In this document: piece after piece, positions 1 through 64,000 of the stretch
Layout: each line of letters begins with the position of its first letter
How positions within the stretch are numbered: position 1 is the first letter of the stretch
NCBI GenBank assembly: GCA_900542635.1
Contig: UQOJ01000005.1
Coordinates: 176 to 64,175 of the forward strand
Direction: 5' to 3'
Length of the DNA stretch: 64,000 bases
Source of the DNA: an uncultured Collinsella sp.
GTDB lineage: Bacteria > Actinomycetota > Coriobacteriia > Coriobacteriales > Coriobacteriaceae
Position numbers and translations under genes: made by a program
Notes under the pieces: model-generated
Databases searched by the model: none
What the model saw: the letters and a program-made list of their open reading frames with translations, nothing else
Told to the model about the DNA's origin: nothing

Positions 1-259
1 GCCGCATAGCGATAGGAGAGAGATGGAAGAGTATCCTCTTCCAGACTCGATTCTTTTCTGCGATTAAATCAAGAATGATAGCAATCATTCATCCGATCCA
101 AACAAGAAGAATTCACTTATATATGAGTGAGGAGCATCTGATCGCGAGCACAGTGAAGACACTGTGCCGCGGTATGAGATACCCGAATTGCGACATACGA
201 GCGCTATTCATGATATCGATTAATTAACTTTAGCGACACGTGGATATCCCGCGGGCCCG
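1..259 (+). other. rRNA operon spacer upstream of 23S (partial); no tRNA recognised in it
   Basis: AT-richer non-coding stretch directly 5-prime of the conserved 23S 5-prime block GGGCGCACGGCGGATGCCTTGGCAC. No cloverleaf-like T-arm was seen. Confidence 0.5.
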
Positions 260-3240
<2,981 letters not shown>

Positions 3241-3386
3241 GAACCGCACCTCGCGGCCCGCGGGACATGCGCTCAGAAGCGCGGTCCGGGCACGAGGATG
3301 CCCCCGAGTCAGTTCCCTTTCCTATACGCCATGCGGCCCCCAGGGCACGTGAGTAGACACCGGACACCGTAACGGTGGGCGCCGCC

Positions 3387-3511
3387 CACCGGTCAGCGGC
3401 CAGAGCATGGGGGGCACGCCCGGTCCCGTTCCGAACCCGGAAGCTAAGCCCCATCGCGCCGAGAGTACTGCGGGGTCAGCCCGTGGGAGGCCAGGGCGCC
3501 GCTGACCGGTG
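3387..3511 (+). rRNA. rrf: 5S ribosomal RNA
   Basis: CCGGTCCCGTTCCGAACCCGGAAGCTAAGCCCC...GAGAGTACTG core. Terminal helix CACCGGTCAGCGGC / GCCGCTGACCGGTG. Confidence 0.88.
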
Positions 3512-3540
3512 GACGGCACCGAGCCGTACGCTTGAACTGA

Positions 3541-3572
3541 GAAGGGGGAGGCCACGCGGCCTCCCCCTTTTT
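3541..3572 (+). terminator. intrinsic terminator of the rRNA operon
   Basis: GGGGGAGGCC-ACGC-GGCCTCCCCC followed by TTTTT. Confidence 0.85.
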
Positions 3573-3681
3573 GCGTTTGCGGGCTTTTGTCTCACATAGT
3601 AGCTGTGTTTTATAACCCTCGTTTGTCGCATCTTCTGTGAACGGGCTACAATAACTTAGTCTGTGCGATATGGAGGTGAAC

Positions 3682-4221
3682 ATGGCTGAAGCTGGTGTCG
3701 GCGTTGATATCGTCGAGATTTCCCGTATGAAATCAATTCTTGAAAAGACGCCGTCGTTTGCTAGGCGTGTGTTTACCGAAGAAGAGCGTGCGTATTGCGA
3801 TGCATCATCGCGCCCCGCTGCTCACTATGCCAGCCGCTTTGCTTCGCGCGAGGCGGTACTTAAAGCTCTCGGCACGGGTTTTAGTCAAGGCGTTGGTCGC
3901 AAGGATGTTTCGGTTACGCGTGATAAACTCGGCAAACCGAAGGCGCTGCTTTCGGGCCGTGCTCTCGAGATCGCTCAAGAGCTGGGTGTTGTTGAGGTCG
4001 CTCTTTCCATTACGCTTACAGGAGACTTAGCCGTTGCGAATGCCATCGCGATTACCGAAGATGCTCGGCCTAAGCCAAAAGAGGAAAAGGTGAGTACCAA
4101 GAAACGCGTAGCGCAGACATTTAAAGAGGCTCGCTCTGTTTTAGATGAGCTTGAGCAGCTGCAGAATTCAGCATTGACGGAGCACCTGGGCGATGCTTCG
4201 CAAGATACGCTAGGAGCATAG
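3682..4221 (+). CDS. acpS: holo-[acyl-carrier-protein] synthase (4-phosphopantetheinyl transferase) with ~55-aa C-terminal extension
   Basis: N-terminus GVGVDIVEISRM...ERAYC...FASREAVLKALG is typical of AcpS. ATG at 3682 is preceded by GGAGGTGAAC; the ORF track start at 3670 lies inside that SD. Confidence 0.85.
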   Translation: MAEAGVGVDIVEISRMKSILEKTPSFARRVFTEEERAYCDASSRPAAHYASRFASREAVLKALGTGFSQGVGRKDVSVTRDKLGKPKALLSGRALEIAQELGVVEVALSITLTGDLAVANAIAITEDARPKPKEEKVSTKKRVAQTFKEARSVLDELEQLQNSALTEHLGDASQDTLGA

Positions 4222-5838
4222 ATGAAACCGGTTTTGAGTACCGAAGAAGTCGTTCGTCTCGAGGACATCATCGAACGCGAAGGGACTTCGAAGGCTGAGC
4301 TTATGGAGCTAGCGGGTGAGTTTGCCGCCAACGAGGTCTTGAAGCTCAATCCCGATCGGGTTCTCGTTCTGGTCGGTTTTGGTAATAATGGCGGCGACGG
4401 TTGGGTTGCCGCCGATATTCTGAGCCATAAGGGTGTGGACGTCGATATCGTTTCTCCGGTTGAGCCGGATGAGATTCCTGCTGCTCTGGCACGTCATGTT
4501 GCTCGTCGTACTGCCGGCCGCGATGTGCACGTTTGTGTCGGCCCCTCGCGTGACGAACTCGAGGTTTTGATCGATAAGGCCGATGTTGTTGTTGATGCCA
4601 TTTTTGGTACCGGTTTCCACGGGAATCTGCGTGCGCCGTTCTCCATCTGGATTCCTACGGTCAATGAATGCGCCGATTGTGTCGTATCCATTGATGTCCC
4701 CTCGGGCCTGAATGCCGAGACGGGCGTTGTTGATGACGACTGCATTCGTGCCGAGCATACGGTGACGATGATTGCGCCCAAGATTGGTCTGTATAGCGCT
4801 GATGGCCCTGAGTATGCTGGCGATTTGATCTGCGGCAATCTTTACGACCGTCTTGACGAGGTCATCGATGATGTCGACCACGCCGCCGAGATTGTCGAGC
4901 CCGGTGACTTAGTTGATTACTTTGCTCCACTACCTACGAATATCGATAAGTATTCCCGTGGCTCTGTGCTTATTGTCGCCGGATCTGCGCAATATCCTGG
5001 TGCTGCCATTATGGCGGCCAAGTCTGCAGCTCGCGCGGGTGCTGGTTACGTGGCAGTCGCGGCTCCTGACGCCTGCGCCAATCTTATTCGCATGGCACTT
5101 CCTTCGATTCCCGTCTTTGCTATTCCGTCTGATTCCCGCGGCTCCTTTGGCGCCGCTGCGCGCATGACTGTGTGCGAGATTGCAAAGAAGTACAGCTGTG
5201 TACTGTGCGGTCCCGGTATGACGACATCTGCCGGCGCTATGCAGGTGGTTTCGGGCTTGCTCGAGCTTGATGTGCCGCTTATTTTGGACGCCGATGCACT
5301 CAACTGCCTTGCTAAGATTGCCATTGACGGTATTGATAGTAATCCCGAGATGTATCGTCGCGAGCAGCCGTTGGTTATGACGCCGCACTATCGTGAGCTT
5401 TCGCGTCTGGTTGCCGGTGACGAGGTGAACGACCTTGGTACCGCGATTGCGGCCGCGCAGAAGGTTGTCTGGGCTGCAGGCTCCGACAATCTGGTGGTCA
5501 TTGCCAAGGGGCCGACGACGGCTATCTGTGGCGTTGAGCGTGTGCTGCTGCCGCTCTCGGGTCCGGCTTCTCTGGCAACTGCCGGTTCGGGTGATGTTCT
5601 CGCGGGTATTTTGGCCGGCACGCTTGCCACCATGCGCGACGAGATGGATCGTTGGGAGTTGCTGTATTCGTACGCCGTCGCACTTCACAGCTACGCCGGT
5701 TTTGCCGCGGCGACGGAGTATGGTGAGAAGAGCGTCATCGCGACCGATCTTATCGACTTGATCGGTCCTGCCATGGAACTGGCGGCAAAGGATGCGCTCG
5801 AAGATCTGGGAATCATGGACGAAGGGTCGGATGACTAA
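4222..5838 (+). CDS. nnr: bifunctional NAD(P)H-hydrate epimerase / ADP-dependent dehydratase
   Basis: YjeF-N motif GFGNNGGDGW plus C-terminal carbohydrate-kinase-like GSGDVLAG; 538 aa. Confidence 0.85.
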   Translation: MKPVLSTEEVVRLEDIIEREGTSKAELMELAGEFAANEVLKLNPDRVLVLVGFGNNGGDGWVAADILSHKGVDVDIVSPVEPDEIPAALARHVARRTAGRDVHVCVGPSRDELEVLIDKADVVVDAIFGTGFHGNLRAPFSIWIPTVNECADCVVSIDVPSGLNAETGVVDDDCIRAEHTVTMIAPKIGLYSADGPEYAGDLICGNLYDRLDEVIDDVDHAAEIVEPGDLVDYFAPLPTNIDKYSRGSVLIVAGSAQYPGAAIMAAKSAARAGAGYVAVAAPDACANLIRMALPSIPVFAIPSDSRGSFGAAARMTVCEIAKKYSCVLCGPGMTTSAGAMQVVSGLLELDVPLILDADALNCLAKIAIDGIDSNPEMYRREQPLVMTPHYRELSRLVAGDEVNDLGTAIAAAQKVVWAAGSDNLVVIAKGPTTAICGVERVLLPLSGPASLATAGSGDVLAGILAGTLATMRDEMDRWELLYSYAVALHSYAGFAAATEYGEKSVIATDLIDLIGPAMELAAKDALEDLGIMDEGSDD

Positions 5839-5840
5839 TC

Positions 5841-6986
5841 ATGAATAAAGCCGATTTGACGCGCTGGTCCTGGGTCGAGATCGACCGCGGGGCGCTCCGT
5901 CGCAACACGAGGGCCTATAAGAACTTGCTGAATCCACGTCAGCGCCTGTGCTGCGTGGTCAAGGCCGATGCTTATGGTCATGGAGCTGTTGAGTGCGCCA
6001 AGATCATGTATTCGGTCGGTGCCGACATGTTTGCCGTGGCGACGGTTAACGAGGGCGTTGAGCTCCGACAGGGCGGGATTACGAAACCCATCCTCATCCT
6101 AAGCGAGCCGCCTATCGAGGCCATTCCGACGTTGCTCGAGTTTGATATCATGCCCTCGGTCTATACGTCTGACTTTGCTCTTGCGTATGGCGAATGTGCC
6201 GTCGCGGCGGGCAAAGTGGGCAAGTATCATCTCGCCATCGAGACGGGCATGAATCGTATCGGCGTTCACTACACGCAGGTGCTCGACTTTGTCCGCGGTA
6301 TAAATTTCCATCGCGGTATTCAGTGCGACGGCGTATTTACGCACTTCGCCACGGCCGATGAACCTTCGGGCTGGGACTACAAGCTGCAGTGTCAGCGCTT
6401 TACCGAGGCCGTTCAGGCCATTAAGGATGCGGGTTTTGAGTGCGGTATCGTGCACTGCGCCAACACGCCGTCCTCGATGCTCGACCCCTCGATGCATTTT
6501 GATATGATCCGCGCCGGCGTTGGCTTGTATGGCATGCAGCCGTGCGAGCTGAGTGGCCGCGTGATGCAGCTTGATCCCGTTATGAGCGTCCATGCGCGTG
6601 TGACGCGCGTGGCACACCCTGCGATGGGTGAGGGCGTGGGCTACGGTTTTACCTACCGCGTACCGCGTACGCGCGTTCAGATCTGCACGCTGCCGATCGG
6701 TTATGCCGATGGCCTATCGCGTACGCTTTCCAATCGTATGGATGTGCTGTATCGCGGCGAGCGCGTGCATCAGGTTGGCAATATCTGCATGGACCAGTTT
6801 ATGGTCGCCATTCAGTCCAACCCGGCACACGAGATTCCCGAGGCCGAGTATGGTGACGAGATGATCATTGTCGGCCGCGATGGCGATGCCGAGATCACTA
6901 TGGACGAGATGGCCCGACTGCGCGGAACGATTAACTACGAGGTCGCCTGCGGCTTTGGCATGCGTCTCGACAAGGTCTACGTGTAG
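5841..6986 (+). CDS. alr: alanine racemase
   Basis: VVKADAYGHG PLP-lysine motif; 381 aa, full-length family architecture. Confidence 0.9.
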   Translation: MNKADLTRWSWVEIDRGALRRNTRAYKNLLNPRQRLCCVVKADAYGHGAVECAKIMYSVGADMFAVATVNEGVELRQGGITKPILILSEPPIEAIPTLLEFDIMPSVYTSDFALAYGECAVAAGKVGKYHLAIETGMNRIGVHYTQVLDFVRGINFHRGIQCDGVFTHFATADEPSGWDYKLQCQRFTEAVQAIKDAGFECGIVHCANTPSSMLDPSMHFDMIRAGVGLYGMQPCELSGRVMQLDPVMSVHARVTRVAHPAMGEGVGYGFTYRVPRTRVQICTLPIGYADGLSRTLSNRMDVLYRGERVHQVGNICMDQFMVAIQSNPAHEIPEAEYGDEMIIVGRDGDAEITMDEMARLRGTINYEVACGFGMRLDKVYV

Positions 6987-6994
6987 GAGCCGCT

Positions 6995-7615
6995 ATGGGC
7001 GTCATGCACATCCCCGGCCATACCCATCAGGCACCACGTGAGGTCGCACTCGAGGAAATTGAGGCCGTTCTGGGCGATTGTCACCTCTGCCAGCTCTACC
7101 AGTCGCGTCACAATATCGTGTTTGGCGTGGGAAACCCCCGCGCTCGCGTGATGTTTATTGGTGAGGCGCCGGGCCGCAATGAGGATTTGCAGGGCGAGCC
7201 TTTTGTGGGGGCGGCAGGCGAGGACCTCAACGGCATTTTGTCGCTGGCGGGGCTCAAACGCGAAGACGTCTACATTGCCAACGTGCTTAAGTGCCGCCCG
7301 CCGGGAAACCGCAATCCGCGTCCCGAGGAAGTGCTGGCTTGCTCGCCGTTTTTGCGTGAGCAGATTCGAAGCATCTGGCCTGATATTATCGTGACACTCG
7401 GCAACCCCGCGACGCACTTTGTGCTTAAGACCGAGATTGGCATTACTAAGCTGCGCGGCAGGTTCCACCAGATGGGGCATTTTGTAGTAATGCCCACTTT
7501 TCATCCGGCAGCAGCGCTGCGCAATCCGGCGTGGCAGGAGCTGCTGGAGGAAGACTTTAAGATGCTGGGCGATTATCTGGAGCGACATCCCGCACCAGAG
7601 GACGCCTCGGAATAA
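6995..7615 (+). CDS. uracil-DNA glycosylase, family 4
   Basis: GEAPGRNEDLQGEPFVGAAG and HPAAALRNP motifs; N-terminal Cys cluster (CHLCQL). Confidence 0.85.
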   Translation: MGVMHIPGHTHQAPREVALEEIEAVLGDCHLCQLYQSRHNIVFGVGNPRARVMFIGEAPGRNEDLQGEPFVGAAGEDLNGILSLAGLKREDVYIANVLKCRPPGNRNPRPEEVLACSPFLREQIRSIWPDIIVTLGNPATHFVLKTEIGITKLRGRFHQMGHFVVMPTFHPAAALRNPAWQELLEEDFKMLGDYLERHPAPEDASE

Positions 7616-7627
7616 TAAGGAGCATAT

Positions 7628-8134
7628 ATGTCCCTGGAGCGCCTGGGGGTAGGTACTTACAAAACGACTTGCGCTGCCGATACGGAGTACTTTGGCGAGC
7701 TAATTGCACCGTGCCTTGAGGACGGCGATGTGCTTATCCTGACCGGTGGCCTGGGAGTGGGCAAAACTCACTTTACCAAGGGCGTCTCGCGCGGGCTGGG
7801 CGATGGACATATGGTTACGAGTCCTACGTTTGCGCTCATGGCCGTTCACGATCAAGGTCGTATTCCGCTGTTTCACTTTGATCTATACCGCCTGGAGCAT
7901 GCCTACGAGCTCGAGGATACGGGCATTTTCGATGTGCTGGGCTATGAGGGTGCTTGCCTGCTGGAATGGGGCGAACAATTCCAGGACGAGCTGACGGATG
8001 AGTATCTTTCGGTGACGCTCAAGCGTGATGAGGGCGACAGCGATGTGCGAACGATAACGCTTGAGGCGCACGGTGACCGCGCAATGGAGCTTTCCCATTT
8101 GATTGATAAGGCTGTACAAGATGAGCTTGCATAA
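7628..8134 (+). CDS. tsaE: tRNA t6A37 biosynthesis ATPase TsaE
   Basis: Walker A GGLGVGKTHFTKG; SPTFAL; HFDLYRL. Confidence 0.88.
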   Translation: MSLERLGVGTYKTTCAADTEYFGELIAPCLEDGDVLILTGGLGVGKTHFTKGVSRGLGDGHMVTSPTFALMAVHDQGRIPLFHFDLYRLEHAYELEDTGIFDVLGYEGACLLEWGEQFQDELTDEYLSVTLKRDEGDSDVRTITLEAHGDRAMELSHLIDKAVQDELA

Positions 8135-10505
8135 CGACAACGCGCTGGTGGTGGCGCTCGATACCTCGACCGACATGCTTGCCTGCGCGGCAAGCTGGAT
8201 TGATGGGCAGACGGGCGAGACGAAGCTCGTGAGTGGCGACCACATGTGTCGCCGTCACGCCAACGTTGAGCTCGTGAATACCGTTGATGGCGTGCTGGCT
8301 CAAGCCGGTCTGGATCGCAGCGATGTTGGTTGCTATGTGGTCGGTCGCGGCCCGGGGTCCTTTACGGGTGTGCGCATCGGCATCTCCACTGCCAAGGGCC
8401 TCGCGCGTGGTGCCAATGTTCCGCTGCTGGGCGTGTCGACGCTCGACGCTTGCGCTTGGACGGCGTGGAAGGCTGGCGTGCGCGGCAAGCTTGGTATCTT
8501 GGCCGATGCTATGCGCGGTGAGGTATATCCGGCGCTGTATATGCTGGTCGATGAGGGTCCCGAGCGTCAATTTGAGCGCGAACACGTGGTCAAGGCCGCC
8601 GTGGCGCTCGATGAGTGGCGCCGAGCAGCGGACTGGGACCAGGTTCAGCTGACCGGTGACGGTCTCGTGCGCTATGGCAAGCTGCTGGGTGAGGACGAGA
8701 CCGCCCGCTGCGTGGAGCGCGACCTGTGGTGGCCTTCGGGCGAGGGCTTGCTGCTCGCGCACGCTGCGGGTGACGGCGATCCGGCCCGCGTCCTGCCGAT
8801 TTACACGCGCCTTTCGGATGCCGAGGAAAACGAGCGCAAGCGTCTTGGTCTTGCCGAGAGTGCGCAGAGCGGAATTACGGGCGTTGCCGATGAGCTCGCC
8901 GGTCGTCATCTGCAGTTCCGTCCCATGGGCGCGGCGGATGCCGAGGGCGCGAGCGCGTTGGAAGCTGCCTGCTTTGAAGGTGCCGGACACGAGGCGTGGA
9001 CGCCGGGCATGTTCCTGTCCGAACTGGGCGAGGACGTCGCTGCGCCGCGTAGTTGGTGGGTGGCACACGACGACGGCAAGCTACTGGGCCTTGCCGGCGG
9101 TATGGTCGTGGACGGTGATGTGCAGATTCTGGATGTCGCCGTCGACCCGGCACATCGCCGTGAGGGCATTGCCCGCAAGCTGCTGTCGCACGTGAGCTAT
9201 GATGCCCAGATGCTCGGCTGCACCACGGCTTCGCTCGAGGTCGAGGACGGCAACGAGGGAGCGATTGCGCTCTATAACGCTCTGGGCTTTACCGAGGCTG
9301 GCCGTCGCCGCGGCTACTATGGTGCCGGCAAGGACGCCATCGTCATGACGGCCCCGCTGCCCCTGGTACTTCCGGTCGACAATGCTTCGCCCGAGCCGAC
9401 GGCGGCAGAGCAGCGCGTGTGGCCGCTGCCTGCGCCTGGGCGCTCCGAGGGGGAGCGTGCCGAAATTGAGCGCCGCCGCCTAGTGCTCGCTATCGAGAGC
9501 TCCTGCGACGAGACGGCCGTGGCGATTATCGATGCGGATGGCAATATGCTGGCCAACCAGGTGTCGACGCAGATTGATTTTCATGCCCGCTTTGGCGGCG
9601 TGGTGCCCGAGATTGCCTCGCGCAAACACGTTGAGGTGATTGTGAGTGTCGTGGATGCGGCGCTCGAGGATGCCGCAGCATCGCTTGGTCTTGAGGATGG
9701 AGCCATTGCCCCCAGCGAGCTTGCCGCCGTGGGCGTGACACAGGGTCCGGGCCTGGTGGGCGCGCTCGTGGTTGGCGTCGCCTTCGCCAAGGGCTTTGCC
9801 TACGCTGCCGGCAAGCCGCTCGTGTGCGTCAACCATCTGGAGGGGCACCTGTTTGCCAACCTGCTGGCGCAACCCGACCTCAAACCGCCGTTTATCTTCA
9901 CGCTTGTCTCGGGTGGGCACACCATGCTCGTGCACGTGAAGGCGTGGGGCGACTACGAGGTGCTCGGTGAGACGCTCGACGACGCTGTGGGCGAGGCCTT
10001 CGACAAGGTAGCCAAGGCATTGGGTCTGGGCTATCCCGGTGGCCCCATCATTTCCAAGCTGGCCGAGACGGGCAACCCCAAGGCGATCGATTTCCCCCGT
10101 GCGCTTAACAGCAGAGGAGACTATCGCTTCTCGCTTTCGGGCCTTAAAACCGCTGTGACGCTCTACATTGAACAGGAGACCAAGGCCGGGCGCACGATTC
10201 ACCTGCCCGATCTGGCAGCTTCGTTCGAGGCAGCTGTCTTTGACGTGCAGTACAAGAAGGCCAAAAACGCATTGCACGCTACCGGATGCAAGGAATACTG
10301 CATCGGTGGCGGCGTCTCGGCCAACCCGCATCTGCGCGAGATGATGATCAAGAAGCTTGGGCGTCAGGGGATTCGCGTAACGGTGCCGCCCTTGTCTGCC
10401 TGTACCGATAACGCAGCCATGATTGCGGAGGTCGCTCGCCGTAAATTCGACCGAGGTGAAATCTCGCCGTTCGACGTCGACGCCGATCCAAACATGACGC
10501 TGTAG
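8121..10505 (+). CDS. tsaD: single ORF fusing TsaB, RimI-type N-acetyltransferase and TsaD
   Basis: No stop codon from 8103 to 10505. aa ~1-235 are TsaB-like (ALDTSTD...GPGSFTGVRIG). aa ~290-420 are GNAT (ILDVAVDPAHRREGIARKLL...ALYNALGF). aa ~455-794 are TsaD (LAIESSCDETAVAI...GVTQGPGLVGALVVG...VSGGHT). ATG at 8121 was chosen as start; it overlaps the tsaE end. Confidence 0.85.
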   Translation: MSLHNDNALVVALDTSTDMLACAASWIDGQTGETKLVSGDHMCRRHANVELVNTVDGVLAQAGLDRSDVGCYVVGRGPGSFTGVRIGISTAKGLARGANVPLLGVSTLDACAWTAWKAGVRGKLGILADAMRGEVYPALYMLVDEGPERQFEREHVVKAAVALDEWRRAADWDQVQLTGDGLVRYGKLLGEDETARCVERDLWWPSGEGLLLAHAAGDGDPARVLPIYTRLSDAEENERKRLGLAESAQSGITGVADELAGRHLQFRPMGAADAEGASALEAACFEGAGHEAWTPGMFLSELGEDVAAPRSWWVAHDDGKLLGLAGGMVVDGDVQILDVAVDPAHRREGIARKLLSHVSYDAQMLGCTTASLEVEDGNEGAIALYNALGFTEAGRRRGYYGAGKDAIVMTAPLPLVLPVDNASPEPTAAEQRVWPLPAPGRSEGERAEIERRRLVLAIESSCDETAVAIIDADGNMLANQVSTQIDFHARFGGVVPEIASRKHVEVIVSVVDAALEDAAASLGLEDGAIAPSELAAVGVTQGPGLVGALVVGVAFAKGFAYAAGKPLVCVNHLEGHLFANLLAQPDLKPPFIFTLVSGGHTMLVHVKAWGDYEVLGETLDDAVGEAFDKVAKALGLGYPGGPIISKLAETGNPKAIDFPRALNSRGDYRFSLSGLKTAVTLYIEQETKAGRTIHLPDLAASFEAAVFDVQYKKAKNALHATGCKEYCIGGGVSANPHLREMMIKKLGRQGIRVTVPPLSACTDNAAMIAEVARRKFDRGEISPFDVDADPNMTL

Positions 10506-10522
10506 CTGGTACGGCGCGGTCC

Positions 10523-10647
10523 CCGGGCGGAGGGGCCGGATATAAGGTTTCCTGCTCTACAGTCCTGCGCAAGACGAAGGCCACATTAAGTGGCCTTCTT
10601 TGCGTGCGGAACTCGCGATAAACCTTATATCCGGCCCCTCCGCCCGG
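10523..10647. repeat. type A palindromic element, copy 1 (27-bp perfect arms + ~70-nt conserved core)
   Basis: Arms CCGGGCGGAGGGGCCGGATATAAGGTT / AACCTTATATCCGGCCCCTCCGCCCGG. The core is shared with 15298-15434 and 33219-33354. Starts 18 nt after the stop at 10505. Confidence 0.85.
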
Positions 10648-10765
10648 CTCCCGCGGCTCTCAGGGGCATCTCTCATGCAAAAACTGTCGTGGGGTAAAGT
10701 CCGAGGTCAGTGGCGTTTTATACCGAGAATTTCAAAAAAAGCTGAAAATTCATTACACATTTGCG

Positions 10766-10794
10766 TTGACTTTAGGTAACTAAAGTTTCATACT
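10766..10794 (+). promoter_or_regulatory. candidate sigma-70-type promoter for the cstA leader
   Basis: TTGACT - 17 nt - CATACT in an AT-rich stretch, ~240 nt upstream of the cstA ATG. Confidence 0.5.
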
Positions 10795-10961
10795 CCTTTT
10801 CAACCACTGGGGGATGTGAACACGCACGGATCGTTCACATCATGATTGAAGAGGATTTCTTAGACATGTTCACGCATCAGCTAAACATTATCAGCGTAGT
10901 AATTATCTGATGCGGGTTAGCACATACAGCTAGCCCGTACGATAACGGGCGGCTGATGAAG

Positions 10962-11001
10962 ATGAGGGCCGTCGAGCGCAACCGACGGCCCTCATTTTTT
11001 A
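10962..11001 (+). terminator. intrinsic terminator inside the cstA 5-prime leader (candidate attenuator)
   Basis: ATGAGGGCCGTCG-AGCGCAAC-CGACGGCCCTCAT followed by TTTTTT, ending 35 nt before the cstA ATG. The SD GGAGGAA lies downstream of it. Confidence 0.75.
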
Positions 11002-11035
11002 TGTCTAGGAAGTTCTTTTTAGAGGAGGAAATGTA

Positions 11036-12925
11036 ATGAACGGAGTTTTGCTCATGGTTGTTGCCGCGGCGGTGCTCGCCTGCGGCTATCTGGGCTACGG
11101 CCGCTGGCTGGCCAACAAGTGGGGCGTTGACAAAGAGGCCCTCACGCCGGCCAAGCGCATGAAGGATGGCAAGAGCTTCTCGCCCGTCTCCGCCTTCACC
11201 GCGTTCTCGCACCAGTTCAGCTCGATCTGCGGTGCTGGCCCTGTTACGGGTACGATCGTCGCCATGGCCTTTGGCTGGCTGCCCGTCGTGCTCTGGGTCC
11301 TCGTCGGCGGTATCTTCTTTGGTGCCGTCCACGACTTTGGTGCTCTGTACGCTTCGATGAAGAACAACGGCAAGTCGCTCGCTCAGCTCATCGAGAAGTA
11401 CATCGGCAAGACCGGCCGTCGCCTGTTCCTGCTGTTCTGCTGGCTGTTCTGCATCATCGTCATCGCCGCCTTCACCGACATGGTCTGCAAGACGTTCATG
11501 TTCACCCCGGCCGTTGACGCTTCTGGTGCTGCTACCGGTGCCATCGACTTCACCAAGTCCTATGCCGCCGGCTGCGCTGGTACCATCTCCATCCTGTTCA
11601 CCTTCGTCGCTATCGCCTTTGGTTGGGCCCAGAAGAAGTTCAACCTCACCGGTGCTGCCGAGTTCGTCACCGGCGTGGTCCTCATGGTTCTCATGTTCGC
11701 CGTCGGTATGCAGTTCCCGGTCTACCTGGATAAGTTCCAGTGGTTCGCCGTCGTCATGGTCTACCTGGTCTTCGCTGGCGCTATGCCCATCCAGATGCTC
11801 AAGACCCCGCGTGACTACCTCACTTCCATCATGATGATCGTCATGATCGTCTGCGCTGTCCTCGGCATCGTCGTCTTGGGCGTCAACGGTCAGGCCACTA
11901 TCACCGCTCCGGTCTTCACCGGCTTCTCCACTGCCTCCGGCATGATGTTCCCGGTCCTGTTCGTCTCCGTCGCTTGCGGTGCTCTCTCCGGTTTCCACAG
12001 CCTCGTTTCTTCCGGCACCTCTTCTAAGCAGGTCGAGAAGGAGCAGGACGCCGTCAAGGTCGGTTACGGCGCCATGATCGTCGAGTCCTTCGTCGGCATC
12101 CTTGCCATCATCGTTGCCGGCATCATGTTCTCCGATATGAACACCGCCGGTACCGGCGCCCTCAACGCTGGTGTCGCTTCCACCCCGTTCCAGATCTTCG
12201 CCGCTGGCATCTCTCGCGGTATGCAGGCCTTCGGTGTTGACGGCACGCTCGCTACCGTCTTTATGACCATGAACGTCTCCGCTCTGGCCCTGACCTCGCT
12301 CGACGCCGTCGCCCGCATCGCCCGCACCTCGTTCTCCGAGTTCTTTGCTCAGACCAACGACGCCCTGGCCATCGAGTCCAAGGCCGGCTACATGAAGGTC
12401 CTCGGCAACCCCTGGTTCGCCACGGTCGTTACCCTGCTTCCCGGTCTCGCCCTCGCTTTTGGTGGCTATGCCAACATCTGGCCGCTCTTTGGTGCTTCCA
12501 ACCAGCTGCTCGGCGGCATGACCATGATCACCCTCGCCGTGTTCTGCAAGTGTACCGGCCGCAAGGGCTGGATGCTCTACGTGCCCGTCGTCTTCCTGCT
12601 CTGCTGCACCTTCACCTCGCTGGTCCAGAGCGCCATGGGCTGCATGGCCGCTGTCCAGGCTTACGGCTTCTTCGGCACCATCCCGGCTACCGCCACCACG
12701 GCCGCCGTCTCCGTCGCCGCCACCAAGGGCCTGCAGCTTGTCTTCGCCGTCCTGCTGATGGTCCTGGGCCTCATCGTTGCCGTTAACTGCCTCAAGGAGT
12801 TCTTCGGCAAGGAGGCTGGCTCCATGCCCGACGAGGATCCCGAGTGGTCCGAGATGGGCAAAGCCGAGTATGGCCGCACTGCTGCTGCCGAGACTCCCGT
12901 CGACGCCGAGGCCGCCAAGGCTTAG
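11036..12925 (+). CDS. cstA: carbon starvation protein A family transporter (peptide/pyruvate)
   Basis: N-terminus YGRWLANKWGV...HQFSSICGAGPVTGTIVAM...GAVHDFG is typical of CstA; polytopic, 629 aa. Confidence 0.9.
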   Translation: MNGVLLMVVAAAVLACGYLGYGRWLANKWGVDKEALTPAKRMKDGKSFSPVSAFTAFSHQFSSICGAGPVTGTIVAMAFGWLPVVLWVLVGGIFFGAVHDFGALYASMKNNGKSLAQLIEKYIGKTGRRLFLLFCWLFCIIVIAAFTDMVCKTFMFTPAVDASGAATGAIDFTKSYAAGCAGTISILFTFVAIAFGWAQKKFNLTGAAEFVTGVVLMVLMFAVGMQFPVYLDKFQWFAVVMVYLVFAGAMPIQMLKTPRDYLTSIMMIVMIVCAVLGIVVLGVNGQATITAPVFTGFSTASGMMFPVLFVSVACGALSGFHSLVSSGTSSKQVEKEQDAVKVGYGAMIVESFVGILAIIVAGIMFSDMNTAGTGALNAGVASTPFQIFAAGISRGMQAFGVDGTLATVFMTMNVSALALTSLDAVARIARTSFSEFFAQTNDALAIESKAGYMKVLGNPWFATVVTLLPGLALAFGGYANIWPLFGASNQLLGGMTMITLAVFCKCTGRKGWMLYVPVVFLLCCTFTSLVQSAMGCMAAVQAYGFFGTIPATATTAAVSVAATKGLQLVFAVLLMVLGLIVAVNCLKEFFGKEAGSMPDEDPEWSEMGKAEYGRTAAAETPVDAEAAKA

Positions 12926-12964
12926 TCGACCTGACGAGTTGAACGTCACATCTATATGACTCGG

Positions 12965-13004
12965 AAAGACCGGGTCCGCGACTTCGCGGGCTCGGTCTTT
13001 TTTT
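12965..13004 (+). terminator. intrinsic terminator after cstA
   Basis: AAAGACCGGGTCCGCG-ACTT-CGCGGGCTCGGTCTTT (two G-U pairs) followed by a T-run. Confidence 0.8.
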
Positions 13005-13028
13005 CATGCAAAAGCGGGTGACGCTCGA

Positions 13029-15290
13029 GTGTTCTCACAGATGTTTTGCATGGATAAGGGCGCGCGTTGTACCATATGGACGTATATGTGTGCATATGAA
13101 AGGGACCCCGTGGCCAAGACGGTATATTCCGATAACCAAAATAATGTCGATGCCCTGGCTGAGCGTCTGAGCAGCCAGACGTCGCTTTCTGCCGAGCGTG
13201 CCAAGCTGGTTGCCTACGACCTGCTTTGCCGCAAGGCGCTCAAGATTAAGTCGAGTGCGCTGGCGCAAATTTTTCGCTCCGTCGATAAGGAATGCGACAC
13301 AAAGGCGATGCGCGATGAGCTTATCGCGGCAAATATCGTGACCAAGATCGAGGGTAGCGGCATTAACGGGCGCCCGGCGTTCTATACCATCAATGCCGAG
13401 ATCCGCGATGTCCAGGAGCAGCCTGTCGAGTCCGTCGAAGATTTTGTCGTCGAGGATTCCGCTGACGTACCTGCTGTGGAAGAAGCTGCTCCGCGTGAGC
13501 ATGTCGATACCGATGAGTTGCTCGATGAGAACGTCGTGCGTGCCTTTACGGCCAAGGCAGGACGCGGCGGTTTTGGCGGGGGTGGCAAGCGCGATGCGCA
13601 GCGCCGCGCCCAGCAGGAGCGCTTCCGTCGCGCCGTTGCTCAAAAGGGTGAGACGGATGCTGAGACCGTCGAGGAAAAGTCCGTTGGGATGCGGGAGCCG
13701 ACTCGCACTCAAGAGCATGCTGAGATCCAGGAGCCCAAGCGTCGCCGCGGTGCCCACTTTAAGGCTGAGCAGCGAGGTATTGCATGCGAGGTCCAGGATT
13801 CCGTCGAGGCTGCTGACGCGTCCGATGAACCGGTCAAGAAGGCTCCGGGTTCATGCCGTCCCGGACGTGGTTTTGCGGGGCGCGCGTATCCCTTAAGGCA
13901 TCAGGAGAAGAGCGAACCGGCTTCGACCACTCAGGACGAGAAGGCCGAGAAGGCCGTTGAGCCGGCGGCTCGCGAACAGAAGCCTGCTGAGCCGCAGCTT
14001 GAGGTTGATGCCGAGGCCAAGGGCCAGCAGCCTACTGATGAGCAGGCGGAGCAGGGCACGTCGAGCAAGCCTCGCCGCCGTCGCCATCGTGGGGGCCGCA
14101 GTTCCCATGCCGAGACTGCAGCCGAGAAGACCACGCCGCAGGACGAGGATGCGAAGGTCGAGGTTTCTTCGGGGCAGCCTAAGCGCCAGCCGGCGAAGGA
14201 GAGCAAGTCCAATCGTCCGCAGAAGCAGGCGCCTATGCCGAAGCGCGAGCGCAATTCCCAAGGCGATTCTAAGCGCAAGTCTCAGAAGAAGCCGGAGTCT
14301 GCCGCAGCAGATACTGCTGCCCAGCAGCCCAAGTCGGCAGTCCACGGCGAGGTCTCGGCGTTTGCCCTTGCCCGCGTTTTAGGCAGGCAGCTGCTCAAAG
14401 TTGTCCCTACGCCTACGGCGCTCTCTAAGATCAAGGAGCAGCAGACACAGATCGTAAAGGTCGAGGGCAAGGACGGCAAAAAGGCTCCGCAGCGCACTCA
14501 GCACAACGAGATGTCCAACCGCAAGATTGCCGAGGAAATCGCAATCATCCAGGCTTGGATCGAGCAGAACCGAGGTGCCGATACGCCGGTTGCCTCGCGC
14601 CGCCAGCGTGCCTACCAGATCTTTAATGACGAGAAGGCTTTTGACGGCAAGCACGGTGAGCGCCTGATCAGGCGTATGACCGAAAAGGGCATCAGCATGC
14701 AGGCGATCAAGGTCGCCCCCAATCGTCCCGTGCACTTTACGGGCTTCTTTACGCTGGGCGCCGACAAGCCGTTCATTATGGTCGAGAACCTGGACACCTA
14801 CGACGAGATCGTCAAGCTGCTGCGTGGCCGCAAGCACGCCAAGCTCTTTGGCATCAAAGTGGGCGGCGTGATTTTTGGCGGCGGTTGCAAGGCGAGCGTC
14901 TCGCATGCCCTGGACGATTATCTGGCCGAGATTGGCTATCGCTTTAACTACGTCTACTACGTGGGCGACATCGACCGCGAGGGTGCGCGCATCGTCGAGC
15001 AGGCTCGCAATGCCAATGTGGTTGAGATTCGCCTACATGCCGGCATGTACCGCGCCATGCTCGCCGAGCATAAGCGCCGCGTGAAGGCCGGCGGCGAGTG
15101 CGAGCCCGCGGCTGCCAACCAGGGCGTGCCGCAGAACCTGGCAGCGACGATCAAGGATCTGCCCATGGTTACGCGCGTGCAGTTCCGCAACGTGCTACGT
15201 GAAGGCGGGCGCATTCCGCAGGAGATTCTGATGACCGCCGACTATCGGGATGGCGACTCGGGAAGCTTCGACCGCATGCTCAACAACTAG
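13029..15290 (+). CDS. orphan protein: N-terminal globular region, ~300-aa K/E/P/Q/R-rich low-complexity linker, C-terminal Toprim/DUF2220 (JetD-C/MksG-like) domain
   Basis: C-terminal motifs FIMVENLDTYDE and YYVGDIDREGARIV, preceded by ASRRQRAYQIFNDEKAFD, recalled as resembling JetD C-terminal domains. Start uncertain; a GTG at ~13109 after AAAGGGA is an alternative. Confidence 0.55.
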   Translation: MFSQMFCMDKGARCTIWTYMCAYERDPVAKTVYSDNQNNVDALAERLSSQTSLSAERAKLVAYDLLCRKALKIKSSALAQIFRSVDKECDTKAMRDELIAANIVTKIEGSGINGRPAFYTINAEIRDVQEQPVESVEDFVVEDSADVPAVEEAAPREHVDTDELLDENVVRAFTAKAGRGGFGGGGKRDAQRRAQQERFRRAVAQKGETDAETVEEKSVGMREPTRTQEHAEIQEPKRRRGAHFKAEQRGIACEVQDSVEAADASDEPVKKAPGSCRPGRGFAGRAYPLRHQEKSEPASTTQDEKAEKAVEPAAREQKPAEPQLEVDAEAKGQQPTDEQAEQGTSSKPRRRRHRGGRSSHAETAAEKTTPQDEDAKVEVSSGQPKRQPAKESKSNRPQKQAPMPKRERNSQGDSKRKSQKKPESAAADTAAQQPKSAVHGEVSAFALARVLGRQLLKVVPTPTALSKIKEQQTQIVKVEGKDGKKAPQRTQHNEMSNRKIAEEIAIIQAWIEQNRGADTPVASRRQRAYQIFNDEKAFDGKHGERLIRRMTEKGISMQAIKVAPNRPVHFTGFFTLGADKPFIMVENLDTYDEIVKLLRGRKHAKLFGIKVGGVIFGGGCKASVSHALDDYLAEIGYRFNYVYYVGDIDREGARIVEQARNANVVEIRLHAGMYRAMLAEHKRRVKAGGECEPAAANQGVPQNLAATIKDLPMVTRVQFRNVLREGGRIPQEILMTADYRDGDSGSFDRMLNN

Positions 15291-15297
15291 GGCGTTC

Positions 15298-15434
15298 GGC
15301 CCCGGGAGAGCGGGGACACCGGCTTAGGTTTCCTGCTCTACAGTCCTGCTCACGACGGAGGCCACATTAAGTGGCCTCCTGTTCGTGCGGAACTCGCGAT
15401 AAACCTAAGCCGGTGTCCCCGCTCTCCCGGGGCC
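15298..15434. repeat. type A palindromic element, copy 2 (33-bp perfect arms)
   Basis: Arms GGCCCCGGGAGAGCGGGGACACCGGCTTAGGTT / AACCTAAGCCGGTGTCCCCGCTCTCCCGGGGCC. Core is ~90% identical to copies 1 and 3. Starts 8 nt after the stop at 15290. Confidence 0.85.
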
Positions 15435-15550
15435 TGCGGCTACTTGGTTGTCGCATGCGGCTCGCTTTTCGGAACAGGGCTGATAATTCTAGATGCAAGG
15501 CGCTCTTGGTCGTTATGGGCCTGGGGCGTCTGTCTTATATAGGTAGATTC

Positions 15551-15758
15551 CTTGCGGGTTCGAATCCCTCCGCTTGTGGCCCTTGGCTGAAAAGTTGGGA
15601 TGCGGGGAGCCCATGGCTGATGTGGGACGGAGGGATTCCGCGTCCGCCTGCCGGCGGCCGCGTGCCGCTGCGTCGCTTCGCTCCTTGCGTGCTGCGCTGG
15701 AAAACGCTTCGCGTTTCCTCAGCTCCGCACCCTTACGGGTTCGAATCCCTCCGCTTGC
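15551..15758. repeat. tRNA-Gln 3-prime-end-derived repeats around a GC-rich spacer
   Basis: CCTT[G/A]CGGGTTCGAATCCCTCCGCTTG occurs at 15551-15577 and 15732-15758. TGGGACGGAGGGATTC at 15624-15639 equals the first 16 nt of the tRNA-Gln gene as read on the + strand (15814-15829). None of these folds into a cloverleaf. Confidence 0.7.
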
Positions 15759-15769
15759 CCACAAGAAAG

Positions 15770-15798
15770 CGCTCCAGGTTCATAAGGGCCTGGAGCGC
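15770..15798 (-). terminator. terminator hairpin downstream of tRNA-Gln
   Basis: GCGCTCCAGG-9 nt-CCTGGAGCGC, followed by TTTCTT on the minus strand. Confidence 0.65.
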
Positions 15799-15813
15799 TG
15801 TGTTCTTAAGGGC

Positions 15814-15884
15814 TGGGACGGAGGGATTCGAACCCCCAACAGCCGGCACCAAAAACCGGAGTTCTACCGTTGAACTACGTCCCA
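15814..15884 (-). tRNA. tRNA-Gln (anticodon TTG)
   Basis: Reverse complement TGGGACG-TA-GTTC-AACGGTA-GAAC-T-CCGGT-TTTTGGT-GCCGG-CTGTT-GGGGG-TTCGAAT-CCCTC-CGTCCCA folds as a cloverleaf. CCA is not encoded. Confidence 0.9.
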
Positions 15885-15922
15885 ATGTGTGGTGTTGCCC
15901 AAAAGCAACTCGTTTAGTTTAC

Positions 15923-16828
15923 CTAATCTGCGAGGGCATCGCAAACGCCATCGAGCAGGCGTACGGCGAGTGTCTGCGCGTCGCTGGCCGTGAAGGTGCC
16001 GTTGTAGCGCGTCATGCCCGTGAGCTCAATGCGAATGCGTGCTGGCTTCTGCTGCGCGGCGACATTGGCAGTGCGGATGCGCTGGGCCAGGTTATGGCAC
16101 TCGGCGAGGGCGATCGTGGCGCGCGGCGCTGCATCTGCGGGCAGCTCATCGCTTGCGATCTCGAGCACCAGGTCTACGTCGGTTGGGACCTCGGAGTCGC
16201 AGAGCATCATGCCGCTGTTGTCGGTCGTTGCCGTGGCGATATTCCACATGCGCGACGCAACGCTGCGCGCGATGGGGTCCTCGCCGATAACGGCAATCTG
16301 GAAGCGCTCGAGCACGTTGGCGGCGCGAGCAAAACCGATACGGGACTCGGCTTCGGTGACCGAGGGCTTGCCCTCCCACACATGGTGCAGGCGGTTGATG
16401 TAGGCGTAGGTGTCCTGGAAGGCCATGCCGTCGGCAAACAGGCCGACATTTTCCTGGAACTGCTGCAGGGCGGCCTCGGTATGCGGGCCAAAGTAGCCGT
16501 CGTCTTCGCCACAGGCAAAGCCCAAAACGTTGAGAGCGCGCTGCAGGGCCTGCACATCGGCGCCATGGAAATTGGGCATGCGCAGATAGAGGGTGCGGTC
16601 GCCCAGCTTATACGAAGCGTCTACAAGGGCGCTCCAACAGGGGATATCGACGGCATGACCGGCAGCAAGGCCGCTGTCGAGCCTGAAGGTGCTGACGGCC
16701 TGCTCAGTGGTGGCTCCAAAGTACTTGTCGGTGACTTCGGCGGCATCAATCGTGTAGCCGAGCTGCAGGAGACGAGACTGCACGTCCTCGACGGCTGCTC
16801 CTTGCATGCCCGTTGTAATAGGTTCCAT
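15923..16828 (-). CDS. protein with two peptidoglycan-binding (PG_binding_1-like) repeats
   Basis: GAAVEDVQSRLLQLGY...YFGATTEQAVSTFR and GADVQALQRALNVLGF...YFGPHTEAALQQFQ. Confidence 0.7.
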   Translation of the reverse strand: MEPITTGMQGAAVEDVQSRLLQLGYTIDAAEVTDKYFGATTEQAVSTFRLDSGLAAGHAVDIPCWSALVDASYKLGDRTLYLRMPNFHGADVQALQRALNVLGFACGEDDGYFGPHTEAALQQFQENVGLFADGMAFQDTYAYINRLHHVWEGKPSVTEAESRIGFARAANVLERFQIAVIGEDPIARSVASRMWNIATATTDNSGMMLCDSEVPTDVDLVLEIASDELPADAAPRATIALAECHNLAQRIRTANVAAQQKPARIRIELTGMTRYNGTFTASDAQTLAVRLLDGVCDALAD

Positions 16829-16966
16829 GAACGAACCCCTTTCGGCGTACCATTCGTACTATTTGAGCGTCTGTCGGATAGACAACGCAAAGGGATGCAT
16901 AAACATGCACTCAACAGTGTAGCAAGTTGTGCCTAAATACGCTGCTGACAGGTTTTATAACCCCCG

Positions 16967-18031
16967 TTAGTTAAGGCGCTCCACAAAGAAATCTGCCATG
17001 GAGAGGAACAGCTCGCGTGCGTGCGGATCAAGCTCAACGTTCTCGATGGCCGCTTTGGCCTTAGCGGTCAGGTCGAGCGCGTAAGTGCGGGCATAATCGA
17101 TGGAGCCGGTCTCTTGGAAGATATCCACGGCGCGTGCGAGCTGCGCGGGATCATCGGTGCCCGAGGAAAGAAGCTCTTCGACCTCGTCGTGGTGGCGCTC
17201 ATCAGAGAGGGCATGAACGGCGACAAGCGTGCGCTTGCCCTCGGTGATGTCGGTGCGGAAGTCCTTGTTGGCGGCTTCCTTAGTGCCGACAAGGTTGAGC
17301 AGGTCGTCCTGAATCTGAAAGGCAAGGCCCGTGTGCAGGCCAAAGGCGCGCAGCGCTTCGATTTGCTCATCGCTGCCGCCGCCGATAATGGCTCCGGCGG
17401 CAAGCGGCGTGGCTCCGCTGTAAAACGCGGTCTTGTGCGTCGCCATGTCCAGGTAGTCATCAACCGAGATATCAAAGCGCCCGTCACGGACCCAACCCAG
17501 GTCGAGCGCTTGACCCTCGATGGTGCGGACGATCATCTCGGTAAGCTCGTGGAGCACGCGCAGCTTCACGTCGGACTCCAGCGTGGGGTCGTCGAGAACC
17601 GTCTTGGTGACCATGGTGAGCGCCAGGTCGCCACAATTGATGGCAAGGCCCGTGCCCTCGGTAAGGTGCATGCAGGGCTTGCCTCGACGAAGCTGTCCGT
17701 TGTCGGCGATGTCGTCGTGGATCAGCGCGCCCGACTGGAAGTGCTCGATGGCTGCCGCGGCGCTGCGGGCGCTCTCAAAGCTACCGCCCACTGCGGTTGC
17801 GGCGAGCATACAGATAAGCGGGCGGTGGCGCTTGCCGGCGTTGGCCGTAAAAGCCGAGAGCGGCGCGTACAGGTAGCGCTCGATATCGGCAGAGGTCGCC
17901 TGTCCGTCAAAGAACGTGGCCAGATAGTCGTTAATCTGGTCAAAGTGCTGGGCTAAAAAGCTGGTAAACGGACTGGACACGGGTTCTCGCATTCTTTCTT
18001 GGGTTACATCGTTGCGGTGTGCAGATACCAT
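16967..18031 (-). CDS. polyprenyl diphosphate synthase (trans-isoprenyl, GGPP-synthase-like)
   Basis: First DDxxD region ALIHDDIADNGQLRRGKPC and second FQIQDDLLN. An alternative start is the Met at 17992. Confidence 0.85.
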   Translation of the reverse strand: MVSAHRNDVTQERMREPVSSPFTSFLAQHFDQINDYLATFFDGQATSADIERYLYAPLSAFTANAGKRHRPLICMLAATAVGGSFESARSAAAAIEHFQSGALIHDDIADNGQLRRGKPCMHLTEGTGLAINCGDLALTMVTKTVLDDPTLESDVKLRVLHELTEMIVRTIEGQALDLGWVRDGRFDISVDDYLDMATHKTAFYSGATPLAAGAIIGGGSDEQIEALRAFGLHTGLAFQIQDDLLNLVGTKEAANKDFRTDITEGKRTLVAVHALSDERHHDEVEELLSSGTDDPAQLARAVDIFQETGSIDYARTYALDLTAKAKAAIENVELDPHARELFLSMADFFVERLN

Positions 18032-18105
18032 ATTGCCACATTGGAGTTGCCGGCGCGTCTGTTTTGGCGATTTGGAGAAACGGGACGCGTGCGCGTGCCG
18101 GCTGC

Positions 18106-20556
18106 TTATATAAGCCTAAAGTGCTCGAGCGCCTTGACGACGCCATCTTTGTCGACCGAGTCGGTGATGTAGTCGGCGCGCTTTTTGAGATAGTCCGGCG
18201 CATTGCCCATGGCGATACCGACATCGACGGCGTTCATCAGCGAGACGTCATTGCTGGCGTCGCCGATGCCGTATACGGTTCCGTGGTGGGGATCGAGGGC
18301 GTCGAGTACAGACTGGATGCCCCTGCGCTTCGTGCATTCGCGGGGCGAGATTTCGGTTACCTCGAGTTCGAGCTCGTTAAAGCACAGCAGCGGCTCAAGT
18401 GCCTTATCTTGAGCGATGTGGTTGGCGAGCGATGTAGACATCAAGATCTTGTAGACACTGTAATGTTGCAGCTGCGTGACTGCGTCGCCCAGGGTGCGCG
18501 CGTATCCGGGAGCATCGGGGGCATCGGCACTCATGCGCACGACGCCGTTGAGGCCCTCAAAGCGGATGACCTCGCCCGATTGCTCAAGGTAGGGGGCAAG
18601 ACGCTGCAGCATACCGGGCGTCATCGACAGATCGCGAATTGCGTGTCCGTTGATCTCGGCGTAACCGCCCGCAAGACAGACGATGCCGGTCCAGGGCAGC
18701 TCAAGAAGTTTGGGGTGGATGCAGCTGAGGGTACGTCCCGTGCAGATAAAGGCCATGTTGCCGTTGGCGACAAACTCGCGGATTGCCTGCGAAACCGCCT
18801 CGTTGGGATAAGGGGACAGGTCACGCTCGCTCTCGGGAAGCTCTTGTGCCACTCGAGGGTCTTGCCAGGCGAGCGTTCCGTCGATATCGAAGAAGCAAAT
18901 ATCGCCGCGCTTATAGGCTGCGCTGGCGGCAGGGGAGGCCGAGGTGGTGGGCACAAATCCCGGCTCGAGGCCCATGATCTGGTCAAAATGCTCTTTAACG
19001 CGGGGAACGGAGATGCCGATGATCACCTGGGCGGTCTTGCCCGTAATGATGAGGCCCTTGGCGCCCGCCGCGACAAACGACGCGTTATCTGCAACGATGG
19101 AAGGGTCTGCGACCTCGACGCGCAGGCGCGTGGCGCAGTTGGTTGCGCCCACGATATTGCCAACGCCACCTAAAAGCTGAATTACCCGCTCAGCGAGGAC
19201 GTGATCTTGATCGAATCGACTATCGACCTCGTCATTGGGAGATTGCTCTTTGGCAAAGCCGCTTTCCGTTAAACGATCGATTGCCGCGCGATTGGCGACA
19301 TGATCCTCCCGGCCCGGCGTCTTAAGGTCATAGACCAAGATGAGTGCTCGAAAACTAACAAAAAAGATGAGGCTAAAGGCAAGGCCGATACCGAGCGCCA
19401 AAAGATAGGCACCGGCATGTGTGCGCATGAGCGGAATAAAGTTAAAGGCTGCCATCTCCATGAGGCCGCCCGAGAAGATGCCGACGATGCCAAAGAGATT
19501 CATGGTTGTGGCAAGGCAAGACGATAAGACGGCGTAGAGCAAAAAGAGCCCGGGGTGGGTGAACATAAAGAGAAACTCGAGTGGCTCGGTAACGCCGCAA
19601 ACCACCGAGGCGATGATGGCGGGAGCAAGGATGACCCTGAGGCCGGCGCGGCGCTCGGGTTTTGCGGTGGAGTAGAACGCAGCTGCGATGGCAGGAAGGC
19701 CAAAGAGCTTGACCCAGCCGGTGGCGGTAAAACCGGCCCACGGCGCAAGCTCATTAAGGGGGCGCGTGCTATGGGAGAGGATGGGGAGCAAACTGCTCCA
19801 CGTGGCGTAGATGCCGTCGTTAATGACCAGGTTGTCGTAGTAGATCGGCATGTAGAGCAGGTGGTGCAGGCCAAAGGGCTCGAGTGCTCGTTCTAAAAAG
19901 ACAAAGATGCCCACGCCAAAGGGACCGACGCCTGCAAGCGCGTGACGCAGCGTATCGGTTACATCGTATACGTAGGGCACGATGGCGGCCGAGATAGCGG
20001 CAAGGGCAAACACGGCAAAAAAGCTGATGAGGTAGACCAGCGAGGAGCCCGAGAAGGTGCCGAGCCAATCGGGAATCTTGGCATCGTAGAAGCGGTCATG
20101 GATGGTGACGACGGTTGCCGATACCGCCAGCGGGCCGATAATGCCGGTGTCGAGCGTCTTGATGCCGTCGATGACGGTGATACCGCTGGCGGTGGTCAAA
20201 GATGACGGGTACTCAAGTCCAAGGTTGTCTCCGCTCAGCTTAATGATCTCGCTCAAAAAGAAGCAGTAGGCAAAATAGGCGACGAGAGCCTCGAGGCAGC
20301 AACGAGCCGGTTGTTTTTGGGCAAGACCGATGGGCAGCGCTACGGCAAAAAGGAGCGGGAGGCGTTTAAAGACCGTCCACGAGCCGCGCTGGATGATGGT
20401 CCAAAAAACGTACCAAGGGGTTCCGTATACGGCGAGATCGCCGACGATGTCCGCAGTCGTTGCGAGAGCGGAGACGCCGACCATGAGGCCTGATATAGAA
20501 AACAGCATGGCGGGCGCGAACATTGCCCCGCCAAAGCGTTGGATTTTTTGCAGCAT
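18106..20556 (-). CDS. PTS glucose/alpha-glucoside-family EIIC-EIIB fused to a Cof-type HAD-IIB phosphatase domain
   Basis: EIIC motif GVTEPLEFLFMF. EIIB motif GNIVGATNCATRLRV. C-terminal HAD domain has FFDIDGTL ... ICTGR ... GIGDASNDVSLM. Confidence 0.85.
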   Translation of the reverse strand: MLQKIQRFGGAMFAPAMLFSISGLMVGVSALATTADIVGDLAVYGTPWYVFWTIIQRGSWTVFKRLPLLFAVALPIGLAQKQPARCCLEALVAYFAYCFFLSEIIKLSGDNLGLEYPSSLTTASGITVIDGIKTLDTGIIGPLAVSATVVTIHDRFYDAKIPDWLGTFSGSSLVYLISFFAVFALAAISAAIVPYVYDVTDTLRHALAGVGPFGVGIFVFLERALEPFGLHHLLYMPIYYDNLVINDGIYATWSSLLPILSHSTRPLNELAPWAGFTATGWVKLFGLPAIAAAFYSTAKPERRAGLRVILAPAIIASVVCGVTEPLEFLFMFTHPGLFLLYAVLSSCLATTMNLFGIVGIFSGGLMEMAAFNFIPLMRTHAGAYLLALGIGLAFSLIFFVSFRALILVYDLKTPGREDHVANRAAIDRLTESGFAKEQSPNDEVDSRFDQDHVLAERVIQLLGGVGNIVGATNCATRLRVEVADPSIVADNASFVAAGAKGLIITGKTAQVIIGISVPRVKEHFDQIMGLEPGFVPTTSASPAASAAYKRGDICFFDIDGTLAWQDPRVAQELPESERDLSPYPNEAVSQAIREFVANGNMAFICTGRTLSCIHPKLLELPWTGIVCLAGGYAEINGHAIRDLSMTPGMLQRLAPYLEQSGEVIRFEGLNGVVRMSADAPDAPGYARTLGDAVTQLQHYSVYKILMSTSLANHIAQDKALEPLLCFNELELEVTEISPRECTKRRGIQSVLDALDPHHGTVYGIGDASNDVSLMNAVDVGIAMGNAPDYLKKRADYITDSVDKDGVVKALEHFRLI

Positions 20557-20785
20557 GTTCTGCCTTCCGAATATCGAGGCGCGTTGCGCGTGGGGAAACG
20601 TTTAAACAATGGATTCATTGTAGAGGACCAGACGATTGTCGTACCGGCAGTTTTGAGCGAAACCGATTTGGGCATGACAGAAACCGTCAACGGTTAAATC
20701 CTGTCGCTTTACCGATATTCGGTTTAAACAACTTTAAGAAATGCTATCGTGCCTAGCCGGAAATGAATAATGTAGAGGTGAAACA

Positions 20786-21505
20786 ATGCCAAAAGCGATA
20801 TACGAAGGAATCTACCGAGAAATACGCTCGCGCATCATTAATGGGACCTATGCGTTTCAGGAGATGCTGCCAACCGAAGCCGAGCTGACCGCGGAGTTCG
20901 GATGCACTCGCAATACCGTCCGTCGCGCCTTGGGTATGCTGGCCGACGGGATGTTTGTGCAGCCCATACACGGCAAGGGCGTGCGCGTCATTTGGCTTAA
21001 AGGCGAAACCGATATGCTGGGCGCGCTCGAGGAAGTCGAGTCGTTTGGCGAGTTTGCAAAGCGCAACAATGCCGTTGCATCGACGGACGTTAAGTCTTTT
21101 GAACATCTGGTCTGCACCGAGCAACTCTCTCGTCGCCTGGGCTTTAAGGTGGGCGAGAAGTTGATTCGCGTGGTGCGCGTCCGTAGCCTTAACGGTAACG
21201 CTCGCCAGGTGGACCACGGCTATTTTCTGGAGTCGATCGCCAAAGGCCTGACGCCCGAGATCGCTGCAAAGTCAATTTACGACTATCTGGAGCACAAACG
21301 CGGCGTCAAAGTGATGGCGAGTCGCCGAACGGTGAGCGTCGAGCTCGCCAACGATGAGGACTGCAGCTATCTTGACCTTGGCAAATACAACTGCGTTGCC
21401 GTCATGGAGAGCCAGTCGTACACCTCGGACGGCATCTTGTTCGAGGTCACGCATGCCCGCACGCATCCCGAGATCTTCCACTACCGCGTCAACTCCAAGC
21501 GATAG
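20786..21505 (+). CDS. GntR/HutC-family transcriptional regulator (TreR-like)
   Basis: N-terminal wHTH LPTEAELTAEFGCTRNTVRRAL plus a UTRA-like C-terminus. Divergent from the PTS gene. Confidence 0.85.
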   Translation: MPKAIYEGIYREIRSRIINGTYAFQEMLPTEAELTAEFGCTRNTVRRALGMLADGMFVQPIHGKGVRVIWLKGETDMLGALEEVESFGEFAKRNNAVASTDVKSFEHLVCTEQLSRRLGFKVGEKLIRVVRVRSLNGNARQVDHGYFLESIAKGLTPEIAAKSIYDYLEHKRGVKVMASRRTVSVELANDEDCSYLDLGKYNCVAVMESQSYTSDGILFEVTHARTHPEIFHYRVNSKR

Positions 21506-21543
21506 CCGGCTAGCTCGCAGCCTGACGAGACTCATGCCCTCAA

Positions 21544-21598
21544 AGAGAAAACGCCCGGTCAAACCGACGATGCATCGGCTTGACCGGGCGTTTTCTCT
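21544..21598. terminator. long hairpin terminator after the GntR gene
   Basis: AGAGAAAACGCCCGGTCAA ... TTGACCGGGCGTTTTCTCT (19-bp arms). The A-run/T-run flanks are compatible with bidirectional use. Confidence 0.75.
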
Positions 21599-21811
21599 GC
21601 ATTCGATAACAAATAATTGTTTATACAAAACTTGTCAAGTATCAAGTTGAAATTACCGTTCACCGAAGTTTTTCTACCGCTCTAGTAATACTTGTTCAAA
21701 CAACTAGCCAAATAGCGTATCGTACAAATCAGCAAAAGGGGCAAAGTCCCCGAGCCAATCTCCGAAGGCGGCGGCAAAGGGTGCCGCCACGGTGTGAAAG
21801 GGTGGATTGTA

Positions 21812-23128
21812 ATGAAGAACGAAATGAGCAGAAGGCAGTTCCTGGGCTTTGCTGGTTCCGCGGCTGCGGTTCTTGGTCTGGGTCTCGTGGGCTGCGGCGG
21901 TTCTGCCGGCTCCGGCTCCTCTGCTTCTGGTGACGCTGCCGAGGTCTACTTCCTCCAATTCAAGCCCGAGGTCGACAAGGAGTGGAAGGAGATCGCCAAG
22001 GCCTATAAGAAGGAGAAGGGCGTCGAGGTCAAGATCGTGACCGCCGCCTCCAACACCTACGAGGAGAAGCTCAAGTCCGAGATGTCCAAGAGCTCCGCTC
22101 CGACCCTGTTCCAGGTCAACGGCCCCACCGGTCTTAAGAACTGGAAGGATTACTGCGCCGACCTGTCCGATACCAAGCTCCGCGGTGAGCTCATTGACGA
22201 CTCCCTGGCTCTGCAGTCCGACGGCAAGGATCTGGGTATCGACTGGGTCCAGGAGAGCTACGGCATTATCTACAACAAGCAGCTGCTCGAGAAGGCTGGC
22301 TACAAGGCCGAGGACATCAACTCCTTCGACAAGCTGAAGGCTTGTGCCGACGACATCCAGGCCCGCAAGGACGAGCTTGGTGTTGAGGGTGCCTTCACTT
22401 CCGCCGGCATGGATGACTCCTCCAGCTGGCGCTACACCACCCACCTTGCCAACCTCCCGCTCTACTACGAGTTCGAGAAGGAGCACAACCAGGAGGACGA
22501 CGAGATCAAGGGCGAGTATCTCGACAACTTCAAGCAGATTTTCGACCTGTACATCACCGACTCCACCTGCGATCCTTCGCAGCTTGCCTCCAAGACCGGC
22601 GACGACGCCACCAACGAGTTCGCAACCGGCAAGGCCGTCTTCTATCAGAACGGTTCTTGGGCCTACGCTGACCTCACCAAGGCCGGCATGACCGACGATC
22701 AGATTGGCATGATGCCCATCTACATCGGTGTCGACGGCGAGGAGAACCAGGGCCTGTGCTCCGGCGGCGAGAACTACTGGTGCGTCAGCTCCCAGGCTTC
22801 CGAGGATGCCCAGAAGGCCACCGAGGACTTCATGTATTGGTGCGTTACTTCTGACACCGCCACCAGCATCATCGCTGACAAGATGGGTCTGACTGCCCCG
22901 TTCAAGAGCGCTAAGGAGACCACCAACGTCTTCTCGCAGCAGGCCGTTGCCATGGCCAAGGACGGCAAGAAGACCGTCGCTTGGGACTTCGTCTACATCC
23001 CCTCTGAGGAGTGGAAGAAGAACCTCAAGCAGGCTCTGATTGCCTATGCTGCCGACAACAGCAAGTGGGACGGCGTCAAGAACGCCTTCGTCGATGGCTG
23101 GAAGACCGAGAAGGCTGCTTCCGAGTAA
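21812..23128 (+). CDS. sugar ABC transporter substrate-binding lipoprotein
   Basis: SRRQFLGFAGSAAAVLGLGLVGCGG (Tat-like signal + lipobox); family-1 solute-binding protein length. ATG at 21812 follows AAAGGGTGG. Confidence 0.85.
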   Translation: MKNEMSRRQFLGFAGSAAAVLGLGLVGCGGSAGSGSSASGDAAEVYFLQFKPEVDKEWKEIAKAYKKEKGVEVKIVTAASNTYEEKLKSEMSKSSAPTLFQVNGPTGLKNWKDYCADLSDTKLRGELIDDSLALQSDGKDLGIDWVQESYGIIYNKQLLEKAGYKAEDINSFDKLKACADDIQARKDELGVEGAFTSAGMDDSSSWRYTTHLANLPLYYEFEKEHNQEDDEIKGEYLDNFKQIFDLYITDSTCDPSQLASKTGDDATNEFATGKAVFYQNGSWAYADLTKAGMTDDQIGMMPIYIGVDGEENQGLCSGGENYWCVSSQASEDAQKATEDFMYWCVTSDTATSIIADKMGLTAPFKSAKETTNVFSQQAVAMAKDGKKTVAWDFVYIPSEEWKKNLKQALIAYAADNSKWDGVKNAFVDGWKTEKAASE

Positions 23129-23215
23129 GCAGTTGCTGCCCAAGCTATCTGATTAGCGACAGGGGGCGGGCAGACGTTGGTTTGCCCGCCCCCTGCATAT
23201 TGAAAGGACCCTTCT

Positions 23216-24070
23216 ATGGGCAAAGCACTCAAGCGCTGGTGGCCGCTCTTTATGCTGCCCACGTGTCTGGCGTTTATGATCGGGTTCGTGATCCCCTTTA
23301 TCCAGGGTTTCTATCTCTCGTTCTGCCAGTTTATTACCATCAACAACACGCACTTTGTCGGTATCGAGAACTACGTGCGCGCACTGTCCGATCCGCAGTT
23401 TGCCACGTCGTTCTTCTTTACCGTGGCGTTTGCCTTCCTGTCGACGGTGCTCATCAACGTGATCGCCCTCGCCATCGCGCAGGCGCTCACCCGCAAAGCG
23501 CTCAAGGGCACCAACATCTTCCGTACGATCTTCTTTATGCCTAACCTGATCGGCGGCATCGTGCTGGGCTACATCTGGCAGATTCTGATCAACTGCCTGC
23601 TCTCCAACGTGGGCGCCCAGCTCATCGCCCTTAACTCTGCTGCTGGCTTCTGGGGCCTTATCATCCTGACCCTGTGGCAGCAGGTCGGCTACATGATGAT
23701 CATCTACATCGCTGGTCTGCAGTCCATTCCGTCCGACTACATCGAGGCCGCCAAGGTCGACGGTGCCACGGCATGGCAGACGTTTTGGAAGGTTAAGATC
23801 CCTAACCTGATGCCGACCATCACCATCTGCCTGTTCCTGTCCATCACCAACGGCTTTAAGCTGTTCGACCAGAACCTCGCCCTTACCGGCGGCGCCCCCG
23901 CGCACTCCACCGAGATGCTCGCCCTGAACATCTACAACACGTTCTATTCGCGTGCCGGTATCGCATGGCAGGGCATCGGTCAGGCCAAGGCGGTTATCTT
24001 CTGCATCCTGGTCGTAGCCATCTCCATGATTCAGCTTAAGGCCACGAGGTCCAAGGAGGTGCAGCAGTAA
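23216..24070 (+). CDS. carbohydrate ABC transporter permease (MalF/UgpA-like)
   Basis: Six-TM-type profile; EAAKVDGATAWQTFWKVKIP EAA loop. Confidence 0.85.
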   Translation: MGKALKRWWPLFMLPTCLAFMIGFVIPFIQGFYLSFCQFITINNTHFVGIENYVRALSDPQFATSFFFTVAFAFLSTVLINVIALAIAQALTRKALKGTNIFRTIFFMPNLIGGIVLGYIWQILINCLLSNVGAQLIALNSAAGFWGLIILTLWQQVGYMMIIYIAGLQSIPSDYIEAAKVDGATAWQTFWKVKIPNLMPTITICLFLSITNGFKLFDQNLALTGGAPAHSTEMLALNIYNTFYSRAGIAWQGIGQAKAVIFCILVVAISMIQLKATRSKEVQQ

Positions 24071-24909
24071 TGAAACGCGATAAGGTTATCAACCGCGCGC
24101 TCTCGATTTTCTTTACGATTCTGTCGCTCGCGTGGATCTACCCCGTGTTCATGATTGCGCTCAATTCCTTTAAAAAGGCAACTGCAATCAGCACCACCAC
24201 GGCATTCGATCTGCTCACGCCCGAGACGTTCAACGGCCTCGCAAACTACATGCATGCCCTTAACGAGCAGGGCTTTGCCTCGGCATTTATGTACTCGCTC
24301 ATCATCACGGTCACGTCGGTCGTGCTGATTCTGGTGTGCTGCTCCATGTGTGCTTGGTACGTAGTGCGCGTCAACAGCAAGATCTCGAACTTCTTCTATT
24401 ACCTGTTCGTGTTTTCGATGGTCGTACCGTTCCAGATGCTCATGTTCACGCTGTCCAATTTGGCGGACCGCATCGGCTTCAACACGCCGTTCAACATCTG
24501 CTTTATCTACCTCGGCTTTGGCGCGGGCCTGGCGGTCTTTATGTTCGCCGGCTTTGTAAAGAACATTCCGCTCGAGATCGAAGAGGCGGCCATGATCGAC
24601 GGCTGCAACCCGGTCCAGGTGTTCTTTAAGATCGTCCTTCCCATCATGAAGCCCACCTATCTTTCGGTCGGCATCCTCGAGACCATGTGGGTCTGGAACG
24701 ACTATCTTCTGCCCTACCTTACGCTCGACTCCACCAAGTACAAGACCATTCCTATTTTGATCCAGTACTTCCGCGGCGGCTACGGCCACGTCGAGCTCGG
24801 CCCCATGATGGCCTGCATCATGATGGTCGTTATTCCCATCGTCATCATGTACATCCTCTGCCAGAAGTACATCATCGACGGCGTGGTGGCAGGTGCCGTC
24901 AAGGGCTGA
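24070..24909 (+). CDS. carbohydrate ABC transporter permease (MalG/UgpE-like)
   Basis: EEAAMIDGCNPVQVFFKIVLP EAA loop; start overlaps the upstream stop. Confidence 0.85.
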   Translation: MKRDKVINRALSIFFTILSLAWIYPVFMIALNSFKKATAISTTTAFDLLTPETFNGLANYMHALNEQGFASAFMYSLIITVTSVVLILVCCSMCAWYVVRVNSKISNFFYYLFVFSMVVPFQMLMFTLSNLADRIGFNTPFNICFIYLGFGAGLAVFMFAGFVKNIPLEIEEAAMIDGCNPVQVFFKIVLPIMKPTYLSVGILETMWVWNDYLLPYLTLDSTKYKTIPILIQYFRGGYGHVELGPMMACIMMVVIPIVIMYILCQKYIIDGVVAGAVKG

Positions 24910-24977
24910 TGCCGTAACTGTTTTGCAAGTTTCTGCGGCGCCCCTCAGCGTGGCGCCGCATATCGAAAGGTAGAGAC

Positions 24978-26177
<1,200 letters not shown>

Positions 26178-26245
26178 GCCCGGTGCATCCGGACCCTCCC
26201 TTTGGGCGACTGCGGTATTGCCATCCTTTTGCCGCGGTCACATAT

Positions 26246-26289
26246 AAGGCTCCCCTCCCGTCCGCTGGGCGAGAGGGGAGCCTTTCTTT
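26246..26289 (+). terminator. intrinsic terminator after the ABC operon
   Basis: AAGGCTCCCCTC-15 nt-GAGGGGAGCCTT followed by TCTTTG. Confidence 0.75.
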
Positions 26290-26316
26290 GTGTTGGGGTT
26301 GTCTGGCCGGTCGTTT

Positions 26317-26454
26317 GTCTCGATCTGTAACGGGTAGGGCCGATTTCGGACGTTAGATGTTACAGATCGAGATAGACCCAAGGGGAGGGGCCGGTATGTC
26401 TCAATCTGTAACAGCTGGGGCCGTTTTTACCGAGTAGCTGTTACAGATCGAGAT
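26317..26454. repeat. type C palindromes, two tandem units
   Basis: GTCTCGATCTGTAAC...GTTACAGATCGAGAT (26317-26377) and GTCTCAATCTGTAACAGC...GCTGTTACAGATCGAGA (26398-26454). Both loops contain GGGGCCG[A/T]TTT. Confidence 0.8.
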
Positions 26455-26554
26455 TCTTCGGTCGAGTCGGGTTGCAGGGTAACGTGCGGGCACAAAAAAC
26501 GGAGCCGTGTCGCCACGACTCCGTTTCTCAAGAGGATGGGTAAGGGAAGTGAAA

Positions 26555-28849
<2,295 letters not shown>

Positions 28850-28950
28850 GTCTGCAATTCATAAGAAGCCCGCGCGAGGGGATTGGGGTGGCCTCGCGCG
28901 GGAAAAGCAAGCGCGTCCGCACGGTGGGGAGGGGTCGGGCGCGGTAGCTC

Positions 28951-30471
28951 CTATTGAGGGAGCTCGATTTCGGCTTCCGACGGGATGCGGAAGTAGGTCT
29001 CGGTCCAGTCGGTGAGTTTGTGCTCGAGCTCGCGGGTGATGGCGCCGTCGAGCATGCGCCAGGTCCAGTTGCCGCCCAGCGTGGCAGGGGTGTTGATGCG
29101 CGCCTCGTTGCCCAAGTTGAGCAGGTCCTGCATGGTGTAGATGCACGTGTCGCTCACGCTGGCGGCGATGGTGCGATTGAGTGCATCTGCCATGGGTTCG
29201 CCGGCCTGCTGATGGGTGTACAGGGCTGCCTGCTCGCGCTGACGCGGGGTGGCCGTTCCCTCAAACCAACCGCGCGCCGTCTCGTTGTCGTGGGTGCCCA
29301 CATAGGCGACGGTGTTGGCGATGTAGTTATGCGGCAGGTAGTACGAGTTGGTGCCCTCAAAGGCAAACTGCAGGATCTTCATGCCGGGGAAGCCCGAGTT
29401 GTCGCGCATGTCGATGACGCCGGGGGTGAGGAAGCCCAAGTCCTCGGCGATGATGGGCAGCGTGCCGAGCTTTTCCTCGAGCGTCTTGAAGAATTTGAGG
29501 CCGGGACCCTGCGTCCACGAACCGTAGGACGAATCGGGCGAGGAGAACGGCACCTCCCAATAGGCCTCGAAGCCGCGGAAGTGATCCAGGCGGATGACGT
29601 CGTACATGTCGAGGGCGGCGCGAATGCGGCTCTCCCACCAGGAGAAGCCGTCGGATTCCATGGCGTCCCAGTCGTAGATGGGGTTGCCCCAGTACTGGCC
29701 GGTGGCCGAGAACTGGTCGGGCGGCGTGCCGGCGACGCTCACCGGATTGCCGGCGGCGTCGATCTTAATGAGCTCAGGCGTCGCCCACATCTCGACGGAG
29801 TCACGCGAGACATAGATGGGCAGGTCGCCGATGATGAGAATGTCGCGCTCGTTGGCATAGGCCTTGAGGCGGCTCCACTGGCGATCGAAGAAGTACTGCG
29901 TCATCTGGTGGTAGAGCATACGCGCCGGATGGTCGGCGCAGACCTTGGCGGAAGCCTCGCCGCGGGTGCGGAGCTCCGCGGGCCACTCCCAAAACGCCTT
30001 GAGACCGCACTCCTCTTTGACGGTCATGAACTCACAGTAGGGGATGAGCCAGTCCTCGTTGGCCTGGATAAAGTCATCGAAATCGGCCGGCTTGTCGGCA
30101 GCAAAGCGCTCGGCGGCTCGGTCGAGAATCTGACGGCGGCCACCAAAGATGGCACCGTAGTCGACATTGCTGGGGTCGGATCCCAGATACACGCCATCGA
30201 TATCGCGCTGCTCCAGATACCCTGCCTCGATAAGCTCGGCAAAGTCGATAAAGTTGGGGTTGCCTGCGCGGGCCGAGAACGACTGATAGGGCGAATCGCC
30301 ATAGCTGGTCGTCGTAAGGGGCAGAATCTGCCAGTAATGTTGTTTGCACGAGGCGAGAAAATCGACGAAGTCGTAGGCATTCCAGCCAAAGCCGCCGATT
30401 CCGTATGGTCCGGGCAGAGATGAGACGGGCATGAGGACGCCGCTTGCACGCTCCATGAATGCGCTCACCAA
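28951..30471 (-). CDS. malQ: 4-alpha-glucanotransferase (amylomaltase, GH77)
   Basis: GVLMPVSSLPGPYGIGGFG, IIGDLPIYV, RLDHFRGF, IAEDLG motifs. An alternative start is the Met at 30456. Confidence 0.9.
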   Translation of the reverse strand: MVSAFMERASGVLMPVSSLPGPYGIGGFGWNAYDFVDFLASCKQHYWQILPLTTTSYGDSPYQSFSARAGNPNFIDFAELIEAGYLEQRDIDGVYLGSDPSNVDYGAIFGGRRQILDRAAERFAADKPADFDDFIQANEDWLIPYCEFMTVKEECGLKAFWEWPAELRTRGEASAKVCADHPARMLYHQMTQYFFDRQWSRLKAYANERDILIIGDLPIYVSRDSVEMWATPELIKIDAAGNPVSVAGTPPDQFSATGQYWGNPIYDWDAMESDGFSWWESRIRAALDMYDVIRLDHFRGFEAYWEVPFSSPDSSYGSWTQGPGLKFFKTLEEKLGTLPIIAEDLGFLTPGVIDMRDNSGFPGMKILQFAFEGTNSYYLPHNYIANTVAYVGTHDNETARGWFEGTATPRQREQAALYTHQQAGEPMADALNRTIAASVSDTCIYTMQDLLNLGNEARINTPATLGGNWTWRMLDGAITRELEHKLTDWTETYFRIPSEAEIELPQ

Positions 30472-30676
30472 CCTTCTTGTTGTGGGGTTGGACTGCCGAT
30501 GGGTGTGCAGTCCGCCTCCGATGTTCTGATTCGATACGCCTATTGTAGAACATGTTGTTTAAACATGTACAGGCAAGATAAAAAAGTTGGTCGATTATCG
30601 GCGAATGGTTACATGCCATGAAAAAGCCCCGACCTCACAACGTGAGATCGGGGCAAGAGCGGTATGTAGGTTTTTG

Positions 30677-31738
30677 CTACTCGGCGTCGGCGAAGCCGTT
30701 GGGGTTGTGGCTCTGCCAGTTCCAGCTATCGCGGCACATGTCCGCGATGCCGTACTGGGCCTTCCAGCCCATCATGCGCTCGGCCTTGGAGGCATCGCAC
30801 CAGTTGGCAGCGATGTCGCCGGCGCGGCGCTCGCGGATCACGTAGGGCAGCTCCTTGCCACAAGCCTTGGAGAAGGCGGCGACGACCTCGAGTACCGAGG
30901 TGCCGGTGCCGGTGCCCAGGTTAAAGATCTCGACGCCGGTCTTGCCGTTCATCCAGTTAAGGGCGGCAACATGACCCGAGGCCAGGTCGCACACGTGGAT
31001 GTAGTCGCGCACACCGGTGCCGTCAGGGGTGGGGTAGTCGTTGCCAAAGACCTGAACGGCCTCGAGCTTGCCCACGGCGACCTGGGCGACATAGGGCACC
31101 AGGTTGTTGGGGATGCCCTTGGGGTCCTCGCCGATCAGGCCCGACGGATGAGCGCCGATGGGGTTGAAGTAACGGAGCAGCACGACGTCCCACTCGGGGT
31201 CGGCGGTGTGGACGTCCATAAGGATCTGCTCGATCATCCACTTGGTCCAACCATAGGGGTTGGTCGCGGGCTTCTTAGGATCCTCCTCGGTGACGGGCGG
31301 GTTGTCCGGGTCGCCGTAGACGGTCGAGGAGCTCGAGAAGATGATGGACTTGCAGCCATGGTTGCGCATGACGTCGATGAGCACCAGGGTGTTCTCGATG
31401 TTGTTGTGGTAGTACTCGACGGGCTTGCTCACCGACTCGCCGACGGCCTTAAAGCCGGCAAAGTGGATGACGCGGTCGATCTGATGGGTATCGAAGATCT
31501 TGTTCATCGCATCGCGGTCGAGCACGTTGGCCTCGTAGAAGGTGAGGTTCTTGGCGGCCTCGTCGCCCACGATGGTCTTGACGCGGTCGACGGCGACGGC
31601 GCTGGAGTTGGAGAGATCATCGACGATGACGACCTGGTAGCCACCCTCGAGCAGCTGAACGACGGTGTGCGAGCCGATAAAGCCGGCGCCACCGGTAACG
31701 AGGACGCAGGTGTCTTTGGGGTCGAGTGCTTTGGACAT
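30677..31738 (-). CDS. galE: UDP-glucose 4-epimerase
   Basis: VLVTGGAGFIGSH; SSSTVYG; YGWTK. ATG at 31738 is preceded by AGGAG; the track ORF extends further upstream. Confidence 0.9.
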   Translation of the reverse strand: MSKALDPKDTCVLVTGGAGFIGSHTVVQLLEGGYQVVIVDDLSNSSAVAVDRVKTIVGDEAAKNLTFYEANVLDRDAMNKIFDTHQIDRVIHFAGFKAVGESVSKPVEYYHNNIENTLVLIDVMRNHGCKSIIFSSSSTVYGDPDNPPVTEEDPKKPATNPYGWTKWMIEQILMDVHTADPEWDVVLLRYFNPIGAHPSGLIGEDPKGIPNNLVPYVAQVAVGKLEAVQVFGNDYPTPDGTGVRDYIHVCDLASGHVAALNWMNGKTGVEIFNLGTGTGTSVLEVVAAFSKACGKELPYVIRERRAGDIAANWCDASKAERMMGWKAQYGIADMCRDSWNWQSHNPNGFADAE

Positions 31739-32004
31739 GTAGTCTCCTATCGAATCAGGAACACTTCTAGAGGGGAGTATAGCGCAGGCGGGGACGCCCA
31801 AATCGTGCGCTGTAGGAAAAGCAGAGGATTATGTTAACGTACTCATAACAGAGCTTGCGTACGCATAACCTGATCTTTGGTATTTGCTTACGAGCCGCCG
31901 ACCTTGCAGTTTCCTGCCGTTCGTGGAAATCGTTGGGACGCGCCATATGTACGCTAATATGTATGAGTTGAGCGACATATAAATAAGCATGTAACGGAGT
32001 ACAT

Positions 32005-33210
32005 ATGTCACCAAACAGCGATTCCATCCTTTCCCAGGAGCTCTCGCGCCGCACTGCCCTCAAGGCCCTGTTCGGCGCCGCTTCTGCGGCAGTTCTTTTT
32101 GGCCTGCCCGCTCGCGCCCATGCGGCGGAGGCTTCCAAAGAAACCACCGATAAACTGAATGCCGCCCAGGCCCAGCTCGATGAGGTTCAGGCCCAGCTCG
32201 ACAGCATCGCAAATGAGTATGCGGCTCTGGCCAACAAGAATGCCCAGACCCTCAACGACATCGAGAATGTCCAGGGCAAGATTGACGACACGCAGGCCCA
32301 GATCGATGAAAAGAAGGCCGAGCTCAAGAAGAAGCGCAACGACCTTTCCGATCGCGTGGCCGCCAGCTACAAGTCCGGCGGCACGAACATCCTGTCGCTG
32401 CTGCTGGCCTCTGGTTCGTTTGAGGAACTCGTCGCCAACGCGCATTACGTTGAGAAGATCAACAAGAGCGACCGCGATGCCATCGAGGATATCCAGACGA
32501 TTCAGGCTGAGCTCGACGCACAGAAGACCGAGCTCGAAGCACAAAAGGCCGACCTGGAGAAACTCAAGGACCAGCAGACGGCTCAGATGCAGGATATGCA
32601 GGCCAAGCAGCAAGAGGTCCAGACCGTGCTGAACGGTCTTTCCGACGACGTCAAGGAGCTCATGGCTCAGCGCGATTCCGAGATCCTCGCTGCCGCCCAG
32701 GCCGAGGAGGCTGCTAGGAAGGCTGCCGCTGCCGCGGCTGCCGCGAACAAGAACAATTCCTACTCGGGTGGTTCAAGCTCGGGTGGCGGATCGTATGCGC
32801 CCGGAACCCCGCAACAGAATGCCGGCTCGGGCAAACAGCAGGCCGTCGTCAACGCGTGCTACTCCACGCCTTCGCCGGGTCAGAACTGGTGCGCGGCGTG
32901 GGTTACCAATGTCTTCCGTAACGCCGGCGTTGGCTACTTTGGCGGTAACGCGTGCGATATGTTTAACGCATGGTGCTATAGCTCCGACCGCTCGGCGCTG
33001 CAGGTGGGCATGATCGTGGCCGACTCATCGCATAGCGGCACGGGTGCTCCGGGCCTTATCTACGGTCATGTGGGTATTTACGTTGGTGGCGGCATCGTTA
33101 TGAGCAACGAGGGTGCCATTACGTCTAAGTCGCTTGATTCGTTTATTAGCTTCTATGGCACTGGCTCTGGCGTGCGTTGGGGCTGGCTTGGCGGTATTGC
33201 GCTGTCGTAA
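32005..33210 (+). CDS. secreted coiled-coil protein with C-terminal Cys/His hydrolase-like (CHAP/NlpC-P60-like) domain (PcsB-like architecture)
   Basis: Tat-like signal SRRTALKALFGAASAAVLFGLPARAHA; ~200 aa of heptad-like Q/A/E/K-rich sequence. The C-terminus has NWCAAWV...YGHVGIYVGGG. The enzymatic assignment is inferred. Confidence 0.55.
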   Translation: MSPNSDSILSQELSRRTALKALFGAASAAVLFGLPARAHAAEASKETTDKLNAAQAQLDEVQAQLDSIANEYAALANKNAQTLNDIENVQGKIDDTQAQIDEKKAELKKKRNDLSDRVAASYKSGGTNILSLLLASGSFEELVANAHYVEKINKSDRDAIEDIQTIQAELDAQKTELEAQKADLEKLKDQQTAQMQDMQAKQQEVQTVLNGLSDDVKELMAQRDSEILAAAQAEEAARKAAAAAAAANKNNSYSGGSSSGGGSYAPGTPQQNAGSGKQQAVVNACYSTPSPGQNWCAAWVTNVFRNAGVGYFGGNACDMFNAWCYSSDRSALQVGMIVADSSHSGTGAPGLIYGHVGIYVGGGIVMSNEGAITSKSLDSFISFYGTGSGVRWGWLGGIALS

Positions 33211-33218
33211 AGCCGACG

Positions 33219-33354
33219 GGGCCGCGTGCCCGCCCGCAATATATTTGATTGCCTGCTCGGGCAGTCCTGCGCAAGACGAAGGCCACATTAAGTGGCCTTC
33301 TTTGCGTGCGGAACTCGCGATCAATCAAATATAATGCGGGCGGGCACGCGGCCC
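33219..33354. repeat. type A palindromic element, copy 3 (32-bp arms, 1 mismatch)
   Basis: Arms GGGCCGCGTGCCCGCCCGCAATATATTTGATT / AATCAAATATAATGCGGGCGGGCACGCGGCCC. A 59-nt core stretch is identical to copy 1. Starts 9 nt after the stop at 33210. Confidence 0.85.
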
Positions 33355-33406
33355 TCTCGGGTTCGGGGCGCGACACACCGGACTGGGTTATCTGAATGAA
33401 TATGGT

Positions 33407-33433
33407 GAAGGCCCCTTTCGGGGCCTTCTTTTT
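33407..33433 (+). terminator. intrinsic terminator downstream of type A copy 3
   Basis: GAAGGCCCC-TTTC-GGGGCCTTC followed by TTTTT; abuts the murB stop. Confidence 0.8.
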
Positions 33434-34439
33434 ATAAAAATTCGCCTACTCGGTGGACTTCGGGTTCTAGGTCTACGTCGAACTGCTCTTTGACTTTGGC
33501 TTGGATGTCGCGGATGAGTTCGTCAACGTCGGCGGCGGTGGCGTGGTTGGCGTTGACGATAAAACCGCAGTGCTTTTCGCTTACCTGCGCGCCGCCAACG
33601 GCGTGTCCTCGCAGGCCGGCATCCATGATGAGCTTGCCGGCAAAGTAGCCCTCGGGGCGCTTGAAGGTGGAGCCGGCACTCGGCATGTCGAGCGGCTGCT
33701 TGTCCTCGCGGCGCTGGCGGTAGTCGTCCATGTCGGCCTTGATCATCGCGGCGTTGCCCGGGGCGAGATTGAAGGTGGCCGAAAGCACGATAAAGCCGTC
33801 ATCGGCGATGCGGCTCTTTCGATAACCCAGGTTGAGCTCGTCGACATCGAACTCGATGATATTGCCGCTGCCGCGGGTGCCGTCGTCGAGCCGGCGAGCG
33901 GGTTTGTAGACGCGCACGGACTCCAGCACATCGGCCATGCAGGCACCGTAGGCACCGGCGTTCATGTAGCAGGCGCCGCCGACCGAACCGGGGATGCCCG
34001 AGATAGGCTCCATGCCGGTGAGACAGGCCTCGGCTGCCGCAGCGGAGACATCGGAAAGCAAGGCGCCGGCTGCCGCCGTGACGTGCGTGCCGTCGACCGT
34101 AATGTCGGAGAGTCCCTCGCCCAGCGCCACGATGACGCCGCGGATGCCCTTGTCGCCGACGAGCAGGTCGGAGCCGTTGCCCACGATGGTGAGGGGCAGA
34201 TCGCAGCGATAGCAGGTATCGAGCGTGGCGACGAGGCCCTGCTCGGTATCGGGCGTGACAAAGACGTCGGCCGGGCCGCCGATCTTAAACGTAGTGTGCT
34301 CGCGCATGGGCTCGCTCATCAGTACGTTGTCCTCGCCGGCAACGCCAGCAAGCGCGCACAGCAGGTCCTCGTTAAAAAAGTCGTTCTCGTGCATACGAAT
34401 ATCCGCCTTTTGGTGGTCGTTGTCATCAATCGATTGCAA
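33432..34439 (-). CDS. murB: UDP-N-acetylenolpyruvoylglucosamine reductase
   Basis: HTTFKIGGPADVFVTP, GNGSDLLV, GIPGSVGGA, SGSTFKRP-type motifs. An alternative start is the Met at 34394. Confidence 0.9.
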   Translation of the reverse strand: MQSIDDNDHQKADIRMHENDFFNEDLLCALAGVAGEDNVLMSEPMREHTTFKIGGPADVFVTPDTEQGLVATLDTCYRCDLPLTIVGNGSDLLVGDKGIRGVIVALGEGLSDITVDGTHVTAAAGALLSDVSAAAAEACLTGMEPISGIPGSVGGACYMNAGAYGACMADVLESVRVYKPARRLDDGTRGSGNIIEFDVDELNLGYRKSRIADDGFIVLSATFNLAPGNAAMIKADMDDYRQRREDKQPLDMPSAGSTFKRPEGYFAGKLIMDAGLRGHAVGGAQVSEKHCGFIVNANHATAADVDELIRDIQAKVKEQFDVDLEPEVHRVGEFL

Positions 34440-34577
34440 TATACCCCACCCGGACGGATTTGGTGCGCTGGCGGCGATAAAACAGCCGTCTACCGGATTG
34501 GTAAAGTGTTTATCACCGAGGTAGAGGGGTAGTCGCTATACTTTCAAGAGATTGCGCGTAAACCCGGAAGGAGCGAG

Positions 34578-35606
34578 ATGGCCAACAAAGTCACCCTCAA
34601 GCAGATCGCCCAGGAGGTGGGGCTTTCCCCCTCGTCGGTCTCGCTTGTGCTCAATAATCGGCCCTGTCGCATCTCGGAAGAAAACCGCAAGCTCATCAAA
34701 GAGGTCGCGGCGCGCAACCACTATGTTCCCAACCAGATCGCGCGCAGCCTGGTCATGCGCGAGTCGCGCACCCTGGGCCTTATCGTCCCTAACATCGAGA
34801 GCCGCTTTTTTGCCTCGCTCGCCGGTAGCCTGGAAAAGCGCTGCCGCGAGGACGGCTATGCGCTCTTCATTACCAGCTCGGGCGGAAGCGCCGATGACGA
34901 TCTGGAGCTGCTGCGCCAGCTGGTGACGCGCGGCGTTGATGGCGTCTTCCTGGTCGTAGGCGACGAGTTCTCCGACGACCGCGCCCTGCGCGAAGAAGTC
35001 AGCCATCTGCCTATCCCTGCCGTGATGGTCGACCGTGCCATTGAGGGGCTCGAGTGCGACAAGGTGATGTTCGACCACGAGATGGGTGGCTACATGGCCA
35101 CCCGCTATCTGGTCGAGCGGGGCCATCGTCGCATTGCTTGCTTGGTTAACGCGCGCCGTTCCAATACGGGGCGTAAGCGACTTGCCGGCTATGAGCGCGC
35201 GCTGCGCGAGGTTGGCCTGCCTATCGACGCACGTTTGGAGTTTGAGAGTGAGTACTACATTCCGAGCGCATACGAGGCTTCGGAGGCGGTGCTCGCAACC
35301 GACGCCACCGCCGTGTTCGCAAGTTCGGACAACATTGCCCTCGGTTTGCTCAAGCGCTTGCACGAGATGGGGAAGAGCATCCCGGGCGATATCTCGGTGG
35401 TGAGCTATGACAACTCGGCGGCCGACGTTCTCTTTGAGCCGGCGCTGACCGCCATTGAGCAGGATCCTGGTGTCCTCGCGGAGCATGCTTTTGGCTGCAT
35501 GTCCAAGCGTCTTGCCGGTAGGGGCGGTAGGCGTGCCGAAGAGGTCGTTCTGGAGCCGGCGCTTATCGTAAAGGGCAGCGTGCTCGAACTTACTAAACAC
35601 AACTAA
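34578..35606 (+). CDS. LacI-family transcriptional regulator
   Basis: N-terminal HTH VTLKQIAQEVGLSPSSVSLVLNN plus a periplasmic-binding-protein-like core. Confidence 0.88.
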   Translation: MANKVTLKQIAQEVGLSPSSVSLVLNNRPCRISEENRKLIKEVAARNHYVPNQIARSLVMRESRTLGLIVPNIESRFFASLAGSLEKRCREDGYALFITSSGGSADDDLELLRQLVTRGVDGVFLVVGDEFSDDRALREEVSHLPIPAVMVDRAIEGLECDKVMFDHEMGGYMATRYLVERGHRRIACLVNARRSNTGRKRLAGYERALREVGLPIDARLEFESEYYIPSAYEASEAVLATDATAVFASSDNIALGLLKRLHEMGKSIPGDISVVSYDNSAADVLFEPALTAIEQDPGVLAEHAFGCMSKRLAGRGGRRAEEVVLEPALIVKGSVLELTKHN

Positions 35607-35705
35607 ACACGTTTACCAATTTGCAGAGACCGAATGTGGAGCACCTGTGACAGACAGTGCCGCAGGTGAATGTCGCGTTTTGCTAATCCATATTGCAAAT
35701 CAGGA

Positions 35706-35744
35706 TGATAAAACGTTTTTTCACCACGATAAAACGTTTTAGCA
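35706..35744. promoter_or_regulatory. two candidate LacI-type operators in the xfp promoter
   Basis: TGATAAAACGTTTTTTCA and CGATAAAACGTTTTAGCA, each centred on the palindrome AAAACGTTTT (CG-centred, as in LacI/CcpA-type sites). A TATACT -10-like hexamer follows at 35747. Confidence 0.5.
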
Positions 35745-35810
35745 AATATACTAGTCCCAACGAAAGGTTGCCGTATCGGAGGGTGACCGCGCAGCGAAGG
35801 GACATAAACA

Positions 35811-38339
35811 ATGGCTAAAACACTGGGTACGCCGTGGCAAAAACTGGGACATGAGGTTCCGGCTTCCGAGCTCGAGGGCGTCGACCTGTATTGGCGCGCA
35901 TCGAACTATCTGTCCGTCGGTCAGATCTACCTTCGCTCCAACCCGCTGATGCGCGCTGACTTTGTCGACGAGAAGACCGGCGAGGTGCGCGACTTTGGTC
36001 GTCCGGACGTTAAGCATCGCCTGGTTGGTCACTGGGGCACCACGCCTGGCATCAACTTCCTGTTCGGACACGTCAACCGTCTCATCGCCGACCACAACCA
36101 GAACGCCATTTTCTTGATGGGCCCGGGCCACGGTGGCCCTGCCGGCACCGCCCAGTCGCTGCTCGATGGCACCTACCGCGAGATCCGCCCCGACATCACC
36201 AATGACGAGGCCGGCCTGCAGAAGTTCTTCCGTCAGTTCTCCTACCCCGGCGGCATTCCGAGCCACTTTGCGCCCGAGACGCCCGGCTCCATCCATGAGG
36301 GCGGCGAGCTCGGCTACACGCTCAGCCACGCCTACGGTGCCGTCATGGACAACCCGAGCCTGCTGGCCGTGGCCGTGGTGGGCGACGGCGAGTCCGAGAC
36401 CGGTCCGCTCGCGACTTCTTGGCAGTCAAACAAGCTCGTGAACCCGGCAACCGACGGTATCGTCCTGCCGATCCTGCACCTCAACGGCTACAAGATCGCC
36501 AACCCCACCATCCTTGCCCGCGTTTCCGATGAGGAGCTCACCAAGTTCTTTGAGGGTATGGGCTATAAGCCGCACTTCTTTGTCGCCGGCTTTGACGACG
36601 AGAGCCACGCAAGCATCCACGAGCGCTTTGCCGCCCTGTTTGAGCAGGTCTTTGACGAGATTTGCGACATCAAGGCCGCCGCGCAGGCCCAGGCCGCCGC
36701 GGGCGAGACCGTGGTTCGCCCGGCCTACCCCATGATCGTGTTCCGCACGCCCAAGGGTTGGACCTGCCCCAAGCAGATCGACGGCAAGAAGACCGAGGAC
36801 TCCTGGCGCGCCCATCAGGTGCCGCTGGCGAGCGCCAAGGACACCCACGAGCACTTCCGCGTGCTGCGCGAGTGGCTGCGTTCCTACAAGCCCGAGGAGC
36901 TCTTTACGCCCGAGGGCCAGGTGCGCCCCGAGGTGACGGCCTTTATGCCGACCGGCGAGCTGCGCATCGGCGCCAACCCCAACGCAAACGGCGGCAAGGT
37001 TCGTCGCGAGCTCGAGCTGCCCGATATTCACGCCCACGAGATTCCCGTTGCCGAAAAGGGTCACGGCTGGGGCTCCACCGAGGCCGCCCGCGTCTTTGGC
37101 GAGTACACTGCCGACGTTCTGGCTAAGAACATGGACGATTTCCGCATCTTCGGTCCCGACGAGACCGCGTCCAACCGTCTGCAGGCTGCCTACAAGGTGA
37201 CCAAGAAGCAGTGGGACGCCGGCTTCTACGAGGACGAGGCCAACGACGAGCTGCTCGCCGGTTCCGGCAAGGTTGTCGAGCAGCTGTCCGAGCATCAGTG
37301 CGAGGGCTTCCTCGAGGCCTACGTGCTCACCGGCCGCTCCGGCGTGTGGAGCTCTTATGAGAGTTTTGTCCATGTGGTCGACTCCATGGTCAACCAGCAC
37401 TGCAAGTGGCTCGAGGCTACCAAGCGCGAGATTCCGTGGCGTGCCCCCATCAGCGGTCTCAACATTTTGCTGTCGAGCCATGTCTGGCGTCAGGACCACA
37501 ACGGCTTCTCTCATCAGGATCCCGGCTTTATCGACCTGCTGCTCAACAAGGCCAATGAAACGCACATCGTGAACGCCTACTATCCGGCCGACGCCAACAT
37601 GGCTCTCGCCGTGGCCGAGCGCGTCTACCAGTCCACCGACTGCGTCAACGCCATCTTCTGTGGCAAGCAGCCCGCCCCGACCTTCCAGACGGTCGACGAG
37701 GCCAAGGCAGAGCTCGCCGAGGGTGTTGCGACCTGGGAGTGGGCATCGACCGCCAGCTCGCTCGCCGAGGCCGACGTCGTGGTCGCCACGTGCGGCGACG
37801 TGCCGACGCTCGAGGCCCTGGCTGCAACCGACATGCTGCGCGAGCTGGGCATCAAGGTGTGGTTCGTCAACGTGGTCGATCTGCTCAAGATTCAGAACGT
37901 CTGCGAGAACGACCAGGCCATCAGCGATGAGCGCTGGGCTGAGCTGTTTGGCCGCGGCGAGAAGCCCGTGCTCTTTGCATTCCACGCCTACGCCGGCACG
38001 ATTCGCCGTCTGATCTGGAACCGCCCCGGCCACGATGCCTTCCGCGTCCACGGCTACGAGGAGAAGGGCTCCACGACCACGCCGTTCGACATGCTGCGCC
38101 TGAATAACATGGACCGCTGGGCCCTGGCCGCCGACGTGTTGCGCATGGTCGACGCCGATAAGTTTGCCGAGCAGATTGATGAGTGGGAGGCCTTCCGCAC
38201 CGAGGCCTTTGAGTTCGCGTGCGACGAGGGCTTCGATCACCCGGCCTTTACCGACTGGGTCTGGCCCGACGCCGCAGCCGCGACTGCTGCCGACGGCGCG
38301 CTTTCCGCAACGCAGCTAACTGCCGGCGACAACGAGTAG
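35811..38339 (+). CDS. xfp: xylulose-5-phosphate/fructose-6-phosphate phosphoketolase
   Basis: [35 protein letters not shown]; 842 aa. Confidence 0.93.
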
Positions 38340-38366
38340 GTAGGCATCCGGGACGGTCTCGCGCTG

Positions 38367-38451
38367 GGGCCTGCTCCGGGCGGGTTGCCTTGCTCCGGGA
38401 AGTGGGCTTCGCGAACTTCCCAGAGCAAGGCAACCCGCCCGGAGCAGGCCC
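38367..38451. repeat. type B long hairpin, copy 1
   Basis: ~36-bp arms (1 mismatch), GGCCTGCTCCGGGCGGGTTGCCTTGCTCCGGGAAGT / ACTTCCCAGAGCAAGGCAACCCGCCCGGAGCAGGCC. Loop GGGCTTCGCGA. Confidence 0.85.
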
Positions 38452-38563
38452 TCTCGACCGTTTCGATATGCGGGGGCTGATTCTTTTTTATGTAATGGGG
38501 ACCTTGCTTACGCTGCTCTGGAAGCCGTGCATCTAACTATGGTCAGCCAAGATTACATTGCCG

Positions 38564-38638
38564 GGGCCGGGGAGGCATGCTTTGTTTTGAGAAGTTCGCG
38601 GAGCCCACTTCTCAAAACAAAGCATGCCTCCCCGGCCC
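38564..38638. repeat. type B long hairpin, copy 2 (loop inverted relative to copy 1)
   Basis: 32-bp perfect arms GGGCCGGGGAGGCATGCTTTGTTTTGAGAAGT / ACTTCTCAAAACAAAGCATGCCTCCCCGGCCC. Loop TCGCGGAGCCC is the reverse complement of GGGCTCCGCGA. Confidence 0.85.
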
Positions 38639-38759
38639 TCGTCCGTGAACTTTTCCGCTGGGCGAGTCATAGACGCCGTGCGCCGATAGGGTAAGGCGGC
38701 GGCTTGAAATTGGTGCTATATTCGGCTTGAGTTGTTTAATGCTAGTACGGGAGGCTGAT

Positions 38760-39251
38760 ATGGGGCTGTTCAAGAAGAAAAACCCGCAGGATGCCTTTGA
38801 TCCCGATGTGTTTACCATCACGGATACGATTTTGGACCCACCGCGGTTTACGTTTTTGCCGGCTATCTACCAGGATGCCACGCGCCGCAAGTGGGCCGTG
38901 CATCAGCGCGGCGGCGAGCCGAAGATTTTTGACTATGCGGACGTGCTGCAGTGCGAGATTGTCGAGACCGGAAATCCCGAGGATGTGCCGGAGGTTAGCA
39001 AGCGCGAACTAGCTCAGCAGATTTTGATTAATCCAGCTCAGGCTACCAAAAACAACGCTGCCAAGCGTAATATGTGCCTTGGTATGGGTGTCATCGTTGT
39101 CGTGCAAACCGGCAAGGATGAGATTTCGAAGCTTGAGATTCCGGTGACCGCGGGCGAAGTCAAGCGAGACTCCGGCCTATATCGGTCGTATCGGAACGTT
39201 GCGGAGCAGATCAAAGAAGCCTTCGACGCCATGGGGCGTCCGGAGCAATGA
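38760..39251 (+). CDS. hypothetical protein
   Basis: ORF with SD GGGAGG before the ATG at 38760; no family recognised. Confidence 0.5.
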   Translation: MGLFKKKNPQDAFDPDVFTITDTILDPPRFTFLPAIYQDATRRKWAVHQRGGEPKIFDYADVLQCEIVETGNPEDVPEVSKRELAQQILINPAQATKNNAAKRNMCLGMGVIVVVQTGKDEISKLEIPVTAGEVKRDSGLYRSYRNVAEQIKEAFDAMGRPEQ

Positions 39252-39286
39252 TTCCTGCAGCATCAAGCGGTTGAGGAGTCTTGCCC

Positions 39287-40054
39287 ATGTCGAGTGAACC
39301 ATATGCGATTCCGCCCAAAGATCGCGCCTTTGAGGGCATTCTTTGGTATATCAAACATTATGACCTGCAGAGTGGCGACCGGCTGTCCGCCGAGCGTGTG
39401 CTCTGTGAAGAGCTGGGCGTGTCGCGCACGGCGTTGCGTGCTGCGATCACGCGCCTTATTTCGTGCGGAACTTTGGAAAGCCGCCGCGGTTCGGGCACCT
39501 ATGTGTGTCCTCCCAAACCGCTGAACATCTTTCAGGAAACATGGAACTATACGCAGGCGGTGGAGAGGGTTGGCTCAAAGTCGACCGCACGCCTGGTTTG
39601 GTCCAAGGTCGTGTATGCCGATATCGATCTGGCCCAAAAAGCCCAGATTGACCTGGGCATGCCGCTCTTCTGCATTCGGCGCGTGCGTGTGGTCAACGGT
39701 TCTCCGGCATCGATCGAGACGGCTTACGTCAATCTGTCTTTGTGCCCCTCGCTTCCCGATCATGATTTTGAGCAGGAGAGCCTCTACGACGTTTTGCTCA
39801 AAGAGGGGAATGTCCATGTGGCGCACGGCAAGGAGCATATTTCCATCAGCCGTCTGAACGCCGACGAGGCCAAGTTACTGGGCGCTCAGGAGGGCACGCC
39901 GGTGTTTTACAAGGCTTCGCACGAGCGCGACGAGACCGATGGCTTTGTCGAGTATTGCAAGTCCGTGATTCTGCCGACCAAGTATCGTTTTGCCGATAAC
40001 GGCGAGGCAGACGGCGTTGCGACGAAGGTGGGTGTCGAATGGCTGATGCAGTAG
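39287..40054 (+). CDS. GntR/HutC-family transcriptional regulator (FrlR-like), first of two
   Basis: wHTH LSAERVLCEELGVSRTALRAAI plus a UTRA-like C-terminus. Confidence 0.82.
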   Translation: MSSEPYAIPPKDRAFEGILWYIKHYDLQSGDRLSAERVLCEELGVSRTALRAAITRLISCGTLESRRGSGTYVCPPKPLNIFQETWNYTQAVERVGSKSTARLVWSKVVYADIDLAQKAQIDLGMPLFCIRRVRVVNGSPASIETAYVNLSLCPSLPDHDFEQESLYDVLLKEGNVHVAHGKEHISISRLNADEAKLLGAQEGTPVFYKASHERDETDGFVEYCKSVILPTKYRFADNGEADGVATKVGVEWLMQ

Positions 40055-40752
40055 AAGACTTGCCGGTTTACAAGCAAATTCGCCGCTGCATTGCGGAGCG
40101 AATCGAGCGCGGCGACTACCCGACGGGCTCGATGATTCCGTCCGAAAACGAGCTGGCCGAGGAGTTTGGCACGACGCGCCTGACAATCCGAAGCGCCATG
40201 GACGAGCTGGTCAAAAGTGGCCAGATTCGTCGCGTGCAGGGCAAAGGCGCCTTTGTGGGACACAAGTGGTTTGACGAGCACGAACGCAAGGGCGGCTTCC
40301 GTCAGTCGGTTCTGGCGTCGGGCGCGACGCCGTCGGTGCGCATCCTGGCGCGCTCCAAACGCTACGCCGGCCCGTATTACGCCGACCTGTTTGGCATCGC
40401 CGAGGACGATCTGCTTTACTCGGTGCGCCGTCTCAACTGCATTGATGGTGAGCCCGTATCGATCGAGATGACGCTGATTCCGTGTCCGCTGTTTCCGGGC
40501 ATCGAAGACGTGGACATTTCGGTCTTCAGCCTGTTTGAGACCTATGACATGTTGGGGCGCAAGCCGGACAAGTCGATTGAGAAACTCGATATTGAAGCGC
40601 TGGGCGCACGCGATGCGAGTTTGCTCAATCTTGAGCCGGGCGATCTGGCGCTCGTACTGGAATGCCTGACCTATGACTCGAGTGGGCAGGCGATTGAGCA
40701 TGCCAAGTCTTTTAACCGCGGCGATGCCGGCGGATATACCTACAACTACTAG
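40039..40752 (+). CDS. GntR/HutC-family transcriptional regulator (FrlR-like), second of two
   Basis: wHTH IPSENELAEEFGTTRLTIRSAM plus UTRA. Overlaps the upstream regulator gene by 16 nt. Confidence 0.85.
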   Translation: MADAVEDLPVYKQIRRCIAERIERGDYPTGSMIPSENELAEEFGTTRLTIRSAMDELVKSGQIRRVQGKGAFVGHKWFDEHERKGGFRQSVLASGATPSVRILARSKRYAGPYYADLFGIAEDDLLYSVRRLNCIDGEPVSIEMTLIPCPLFPGIEDVDISVFSLFETYDMLGRKPDKSIEKLDIEALGARDASLLNLEPGDLALVLECLTYDSSGQAIEHAKSFNRGDAGGYTYNY

Positions 40753-40758
40753 CGTCTA

Positions 40759-40793
40759 GAGCGTCCCTGCGCACGGCGGGGGCGCTCGTTTTT
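40759..40793 (+). terminator. intrinsic terminator after the regulator pair
   Basis: GAGCGTCCC-10 nt-GGGGCGCTC followed by GTTTTT. Confidence 0.7.
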
Positions 40794-40869
40794 ACGGATA
40801 TATGTCGCTTGACCGATGAGCGGCAAAAACTGACCGTCTACCGAGAGGGGAGGACGAAATCAAAAAATC

Positions 40870-40912
40870 GGTATTAAAAACGGCTAACCTGTAATCGTTC
40901 ACTGGTATTAAG
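40870..40912. promoter_or_regulatory. GGTATTAA repeat motifs upstream of SIS copy 1 (candidate operator)
   Basis: CGGTATTAAAAA and CTGGTATTAAGA, 32 nt apart. Related motifs occur at 43184-43226 and 46084-46128. Confidence 0.45.
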
Positions 40913-41027
40913 AACCTTTGAATTGTTGAGCTTGGGGCCAAGATGTCCACAAGGTTAAGCGGTGCGACGGGGCGGCAAGCCCGTCCATTCCGTGCGACAA
41001 TTCAAACTGCTCGTGAAAGGAGCGGGA

Positions 41028-42089
41028 ATGAAGGAGACCGAGAAGATCGAGATCATGCACTTCGACCAGGAGGGCTACCTCGAGGACGGCAGGAACGTCT
41101 ACGAGGCCGGCAAGAAGATGACCGCCCTGGCCGACCGCGTGCACGAGGAGGGCTACGACGCCGTCTTCCTGATGGGCGTCGGCGGCACCTGGGACGAGTT
41201 CATGCAGCTCGAGTACCTCATGAACAAGTTCGGCGACCGCGACCTCGAGGTCTACCTGATCCACGCCGCCGAGTGGAACGTCATGGGCCACAAGCGCATG
41301 ACCGACAGGTCCGTCGTGCTGACCGCCTCCGAGTCCGGCACCACCCCCGAGGTGCTCGAGGCCGTCGGCAAGATGAGGGAGATGGGCGTGCGCGTCTTCG
41401 CCATGACCAACCCCGAGGGCAAGATCGGGCAGGCCGTGGGCGCCGAGAACTGCGTCATGATGGCCTCCGACCACGGCGCCGGCGGCTGCGAGAAGGGCTA
41501 CTACCTCGCCGACTGCTTCGGCCTGCGCCTGCTCAACCGCCGCGGCTGCTTCCCCAAGTTCGACCTGTTCATCGAGCAGACGAAGGACGTCTGGAAGGAC
41601 ATGCTCGACATCCGCAAGCGCTTCGAGCCGCGCGCCGAGGAGCTCGCCAGGAAGTACGCGCTGGCCGACTACACCATGTTCATCGGCTCGGGCGCGCTGT
41701 GGGGCGAGACCATCCTGTACTCCATGTGCCTGCTCGAGGAGATGCAGTGGAAGCGCATCCGCCACATCACCTCGCACGACTTCTTCCACGGCACGCTCGA
41801 GCTGCTCGAGCCCGGCGTCCCGGTGTTCCTGTTCATGGGAGAGGACGAGTGCCGCGCCCTCGACGAGCGCGTCCGCGCCTTCCTCACCAGCGGCGTGACC
41901 GGCGACGAGGACTACGTCATCATCGACACCGCCGAGTACGCGATCCCGGGCCTGGACGACGACTTCCGCGTCATCGTGTCGCCGTGGATCCTGTCCGTGC
42001 TGACCACCGACCGCCTCGCGCGCAACTACGAGCTGGTCACCAAGCACAACCTCAAGTACCGCCGCTACTACCACCAGTTCGACTACTAA
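41028..42089 (+). CDS. SIS-domain sugar-phosphate isomerase/deglycase (FrlB/GfrE/AgaS-like), copy 1
   Basis: Two SIS-type segments (VFLMGVGGTWDE..., TASESGTTPEV, MFIGSGALWGE). ATG at 41028 follows AAAGGAGCGGGA. Identical to 46178-47239. Confidence 0.8.
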   Translation: MKETEKIEIMHFDQEGYLEDGRNVYEAGKKMTALADRVHEEGYDAVFLMGVGGTWDEFMQLEYLMNKFGDRDLEVYLIHAAEWNVMGHKRMTDRSVVLTASESGTTPEVLEAVGKMREMGVRVFAMTNPEGKIGQAVGAENCVMMASDHGAGGCEKGYYLADCFGLRLLNRRGCFPKFDLFIEQTKDVWKDMLDIRKRFEPRAEELARKYALADYTMFIGSGALWGETILYSMCLLEEMQWKRIRHITSHDFFHGTLELLEPGVPVFLFMGEDECRALDERVRAFLTSGVTGDEDYVIIDTAEYAIPGLDDDFRVIVSPWILSVLTTDRLARNYELVTKHNLKYRRYYHQFDY

Positions 42090-42110
42090 TTTCATTTGGG
42101 GGAAACCGCA

Positions 42111-42530
42111 ATGAGGCAATACATCTTCGCCAGCCACGCGCATTTTGCGACCGGCATCAAGGAGAGCACCGAGCTGCTCTCGGGCGCGCGCGATAACGTC
42201 CACGACCTGTCGATGTTTGTCGACGGCCGCACCGACGTCGCCGAGGAGGCCGCCAAGCTCCTGGCGACCTTCGACCCCGCCGACGACGTAATCGTGTGCA
42301 CCGACCTGTTTGGCGGCAGCGTCAACAACGAGTTCACCAAGATCGTCCAGACGCGCCCCAACACCTACCTGGTTGCCAACATGAATCTGCCGCTGCTGAT
42401 CCAGCTGCTCTTTTCGGACCAGGAGGCTCCCGCCGATCAGGTTATCCGCGAGATCCTCGCGGCTGACGACACGCGCGTCAAGTTTGTCAACGACCTGCTG
42501 ACCGATGCGGATGACGAGGAAGAGTTCTAG
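42111..42530 (+). CDS. PTS mannose-family EIIA
   Basis: YIFASHAHFATGIKES (His-containing N-terminus of EIIA-Man type). ATG at 42111 follows GGGGGAAACCGCA. Confidence 0.8.
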   Translation: MRQYIFASHAHFATGIKESTELLSGARDNVHDLSMFVDGRTDVAEEAAKLLATFDPADDVIVCTDLFGGSVNNEFTKIVQTRPNTYLVANMNLPLLIQLLFSDQEAPADQVIREILAADDTRVKFVNDLLTDADDEEEF

Positions 42531-42587
42531 TCACCGCCTGCTATTAATGGGGCCGGGTTTCCGGCATGAGACCTTTGGGGGTCAATC

Positions 42588-43070
42588 ATGATTCAACTGC
42601 TTCGCGTCGACCATCGTCTGCTTCATGGCCAGGTGGCCGTCTCTTGGGTCCAGGGCTTGGGCTCTGACTGCATCTTCTGCGTTGGCGACAAGGTTGCCAA
42701 CGATCCCGTCTGGAAGACTACGCTCAAGATGGGAAAGCCGGCCAACGTCAAGCTCGTCATCAAGGACATGGAGCACGCCATCGAGGCCATCAACTCCGGT
42801 GTTACCGATAAGTACAAGATGATCATCTGCGTCGCCAGCATCGCCGAGGCCAAGCAGCTTGTCGACGGTTGCCCGCAGATCACCTCCATCAACCTGGGCA
42901 ACACCAAGTCCAAGGACGAGCAGCGTCCCGATGCCCGTAAGATCTCCCGCCAGATCTTTGTGACTGCTGCCGAGGAAGAGGACATTCGCGAGCTCGTCGG
43001 CCGCGGTGTCGAGGTCGAGATTCGCGCTCTGGCCGACGACCCCAAGGTCGATGCCCTAAGCGCCCTCTAA
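42588..43070 (+). CDS. PTS mannose/sorbose-family EIIB
   Basis: LLRVDHRLLHGQV phosphorylation-site motif. Confidence 0.88.
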   Translation: MIQLLRVDHRLLHGQVAVSWVQGLGSDCIFCVGDKVANDPVWKTTLKMGKPANVKLVIKDMEHAIEAINSGVTDKYKMIICVASIAEAKQLVDGCPQITSINLGNTKSKDEQRPDARKISRQIFVTAAEEEDIRELVGRGVEVEIRALADDPKVDALSAL

Positions 43071-43183
43071 TTGGGAACCACGGGCGGCGCGCACGGCGCC
43101 GCCCCTATTCGTGGGCGTACCGGATAAACGCTTTACCCGTTACCCCCATCTACCGTTCACCGGGAGTACACGCCCGTTGAGCG

Positions 43184-43226
43184 ATTGGTATTAAATAGTT
43201 TTCTCATGACTATATAATTGGTATCA
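43184..43226. promoter_or_regulatory. ATTGGTATTAAATA / ATAATTGGTATCA motif pair upstream of EIIC (candidate operator)
   Basis: The same pair recurs, with nearly the same spacing, at 46084-46128. Confidence 0.5.
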
Positions 43227-43364
43227 AATCATTTGCACCGGTTTAGGTGTTAACAGCACACCGGTACAAGCTGGATCTGTCTAGGCGATTGTCGGTATGG
43301 AAAAGGGCGCGCTGACAAGTCGGGAATCGCCGCACGGATCCAAGAGGGATCAAAGGGAGGAACA

Positions 43365-44138
43365 ATGCTTGTTCAAGCGATCCTCATCGGACTTATCGCT
43401 GCCTTCGGTAAGCTCGATTATCAGCTCGGTACGCTCTATGCGTTCCGCCCGATCGTTCTGTGCCCGCTCGTCGGCATAGTCCTCGGGGACCCGCAGTCCG
43501 GCCTCGCCATCGGTGCGAGCCTCGAGCTGCTCTTCATGGGTTCAATCTCCATCGGCGCTTACGTGCCGCCCGATGAGTGTATTGGCGGTGTGCTCGCCTG
43601 CGCCTTCGCTATTCAGCTGGGTCAGAGCACCGAGGCCGCTATCGCGCTCGCGATGCCCATCGCCACTCTGTGCCTGGCCATTAAGAACGTCGTCAACGCC
43701 GGTATGCCCCTTCTGGTCGACCGTGCCGACGTCTTTGCCAGCAAGGGTAACCTCAAGGGTATCTACGCTATGCACTGGATTATCGGTCTCGTGATTGTCG
43801 TCCTGGCCTTTATCCTGTGCTCGGTCTCCTTCTATCTGGGTGCCGACGCCGTTCAGGGCCTGCTCGACTTCATCCCGACGTTCGTCCTCGATGGCTTTGG
43901 CGTCGCAGCCAACATCCTGCCTGCCATGGGCTTCGCCATGCTCGGCCGTCTGGTGCTTACCAAGCAGCTCGTGCCGTTCTACTTCCTGGGCTTCCTGCTG
44001 TGCTCCTATGCCAACGTGCCCGTCCTCGGCGTCGCCCTGATCGCAATCATCATCGGCATCGACAAGTACGACCTGCTGGGCCTTGGTGGCGCCCAGTCCC
44101 AGCTTTCTGTGGAAGGGGATGAGGACGATGACTTCTAA
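43365..44138 (+). CDS. PTS mannose-family EIIC
   Basis: Polytopic 257 aa; N-terminus LVQAILIGLIAAFGKLD is typical of IIC-Man. Confidence 0.85.
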   Translation: MLVQAILIGLIAAFGKLDYQLGTLYAFRPIVLCPLVGIVLGDPQSGLAIGASLELLFMGSISIGAYVPPDECIGGVLACAFAIQLGQSTEAAIALAMPIATLCLAIKNVVNAGMPLLVDRADVFASKGNLKGIYAMHWIIGLVIVVLAFILCSVSFYLGADAVQGLLDFIPTFVLDGFGVAANILPAMGFAMLGRLVLTKQLVPFYFLGFLLCSYANVPVLGVALIAIIIGIDKYDLLGLGGAQSQLSVEGDEDDDF

Positions 44139-44952
44139 TTCCGAGAACCAGATTACTCGCTCCGACCTCATTAAGAGCGCCGTGAACACCGGCGCCCTGG
44201 GCATGGAATTCTCCTGGACCTACTACAAGCAGATGAACATTGCCTTCTGCCTGATGGTCGCCAACATGCTCAAGAAGATCTATGCCGGCCGTCCCGATGA
44301 TTACGCCGAGGCCTTGCACCGTCACAGCGCATTCTTCAACATCACCCCGCAGCTCGCTCCCTTCGTGGGCGGCATCGCGATGGCCATGGAAGAAAAGGTC
44401 GCTCGTGGCGAGGTTGAGCCCGAGAGCGTCAACGACATCAAGGCCGCCCTCATGGGTCCGCTTTCCGGCCTGGGTGACTCCTTCTTCCTGTCCACCCTGC
44501 GCGTCGTCGCCGCTGCCGTGGGCATCAGCCTGTGCCAGGCCGGCAACGTCTTTGGCCCCATCGCCTTCCTGCTCGTCTACAACATCCCGGCGTTCCTGAT
44601 TCGTATCTTTGGCGCTATCAAGGGTTATGAGCTAGGCATTGGCTTCCTCGACGAGGCTCAGAAGACCGGCCTGATGCAAAAGATCATGGCCTGCGTCGGC
44701 ATTGTCGGCGTCATGGTCGTCGGCGCCATGAGCAAGGACATGTTCTGGGCTTCGTTGCCCATCGCCATTGGTCAGGGCGACTCCGCCCAGACTCTCCAGG
44801 ACATCCTGGACGGTATCATGCCCGGTATGCTCGGTATGGCCGCCTTCTGGCTCTACTACTGGCTGCTCTCCAAGAAGATCAACCCGATGGTCCTGATCCT
44901 CTGCACCATGGTCGTGGGCATCATCGGCGCTTACTTTGGCGTGCTTGCCTAA
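44128..44952 (+). CDS. PTS mannose-family EIID
   Basis: ITRSDLIKSAVNTGALGMEFSWTYYKQMNIAFCLMV...FFNITPQLAPFVGGI is typical of IID. Start chosen by SD spacing; overlaps the EIIC end. Confidence 0.85.
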   Translation: MTSNSENQITRSDLIKSAVNTGALGMEFSWTYYKQMNIAFCLMVANMLKKIYAGRPDDYAEALHRHSAFFNITPQLAPFVGGIAMAMEEKVARGEVEPESVNDIKAALMGPLSGLGDSFFLSTLRVVAAAVGISLCQAGNVFGPIAFLLVYNIPAFLIRIFGAIKGYELGIGFLDEAQKTGLMQKIMACVGIVGVMVVGAMSKDMFWASLPIAIGQGDSAQTLQDILDGIMPGMLGMAAFWLYYWLLSKKINPMVLILCTMVVGIIGAYFGVLA

Positions 44953-45064
44953 TATGTTCGAATCGCGCTTCCATCGCGTCTAACGGTTGCGTCGATCTTT
45001 GGGGGGCTTGTCGCATCTGCGGCGGCCCCCTGTTTTTTAAAACTCCGTACGAAAGGGGAGGGCT

Positions 45065-45910
45065 ATGGTCGTACCCGAGCTTTCGCTCATGAACATCAAC
45101 CATCGTTACTACAGCATCGAGACGTTTTTTAAGGCTGCAGGTGAGGCCGGCTATCGCAATATCGAGCTGTGGACCGGCTCGATGCACCTGTATGTGGATT
45201 GCCATGAGCACGATTCGGTGGATAAGATTCGCGATCTTGCCGCCCAATACGGTATCAAGATCGTGTGCGTGTGCCCCGAGCAGAACAACCCCAAGCCGTG
45301 GAACGTCGCGGTGCGCGGTGAGGCGGGCCAAAAACGCATCCTCTCGTACTTTAAGAATGTGATCGACGTTGCCGTTGAGTTGGGCGTGCCGCAGATTCTG
45401 GTGACGAGTGGTTGGGCCTATCTGGACGAGCCGGCTGAGGACGCCTGGGCCCGCAGCGTTGCCATGCTGCGCTCGGTGTGCGACTACGCCGATACGTGCG
45501 GCATTCGCGTCGCGCTCGAGGCCCTGCAGCCGTCGGAGTCCGTGTTGGTCAACACCGCACAGGATGTCGCGCGCATCCTCGAGGCGGTCGATCGTCCCAA
45601 CCTGAAGGCCTGTATCGACTTTGGCGCCATGGAAGTTGCCGGCGACACGATCGACGGCTACTTTGAGGTTTTGGGCGACAAGATCGTTCACACCCACTTT
45701 GTAGATGTGGGCGGCGGCACGACGCATCTTGCCTGGGGCGACGGCGAGCGTGATATGCGTGCCGACCTCGAGGCACTCATGCGTCACGGCTATACGGGCT
45801 ATGTCTCGGCCGAGACGTGTGATGGCCGCTACTATCAGGATCCGTCCAAGGCGACGACTCAGGTTATCGAGATGTATCGCCGTGTGACAGCGGAGATGGA
45901 AGCCGAATAA
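45065..45910 (+). CDS. xylose-isomerase-like TIM-barrel sugar (phosphate) epimerase/isomerase (FrlC-like)
   Basis: AP-endonuclease-2/XI-like TIM-barrel pattern (...IELW..., ALEALQP, HTHFVD). The FrlC analogy is inferred from context. Confidence 0.7.
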   Translation: MVVPELSLMNINHRYYSIETFFKAAGEAGYRNIELWTGSMHLYVDCHEHDSVDKIRDLAAQYGIKIVCVCPEQNNPKPWNVAVRGEAGQKRILSYFKNVIDVAVELGVPQILVTSGWAYLDEPAEDAWARSVAMLRSVCDYADTCGIRVALEALQPSESVLVNTAQDVARILEAVDRPNLKACIDFGAMEVAGDTIDGYFEVLGDKIVHTHFVDVGGGTTHLAWGDGERDMRADLEALMRHGYTGYVSAETCDGRYYQDPSKATTQVIEMYRRVTAEMEAE

Positions 45911-46083
45911 CTAAACTGCGCGGTTGCGCCGGAAACGCTTGGGCGGGTCTGGCGCAACGCTTTTATAGCTGGCGAGTTGTGGGGAACCCGTTGGCAGTAG
46001 CGCTCGAAATAGACAACTATTGGCGTTGTAATACCACTCGGGCGAGGAAACCGACCGTTCGCCGCAAATCTCCGTGAGTTTGG

Positions 46084-46128
46084 ATTGGTATTAAATAACA
46101 AGCAATCGTATGGCTATAATTGGTATCA
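46084..46128. promoter_or_regulatory. ATTGGTATTAAATA / ATAATTGGTATCA motif pair upstream of SIS copy 2 (candidate operator)
   Basis: Near-identical to 43184-43226. An inverted GTAATACCA lies at 46028-46036. Confidence 0.5.
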
Positions 46129-46177
46129 GCAAGAAGCGCGATGTATAGAATTGCGCACATGTGATGGGAGGACACAC

Positions 46178-47239
46178 ATGAAGGAGACCGAGAAGATCGA
46201 GATCATGCACTTCGACCAGGAGGGCTACCTCGAGGACGGCAGGAACGTCTACGAGGCCGGCAAGAAGATGACCGCCCTGGCCGACCGCGTGCACGAGGAG
46301 GGCTACGACGCCGTCTTCCTGATGGGCGTCGGCGGCACCTGGGACGAGTTCATGCAGCTCGAGTACCTCATGAACAAGTTCGGCGACCGCGACCTCGAGG
46401 TCTACCTGATCCACGCCGCCGAGTGGAACGTCATGGGCCACAAGCGCATGACCGACAGGTCCGTCGTGCTGACCGCCTCCGAGTCCGGCACCACCCCCGA
46501 GGTGCTCGAGGCCGTCGGCAAGATGAGGGAGATGGGCGTGCGCGTCTTCGCCATGACCAACCCCGAGGGCAAGATCGGGCAGGCCGTGGGCGCCGAGAAC
46601 TGCGTCATGATGGCCTCCGACCACGGCGCCGGCGGCTGCGAGAAGGGCTACTACCTCGCCGACTGCTTCGGCCTGCGCCTGCTCAACCGCCGCGGCTGCT
46701 TCCCCAAGTTCGACCTGTTCATCGAGCAGACGAAGGACGTCTGGAAGGACATGCTCGACATCCGCAAGCGCTTCGAGCCGCGCGCCGAGGAGCTCGCCAG
46801 GAAGTACGCGCTGGCCGACTACACCATGTTCATCGGCTCGGGCGCGCTGTGGGGCGAGACCATCCTGTACTCCATGTGCCTGCTCGAGGAGATGCAGTGG
46901 AAGCGCATCCGCCACATCACCTCGCACGACTTCTTCCACGGCACGCTCGAGCTGCTCGAGCCCGGCGTCCCGGTGTTCCTGTTCATGGGAGAGGACGAGT
47001 GCCGCGCCCTCGACGAGCGCGTCCGCGCCTTCCTCACCAGCGGCGTGACCGGCGACGAGGACTACGTCATCATCGACACCGCCGAGTACGCGATCCCGGG
47101 CCTGGACGACGACTTCCGCGTCATCGTGTCGCCGTGGATCCTGTCCGTGCTGACCACCGACCGCCTCGCGCGCAACTACGAGCTGGTCACCAAGCACAAC
47201 CTCAAGTACCGCCGCTACTACCACCAGTTCGACTACTAA
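46178..47239 (+). CDS. SIS-domain sugar-phosphate isomerase/deglycase (FrlB/GfrE/AgaS-like), copy 2
   Basis: Identical to 41028-42089 from ATG to TAA. SD GGGAGG lies upstream. Confidence 0.8.
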   Translation: MKETEKIEIMHFDQEGYLEDGRNVYEAGKKMTALADRVHEEGYDAVFLMGVGGTWDEFMQLEYLMNKFGDRDLEVYLIHAAEWNVMGHKRMTDRSVVLTASESGTTPEVLEAVGKMREMGVRVFAMTNPEGKIGQAVGAENCVMMASDHGAGGCEKGYYLADCFGLRLLNRRGCFPKFDLFIEQTKDVWKDMLDIRKRFEPRAEELARKYALADYTMFIGSGALWGETILYSMCLLEEMQWKRIRHITSHDFFHGTLELLEPGVPVFLFMGEDECRALDERVRAFLTSGVTGDEDYVIIDTAEYAIPGLDDDFRVIVSPWILSVLTTDRLARNYELVTKHNLKYRRYYHQFDY

Positions 47240-47290
47240 GAGCTGGTCACGGGTCCGATATCTTGGCTGGTTGATATCTCGATCCTGCAC

Positions 47291-47323
47291 AAGGGCGTCC
47301 GCAATTGCGCGGGTGCCCTTTTT
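47291..47323 (+). terminator. imperfect hairpin + T-run after SIS copy 2
   Basis: AAGGGC...GCAATTGC...GCCCTT followed by TTTTG. Confidence 0.6.
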
Positions 47324-47501
47324 GCGTTGTGACAAGAGACTGCTGCTAACCGCTTGCCCTATGTTTCCAAATGAATACGGTGTGAGCCGAGGAGGACGAT
47401 TCTCCCCGCAAACACTCTAGTATGCTAAAGTACCCAGAAGACCGGCGGAGCTATGCCGGTCTTCTGCTCTATATGAAACACAGCATGAGGAGGCTCACCA
47501 G

Positions 47502-49217
47502 ATGACGGCCACACCGTGGGGATTCCGGGACATATTGCCCGAGGAGGCTCAGGCGCGCGAGGAGATTGCGCTGACGGTGAAGGGCTGCTTTAGGGAGCAT
47601 CATTACCTTCCGGTCGAGACGCCACTGCTCGAGGACAAGGGTTCGCTCGAGGAGGGCGGCCGCATTGCGGACACGCCGTTTAAGCTCTTTGACGATGATG
47701 GCCGCCTGCTGGTGGTCCGTCCCGACAACACATTGCCGATCGTGCGTCTGGTTTCGACCCGCATGCGCGCGGCCGACCTGCCCCTACGCCTTCGCTACGA
47801 GGCGCCGGTGGTTCGCGAGTGCCAGCGCAATGCCGGTGGCTCGCGTCAGTTTACACAGCTGGGCTTTGAGCTTATCGGTGCGGGCGATACCGCGGGCGAT
47901 GTCGAAATCGTCTCGCTCGTGGCCGAGGCCGTGCGTAAGCTGGCACTGCCCGATGCGCGCATTATCGCGGGTAGCGTGCGTCCGTTTAAGGAACTGCTCG
48001 CGGCGTGCGAGGATCGCGAGCTGGCCTCTGAGGCCCTGCGCTGCGTGCACGCCAACGACTTTGTGGGCCTCGATGCCCGCGTGGCGGCAAGCACCGAGTC
48101 CGATGCCGTCAAGGCCGCCATTAGCGAGCTGCCGCGTCTGCACGGCGGTGCCGAGGTGCTCGACCGCGTGGACGCGCTGCTGGAGGCTGCCGGTATCGTC
48201 GCGCCGCTGACGCGCGAGCTGCGTGCCCTGGTCGAGGGCCTGGCACCCGAGGACGCCCAGGTGCTGTCGTTTGACTTCTCTATCATGAACTCTTTCGATT
48301 ACTACACGGGCCTGGTCTTTAAGGCTTATGCCGGCGGACTGCCCGATCCGGTCGGTTCGGGCGGACGCTATGACTCCATCTTTACCGGCGCATTTGGCGA
48401 CGGTATCGAGGTGCCGGCGGCGGGCTTCGCCTTTTCGCTCGAGCGCCTGGAGGCCGCGCGCACCTCGGCCGAGGATGCCGCTTCCGACGGCGATCACGCC
48501 GCGGACCGTGGCGCCGAGGGTCCGCTGCGTATCGCCGTGCCCAAGGGCTCGCTTAAGGCCGACACCCTTGACGTGCTCGAGGCAACGGGCTTAGACGTCT
48601 CCGAGCTGCGCGATCCCGGCCGTCACCTGATCGTGCGCGGCCGCGACACGCGTGCCGGCGAGGGCGCGGTCGGCGATATCGAGTTTGTCATCGTGCGTCC
48701 CAGCGATGCGCCTGCCTTTGTGGGCTGCGGTGGTGCCGATTGCGGCATCTGCGGTTGGGACTCGCTCATCGAGGCGGACCTCAACCTGCTGCAGCTGGTC
48801 GACCTGGGCTATGGCCTGTGCACCTTTATCGAGGCGGAGCCCGCGTGGCGCGCCGGTCAGGCCGAGCGCAACTATGCCCGCCGCGGTTCGTTTCGCGTGG
48901 CCACCAAGTACCCGCGCATCGCGAGCGCGTGGTATGCCGAGCGCGGCGTGAATGCCGACATCGTTTCGCTGCACGGTAACATCGAGCTGGGCCCCATCGT
49001 CGGTATGACCGACCGTATCGTGGACATTACCGCCACGGGCGCCACGTTGCGCGACAACGACCTGGTCATCACTGGCCGCATTATGGACTGTACGGCCCGC
49101 TTCTTCGTCAACCCAGGTGCCGCGCGCATGGATCCGCGCGTTCGCAACCTGGCGGATCGCCTGGCAGCTGCCGTGAAGGACAAGCATTTTGAGCCCGTCG
49201 CGGGCTCGGCACAATAG
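47502..49217 (+). CDS. hisG: HisZ (regulatory subunit) fused to short-form ATP phosphoribosyltransferase HisG
   Basis: aa 1-~325 are a HisRS paralogue (GFRDILPEEA..., RYEAPVVR, GGRYD). aa ~340-560 are HisG-S (LRIAVPKGSLKADTLDVL..., DLVDLGYG, GPIVGMTDRIVDITATGATLRDN). No stop codon between the two. Confidence 0.85.
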   Translation: MTATPWGFRDILPEEAQAREEIALTVKGCFREHHYLPVETPLLEDKGSLEEGGRIADTPFKLFDDDGRLLVVRPDNTLPIVRLVSTRMRAADLPLRLRYEAPVVRECQRNAGGSRQFTQLGFELIGAGDTAGDVEIVSLVAEAVRKLALPDARIIAGSVRPFKELLAACEDRELASEALRCVHANDFVGLDARVAASTESDAVKAAISELPRLHGGAEVLDRVDALLEAAGIVAPLTRELRALVEGLAPEDAQVLSFDFSIMNSFDYYTGLVFKAYAGGLPDPVGSGGRYDSIFTGAFGDGIEVPAAGFAFSLERLEAARTSAEDAASDGDHAADRGAEGPLRIAVPKGSLKADTLDVLEATGLDVSELRDPGRHLIVRGRDTRAGEGAVGDIEFVIVRPSDAPAFVGCGGADCGICGWDSLIEADLNLLQLVDLGYGLCTFIEAEPAWRAGQAERNYARRGSFRVATKYPRIASAWYAERGVNADIVSLHGNIELGPIVGMTDRIVDITATGATLRDNDLVITGRIMDCTARFFVNPGAARMDPRVRNLADRLAAAVKDKHFEPVAGSAQ

Positions 49218-49322
49218 CGCGAGCGCGCACGGGCGCCCCAACGTACGGGCTGCGGGCCGACTGGTGCCGCTGCCCAGTCGCTCGTTTTTCGAACACAACC
49301 TCGACCGATAGGGGATACCGAT

Positions 49323-50759
49323 ATGAAGACCATCAAGCTTGCTCCCGGTGAGCGCCTCGTTACCAACCAGCTCAACCGCAAGGGTGTGCTGCCGCAAAAC
49401 ATCGTCGACGCCGCCCGCGATATCGTGGCCAACGTGCGTGCAAACGGCGATGCCGCGGTGCGCGATTACTGCCAGCGTTTTGACGGCGTCGAGCTGCAGA
49501 GCTTCCGTCTGCCGCAAGAGCAGGTCGATGCCGCGCTTGAAGGCCTCGATCCCGCTTTTGTCGCGGCGCTCGAAAAGGCTGCACGCCAGATTCGCGAGTT
49601 CCACCAGCGCGAGATCGAGCAGAGCTGGTTTACCACGCGTGTGGACGGCACGATGCTCGGCGTTAAGGTGACCCCGCTCGCGGCGGCCGGCATCTATGTA
49701 CCGGGCGGCCGCGCGCAATATCCCTCCACCGTGCTCATGAACGCCATTCCCGCCAAGGTCGCCGGCGTCAAGCGCGTGGTTATGGTGACCCCGCCGCAAA
49801 AAGATGGCCTAATCAGCCCCTATACGCTCGCGGCTGCCAAGCTCGGCGGCGTGGACGAGATCTATATGGTGGGTGGCGCCCAGGCCGTGGCCGCGCTGGC
49901 GTACGGTACCGAGACCATTCCGCGTGTCGACAAGATTACCGGCCCGGGTAACGCCTTTGTCGCCGCTGCCAAGCAGATTGTCTCGGGTGACGTGGGTATC
50001 GATATGGTCGCTGGTCCCTCCGAGGTCTGCGTGCTGGCCGACGCCACGGCCAAGCCCATGGTGGTCGCGGCCGACCTGATGGCCCAGGCCGAGCACGATC
50101 CGCTGGCGGCCTGCTATCTGGTGACCTGCGACGAGCAGTTTGCGTGTGAGGTCGAGGCGGGTATCGACATCCTGGTGGCGCAGTCCCCGCGTGCCGAGAT
50201 TACGCGCGCTTCGCTCGACAATGAGGGCACCATCGTGGTGGCCGCCGACATGGCCGCCGCCGTCGAGGCCGTGAACACGGTGGCGCCTGAGCACCTTGAG
50301 CTGCACTGCAAGGACGCGATGGGCCTGCTCGGCGGCATTCGCAACGCCGGCGCTATCTTTGTGGGCGCTTGGAGCTCGGAGCCGCTCGGCGATTACGTTG
50401 CCGGCCCCAATCACACGCTACCGACCGGCGGCACGGCCATGTTCTCCAACCCGCTTTCGGTGGAGGAGTTCGTCAAGCGCTCGAGTGTCATTTGCTATAC
50501 GCCCGATGGCCTGCTCTCCGATGCTCCCGCTACACAGCGTCTAGCCGAGGCCGAGGGTCTGTGGGCACACGCGCTTTCCGCCGCACTGCGCCGCCGCGTA
50601 TTGGAGCAGGGCGAGGATGCCGTGAGCGCCGAGTCTCTGGCCGCGGCCGACCTGACCAAGGTCGCCTGGCCGGGCGACGCCGTGGCGACGGTTGCCGAGG
50701 GCGTGGACCTGGCGGCTGCAAGCGCTGATGGCGCCGGCGCGACTGGCAAGGAGGCCTAA
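49323..50759 (+). CDS. hisD: histidinol dehydrogenase (with ~45-aa C-terminal extension)
   Basis: [41 protein letters not shown]. Confidence 0.92.
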
Positions 50760-50760
50760 T

Positions 50761-51876
50761 ATGTCCGAACTCACGCCGCGCATGAAGGAGCTCGTCCAGC
50801 CCTACTTGGCCGGCATTGAGCCCTACGATCCCAGCTTTACGCCCACGCGCATCAACCTTTCGGCCAACGAGAACACCTATCCCGTGCCGGCTGGCGTGCG
50901 CGAGGCGGTCGACGCCGCCCTGGCCGCTACACCGCTCAACCGCTATCCCGATCCCATGTCCAACGATCTGCGCGACGAGCTTGCCGCTTGGCATGGTGTG
51001 ACGCGCGAGGATGTCTGCGTGGGCAACGGCGGCGACGAGCTGCTCTATAACTACCTGTTGGCGTTTGGCGGCGCGGGACGGACCCTGCTCAACTGCCCGC
51101 CGTGCTTTAGCGAGTACGCGTTCTTTGCGTCGCTCTGCCAGACCGAGGTGCGCGACGTGTGGCGCGACCCCGCGACCTTTGAGCTCAACCAGGCAGCTGT
51201 GCTTGCGGCGGCGTCCGAGTGCAACCTGGCAATCGTGACCTCGCCCAATAACCCCACGGGTGACGTGGCACCGCTCGACTTTGTCGCGGCGCTGTGCGAT
51301 GCGTGCCCCGGCATGGTAATGGTCGACGAGGCCTACGTTGAGTTTGCCGACGATTTGTTTGGCGCGGCCACCACGGCGCAGGGGCTTATCGCCGAGCATC
51401 CCAACCTGGTGATTCTGCATACGTTGTCCAAGGCGTTTGGCGCTGCCGGCACGCGTCTGGGCTATGTGATTGCGGCGCCCGAAGTCATCGACGTGTTCGC
51501 GGCGATTCGCCAGATCTATTCGGTCAACGTACTGAGTCAGGCAACCGCGCTTGCCTGCGTGCGTGCCCGCGATGCGTACACGCCCGTGGTGGCGCAGGTC
51601 GCATCCGAGCGCGAGCGCGAGCTGTGCGCCCTGCGCGCAATGGCTGCCGAGGGCCTGCCCGTGGAGGCATGGCCGAGCGCGGCGAACTTTGTGCTCGTGC
51701 GCACGCCGCATGCCACGCGCGTGCGTGAGCGCCTGCGCGACGAGTATTCGATTTTGGTGCGCGACTTTAGCTACGCGCCGGGCCTTGCGGACTGCCTGCG
51801 CATCACTGTTGGCACGCCGCAGGAAAACGATGAGGTGCTGGCCGCGTTTGCCGCGCTGGTGAAGGAGGAGATGTAG
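50761..51876 (+). CDS. hisC: histidinol-phosphate aminotransferase
   Basis: INLSANENTYP, NPTG, and LSKAFGAAGTRLGY (PLP lysine). ATG at 50761 lies 2 nt after the hisD stop. Confidence 0.9.
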   Translation: MSELTPRMKELVQPYLAGIEPYDPSFTPTRINLSANENTYPVPAGVREAVDAALAATPLNRYPDPMSNDLRDELAAWHGVTREDVCVGNGGDELLYNYLLAFGGAGRTLLNCPPCFSEYAFFASLCQTEVRDVWRDPATFELNQAAVLAAASECNLAIVTSPNNPTGDVAPLDFVAALCDACPGMVMVDEAYVEFADDLFGAATTAQGLIAEHPNLVILHTLSKAFGAAGTRLGYVIAAPEVIDVFAAIRQIYSVNVLSQATALACVRARDAYTPVVAQVASERERELCALRAMAAEGLPVEAWPSAANFVLVRTPHATRVRERLRDEYSILVRDFSYAPGLADCLRITVGTPQENDEVLAAFAALVKEEM

Positions 51877-52464
51877 ATGGGCCGTTATGCCGAGGTGACC
51901 CGCAAGACGGGTGAGACCGACATTGTCGTCAAGCTCGACCTAGACGGATGCGGCGTGTGCGATATCTCGACGGGCGTACCGTTTTTCGACCATATGCTCA
52001 ACGCCTTTGGTCGCCATGGCCTGTTTGATTTGACGGTGCATGCGGTAGGCGACGTTGAGGTCGACGCGCACCACACCGTCGAGGATACGGGCATTGTGCT
52101 GGGCGAGGCGTTTTGCCAAGCGTTGGGCGACAAGGCGGGCATTACACGCTTTGCCGATGCAGCGATTGCCATGGACGAGACACTCGTGATGGCTGCCGTG
52201 GACATTTCGGGTCGCGGCCAGGCCTACTGCGAGCTGCCCGTGCCGACCGAGCGCGTGGGCAGCTTCGATACCGAGCTGGCCGTTGAGTTCTTCTATGCCT
52301 TCGCACGCGATGCCAAGCTCACGCTGCACGTGCGCGAACTGGCGGGCGGCAACTCGCATCACATTATCGAGGCCGCCTTTAAGGCCGTGGGTCGCACGAT
52401 GCGCCACGCCTGCGAGCTCGATCCCCGCGTGCAGGGCATCCCCAGCACCAAGGGCTCACTGTAA
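51877..52464 (+). CDS. hisB: imidazoleglycerol-phosphate dehydratase
   Basis: RKTGETDI, DHMLNAF, HHTVEDTGI, HHIIEAAFKA. Confidence 0.92.
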   Translation: MGRYAEVTRKTGETDIVVKLDLDGCGVCDISTGVPFFDHMLNAFGRHGLFDLTVHAVGDVEVDAHHTVEDTGIVLGEAFCQALGDKAGITRFADAAIAMDETLVMAAVDISGRGQAYCELPVPTERVGSFDTELAVEFFYAFARDAKLTLHVRELAGGNSHHIIEAAFKAVGRTMRHACELDPRVQGIPSTKGSL

Positions 52465-52503
52465 CCTGCCAAAAAGGGACAGGTTTATTTTGGCAGGTTT
52501 TAT
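52465..52503 (+). promoter_or_regulatory. terminator-like hairpin in the hisB-hisH intercistronic gap
   Basis: CCTGCCAAAA-13 nt-TTTTGGCAGG followed by TTTTATC. The loop AGGGACAGGTTT is complementary to AAACCTGTCCC at 52554-52566. Confidence 0.55.
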
Positions 52504-52603
52504 CTGCGGGAATGCTGTCTCATGTGGTGGGTGAACGTTTAACCGACCAAAAGAAACCTGTCCCCTTTGCGGTGGTTTTGGATGATGAGAAGTGGAGGGT
52601 CGC

Positions 52604-53305
52604 GTGGGCGAACCGAAGATTGTGGTGGTCGACTACCACAAGGGCAACTTGTCGAGCGTCGTGCGCGGGCTTGCGCGCGCCGGTGCCGCCGCCTGCACGT
52701 CGGACGATCCGGAGCAGATCCGCAACGCCGACGGCCTGGTCATCCCGGGCGTGGGCGCGTTCTATGACGCGATCGCCTTTATGCGCCAGAGCGGCGAGGA
52801 GGTGGCCGTGCTCGATGCCGTTGCCGCCGGAACTCCGCTGCTCGGCATCTGCCTGGGCCTTCAGCTATTTTTTGAGCGCGGCAACGAGGGCGTGCCGGCG
52901 GACGAGGGCGCGGTCGTGGACGGAAACGCTCCCGAGCAGGCTGGCGGTCCCTGGGTCGATGGCCTGGGTATTATGCGCGGCTCGTGCACGCGCCTGGAGT
53001 CGAGCCGCCTGAAGGTGCCGCACGTGGGCTGGGACCAGGTGCACATGACGTCCGCCGGTGCGGCTGATCCGCTGCTTGCCGGTTTTGCCGAGGGCGCCAA
53101 CATGTACTTCACCCACAGCTACGCGGTGGCCGACGACGTCGATGCCGCCGATGTGTTGGCGCGCACGCACTATACACGGAGTTTCCCGTGCATCGTGCGC
53201 CATGGCAACGTGTGGGGCTGCCAGTTCCATCCCGAGAAATCCTCCGCGCTGGGTCAGCGCATCCTTAAGAACTTCGTCAACATCGTCGAGGAGGTCGGCC
53301 GATGA
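52604..53305 (+). CDS. hisH: imidazole glycerol phosphate synthase, glutamine amidotransferase subunit
   Basis: IVVVDYHKGNLSSV, GVGAF, GICLGLQ, HVGW, FHPEKS. Start uncertain: GTG at 52604 after GGAGGG, or GTG at 52592. Confidence 0.88.
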   Translation: MGEPKIVVVDYHKGNLSSVVRGLARAGAAACTSDDPEQIRNADGLVIPGVGAFYDAIAFMRQSGEEVAVLDAVAAGTPLLGICLGLQLFFERGNEGVPADEGAVVDGNAPEQAGGPWVDGLGIMRGSCTRLESSRLKVPHVGWDQVHMTSAGAADPLLAGFAEGANMYFTHSYAVADDVDAADVLARTHYTRSFPCIVRHGNVWGCQFHPEKSSALGQRILKNFVNIVEEVGR

Positions 53306-54045
53306 TCCTGTTTCCCGCAATCGATCTGATCGGCGGCAAGGTTGTACGCCTGGAGCGCGGCGACCGCAGCCGCTGCAAGGTATATTCCGACGACCCCGTG
53401 GCCGTTGCCCGCTCGTTTGCCGAGCAGGGCGCAAGCTGGGTGCATGTCGTCGACCTATCCGCTGCCTTTGGTGAGGACGAGGACACATGCGCTGCCAACT
53501 CGGCGGCGATTAAGGCCATCTGCGGCGTCGGCGGTCTGTCCGTGGACGTGGGCGGCGGCGTTCGCTCACTCGCGCGCATCGATGAGCTGGCAGGCTATGG
53601 TGCTCGCCGCATTGCGCTGGGCACCGTGCTCGTGACCGAGCCGGGTTTTGCTGAGGTGGCAGCCCAAGGCTTTGGCGAGCTGCTGGTAGCAGATATCGCC
53701 GCGCGCGACGGTCAGGTCAAGGTGAACGGCTGGCGTGACGGCGCGGGCGTGGCGCTCGACGATGCCGTGGCGCAGCTTATCGAGCTGGGCTTTAAACACC
53801 TGGTCTATACCGATATCGCGCGCGATGGCATGCAGACGGGCATCGACGTGGCGGCATATCGCCATGTGGCGCAGGTCGCGGGCTTTCCCGTCGTGGCGTC
53901 GGGCGGTATCTCGACGCTCGGCGATATTCGCGCGCTGGCTGCGGTGGGTGAGGATGCTATTGAGGGTGCCATTACCGGCCGTGCGCTCTACGAGGGCAAC
54001 TTTACGTTGGTACAGGCGCTGGCCGCCGCCCGAGGGGAGGAGTAG
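53302..54045 (+). CDS. hisA: ProFAR isomerase
   Basis: ILFPAIDLIGGKVVRL, VVDLSAA, DIARDGMQTG, SGGIS. Confidence 0.9.
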   Translation: MILFPAIDLIGGKVVRLERGDRSRCKVYSDDPVAVARSFAEQGASWVHVVDLSAAFGEDEDTCAANSAAIKAICGVGGLSVDVGGGVRSLARIDELAGYGARRIALGTVLVTEPGFAEVAAQGFGELLVADIAARDGQVKVNGWRDGAGVALDDAVAQLIELGFKHLVYTDIARDGMQTGIDVAAYRHVAQVAGFPVVASGGISTLGDIRALAAVGEDAIEGAITGRALYEGNFTLVQALAAARGEE

Positions 54046-54048
54046 CCC

Positions 54049-54831
54049 ATGCTTACCAAACGTGTGATTCCCTGCCTGGACGTCAAGGACGGCCGTGTGG
54101 TCAAGGGCGTCAACTTTGTGAGCTTGCGCGATGCGGGCGATCCGGTGGAGCTGGCGCACGCCTACGACCGCGAAGGTGCGGACGAGGTCGTATTTTTGGA
54201 CATTACCGCGACGAGTGACAACCGTGCGACGACCATCGAGATGGCGGCACACGCAGCCGAGGAGCTCGCTATTCCCTATACCGTGGGCGGCGGCTTTCGC
54301 GACTTGGCGGGCATGCGGACCATGGTTGCCGCCGGTGCCGACAAGGTGTCGCTCAACTCGGCGGCCGTGCGCGACCCGTCGTTGATTAGCCAGGCTGCCG
54401 CGGCTTTTGGCAGTCAGGCCGTGGTCGTGGCGATCGATGCCAAGCGCGTGGGCCTGCCCGGTGAGCCGGGGGCCGACAAGTGGGAGGTCTTTACCGCAGG
54501 AGGCCGCAACGCCACGGGCATCGACGCGGTGGCGTGGGCCGAGGAGGCGGCTCGTCGCGGCGCCGGCGAGATTTTGCTCACCAGTATGGACCGCGACGGC
54601 ACCAAGGCCGGCTTTGACCTGGCGCTCACCCGCGCCGTGGCGCGCGCGGTGCCGATTCCGGTGATCGCAAGCGGCGGCGTGGGCACGCTCGAGCATTTCG
54701 CCGAGGGCGTGATTGAGGGCGAGGCCGATGCCGTACTGGCGGCCAGCGTCTTTCACTTTGGGACGTTCAGCATTCGCCAGGTGAAGGAGTATATGGCCAG
54801 TCAAGGCATCCCCGTGAGATTGGATTTTTAA
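54049..54831 (+). CDS. hisF: imidazole glycerol phosphate synthase, cyclase subunit
   Basis: [47 protein letters not shown]. Confidence 0.92.
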
Positions 54832-55161
54832 ATGGAGCAAGTGACAACTGCGTCCGAGCTCAAATACGACGCCAAGGGGCTGATTCCTTGTGTGGTTCAG
54901 CAGTACGACACCGGCGAGGTGCTTATGGTTGCTTGGATGAACGAGGAGTCGGTGGGGCTGACGCTCAAGACCGGTACCACGTGGTTTTGGAGCCGCAGTC
55001 GCCAGGAGCTCTGGAACAAGGGCGCGACGAGCGGCAATATGCAAGCGGTCAAGGAGCTCTGGGCCGACTGCGATAGCGATACGCTGCTGGTCAAGGTCGA
55101 CTCGCCGGGTCCGGCCTGCCATACCGGCAACCGTACCTGCTTCTTTAAGAAACTCGCGTAG
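54832..55161 (+). CDS. hisI: phosphoribosyl-AMP cyclohydrolase
   Basis: [58 protein letters not shown]. Confidence 0.9.
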
Positions 55162-55206
55162 GGCGGGCGCTCGATTAGAAGCTCGGCCACCAGAAAGGAT
55201 TGAACT

Positions 55207-55524
55207 ATGGGTGTGCGCACCGCAAACGTTCAGGATGGAAATATCGGAGAGACGCTGACAGGTCTGGCCGAGGTGATTCACGGTCGTCGTGATGCATCGC
55301 CGCAGGAGAGCTATACCGCGCGTCTGCTGACCGACGTCGAGGATGAGCTGCTCAAGAAGCTTGCCGAGGAGTCGAGCGAGGTGATCATGGCCTGCAAGGA
55401 TAACGATCACGATCACATCCGCTACGAGGCCGGCGACCTGGTCTACCACCTGCTCGTGACGCTCGAGCGCTACGGTATCACCCTCGACGAACTCGCCGGT
55501 GAACTCAACGCCCGCCGCCACTAG
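55207..55524 (+). CDS. hisE: phosphoribosyl-ATP pyrophosphatase
   Basis: SYTARLL...KKLAEESSEV...EAGDLVYHLLV. Confidence 0.88.
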   Translation: MGVRTANVQDGNIGETLTGLAEVIHGRRDASPQESYTARLLTDVEDELLKKLAEESSEVIMACKDNDHDHIRYEAGDLVYHLLVTLERYGITLDELAGELNARRH

Positions 55525-55590
55525 TCATTGGGGACGTTCTTAAACGACTAGTCGTTTGGGACAGTCTTTGTTGGTGTAACGGGGTCATGG

Positions 55591-55659
55591 AAGTTGCGGT
55601 GAAATAGGGACTGTTTAAGCGCTTCATCAGGCAAAACAATCCCTATTCCACCGCAACTT
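55591..55659. repeat. type D palindrome, copy 1
   Basis: AAGTTGCGGTGAAATAGGGA ... TCCCTATTCCACCGCAACTT (one A-C mismatch), between convergent hisE and the PHP phosphatase gene. Confidence 0.8.
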
Positions 55660-55671
55660 ATGAAGGGATGG

Positions 55672-56583
55672 CTAGTCGAGGGGTGTGGATTCCCATTCGC
55701 CGGTGGGGTGGGGGATATCGTAGGTTCGGTAGCCGCAGTCGTAGGTGTGGGCTTGTGCCTCGCGGATATTCCAGCAGATGTCGCAGGCGCGGTGTGCGTC
55801 CGAGCCAAAGGTGATGGGTACCTCGGCGTGGGCGAAGCAACGCAATAGCCCGGTCGCGGGATAGTAATCGTCGAGCCCCTTGCGCGGCGCGGCGGTCGAG
55901 ACCTCAACGCGGCGGCCCGTGTCGTGAGCGCACTCGGCCATCTGCCCCCAGAACGGCGTCGGGTCAAAGTCGGGCGCAAAGCCTTCCTTCGAAAAGCGCA
56001 TGACCAGGTCGGGATGGGCCATTACGTCAAAGTTGAGTGAGCTTTCGCAAGCGCGGCACCAGTCGTCGACGTAGCGCTCCCACACGCCGTGTACCCCCAG
56101 GTTTTCCCAAACATGCAGGTTGGTGTCATCATCGATCCAGCCGCAGCGCGAATCGGGTGTATCGGGGCGAGCGACGTCTTCCGTTCCCGCCGCACCCGCG
56201 GCACCGGCCATGATATCGCCCGGATAGCCAATCCAGTGCACACTGCCCAAGCGCACTATGGCACTCGCGGACCAGCGCTCAACCAGAGGCTCGCAACCTT
56301 CGTACCAGTCGCATTCAAAGCCATAGATAAAGCTGAGCTCCGGCGCGATCTGCGCGGCGAGCTTGCGGGCGTCCTCAAAGGCCAGACGATGTGCCGTCAG
56401 GTCACCCTCGACAACCTGTACTTCGCAGTTGGCGTCCATGCTGACGGGCAGGGTGAGGTGATCGGTCGAGACCATGACGCGGCAACCGGCCGCAGCAGCG
56501 GCGCGAACGTTGTCCTCAAACGAGGCATGTCCGTCCGAAAACGAGGTGTGGGTGTGGCAATCGACCAGCGGGCATGCGGGCAT
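55672..56583 (-). CDS. PHP-family histidinol-phosphatase
   Basis: LVDCHTHTSFSDGH N-terminal PHP motif. ATG at 56583 follows AAGGAG. Convergent with the his operon, which otherwise lacks this step. Confidence 0.75.
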   Translation of the reverse strand: MPACPLVDCHTHTSFSDGHASFEDNVRAAAAAGCRVMVSTDHLTLPVSMDANCEVQVVEGDLTAHRLAFEDARKLAAQIAPELSFIYGFECDWYEGCEPLVERWSASAIVRLGSVHWIGYPGDIMAGAAGAAGTEDVARPDTPDSRCGWIDDDTNLHVWENLGVHGVWERYVDDWCRACESSLNFDVMAHPDLVMRFSKEGFAPDFDPTPFWGQMAECAHDTGRRVEVSTAAPRKGLDDYYPATGLLRCFAHAEVPITFGSDAHRACDICWNIREAQAHTYDCGYRTYDIPHPTGEWESTPLD

Positions 56584-56700
56584 GGCGACTCCTTTGCATT
56601 TGGCGAATCCGCTCCATTGTAATGGTGCAGCTCTCAACACGCCGCGCGCGCCGGAGCTCGAAATCGATTGGAAAGGCTGCACGGCCTCGCTTGCTCCAAT

Positions 56701-56761
56701 ACATGTACATCAGCCTCCAAAAGCTGCAAATAATGACATGTTTGGAGGCTGATGTACATGT
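56701..56761. repeat. 21-bp perfect inverted repeat in a divergent promoter region
   Basis: ACATGTACATCAGCCTCCAAA - 19 nt - TTTGGAGGCTGATGTACATGT. Confidence 0.85.
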
Positions 56762-56899
56762 TTGGCCGGGGCGGTGGAGTGTCGGTTTCTTGTCGACAAG
56801 GAAAATCGCGCTCATCACGCGCCGTCACACTCGCGCAGCCTGCGATGTGCTAGCGTTTGGGTGAACAAAACGAGCCCGCGCGGAAAGGATCCAGACCGT

Positions 56900-57385
56900 A
56901 TGCAATGCGATAGCACATCCCCGCTGTCTCGCGAGACTGATGCGCCCGAAACTATCGTCAAACTGGAGTGCGACATCGATGATGCGTCGCCCGAGGTGCT
57001 TGCCTACGCTGCCGATTGCCTGCGCAAGGCCGGCGCCCGCGAGGTACATTGGTTGCCCCTCTATTGCAAGAAAGGCCGCCCCAGCTGGCAGCTGCAGGTG
57101 ATTTGCTCGCACGAGGATATCGAGCGCCTGCAGACGATTATCTTTTTGGAAACCACGACCAACGGCATTCGTCGCCAGGTCATGGAGCGCGTTTGCCTGC
57201 CACGCCGCTTTGAGCGCGTAACGACGCCATGGGGCGAGGTGTCCGTCAAGGTGGCCACCCTGCCCGACGGCAGTGAGCGTTCGGCGCCCGAGTACGAGGA
57301 CTGCGCCCGCCTTGCCCGTGAGCACAACGTGCCGCTCCAGCGCGTGATGCAGGCGGCCCAGAGCGCGGCACTGCGATTTGAATAA
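56900..57385 (+). CDS. LarC-family (DUF111) nickel-insertion protein, C-terminal domain only
   Basis: CDIDDASPEVLAYAADCLRKAGAREV...KKGRP...ETTTNGIR...TPWGEVSVKV matches the LarC C-terminal part. No N-terminal half is adjacent. Confidence 0.65.
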   Translation: MQCDSTSPLSRETDAPETIVKLECDIDDASPEVLAYAADCLRKAGAREVHWLPLYCKKGRPSWQLQVICSHEDIERLQTIIFLETTTNGIRRQVMERVCLPRRFERVTTPWGEVSVKVATLPDGSERSAPEYEDCARLAREHNVPLQRVMQAAQSAALRFE

Positions 57386-57445
57386 CGCGGCTGGTGGCGA
57401 TATCCTGCGCCCAGCCATATCAACCCCATTCGAAAGGATCTCCCC

Positions 57446-57994
57446 ATGAAATACCTCATCGCCTCCGACATCCACGGCTCGGCATATTGGGCCGAGCGCC
57501 TGGTCGCCGCCATCGAGTCCGAGCAGCCCGACCGCATCGTCCTGCTGGGCGACCTGCTCTACCACGGTCCGCGCAACGACCTGCCGCGCGATTACGCCCC
57601 CAAGCGCGTAATCCCGCTGCTCAACGCCCTGGCCGACCGCATCATCGCGGTGCGCGGCAACTGCGACGCCGAGGTCGACCAGATGGTGCTCGACTTTCCC
57701 GTCATGGCCGACTACGCCACGCTGTTTGACGAGACCGGCCGCGAGCTGTTCCTGACGCACGGCCATGTCTTTGGCGCCGGCATGCACAACAGCGTCGACC
57801 ACGCGCCCGCGCTGCCCGAGGGCTCCGCGCTCGTCTACGGTCATACGCACATCAAGGTCAACGAGGAAAGTGCCGCGCACCCGGGCCTGTGGCTCTTCAA
57901 CCCCGGCAGCGTGAGCATTCCCAAGGACGGCGCGCACAGCTACGGCATCTACGAGGGCGGTGCGTTCCGCCACGTGATCCTGGAGGAGGAATAA
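57446..57994 (+). CDS. YfcE/MJ0936-family metallophosphoesterase
   Basis: IASDIHGS, LLGDLLYHGPRN, GNCD, THGH, GHTH. Confidence 0.85.
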   Translation: MKYLIASDIHGSAYWAERLVAAIESEQPDRIVLLGDLLYHGPRNDLPRDYAPKRVIPLLNALADRIIAVRGNCDAEVDQMVLDFPVMADYATLFDETGRELFLTHGHVFGAGMHNSVDHAPALPEGSALVYGHTHIKVNEESAAHPGLWLFNPGSVSIPKDGAHSYGIYEGGAFRHVILEEE

Positions 57995-57996
57995 CC

Positions 57997-58857
57997 ATGG
58001 CGCAGCATATGGCTCAGCAAAATGCCGAGGGCTCGCGCGATCTGTCCACGCTGATAGACGCGTCGGCCGAGCTGCAGCATCTGGTGCAGACCATCTGGCG
58101 CCTGCGTCAGCCCGATGGCTGCCCGTGGGATCGCGAACAGACACACCGCAGCATCGGCAAGAACATGATCGAGGAGGCCTACGAGGCACTCGACTGCATC
58201 GAGGCGGACGACGCGGTTCACCTACGCGAGGAGCTGGGCGACGTGCTCATGCAGGTCGTGCTGCATGCGCAGATCGCGGCGGATGCCGGCGAGTTTACGC
58301 TGGCCGACGTGGCGCGCGATATCGACGCCAAACTCATTCGCCGTCATCCGCACGTGTTTGGCGATGTGGATGCCGACAGCTCCGACGAGGTACTCAAGAT
58401 TTGGGACGAGGTTAAGCTTGCCGAGAGGGCTGCCAAGGACAAGGCCGTGGCGGCAGGCGAGGCTGCGCCCGAGGGCCTGCTCGACGGCGTGCCCACGCAT
58501 CTGCCGGCGCTGATGCAGGCTCAGAAGGTGTCGCACAAGGCGGCTGCCGTGGGCTTTGAGTGGGAGACGGTCCAGGATGTGTGGGACGAGGTTGCCGAGG
58601 AGCGTGCCGAGTTTGAGGCCGAGGCCCCTGGCTCGCCCGAGCGCGAAATGGAGTTTGGCGACCTGCTCTTTGCCTTGGTCAACGTCGCGCGCAAGGAGGG
58701 CATTGACGCCGAGAGCGCCCTTCGTGCCAGCACGGCAAAGTTCCGCCGTCGCTGGGCCGCGATGGAGCAGATGGCGGCCGATGCTCACGTGGATCTTGCC
58801 GAGCTTTCGACCCACGGCCTCAACGACCTGTGGGACGCAGCAAAGGCAGGGGAGTAA
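57997..58857 (+). CDS. mazG: MazG-type nucleoside triphosphate pyrophosphohydrolase
   Basis: LRQPDGCPWDREQTHRSI, EEAYE, ELGDVLMQVV; second MazG repeat EFGDLLFALVNVAR. ATG at 57997 follows GGAGGAGGAA. Confidence 0.88.
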   Translation: MAQHMAQQNAEGSRDLSTLIDASAELQHLVQTIWRLRQPDGCPWDREQTHRSIGKNMIEEAYEALDCIEADDAVHLREELGDVLMQVVLHAQIAADAGEFTLADVARDIDAKLIRRHPHVFGDVDADSSDEVLKIWDEVKLAERAAKDKAVAAGEAAPEGLLDGVPTHLPALMQAQKVSHKAAAVGFEWETVQDVWDEVAEERAEFEAEAPGSPEREMEFGDLLFALVNVARKEGIDAESALRASTAKFRRRWAAMEQMAADAHVDLAELSTHGLNDLWDAAKAGE

Positions 58858-59034
58858 GACTGCGGGAACGACGGGCTGACACGCCTCATCGTTCCCGCTA
58901 AATTTTTCGAAAATCAAGTGTATCCCTCGGCTAACTTAGGGCATAATGCAAAAAGTGCGACATGGCTAACTTACGGAGACGCACCGATGGTGCACGGTCA
59001 GCCGGTCGCTTGCATCCACTACGTTTCCAAGTGA

Positions 59035-60336
<1,302 letters not shown>

Positions 60337-60408
60337 GCACGCGGAGGTCGCGGGGGCGGGGAAGACTCGGATTTGCCTTGCTCCAGCCGGGCGCTGTTGA
60401 GCACCATT

Positions 60409-60442
60409 AGGCGCTGGGCCATATGACTCAGCGCCTTTTTTA
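60409..60442 (+). terminator. intrinsic terminator after eno
   Basis: AGGCGCTG-12 nt-CAGCGCCT followed by TTTTTT. Confidence 0.8.
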
Positions 60443-60532
60443 TGTCGAGCAAAGGCTGGCGAAGGCGGTGCGGGCGCTCGTGCTATAACTAGAATACTTA
60501 GCGCAAACAAACCTCAACCGCACAAGGCGCAC

Positions 60533-61294
60533 ATGGATCAGATTTACGACAACAGGTACTATTCCGCCGGTTCGCGTGAGCCGTCGCCTCGCCGTGCGCG
60601 CACGGTGCAGCTCGGTGGGTCCGCCTACGCCGGCGCCGACCGCTCCATGCAGCGCCCGACAAGTACCTCGCGCCCCAATGCTCAAGTGAATACTTCGACA
60701 GATGGACCAGTGCGCCCGGCACGTTCGTCGCATGCTCAGCGCTCGTCGGCTCAAACGCACGATAGGTCGAGCAGGCCCTCGAACCGTTTTTCGGGCTCGG
60801 ACTTTATGCACTACGCCAACGACAACGCGGTGGTCAAGGCGATCTACGACTTTACCCACGGTCCTCAGCGAGGGCTATTCATCGGCATCGTCGTTGCCCT
60901 GGTGCTCGTGAGCCTGTATTTCCCCGTGCGCGACCTGTACGTGGCAAAGCGTTCGAGCGATATTTTGGCTAAGCAGGTCGAGATTCGCCAGCAATACAAT
61001 GATGAGCTGCAAAAAAGCGTCGACAAGCTGCTCTCGGAGGAGGGCATTAAGGATGCGGCGTCCGAGGATCTGGGCCTGGTGATGCCCGGCGAGAAGAGGA
61101 TTGAAGTGCAGGGCCTGGACGACGATTCGGATTCGTCTTCGAGCAAGAAGTCGTCGAACGCCAAGAAGGCCAGCGAAGTTGCCAAGGAAATCGAAGAAGT
61201 CGGTAAGGACGCCCCGTGGTACATCCAGGCGCTCGACATGCTGTTTGGGTTTAACGGTGTCGAGGGCCAGACGGTCGTGTCCAACGGCAAATAG
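60533..61294 (+). CDS. FtsB/DivIC-like septum formation initiator with disordered N-terminus
   Basis: Single TM (LFIGIVVALVLVSLYF) followed by the coiled segment RDLYVAKRSSDILAKQVEIRQQYNDELQKSVDKL. Confidence 0.65.
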   Translation: MDQIYDNRYYSAGSREPSPRRARTVQLGGSAYAGADRSMQRPTSTSRPNAQVNTSTDGPVRPARSSHAQRSSAQTHDRSSRPSNRFSGSDFMHYANDNAVVKAIYDFTHGPQRGLFIGIVVALVLVSLYFPVRDLYVAKRSSDILAKQVEIRQQYNDELQKSVDKLLSEEGIKDAASEDLGLVMPGEKRIEVQGLDDDSDSSSSKKSSNAKKASEVAKEIEEVGKDAPWYIQALDMLFGFNGVEGQTVVSNGK

Positions 61295-61314
61295 CGCCCG
61301 GAGGGGAGCCCGCA

Positions 61315-62316
61315 ATGGCAGATTGCAAACGATATAAGGTGGCGGCGATCGATCTGGGAACGGTGTCGTCGCGACTGGTGCTGGCGCAGGTCGAGGGCGG
61401 GGCGATCGTGGAATCGTCCAAGCATACCGAGATTACCGACCTGGGCGAGGGTGTGGACGCGACGGGTCGCTTTTGCGAGGCGGCGGTCGAGCGCGTGCTC
61501 GCTGCATGCCGCATGTTTGTGGACGAGGCGCGTGCCTTTGGGGCCGCGTGCATTTGCACCACATGCACGAGCGCCGCGCGCGATGCATCCAATGCCGCAC
61601 TGCTGCTGGACGGTCTGCGTGAGCTGGGGCTCGAACCGCAGGTGATTCCGGGCGAGGTCGAGGCGCGCCTGACGTTTTTTGGCGTGGCGCACGACTTTGC
61701 CGGCGAGCGCATCATTGTTGCCGATTCGGGCGGCGGATCCACGGAGCTCGCGACGGGCGTCTATGCGCCGGAGCGTGGGGTCTTTGCGCTGGAGGGCACG
61801 CGTTCGCTGGACATCGGTTGTCGCCGTGTGACGGAGCGATTTTTCTCGGCACTGCCGTCCGCACGCGGCGAGCTTACTGCCGCTGCCGCGTGGGCGGGCG
61901 AGCAGTTCGCTGCCTATTTTGAGGGCCTGCCGAGCAATTTTGAGCGCGCCGAACGCTTGGTCGCAGTGGGTGGCACCGTCACCACACTCGTGGCGCTCGT
62001 TCATGAGCTGGAACCGTACGATTCGAGCTTTGTGCACCTGCGCGAGCTTTCGCTGGATCAGGTTTCGGCCGCTATCGAGCGCATGTCTGCGTTGGATGCG
62101 GACGGCATCGCCGCTCTACCGGGTGTACAGCCCAAACGCGCGGGCGTGATCTTGGCTGGTGCCGTGGTAATCCGCGAGCTCATGCGCGCCGGTGGCTACA
62201 AGACGCTCACTGTAAGCGAGAACAGCCTACTCGCCGGTATGGCCGCCACCATCAACGAGACTCTCGACGGCACAACCCCCACCATCGCCTGGACCCCGAG
62301 CCTGAGTGCTCTTTAA
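61315..62316 (+). CDS. ppx: Ppx/GppA-family phosphatase
   Basis: AAIDLGTVSSRLVLA, ADSGGGSTEL, GGTVTTL (ASKHA fold motifs). Confidence 0.85.
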   Translation: MADCKRYKVAAIDLGTVSSRLVLAQVEGGAIVESSKHTEITDLGEGVDATGRFCEAAVERVLAACRMFVDEARAFGAACICTTCTSAARDASNAALLLDGLRELGLEPQVIPGEVEARLTFFGVAHDFAGERIIVADSGGGSTELATGVYAPERGVFALEGTRSLDIGCRRVTERFFSALPSARGELTAAAAWAGEQFAAYFEGLPSNFERAERLVAVGGTVTTLVALVHELEPYDSSFVHLRELSLDQVSAAIERMSALDADGIAALPGVQPKRAGVILAGAVVIRELMRAGGYKTLTVSENSLLAGMAATINETLDGTTPTIAWTPSLSAL

Positions 62317-62324
62317 CCGTCTTC

Positions 62325-62401
62325 CTCTGAGTTGCGGTGAAATAGTTCCTAAATAAGCTGGTAAACGGTATAAACAGGATCTATTCCACCGCAACTTAGA
62401 G
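62325..62401. repeat. type D palindrome, copy 2
   Basis: CTCTGAGTTGCGGTGAAATAG ... CTATTCCACCGCAACTTAGAG. It has the same A-C mismatch position as copy 1. Confidence 0.8.
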
Positions 62402-62413
62402 CCCCGCCGGCGC

Positions 62414-62604
62414 GTAAAAGAAACGAGCCCGCATCCCTGGGGGACATGGGCCCGTAAAATCCAAATGGTAGGGGCGGTGGGACGTCTGCGTATTTGCTGC
62501 GCAAATACGCACCGGCTTCGGCCGCCTGTCGGCGCCCTCGCCGGCTCGCTTCGGACGCTGCGCGTCCGCTTAACGCTCGCCCCCTCGCGGGTTCGAGTCC
62601 CACC
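62414..62604. repeat. tRNA-Leu 3-prime-end-derived unit (degenerate copy of terminator + tRNA 3-prime end, GC-rich structured spacer, inverted T-arm copy)
   Basis: 62414-62483 resembles 62600-62678, including an exact TGGTAGGGGCGGTGGGAC. GGGTTCGAGTCCCACCG at 62588-62604 is the tRNA-Leu T-arm in inverted orientation. The spacer contains perfect hairpins GCGTATTTGC-TGC-GCAAATACGC and GGACGC-TGC-GCGTCC. Confidence 0.7.
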
Positions 62605-62618
62605 GGCATCTAAAAGAA

Positions 62619-62649
62619 GCGAGCCCGCATCCCTGAGGAACACGGGCTC
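62619..62649 (-). terminator. terminator hairpin downstream of tRNA-Leu
   Basis: CGAGCCCG-15 nt-CGGGCTCG, followed by CTTCTTTT on the minus strand. Confidence 0.65.
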
Positions 62650-62660
62650 GAAAGCTCCAT

Positions 62661-62745
62661 ATGGTAGGGGCGGTGGGACTCGAACCCACAATCCTTGCGG
62701 CGAGAGATTTTAAGTCTCCTGCGTATGCCAATTCCGCCACGCCCC
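62661..62745 (-). tRNA. tRNA-Leu (anticodon TAA), CCA encoded
   Basis: Reverse complement GGGGGCG...GGAGA-CTTAAAA-TCTCT...long variable arm...GTGGG-TTCGAGT-CCCAC-CGCCCCT-ACCA. Confidence 0.9.
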
Positions 62746-62777
62746 CGTGAGACTAGAAGTCTAGCACAAGCCGTCCG

Positions 62778-63401
62778 TTACGCGTTGACGGCCATCGAGT
62801 GTTGGCCCGACTTCTCCAGGAACTCTTGGAACTTTGCCTCGTCGCCCTTGTTTTGATACTGCAGGGCCAGCAGGTACTCCAGTCGGCAGCGCTTGACCGG
62901 GTCGTCGCCGACATCCTCGAGCATGCGCTCCAGCTCGGGAATGTCGTTGTGGCGCTTGAGGATCATCGTGTCGTACATCAGTTGGCATTCGTGCGCGACT
63001 GCCTCGGCCTGACCGCCCTCAAAGCCCTTGATCTCGTGCAACAGCTCTTTGGACTTTTTGCGGTCCTCCTGGCCAACATAGTAGTTAAAGGCTTTGATCA
63101 CCAGGTCGACGCGCTGCATCTTGGGGAGGTTGAGCCCCAGCAGCAGATCGAACATCTCGCTGGCACGCTCGTGGTCCTCGCGCAGCAGATAGGAGTTCAG
63201 GCGCAGGTAGTCGCGGTTGTAGCGTGGGTACAGCATGCTGGTGAGTTTGCCGTCGAGCAAACGATCGAACTCGTCCCACTGCTTGGCGGCCATCAATTGC
63301 TGCAGGCGTTTAAACGTGGTGCGTTTTTTGACGCTAAAGAACACCGACACGGCGATGCAGATGATAACGACGGCGGTCCAGAGGGTGCGGGAATCGGGCA
63401 T
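62778..63401 (-). CDS. hypothetical membrane-anchored helical-repeat protein
   Basis: N-terminal TM (LWTAVVIICIAVSVFF) followed by a helical, TPR-like region; no family recognised. Confidence 0.55.
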   Translation of the reverse strand: MPDSRTLWTAVVIICIAVSVFFSVKKRTTFKRLQQLMAAKQWDEFDRLLDGKLTSMLYPRYNRDYLRLNSYLLREDHERASEMFDLLLGLNLPKMQRVDLVIKAFNYYVGQEDRKKSKELLHEIKGFEGGQAEAVAHECQLMYDTMILKRHNDIPELERMLEDVGDDPVKRCRLEYLLALQYQNKGDEAKFQEFLEKSGQHSMAVNA

Positions 63402-63564
63402 ATTAGGGTCCTTAGTCGCTCATAAAGCGAGCGGTATGACAACACGTACTAGATGTATTATACGCAGCGCGCAAGCAAACTGGCATAAAAGCTCATCGAG
63501 GCTGAGTGCCATCGCTCGCTGCGGTACACTTACCTAAAGTAAACCACGAAGGGAGACATTACCT

Positions 63565-63852
63565 ATGAAGAAGATCGTTTTGGCTTGCGGTGCTGGCGCT
63601 GCTACTTCCACGCTCGTTGCCCAGAAGGTCGCTACCCTGCTCGACGCCAACGGTTACGCCGACAAGTACGAGATCGTGCAGTGCGCCATCTCCGAGGCCA
63701 AGGACTACTGCGACGAGGGCGCCGACCTGCTGATCGCCACCACCGTTGCCCCCGAAGGCCTCACCTGCCCGTACGTGAGCGGCGTGCCCTTCATGACCGG
63801 CATGAACCGCGTCGCTGCCGAGAAGGCCGTTCTCGACGTCATGGCTCAGTAG
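63565..63852 (+). CDS. PTS EIIB component (galactitol/ascorbate-type PTS_IIB)
   Basis: KKIVLACGAGAATST N-terminal Cys motif; 95 aa. Confidence 0.8.
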   Translation: MKKIVLACGAGAATSTLVAQKVATLLDANGYADKYEIVQCAISEAKDYCDEGADLLIATTVAPEGLTCPYVSGVPFMTGMNRVAAEKAVLDVMAQ

Positions 63853-63863
63853 GCACTGCCTGT

Positions 63864-64000
63864 ATGAGTGAGCAGAACGTCAACCCGGTCGAGCTCTTTG
63901 GCATGCGCGTTGCCCATGTGGGCATTAACGCCGCCGACCCGGCAGACGCCCTGGAGATCGCGGAGCTGTTCTCGACGATGATGGGCCTGCCTGTTATCGA
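63864..64000 (+). CDS. partial CDS running off the window (function unknown, possibly VOC/glyoxalase-like)
   Basis: The ATG at 63864 opens a frame (MSEQNVNPVELFGMRVAHVGINAADPADALEIAELF...) with no stop before the window end. It is not in the ORF track because it is truncated. Confidence 0.45.
   Translation, partial: MSEQNVNPVELFGMRVAHVGINAADPADALEIAELFSTMMGLPVI

Follow-up and report, generated by a model that had tools for sequence, protein, structure and literature searches.

A dispersed intergenic hairpin repeat of Collinsella with locus-specific arms and a conserved asymmetric core

REP, BIME and REPIN sequences are dispersed intergenic palindromes that favour the 3' ends of genes and are rare in divergent promoter regions. 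Either orientation occurs, inverted pairs are frequent, hairpins form both as DNA and as RNA, and genome assemblies break at them. In all of these respects they resemble the element described here, which we call Type A. A REP unit is 20-40 nt long, is conserved along its whole stem, carries a GTAG/CGTC tag and is associated with the RAYT transposases of Proteobacteria. ERIC/IRU and Correia elements resemble Type A in their size, in forming one long imperfect hairpin, in their location within transcribed intergenic regions and in having a conserved central inverted repeat. They are, however, conserved over their whole length, terminal inverted repeats included, with a TA duplication in addition in the case of Correia. 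Integron attC sites, which are imperfect palindromes of 57-141 bp and are read as folded single strands by means of extrahelical bases, are comparable in lying directly after stop codons and in having a structure that is conserved and a sequence that varies. Intrinsic terminators are likewise GC-rich hairpins located past stop codons, often between convergent genes, and conserved terminator repeats exist, the TRITs of mycobacteria being an example. Quasipalindrome correction, finally, was reportedly described in bacterial genomes by van Noort and colleagues in Trends in Genetics in 2003. It resembles what we observe in its homogenised arms, in an exact reverse-complement change of several nucleotides (found here in L079) and in compensated substitutions that lack wobble intermediates. 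It is a mutational process, though, which accounts for the arms of Type A but not for its asymmetric core or its dispersal.

Type A is akin to the REP and ERIC intergenic palindromes, yet it lacks the features of REP/REPIN sequences, MITEs, attC sites and intrinsic terminators that we tested. Unlike a REP unit, it has an outer stem of 18-49 bp that differs at each locus, and the conserved part is a 70-nt asymmetric centre of the hairpin. CTAC, the reverse complement of GTAG, is present only in the subtype with the CTCTACAG bulge, and CGTC starts the arm in few loci. In contrast to ERIC and Correia elements, the ends are variable and there is no target-site duplication. As for MITEs, there are neither conserved terminal inverted repeats (between loci the identity of the arms is 0.55 and that of the flanks 0.47) nor duplicated target sites. 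The attC layout, with conserved outer R'' (RYYYAAC) and R' (GTTRRRY) boxes and a variable centre, is the opposite of the layout of Type A; moreover, the genes that flank the copies are housekeeping genes (tsaD, cstA, murB) and not cassettes, and no integrase was seen nearby.

Type A copies in the window and in related genomes

The window analysed here is a 64-kb stretch of C. aerofaciens-like Collinsella DNA (64,000 nt, 60.6% G+C), which shares synteny with the closed replicon NZ_OY725717.1 of C. aerofaciens TSDC17.2-1.1. The parts of its Type A copies are as follows.

10523..10550, + strand: 5' arm of copy 1, 28 nt; the ancestral arm started at 10518 (GGTCC), as in the 33-bp version of L098 and L203
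10551..10619, + strand: core of copy 1, 69 nt, with junction, mid-stem and apical stem GAAGGCCAC-ATTAA-GTGGCCTTC; covariance model score 106.7 bits
10620..10647, + strand: 3' arm of copy 1, 28 nt; the arms pair at 28/28 positions
10648..10667, + strand: CTCCCGCGGCTCTCAGGGGC, a remnant of a lost second element of Type A in inverted orientation (outer right arm), with a CCGCCCG microhomology at the deletion junction; from alignment with L048, L098 and L203
15298..15331, + strand: 5' arm of copy 2, 34 nt, perfect
15332..15400, + strand: core of copy 2, 69 nt, with mid-stem haplotype GCTCACGAC/TGTTCG and apical stem GGAGGCCAC/GTGGCCTCC; 107.8 bits
15401..15434, + strand: 3' arm of copy 2, 34 nt; the arms pair at 34/34 positions
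33219..33251, + strand: 5' arm of copy 3, 33 nt, with one A/T mismatch against the 3' arm
33252..33321, + strand: core of copy 3, 70 nt, with bulge variant CTCGGGCAG; 104.6 bits
33322..33354, + strand: 3' arm of copy 3, 33 nt; the arms pair at 32/33 positions
33407..33436, + strand: canonical intrinsic terminator, 52 nt 3' of copy 3 and separate from it; it persists in alleles without the element

Three copies in one orientation with self-complementary arms had already been recognised at these positions from the sequence alone, and their number, their positions, the complementarity of the arms and the distance from the preceding stop codons (18, 8 and 9 nt for copies 1, 2 and 3) were all confirmed; all three lie on the + strand. 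The genes located 5' of the copies encode, in the same order, a GNAT-TsaD fusion, a protein of 726/753 aa without a Pfam family, and a PcsB-like coiled-coil protein. As had also been noted, copies 1 and 3 contain the same 59-nt stretch, for which 100 shuffles gave no chance match, and copy 2 departs from it at 6 positions that include a compensated pair in the apical stem. Each copy is predicted to fold as a single long hairpin; the folding energies are -93 to -113 kcal/mol, nearly identical for the two strands, and the z-scores range from -12 to -15. Searches of the whole window with nhmmer, and with the covariance model with its filters off, found only these three copies, and no transposase, RAYT included, was found among the window genes examined.

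Type A is not itself a canonical terminator. None of the three copies is directly followed by a T-tract (a U-tract in RNA), and their stems are 2-4 times as long as those of the ordinary terminators of the window, which have stems of 9-24 bp with T-tracts and are unlike Type A arms. Copy 3 is the only one of the three with a canonical sense terminator downstream. That terminator, confirmed at 33407-33428, is indeed separate, as first proposed, and this copy clearly sits within a 3' UTR.

A search pattern anchored at both ends of the core was applied to a collection of species-representative genomes and revealed the core in at least 120 contigs of Collinsella/Coriobacteriaceae. Among the matches listed, nearly all are from Collinsella/Coriobacteriaceae of the human gut, and the outlying carriers are an Eggerthellaceae MAG (L018) and C. 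provencensis (L065). The 137 full copies, with element lengths of about 125-170 bp, fall into at least 23 distinct intergenic loci, of which 2 or 3 carry convergent (+,-) pairs of neighbouring elements. In the 900 kb of the closed replicon NZ_OY725717.1, BLAST locates the core at 10 places. The core also marks the end of several genome contigs and of many from metagenomes, as is expected of a multi-copy repeat.

BLAST of the core against a phage collection gave no match, and a pattern scan of IMG/VR found the core pattern in 2 contigs. Rfam 15 at gathering thresholds recognised only rRNA and tRNA in the whole window. At E<=10, the region 10400-10800 matched only MIR8670, at 33.5 bits against a gathering threshold of 150, which is a generic long-hairpin match, and Collinsella-1 (RF01699) was not encountered. 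No published description of Type A was found in the literature searched by taxon or by core sequence. A search for protein homologues, directed toward distant orthologous loci, returned only relatives that are 97-99% identical. The sequence-only reading had described a conserved core with covarying, locus-specific closing helices, in which it recognised no described RNA family. Type A is a real repeat family of this form, without a match in Rfam, and to judge from Rfam and the searchable literature it is apparently undescribed.

Pairing, divergence and origin of the arms

In the 86 unique elements the arms are 18-49 bp long, with a median of 32, and they are perfect in 49 of these elements. 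Mismatches number only 61 among 2904 arm pairs, and Watson-Crick pairing extends over 98% of arm positions. Every isolate genome contains complementary arms. MAGs account for most of the related sequences. Where the arms of a copy do not match, each arm is known from another locus or allele, so that the copy is a chimera of two, and all such copies are confined to MAGs and metagenome assemblies. Because of this confinement, and because the arms in isolates are all matched, we interpret the chimeras as assembly joins through the repeat, and for the same reason we dropped the idea, raised by the chimeric arms, that the core is a recombination site. The expectation that further copies would possess self-complementary flanks is therefore upheld, with these chimeras as the exceptions. 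One flipped core was found, in L116, but we do not trust it because it is flanked by perfect 49-bp inverted repeats, which make its orientation ambiguous to short-read assemblers.

It had been supposed that the arms of different copies are unrelated beyond their innermost bases, and here the comparison of 23 loci gave a different result. The arms at these loci have a degenerate pattern in common, which consists of an inner octamer beside the core, TAAGGTTT/TAAGTTTG, and, at a distance of 14-24 nt from the core, a G-rich, GGGCGG-like block; GGGCG itself occurs at 14 of the 23. The 5' arm shows an excess of G (332 G vs 210 C), with G exceeding C at 19 of the 23 loci, and it is the outermost part of the arm alone that cannot be aligned between loci. 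Gapped comparisons of arms, flanks and cores yield, between loci, an identity of 0.55 for the arms and 0.47 for the flanks, and within a locus (alleles and orthologues) 0.72 for the arms and 0.79/0.78 for the flanks. The corresponding values for the core are 0.88 and 0.895, all core values lying in the range 0.88-0.90. The arms have thus diverged at about the rate of the neighbouring intergenic DNA, and the centre has not. Since the arms share a positional pattern, they are not foreign sequence: the stem came with the element, and the whole hairpin is the ancestral unit. The earlier phrase for Type A, the reverse of a MITE, remains a fair description of the pattern, which is better read as a whole-hairpin repeat with a drifting stem and a constrained centre.

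The locus of copy 3 illustrates how the arms change. A metagenome scan with the protein encoded 5' of this copy gave 80 contigs with a protein that is at least 96% identical. At this site there are at least 5 arm types and about 9 arm variants, and several of these variants differ by single substitutions that are mirrored in the opposite arm; GACAGTC and GACTGTC, for example, each occur with the matching partner. The single mismatch of copy 3 (AAT vs ATT) is polymorphic, in that L125, L149 and others carry the corrected, perfect pair, and L121 and L160 have the alternative base on the left arm. To judge from these alleles, the mismatch is a polymorphic intermediate between perfect alleles. Across all loci, orthologous allele pairs of the same length display 258 compensated positions, as against 119 with a change in one arm only.

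In the alignment of 23 copies, 99.6% of the cells are paired, 141 cells have changed on both sides (vs 45 in shuffles), and 0 of 500 shuffles attain the observed score. Covariation of this strength is what would be expected if Type A were a structured RNA of 3' UTRs and intergenic regions, with a long P1 helix kept by selection for RNA pairing and a core that serves as a protein-binding or processing module. Such a module might be an RNase III entry site, which would release or stabilise the upstream mRNA. The manner in which the pairs vary speaks against this explanation. Where a pair varies, it passes from one Watson-Crick state to another and one-sided (G-U) states are essentially absent, and among the arm mismatches A:C or C:A (21) is about as common as G:T or T:G (25). 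Such a balance is as expected for fresh neutral transitions and is unlike that of wobble-tolerant RNA stems. In addition, the perfect stems, which reach 49 bp, greatly exceed what RNA function normally needs, the consensus minimum free energy is about equal on the two strands (-45.1 vs -44.3 kcal/mol), and Rfam contains no match. In favour of RNA, the consensus includes two invariant U-G pairs, at which it folds better on the + strand.

As a whole, the complementarity of the arms looks DNA-driven rather than RNA-selected. A further sign is found in L079, where at 4832-4900 a run of 24 nt in the imperfect 5' inner stem, AGTCCTGCGCAAGACGGAAAGCAC, now reads AGTTCCGCACGCAAAGGAAAGCAC. This is the exact reverse complement of the 3' side, so that a perfect palindrome has resulted, and the overwriting of several bases at once with an exact reverse-complementary copy of the opposite arm, the feature that we looked for as a mark of quasipalindrome correction, is typical of template switching. 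Passages of two reports (PMC8604942, PMC8794818) describe how template switching between the arms of inverted repeats homogenises the arms, inverts spacers and maintains hairpins. We infer template switching from such signatures, and very strong selection for a perfect duplex could mimic these patterns.

Two other origins for the locus-specific arms must be weighed. A small mobile core might have entered the loops of pre-existing long hairpins, as IS1397 does with REP, in which case the arms would be host sequence. This would account for the locus specificity of the arms, for the fact that the outermost arm bases are the most conserved part among alleles of one locus, and for the presence in these genomes of further hairpins with similar arms and different apices (Types B-E, described below). 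Nevertheless, when left and right flanks were paired across 203 loci, no plain hairpin was found at an orthologous site. The inner and G-rich positional motifs recur in the arms at separate loci, many species carry the element at the same loci, and the ordinary terminators of the window, with stems of 9-24 bp and T-tracts, are unlike the arms. Nor is there a target-site duplication, since direct repeats of at least 4 nt occur at 2 of 23 loci and shuffled pairing predicts 1.96. No conserved motif was found in the flanks. Insertion into the apex of a palindrome, one of the models proposed at the outset, is consequently not sustained, and we consider a mobile core of this kind very improbable.

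The pairing of flanks did reveal two core-less alleles among the 203 loci, L135 and L138, which read GGTCCGGGACTGGGGGCGAGGC joined to GTGACACACC. In both, the full outer left arm of an L165/L190-type allele is fused to downstream sequence, and the inner arm, the core and the right arm are missing together with 15 nt, TTCCGGGTCCAAGGC, that are common to every filled allele. The junction falls in an AGGC microhomology, and the GTG variant (GTGACACACC) is otherwise present only in L190. Because of the missing 15 nt, the microhomology at the junction and the derived, L190-type variant, these alleles are deletions and not ancestral empty sites. The only polymorphism resembling that of a MITE insertion is therefore of the deletion type, and the proposed comparison of empty sites, in which a simple hairpin might have been seen to precede the core, brought to light these two one-arm deletions alone.

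The same alleles bear on the remaining origin, in which template switching or hairpin-primed synthesis inverts the adjacent flank, so that one arm is native and the arms grow outward. L135 and L138 retain the left arm alone, joined straight to downstream sequence, and the length of the arms, 18-49 bp, varies between loci and between orthologues. One report (PMC13100816) describes how inverted repeats expand through template switching. Yet since L135 and L138 are deletions, as the loss of TTCCGGGTCCAAGGC and the derived junction indicate, they lose their value as a founding state, and a mid-arm motif common to the loci cannot derive from unrelated flanks. We therefore think it quite unlikely that Type A was seeded in this manner. 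Foldback or template switching had been among the models first put forward, and the part of it that stands is template switching itself, which best explains the perfect arms and the overwritten core of L079; there is no evidence that the arms were made from the flank.

Deletion has shaped copy 1 as well. In L203 (a closed genome), L048 and L098, the sequence past tsaD carries two elements, a + copy with 33-bp arms and, beyond a spacer of 140 nt, a copy in - orientation. Relative to this arrangement, copy 1 carries a deletion between CCGCCCG repeats that has fused the two right arms, leaving 28-bp arms and the remnant at 10648-10667. Copy 1 is thus a derived, truncated form.

The conserved asymmetric core

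A consensus derived from the alignment of the 23 diverse copies depicts the entire element as a single hairpin, in which the variable stem runs into a conserved junction. The junction consists, in order, of a helix UGC/GCG, a bulge of 5-6 nt on the 5' side (UCUAC, UCGGGC or UCGGAC), a helix AGU/ACU, a C-A mismatch and a helix CUGC/GCGG. It is asymmetric, the 5' sequence CUGCUC-bulge-CAGUCCUGC pairing with the 3' sequence GUGCGGAACUCGCGA through two fixed U-G pairs and the C-A mismatch. Above it are a mid-stem, which exists in three internally consistent haplotypes, and an apical stem of 9 bp in four or five compensated haplotypes, closed by the loop ATTAA (CAC-ATTAA-GUG). In the outlying carriers L018 and L065, as in the other copies, the U-G pairs (columns 15:80 and 29:71) do not vary, nor do the sequences of the junction, and the two pairs hint at folding that is specific to one strand, of RNA or of single-stranded DNA. 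Sub-modules of the core are reshuffled across loci and alleles, giving hybrid cores such as those of L052 and L020.

The conservation of the core is observed, and we would ascribe it to constraint on its sequence. One may ask whether any function is needed. Type A could be a selfish or neutral repeat, left behind by an ancient burst of a MITE-like palindrome and no longer able to move, with its core kept similar by gene conversion alone and its arms by palindrome correction alone. The identity of the core between paralogues equals that between orthologues, and gene conversion alone, without function, could explain this equality; the reshuffled sub-modules with their hybrids and the existence of deletion alleles fit the same scheme. 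On the other hand, the asymmetric junction does not vary even in distant taxa, in which exchange with copies from Collinsella would be improbable, and the imperfections of the core persist although correction can erase them. At one locus, furthermore, 76 of 78 contigs have kept the element, and at others it is retained in 9-11 species. A repeat devoid of function is on this evidence a doubtful explanation. Because the asymmetric core outlasts a process that perfects palindromes and persists in distant taxa, we consider it to be under selection, and it is probably the part that a host protein recognises, either on a folded single strand or on a cruciform.

Gene context, possible role and implications

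Genes around the loci were called with a codon-usage caller trained on these loci. At about 10 loci the element lies 3-46 nt past the stop codon of a gene that is oriented like the core, and the reverse arrangement exists at 1. About 7 loci are located between convergent genes and only 1 between divergent genes. A canonical terminator follows the element in the sense orientation at 4-5 loci (49 of 117 copies with unique flanks) and never in the antisense orientation. These asymmetries, together with the position of copy 3 in a 3' UTR, favour the structured RNA considered above. Against it, the core is opposed to the local majority gene strand at 14 of the 23 loci and agrees with it at 9. Several copies are antisense and directly 5' of either a Shine-Dalgarno sequence and start codon or the UP/-35 region of promoters for tRNAs or stable RNAs. 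Orientation has no association with GC skew (14 positive, 9 negative). The mixed orientation and the antisense copies fit a single role in 3' UTRs poorly. Taken with the lack of G-U intermediates and the similar numbers of A:C and G:T mismatches, they lead us not to favour an RNA with a selected P1, a model that had been among those proposed from the sequence; it has a small but appreciable probability of being correct.

When the polarity of the element is taken from its core, the neighbouring gene boundary lies nearer to the 5' end than to the 3' end at about 19 of 22 loci.

The reading that we prefer, with our confidence in it evenly divided, is that Type A is a lineage-specific, dispersed intergenic quasi-palindrome of Collinsella/Coriobacteriia, with a drifting stem that is corrected by template switching, a constrained centre, and service as a hairpin at transcript ends. 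According to this reading the whole hairpin, stem and centre, would be ancestral, with the same orthologous intergenic sites occupied across many species. The outer stem would be under little sequence constraint and would drift approximately like the neighbouring intergenic DNA. Intrastrand template switching during replication would either copy a change in one arm onto the other or erase it, and the correction of the arms would thereby imitate RNA covariation. The centre, which resists the perfecting of the palindrome, would for that reason probably be a recognition surface for a host protein, and gene conversion between copies would reshuffle the few core variants that are permitted. The likeliest role, judging by position, would be that of a hairpin at the end of a transcription unit, acting as a barrier or processing site in the 3' UTR, or as an insulator between units.

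The same genomes contain further hairpins, designated here Types B-E, in which the arms are perfect, rich in G and particular to each locus, and the apex is particular to each family. Type B is present in the window at 38367-38451 and 38564-38638, with its apex in opposite orientations, and Types C, D and E were found in the loci of relatives. Type C has the words GTCCTGCTC and TGCGGA in common with the junction of Type A.

The existence of Types A-E suggests that there may be a broader class of hairpins. One might imagine a superfamily in which a lineage-specific protein reads the junction GUCCUGC/GCGGAAC, with its fixed C-A and U-G, on the folded strand and accepts a stem of any sequence, although this is a speculation to which we assign a low probability. 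If it is true, the hairpins would be a bacterial platform on which RNase III-type processing turns 3' UTRs into duplex RNAs particular to each locus, or a new class of hairpin elements that is mobilised or recombined by a putative single-strand DNA enzyme.

Collinsella is a prevalent and very diverse genus of the human gut, and Type A has consequences for how its genomes are assembled, contigs often ending inside the core and MAGs containing chimeric joins through it. For the discovery of RNAs, the family provides a clean natural case in which a process of DNA replication appears to imitate RNA covariation. A scan that relied on covariation only would call Type A a superb structured RNA, and simple discriminators are available in the absence of G-U intermediates and in the balance of G:T and A:C mismatches. 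Finally, the persistence of an asymmetric junction in the face of a process that erases asymmetry points to a putative nucleic-acid-binding factor and to a possible role at gene boundaries.

Placement of Type A and cores in other settings

Type A, the dispersed Collinsella repeat in which a conserved core is carried on locus-specific complementary arms, has a polarity with respect to genes. Within the set of 23 Type A loci, its 5' end, as defined by the orientation of the core, lies closer to the adjacent gene boundary than does its 3' end at about 19 of 22, irrespective of the strand of the neighbouring gene. In the stretches fetched from related genomes, metagenomes or IMG/VR (L-numbers, local coordinates), cores were also encountered in two other settings.

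L061 7641-7921: inverted pair of truncated Type A cores, each ending at GCGGAA
L201 12805-12861 and L202 29-85: Type A core in predicted viral contigs (IMG/VR, n = 2)

The truncated pair in L061 encloses a segment of 166 nt that begins with AGTGTGTCCCGGAA. L070, L140 and L181 carry the hairpin motif of this segment, GCGGAAAC...GTTTCCGC, in their flanks. The cores in L201 and L202 may lie in host DNA beside a prophage.

Hairpin families with other apices

Type B is represented in the window by two hairpins located 3' of the phosphoketolase gene, and Types C, D and E are further Collinsella hairpin families, with variable, perfect, G-rich arms and cores specific to each family.

38367-38451 and 38564-38638: Type B hairpins, apices in opposite orientations
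L002, L019, L026, L045, L063, L068, L075, L088, L107: Type C
L091, L104: Type D
L006, L103, L111: Type E

The window's Type B hairpins share, in these opposed orientations, a 21-nt apex, GAAGT-GGGCTTCGCGA-ACTTC, on locus-specific arms of 37 bp and 32 bp with the ends GGGCC...GGCCC. In the orthologues in L031, L058, L059 and L099 the arms differ, yet are again complementary. The Type C core (GTCCTCG...CTGCGGA[AG]T, 63-74 nt) has the words GTCCTGCTC and TGCGGA in common with the Type A junction, the asymmetric part of the core that adjoins the arms.

Other repeats and duplications in the window

52463-52577: imperfect palindrome, CCAAAAAGGGACAGGTTTATTTTGG type
55591-55659 and 62325-62401: separate hairpin repeat family (AAGTTGCGGTGAAATAG...)
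26246-26453: inverted repeats based on TCTCGATCTGTAAC, overlapping and densely clustered
15551-15575 and 15736-15762: tRNA-3'-end-like fragments (GGGTTCGAATCCCTCCGCTTG) near tRNA-Gln (15810-15885, - strand)
62589-62605 and 62671-62687: tRNA-3'-end-like fragments (GGGTTCGAATCCCTCCGCTTG) near tRNA-Leu
41028-42089 and 46178-47239: two 353-aa genes, 100% identical

The CCAAAAAGGGACAGGTTTATTTTGG-type motif directly adjoins Type A copies in L004, L005, L020, L079 and L090, and the AAGTTGCGGTGAAATAG... family is found also in L012, L029, L073 and L119. The TCTCGATCTGTAAC cluster resembles an operator or a binding-site array. Neither of the 353-aa genes was assigned to a Pfam family; the pair indicates a recent segmental duplication, about 5.15 kb apart. 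The GGGTTCGAATCCCTCCGCTTG fragments lie on the strand opposite to the adjoining tRNA-Gln and tRNA-Leu genes and are perfect inverted matches, 17-21 nt long, to the T-arm; they may be old integration scars.

Follow-up and report, generated by a model that had tools for sequence, protein, structure and literature searches.

In a 64,000-nt stretch of Collinsella DNA (aerofaciens group; hereafter the window), two copies of a SIS-domain gene bracket a PTS cassette, and they are identical from the start codon to the stop codon, with almost only G or C at the third codon positions. The locus raises the question of how two genes came to be identical over exactly one ORF, and what removed A and T from their third positions. 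Comparison of related loci indicates that the twin ORFs very probably go back to an old tandem duplication of an FrlB/GfrF-type deglycase gene and have been kept alike by gene conversion, an explanation that includes the deletion of the genes between them.

Organization and predicted function of the locus

The genes and signals of the locus are listed in Table 1. The two GntR/HutC-type regulators are the probable repressors of the locus, and the order orf163-GntR-GntR-SIS was also found in Thermophilibacter, Atopobium sp., and other Collinsella. The hairpin behind the regulators is predicted to divide them from the transcription unit of copy 1, while the hairpin past copy 2 probably marks the end of the locus ahead of hisZG; between-strain divergence climbed steeply from this second hairpin onward. 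Matches to TGGTATTAA with at most one mismatch numbered nine in the window against 3.1 expected, and the three intergenic regions of the locus accounted for six of them. The second motif pair sits in the 294-nt gap between the EIIB and EIIC genes, which has the GATTGGTATTAAATA-N20-CTATAATTGGTATCA architecture in common with the region upstream of copy 2. The motif cluster and TATAAT in the latter region suggest a separate, co-regulated promoter for copy 2, and both SIS copies would be expressed from separate promoters carrying GntR-type operators.

Table 1. Genes and predicted signals of the twin SIS locus (window positions)
Feature	Position	Strand	Evidence or remark
Two overlapping GntR/HutC-type regulator genes	39281..40752 (39281-40054; 40039-40752)	+	Pfam GntR + UTRA; HTH and UTRA domains
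Terminator-like hairpin 3' of regulator genes	40759..40787	+	12-bp stem, 9 GC pairs, T run; pattern match only
Motif pair CGGTATTAA / TGGTATTAA, upstream of copy 1	40869..40911	+	34 nt apart; candidate GntR operator
SIS copy 1	41028..42089	+	FrlB/GfrF-type fructoselysine-6-phosphate deglycase homologue, 353 aa, GC3 0.997
PTS EIIA, mannose family	42111..42530	+	Pfam EIIA-man; ATG 21 nt past stop of SIS copy 1
PTS EIIB, sorbose/mannose family	42588..43070	+	Pfam PTSIIB_sorb, E=6.9e-42
Second motif pair TGGTATTAA / TGGTATCAA	43186..43227	+	TATAAT between; candidate internal operator and promoter
PTS EIIC, mannose family	43365..44138	+	Pfam EII-Sor, E=4.2e-67
PTS EIID, mannose family	44128..44952	+	Pfam EIID-AGA, E=6.8e-85; single copy, GC3 0.83; limits set after gene calls in locus L004
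FrlC-like sugar epimerase (xylose-isomerase-like TIM barrel)	45065..45910	+	Pfam AP_endonuc_2
Third operator-like motif cluster and TATAAT, upstream of copy 2	46028..46131 (46028 minus strand, 46086, 46123)	+	
SIS copy 2	46178..47239	+	Identical to copy 1; positional orthologue of the second, divergent type-B paralogue
Terminator-like hairpin	47291..47320	+	52 nt past copy 2; 12-bp stem and T run

The SIS protein matched the Salmonella FrlB structure (PDB 8GLR) over its full length (E=1.4e-73), and the catalytic E224 and H240 of 8GLR, which come from different subunits of the dimer (PMC10285752), were conserved as E238 and H254. In the comparison with 8GLR and 2A3N (PMC10285752), about half of the residues were identical by eye, and two SIS-like subdomains were common to both. 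The score against the NCBIfam equivalog of the E. coli-type FrlB was 61.6 bits (cutoff 430), which places the protein in the GfrF/8GLR branch rather than the E. coli FrlB branch; its substrate is a prediction. The epimerase scored 152 bits against the NCBIfam fructoselysine 3-epimerase, under the cutoff of 305. The locus is described here as a putative one for the use of Amadori compounds, in which the adjacent mannose-family PTS would make a phosphorylated fructoselysine-type compound and the deglycase would split it into hexose-6-phosphate and lysine.

Among the closest known counterparts is the gfrABCDEF fructoselysine/glucoselysine system of Salmonella (Miller et al. 2015, according to PMC12675984 and 10.1101/2024.06.27.600934). 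Both loci combine a mannose-family PTS (EIIA, B, C, and D) with two SIS-type deglycases for the phosphorylated product. GfrE and GfrF are divergent, act on different substrates, and are both encoded after the PTS genes, whereas the Collinsella deglycase genes lie on either side of the PTS genes and encode one and the same protein, so that no difference in specificity is possible. Unlike gfr, the Collinsella locus has an FrlC-like epimerase, and its adjacent regulators are of the GntR/UTRA type. Two divergent deglycases at equivalent positions, to which the sequence-only reading had pointed in Salmonella, were found within Collinsella itself, in strains with a sister allele (type B, as opposed to type A of the window) and in C. 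intestinalis.

Identity of the two copies and its exact limits

Alignment of 41028-42089 with 46178-47239 showed 1062 identical bases out of 1062, bounded by the ATG and the TAA, in agreement with the sequence-only reading. Copies 1 and 2 differ at once outside the ORF, with A and C, respectively, as the last base ahead of the ATG and with TTTCATT and GAGCTGG following the TAA, and the 30-base flanks matched at 7-9 of 30 positions, which is the chance level. The matches between antisense and alternative-frame ORFs are a trivial consequence of the DNA identity, and these frames are open because a GC3 near 100% removes stop codons from them.

It had been argued that ordinary gene conversion ignores start and stop codons; here they were respected. 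The flanks differ in kind, with two distinct promoter/operator regions upstream and with EIIA or a terminator downstream, and since they diverged anciently they offer no homology into which conversion could extend. Within the ORF, the first 30 and the last ~24 bases were invariant even between unconverted paralogues, in which (type B) differences start at nt 31-33 and mostly stop at 1038, in one case at 1056. The identity ends at the ATG and the TAA because the flanks lack shared homology and these invariant ends are the outermost homology. The ORF-exact limits of the repeat also account for a contig of exactly 1062 nt in each of two short-read assemblies and for several contigs that begin or end at the ORF edge.

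Concerted evolution and deletion

The two-copy layout, with a spacing of 5149-5150 bp, was present in 26 independent assemblies, among which are cultured isolates and contigs of 2.1 and 2.4 Mb, and the exact SIS protein was indexed in 5843 blocks of the sequence collection. The copies showed no difference in 24 of the 26 genomes, against a mean of 6.8 and a maximum of 29 differences between genomes. At the 46 variable sites, the two copies shared the minor allele in 99 cases, and one copy alone had it in five; the residual differences between type-A copies lay near the ORF ends, at positions 6, 18, 24, and 42 and at 954-999. The copies were identical even in the diverged type-A lineages L051, L042, and L050, in the first of which the cassette genes differ from those of the window with a dS of 0.17-0.44, and homogenisation is therefore continuing rather than the trace of one young event.

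Two SIS paralogues with 16-113 nucleotide differences between them were present at the same positions in C. intestinalis and in type-B strains, among them C. aerofaciens ATCC 25986-like isolates. The stretch of 60 nt that precedes copy 2 could be aligned between types A and B, by which this promoter region is orthologous, and together with the diverged paralogues it dates the two-copy state before the split. At 91 paralogue-diagnostic sites, nine type-B genomes had differing patchworks of copy-1 and copy-2 states. These site patterns, from which conversion is deduced, mark the genes as mosaic, partly converted paralogues. Very recent conversion between two paralogues had been one of four options in the sequence-only reading, and the SNPs common to both copies, the mosaics, and the orthologous flank all speak for it. 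In type A, repeated intrachromosomal conversion would have made the copies identical over the whole ORF.

The repeats had also been suspected of making the PTS block prone to deletion, and 15 assemblies indeed had a single hybrid SIS gene, with the upstream flank of copy 1 and the downstream flank of copy 2, without the PTS genes. Part of the one-copy contigs from short-read metagenomes could be mis-joins, but the megabase contigs L001 and L005 are one-copy too. Reciprocal recombination between the 1062-bp direct repeats would delete a 5150-bp unit (one copy, the PTS genes, and the epimerase gene), which would explain the single hybrid copy of many strains. Across genomes with a 5-8% difference in the adjoining core genes (core-flank dS 0.15-0.36), the block 41028-47239 was nearly identical (dS 0.005-0.04), and this low-diversity block has the two SIS copies as its borders. 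The proposed recent acquisition is thus partly right, for the block as a whole and not for the SIS gene alone; integration with SIS as the homology arm may carry the block from strain to strain, and this is compatible with conversion.

Third-position composition

The third positions of the 354 SIS codons comprised 227 C, 125 G, two A (one GGA and the TAA stop), and no T, giving a GC3 of 352/353 and the same single A-ending sense codon as counted before. The other genes of the window had a GC3 of 0.71-0.91 (EIIA 0.86, EIIB 0.80, EIIC 0.78, epimerase 0.75, enolase 0.88). T makes up 11.5% of third positions in those genes of the window whose GC3 is highest, and at this rate zero T in 353 codons has p ~2e-19. 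Among ~700 distinct long ORFs from all fetched Collinsella loci, only SIS and the type-B EIID exceeded 0.96.

The composition had been called foreign to the locus, but the codon choices are the preferred ones of the genome, which are also enriched in enolase and the other top-GC3 genes of the window, and the nearest relatives are all Collinsella. GC1 and GC2 were unchanged. On the S/W axis SIS had a logit of 5.39 (all genes 1.26, enolase 1.95), and on the C/G axis one of 1.14 (all genes 0.63, enolase 1.00). The extreme GC3 is thus the native codon bias saturated on the A/T-versus-G/C axis only, with C versus G at the level of enolase.

Alternative explanations

An assembly artefact or an engineered, codon-optimised synthetic insert would suit the exact repeats and a codon table that appears optimised. 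Its probability is negligible, since strain-specific SNPs common to both copies occur in the 26 assemblies, which come from different studies, assemblers, and isolates and include megabase contigs with long-read-assembler-style names, and since the mixed synonymous pairs (CTC 16 and CTG 17; GTC 15 and GTG 9) are unlike a one-codon-per-residue back-translation. Horizontal acquisition from a very G+C-rich organism, with insertion at two places, fits a GC3 far beyond the local distribution but is very improbable: the best 120 source-named matches (most matches being nameless) were all from Collinsella or other Coriobacteriia, the nearest genome loci were all from Collinsella, the closest examined outgroup with a richer genome, Thermophilibacter (67% G+C), had a GC3 of just 0.94 at 78% identity, and the unchanged GC1 and GC2, the native codons, and the ordinary GC3 of the cassette neighbours do not fit it. 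Cassette-like gene replacement found no support either, as no mobile-element gene was found at 38.7-47.3 kb and no phage match was obtained. The copies could also be identical because they are young, a one-copy ancestor having gained the 5150-bp unit of PTS genes and second SIS gene when a circle or fragment with SIS as the sole homology integrated by homologous recombination. One-copy strains occur, the low-diversity block is bordered by both copies, and its low dS relative to the core flanks fits a recent spread in which SIS could be a portable homology arm; the explanation is nevertheless unlikely, because the two-copy state is older than the split from type B and C. intestinalis and the diverged type-A lineages still have identical copies.

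For the GC3, we give roughly even weight to the reading that a G/C bias of conversion itself, possibly aided by codon selection, would have caused the near-total loss of A/T-ending codons. The competing view, that translational selection on a very highly expressed SIS gene drives the GC3 and that frozen synonymous sites keep the paralogues convertible, with homogenisation as the consequence, is possible but less probable. In its favour, the SIS codons are exactly those enriched in the highest-GC3 genes, the dS of SIS (0.051) is 4-8 times below that of its neighbours (0.17-0.44) while dN is equal, a pattern known from highly expressed genes, and in type-B conversion outcomes the G/C allele won significantly at synonymous sites only (18/24, p=0.02; nonsynonymous 16/27, not significant). 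A high deglycase-to-transporter ratio would also be useful if the phosphorylated intermediate were harmful, as the FraB literature (PMC9609667) may suggest. Against it, a single selection axis predicts an equal shift relative to ordinary and high-bias genes, whereas the shift was 8.2 units for S versus W and 1.3 for C versus G, and SIS tolerates four rare AGG codons. The GC3 equalled that of the neighbours in single-copy orthologues with the same operon context (Thermophilibacter, Atopobium sp.) and in non-converting copies (C. tanakaei, C. provencensis). Mannose-family IIC and IID form one complex. The two should be expressed alike, yet in type B the GC3 was 0.986 for EIID, 0.85 for EIIC, and 0.73-0.77 for EIIA and EIIB. 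In type B the EIID gene occurs as a homogenised duplicate (0-1 differences within and 10.2 between genomes; minor alleles 25:1), and its GC3 of 0.98-0.99 against 0.83 in the single-copy type-A EIID favours GC-biased conversion over expression-driven codon selection without proving it. The G/C bias of conversion, for its part, draws no support from the nonsynonymous changes on the type-A branch, which had no W-to-S excess (8 vs 6), nor from the GC3 within type B, which did not track the present number of differences between copies. Comparison within genes is confounded, as conserved protein segments had a raised GC3 even in type-A EIIC, a single-copy gene.

Relation to known cases of concerted evolution

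Galtier in 2003, Kudla in 2004, and Lassalle in 2015 reportedly found that GC-biased conversion raises GC3 in concertedly evolving multigene families, such as mammalian histone and Hsp70 genes, and that GC3 is linked to recombination in bacteria. As in such families, the homogenised paralogues here have a GC3 far above that of single-copy relatives, with the effect on the A/T-versus-G/C axis; unlike the mammalian genes, they are bacterial, have just two copies, and reach ~100% GC3, possibly through biased conversion. Concerted evolution of duplicated bacterial genes has been described for tufA/tufB, amoA, and others, and conversion can spread optimised codons (PMC6053082, citing Lathe & Bork 2001 and Kondrashov 2007). 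In those cases, as here, paralogues in different contexts are near-identical within genomes and diverge between them, with only the coding sequence homogenised, and arguments from dosage or paralogue interference apply to both. Unlike the tufA/tufB-type pairs, the Collinsella copies are direct repeats 5 kb apart within a single catabolic locus, an arrangement in which reciprocal recombination removes the genes between them as well, and they encode an accessory catabolic enzyme rather than a core one, with third positions saturated for G/C. In the alternative allele, a second gene, EIID, follows the same course. Uniform copies may be favoured because the deglycase is a dimer with an active site built from both subunits. 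The locus is a new and clean example of bacterial concerted evolution.

Organization of the locus and assignment of the SIS protein

The window was assigned to Collinsella of the aerofaciens group, with Collinsella isolates and MAGs as its nearest genomes, and the exact SIS protein occurred in 5843 indexed blocks of the public collection. Bifidobacterium, suggested at first sight by the phosphoketolase of 842 aa, was discarded as the source, since every protein and genome match was to Collinsella. The genes were arranged in the order LacI, phosphoketolase, an ORF of 174 aa, two GntR/UTRA regulators, a terminator-like hairpin, SIS copy 1, EIIA, EIIB, EIIC and EIID of a mannose-family PTS, an FrlC-like epimerase, SIS copy 2, another terminator-like hairpin, hisZG, and hisD. 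The PTS beside the deglycase genes was complete and was represented by the Pfam families EIIA-man, PTSIIB_sorb, EII-Sor, and EIID-AGA.

Coordinates of the features of the SIS/PTS locus (window positions)
Feature	Position	Strand	Remark
Upstream flank	33432-35606		core genes compared
Phosphoketolase segment	35594-38650		~2.97 kb, presence/absence
Phosphoketolase gene	35811-38339		842 aa
Long hairpin	38366-38453		segment end
Long hairpin	38553-38650		segment end
Conserved ORF	38727-39251		~163-174 aa
TGGTATTAA-like pair	40869-40911		upstream of copy 1
SIS copy 1	41028-42089	+	353 aa
PTS EIIA-EIID	42111-44952
TGGTATTAA-like pair	43186-43227		EIIB-EIIC gap
TGGTATTAA-like pair	46028-46131		upstream of copy 2
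SIS copy 2	46178-47239	+	353 aa
Downstream flank	47240-50759		core genes compared
Shadow ORF	40908-42203	-	over copy 1
Shadow ORF	40943-42196	+	over copy 1
Shadow ORF	46091-47335	-	over copy 2

The alignment of the SIS protein with Salmonella FrlB was full-length (8GLR; E=1.4e-73, residues 10-353), and the protein also matched 2A3N (E=8.8e-74) and 3EUA of B. subtilis (E=5e-25). The catalytic Glu and His of Salmonella FrlB, E224 and H240, come from different subunits and form an intersubunit active site (PMC10285752); they aligned to E238 and H254 of the SIS protein, which were invariant in 16 homologues. The protein scored under the cutoff of the NCBIfam fructoselysine 6-phosphate deglycase equivalog (PRK11382; 61.6 bits vs 430) and under that of Pfam SIS (19.4 bits vs 25). 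From these alignments and scores it is predicted to be a deglycase homologue on a branch other than that of E. coli FrlB. C. intestinalis is described as metabolising fructoselysine in a secondary source (PMC11744835, citing Wolf 2019). The two SIS proteins were identical in the window strain, while the copies of type B, the sister allele carried by many C. aerofaciens strains, differed by 5-31 amino acids.

Upstream of the block, the conserved ORF ahead of the two GntR genes was also present in Thermophilibacter and Atopobium sp., and it had no match in Pfam or NCBIfam. The phosphoketolase segment was present in the window and 14 of the 66 related loci, and elsewhere LacI was followed directly by the small ORF; one of the two long hairpins at the end of the segment was also found in insert-free loci. 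A search of the intergenic regions against Rfam (E<=0.1) found no known structured RNA in the locus, with spurious miRNA-like matches on the two hairpins near 38.4-38.6 kb.

Direct comparison of the intergenic regions of the locus yielded the motif TGGTATTAA, which was matched with at most one mismatch nine times in the window vs 3.1 expected. Six of the nine matches formed pairs ~34 nt apart in the three intergenic regions of the locus, and the motif also preceded the SIS gene in other species. The intergenic stretches at 43.2 and 46.1 kb had a common architecture, GATTGGTATTAAATA-N20-CTATAATTGGTATCA, including TATAAT; a sigma-70 consensus scan upstream of both SIS copies gave nothing useful. 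The TGGTATTAA sites are probably operators of GntR/HutC-type regulators, and with such putative operators upstream, copy 2 would have its own co-regulated promoter.

Identity, limits and composition of the two SIS copies

Pairwise comparison showed that the two SIS copies were identical at 1062 of 1062 positions, in agreement with the sequence-only reading, which had described ORF-exact copies with near-pure G/C third positions. The identity stopped at the ATG, preceded by A in copy 1 and C in copy 2, and at the TAA, followed by TTTCATT and GAGCTGG, respectively, so that the boundaries proposed by that reading were borne out; the flanks of the two copies had 7-9 matches in 30, that is, no shared homology. 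The third codon positions contained 227 C, 125 G, two A (one GGA and the stop codon), and no T. GC3 was 0.71-0.91 elsewhere among the window genes, 0.75-0.86 in the operon neighbours, and 0.88 in enolase. Among ~700 distinct long ORFs from all the Collinsella DNA compared, only SIS and the type-B EIID exceeded 0.96. Shadow ORFs of 414-431 aa without stops were observed in other frames over both copies; they result from the near-100% GC3 and might be mistaken for genes by annotation software.

It had also been argued that conversion cannot respect the limits of an ORF. Even unconverted paralogues were identical over the first 30 nt of the SIS ORF and over its last ~24 nt, and the few residual inter-copy differences of type A, the allele of the window, lay near the ORF ends (positions 6, 18, 24, 42, and 954-999). 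Since homology reaches the ATG and TAA and no further, the ORF-exact limits of identity need no special mechanism, and the argument does not hold.

The two-copy layout, with a spacing of 5149-5150 bp, was found in 26 independent assemblies, including contigs of 2.1 and 2.4 Mb and cultured isolates, which ruled out an assembly artefact and disposed of the suggestion that the structure was engineered. Two short-read contigs of exactly 1062 nt (loci L046 and L078, whole contigs) and five that started or ended at the edge of the SIS ORF (L011, L015, L020, L048, and L071) reflect the effect of the ORF-exact repeat on de Bruijn graph assembly. The composition, which the sequence-only reading had called foreign, proved native: every codon preferred in SIS rose from the average to the high-GC3 genes of the window, GC1 and GC2 of SIS were unchanged, and all close relatives were Collinsella, so a foreign origin of the gene was rejected.

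A mobile cassette, whether a transposon, an integron, a phage, or a plasmid-borne island, found no support. All ORFs at 38.7-47.3 kb were regulators, SIS, PTS, or epimerase genes, except the ORF of 174 aa, with no mobile-element gene among them, and no phage match was found for the locus. The only "plasmid" match was a 900-kb Collinsella record, "plasmid 6" of C. aerofaciens TSDC17.2-1.1, which carried murB, the his operon, and a type-B locus (L094, NZ_OY725717.1 850754-868891) and appears to be chromosomal DNA deposited under a plasmid label.

Concerted evolution of the SIS copies

Comparison among genomes showed that the two copies evolved together. No inter-copy difference was found in 24 of the 26 two-copy genomes, vs a mean of 6.8 and a maximum of 29 differences between genomes. 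At the 46 variable SIS sites, there were 99 cases in which the two copies shared the minor allele and 5 in which a single copy had it; for example, 813A>C and 891C>G were present in both copies of locus L004, and three changes were present in both copies of L010. The cassette genes of locus L051 had dS of 0.17-0.44 relative to the window, yet its SIS copies were identical, which indicates that homogenisation in type A has long been maintained.

In type B and C. intestinalis, two SIS paralogues occupied the same positions as in type A and differed at 16-113 nt; relatives with two divergent paralogues, which had been proposed as a check, thus exist. Both the sequence ahead of copy 2 and the beginning of EIIA after copy 1 were recognisably orthologous between types A and B. 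Judged from these flanks and from the layout common to C. intestinalis and both allele types, the SIS duplication predates the lineages compared, and the type-B strains show that the ancestral state was two tandem PTS operons, each headed by a deglycase gene. The nine type-B genomes carried differing patchworks of copy-1 and copy-2 states at 91 paralogue-diagnostic sites, with blocks of zero difference alternating with divergent blocks; the inter-copy differences were confined to the last 100 nt in some genomes and to both ends in others, and in one they extended over the whole gene. The sharing of minor alleles, the mosaic tracts, and the old two-copy layout bear out conversion between paralogues, one of the four options raised from the sequence, and by this comparison type A represents the fully homogenised end state of SIS conversion. 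The contig of exactly 1062 nt from a type-B isolate (L078) suggests an independent full-length homogenisation of SIS.

A type-A-like SIS gene was also observed in C. provencensis (L092, 4512-5573), with 95.4% DNA identity to the window and GC3 of 0.969 among surrounding genes of ~0.78. The second SIS copy of that species was 79% identical and had an ordinary GC3 of 0.77. The type-A-like copy may reflect an interspecies transfer of the saturated gene.

A reciprocal homogenised gene in type B

In type B, EIIC-EIID was tandemly duplicated (L067, 12118-13723 and 14910-16515; also L063, L072, L073, L080, and L057), and L057 carried three identical EIID copies. The EIID copies were 99.6-100% identical with GC3 of 0.98-0.99, differed by 0-1 nt within genomes vs 10.2 between them, and shared minor alleles in both copies 25:1. 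The identity tract began ~200 nt inside EIIC and ended at the EIID stop. The adjoining EIIC copies were 78-92% identical with GC3 of 0.80-0.86. In L081 and L084, which carried one EIID, the SIS-SIS spacing was shorter by exactly one repeat unit of 2792 bp. GC3 of single-copy EIID was 0.83 in the window and 0.88 in C. intestinalis. The two alleles therefore contrasted: in type A, SIS was saturated and EIID ordinary, whereas in type B, EIID was saturated and SIS partly so.

Cause of the extreme GC3

Synonymous divergence of SIS was low. Against L051, dS was 0.051 for SIS and 0.17-0.44 for its neighbours at the same dN (0.015), and against type B it was 0.24-0.39 for SIS and 0.44-1.0 for the PTS genes. 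By these values, the synonymous sites of the gene are constrained. G/C-biased gene conversion and codon selection were weighed as causes. Expressed as log-odds, the preference for G/C- over A/T-ending codons was 5.39 in SIS, 1.26 in all genes, and 1.95 in enolase, and it was 1.76 in the high-bias set, in which highly expressed genes were represented by enolase and five other high-GC3 window genes; of these six, five had been picked by GC3 rank, so that the set is partly circular. In four-fold boxes, the log-odds of C over G were 1.14 in SIS, 0.63 in all genes, 1.03 in the high-bias set, and 1.00 in enolase. A single selection intensity would raise both axes by an equal factor, but the observed factors were 8.2 for G/C- vs A/T-ending codons and 1.3 for C vs G; type-B EIID likewise showed its excess on the former axis and not on the latter. 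In Thermophilibacter and Atopobium sp., where the operon context is the same and SIS is single-copy, GC3 of the orthologue matched that of its neighbours, and this was also true of the non-converting SIS copies of C. tanakaei (70% identical) and C. provencensis (copy b). The one-axis excess, these ordinary GC3 values, and the reciprocal control of EIID argue against very high expression alone. The four AGG codons of SIS were all recent Lys(AAG)-to-Arg replacements.

The outcomes of conversion in type B bear on the same question. Of the 24 diagnostic sites that were synonymous, 18 went to the G/C allele (p=0.02), which further supports the bias. At nonsynonymous sites it was the major allele at 16 vs 11 (p=0.44), and polarised nonsynonymous substitutions on the type-A branch showed no W-to-S excess (8 W-to-S vs 6 S-to-W); the conversion tracts contained no non-coding DNA. 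The lack of a significant nonsynonymous excess speaks against G/C-biased conversion as the sole cause. Within type-B EIIC, GC3 was 0.95-1.0 where the copies were identical and 0.6-0.86 in the divergent middle part, but this comparison is confounded by protein conservation: single-copy type-A EIIC had a weaker version of the same profile, its conserved segments being raised even without a paralogue, which also counts against conversion as the sole cause. Codon selection, the main rival, seems on the whole rather unlikely to be the explanation, and a mixture of the two processes is possible. We prefer G/C-biased gene conversion to codon selection as the more likely cause of the extreme GC3, a judgement with about an even chance of being right. 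With slightly less assurance, it is tentatively proposed that conversion between nearby paralogues in Collinsella is strongly G/C-biased and has saturated GC3 (0.98-1.00) twice, in the deglycase gene of type A and in EIID of type B, the single-copy and non-converting versions remaining ordinary.

Deletion and possible recent spread of the block

In 15 assemblies, including contigs of 1.2 and 2.3 Mb, the PTS and epimerase genes were absent, and there was a single SIS copy, preceded by the flank that lies upstream of copy 1 and followed by the one that lies downstream of copy 2. Such a hybrid is what recombination between the direct repeats is expected to leave, and the deletion of the PTS block predicted from the sequence alone was thus found to occur.

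The block at 41028-47239 differed among genomes at dS 0.005-0.04, vs 0.15-0.36 for lacI, hisZG, and hisD. Divergence climbed sharply just past copy 2, although the profile beyond 47.3 kb was inflated by a few loci with other genes there, and BLAST-based identity was 91-96%. A near-invariant block amid neighbours differing by 5-8% suggests recent spread of the block among lineages by recombination, or a locus-specific sweep.

Discussion

In the Salmonella gfrABCDEF system, fructoselysine and glucoselysine are taken up and phosphorylated by a mannose-family PTS, after which two deglycases split the phosphorylated compounds (PMC12675984). The Collinsella locus is similar in that a complete mannose-family PTS adjoins two deglycase genes, but the two deglycases of the window are identical, whereas GfrE and GfrF are distinct and act on glucoselysine-6-P and fructoselysine-6-P, respectively. 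For tuf, amoA, and other bacterial duplicates, concerted evolution limited to the coding sequence is known (PMC6053082), and the SIS twins are a further case. Compared with tuf and amoA, they differ in that the direct repeats also delete the intervening genes, in that third positions are saturated, and in that EIID behaves alike in the alternative allele. The ORF-exact repeat with its synthetic-looking codons is natural and is accounted for by known recombination biology, so that a false alarm is removed.

The reciprocal pattern of SIS and EIID provides a compact natural test of G/C bias in bacterial gene conversion. If the proposed bias is true, the case would show exceptionally clearly, at the scale of single genes, that conversion can be biased in a bacterium, and it would bring its own reciprocal control; to our knowledge, this bias has usually been approached by genome-wide correlations only. 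Because short-read assemblies break or collapse at the 1062-bp repeat, pangenome and metagenome calls of the locus are unreliable. The host, Collinsella, is a very common human gut bacterium, and the locus is structurally polymorphic: whether a strain has the genes to take up and epimerise the predicted substrate, an Amadori compound of the fructoselysine type, depends on recombination between the twin genes. This presence polymorphism bears on differences among strains in the handling of processed-food compounds.
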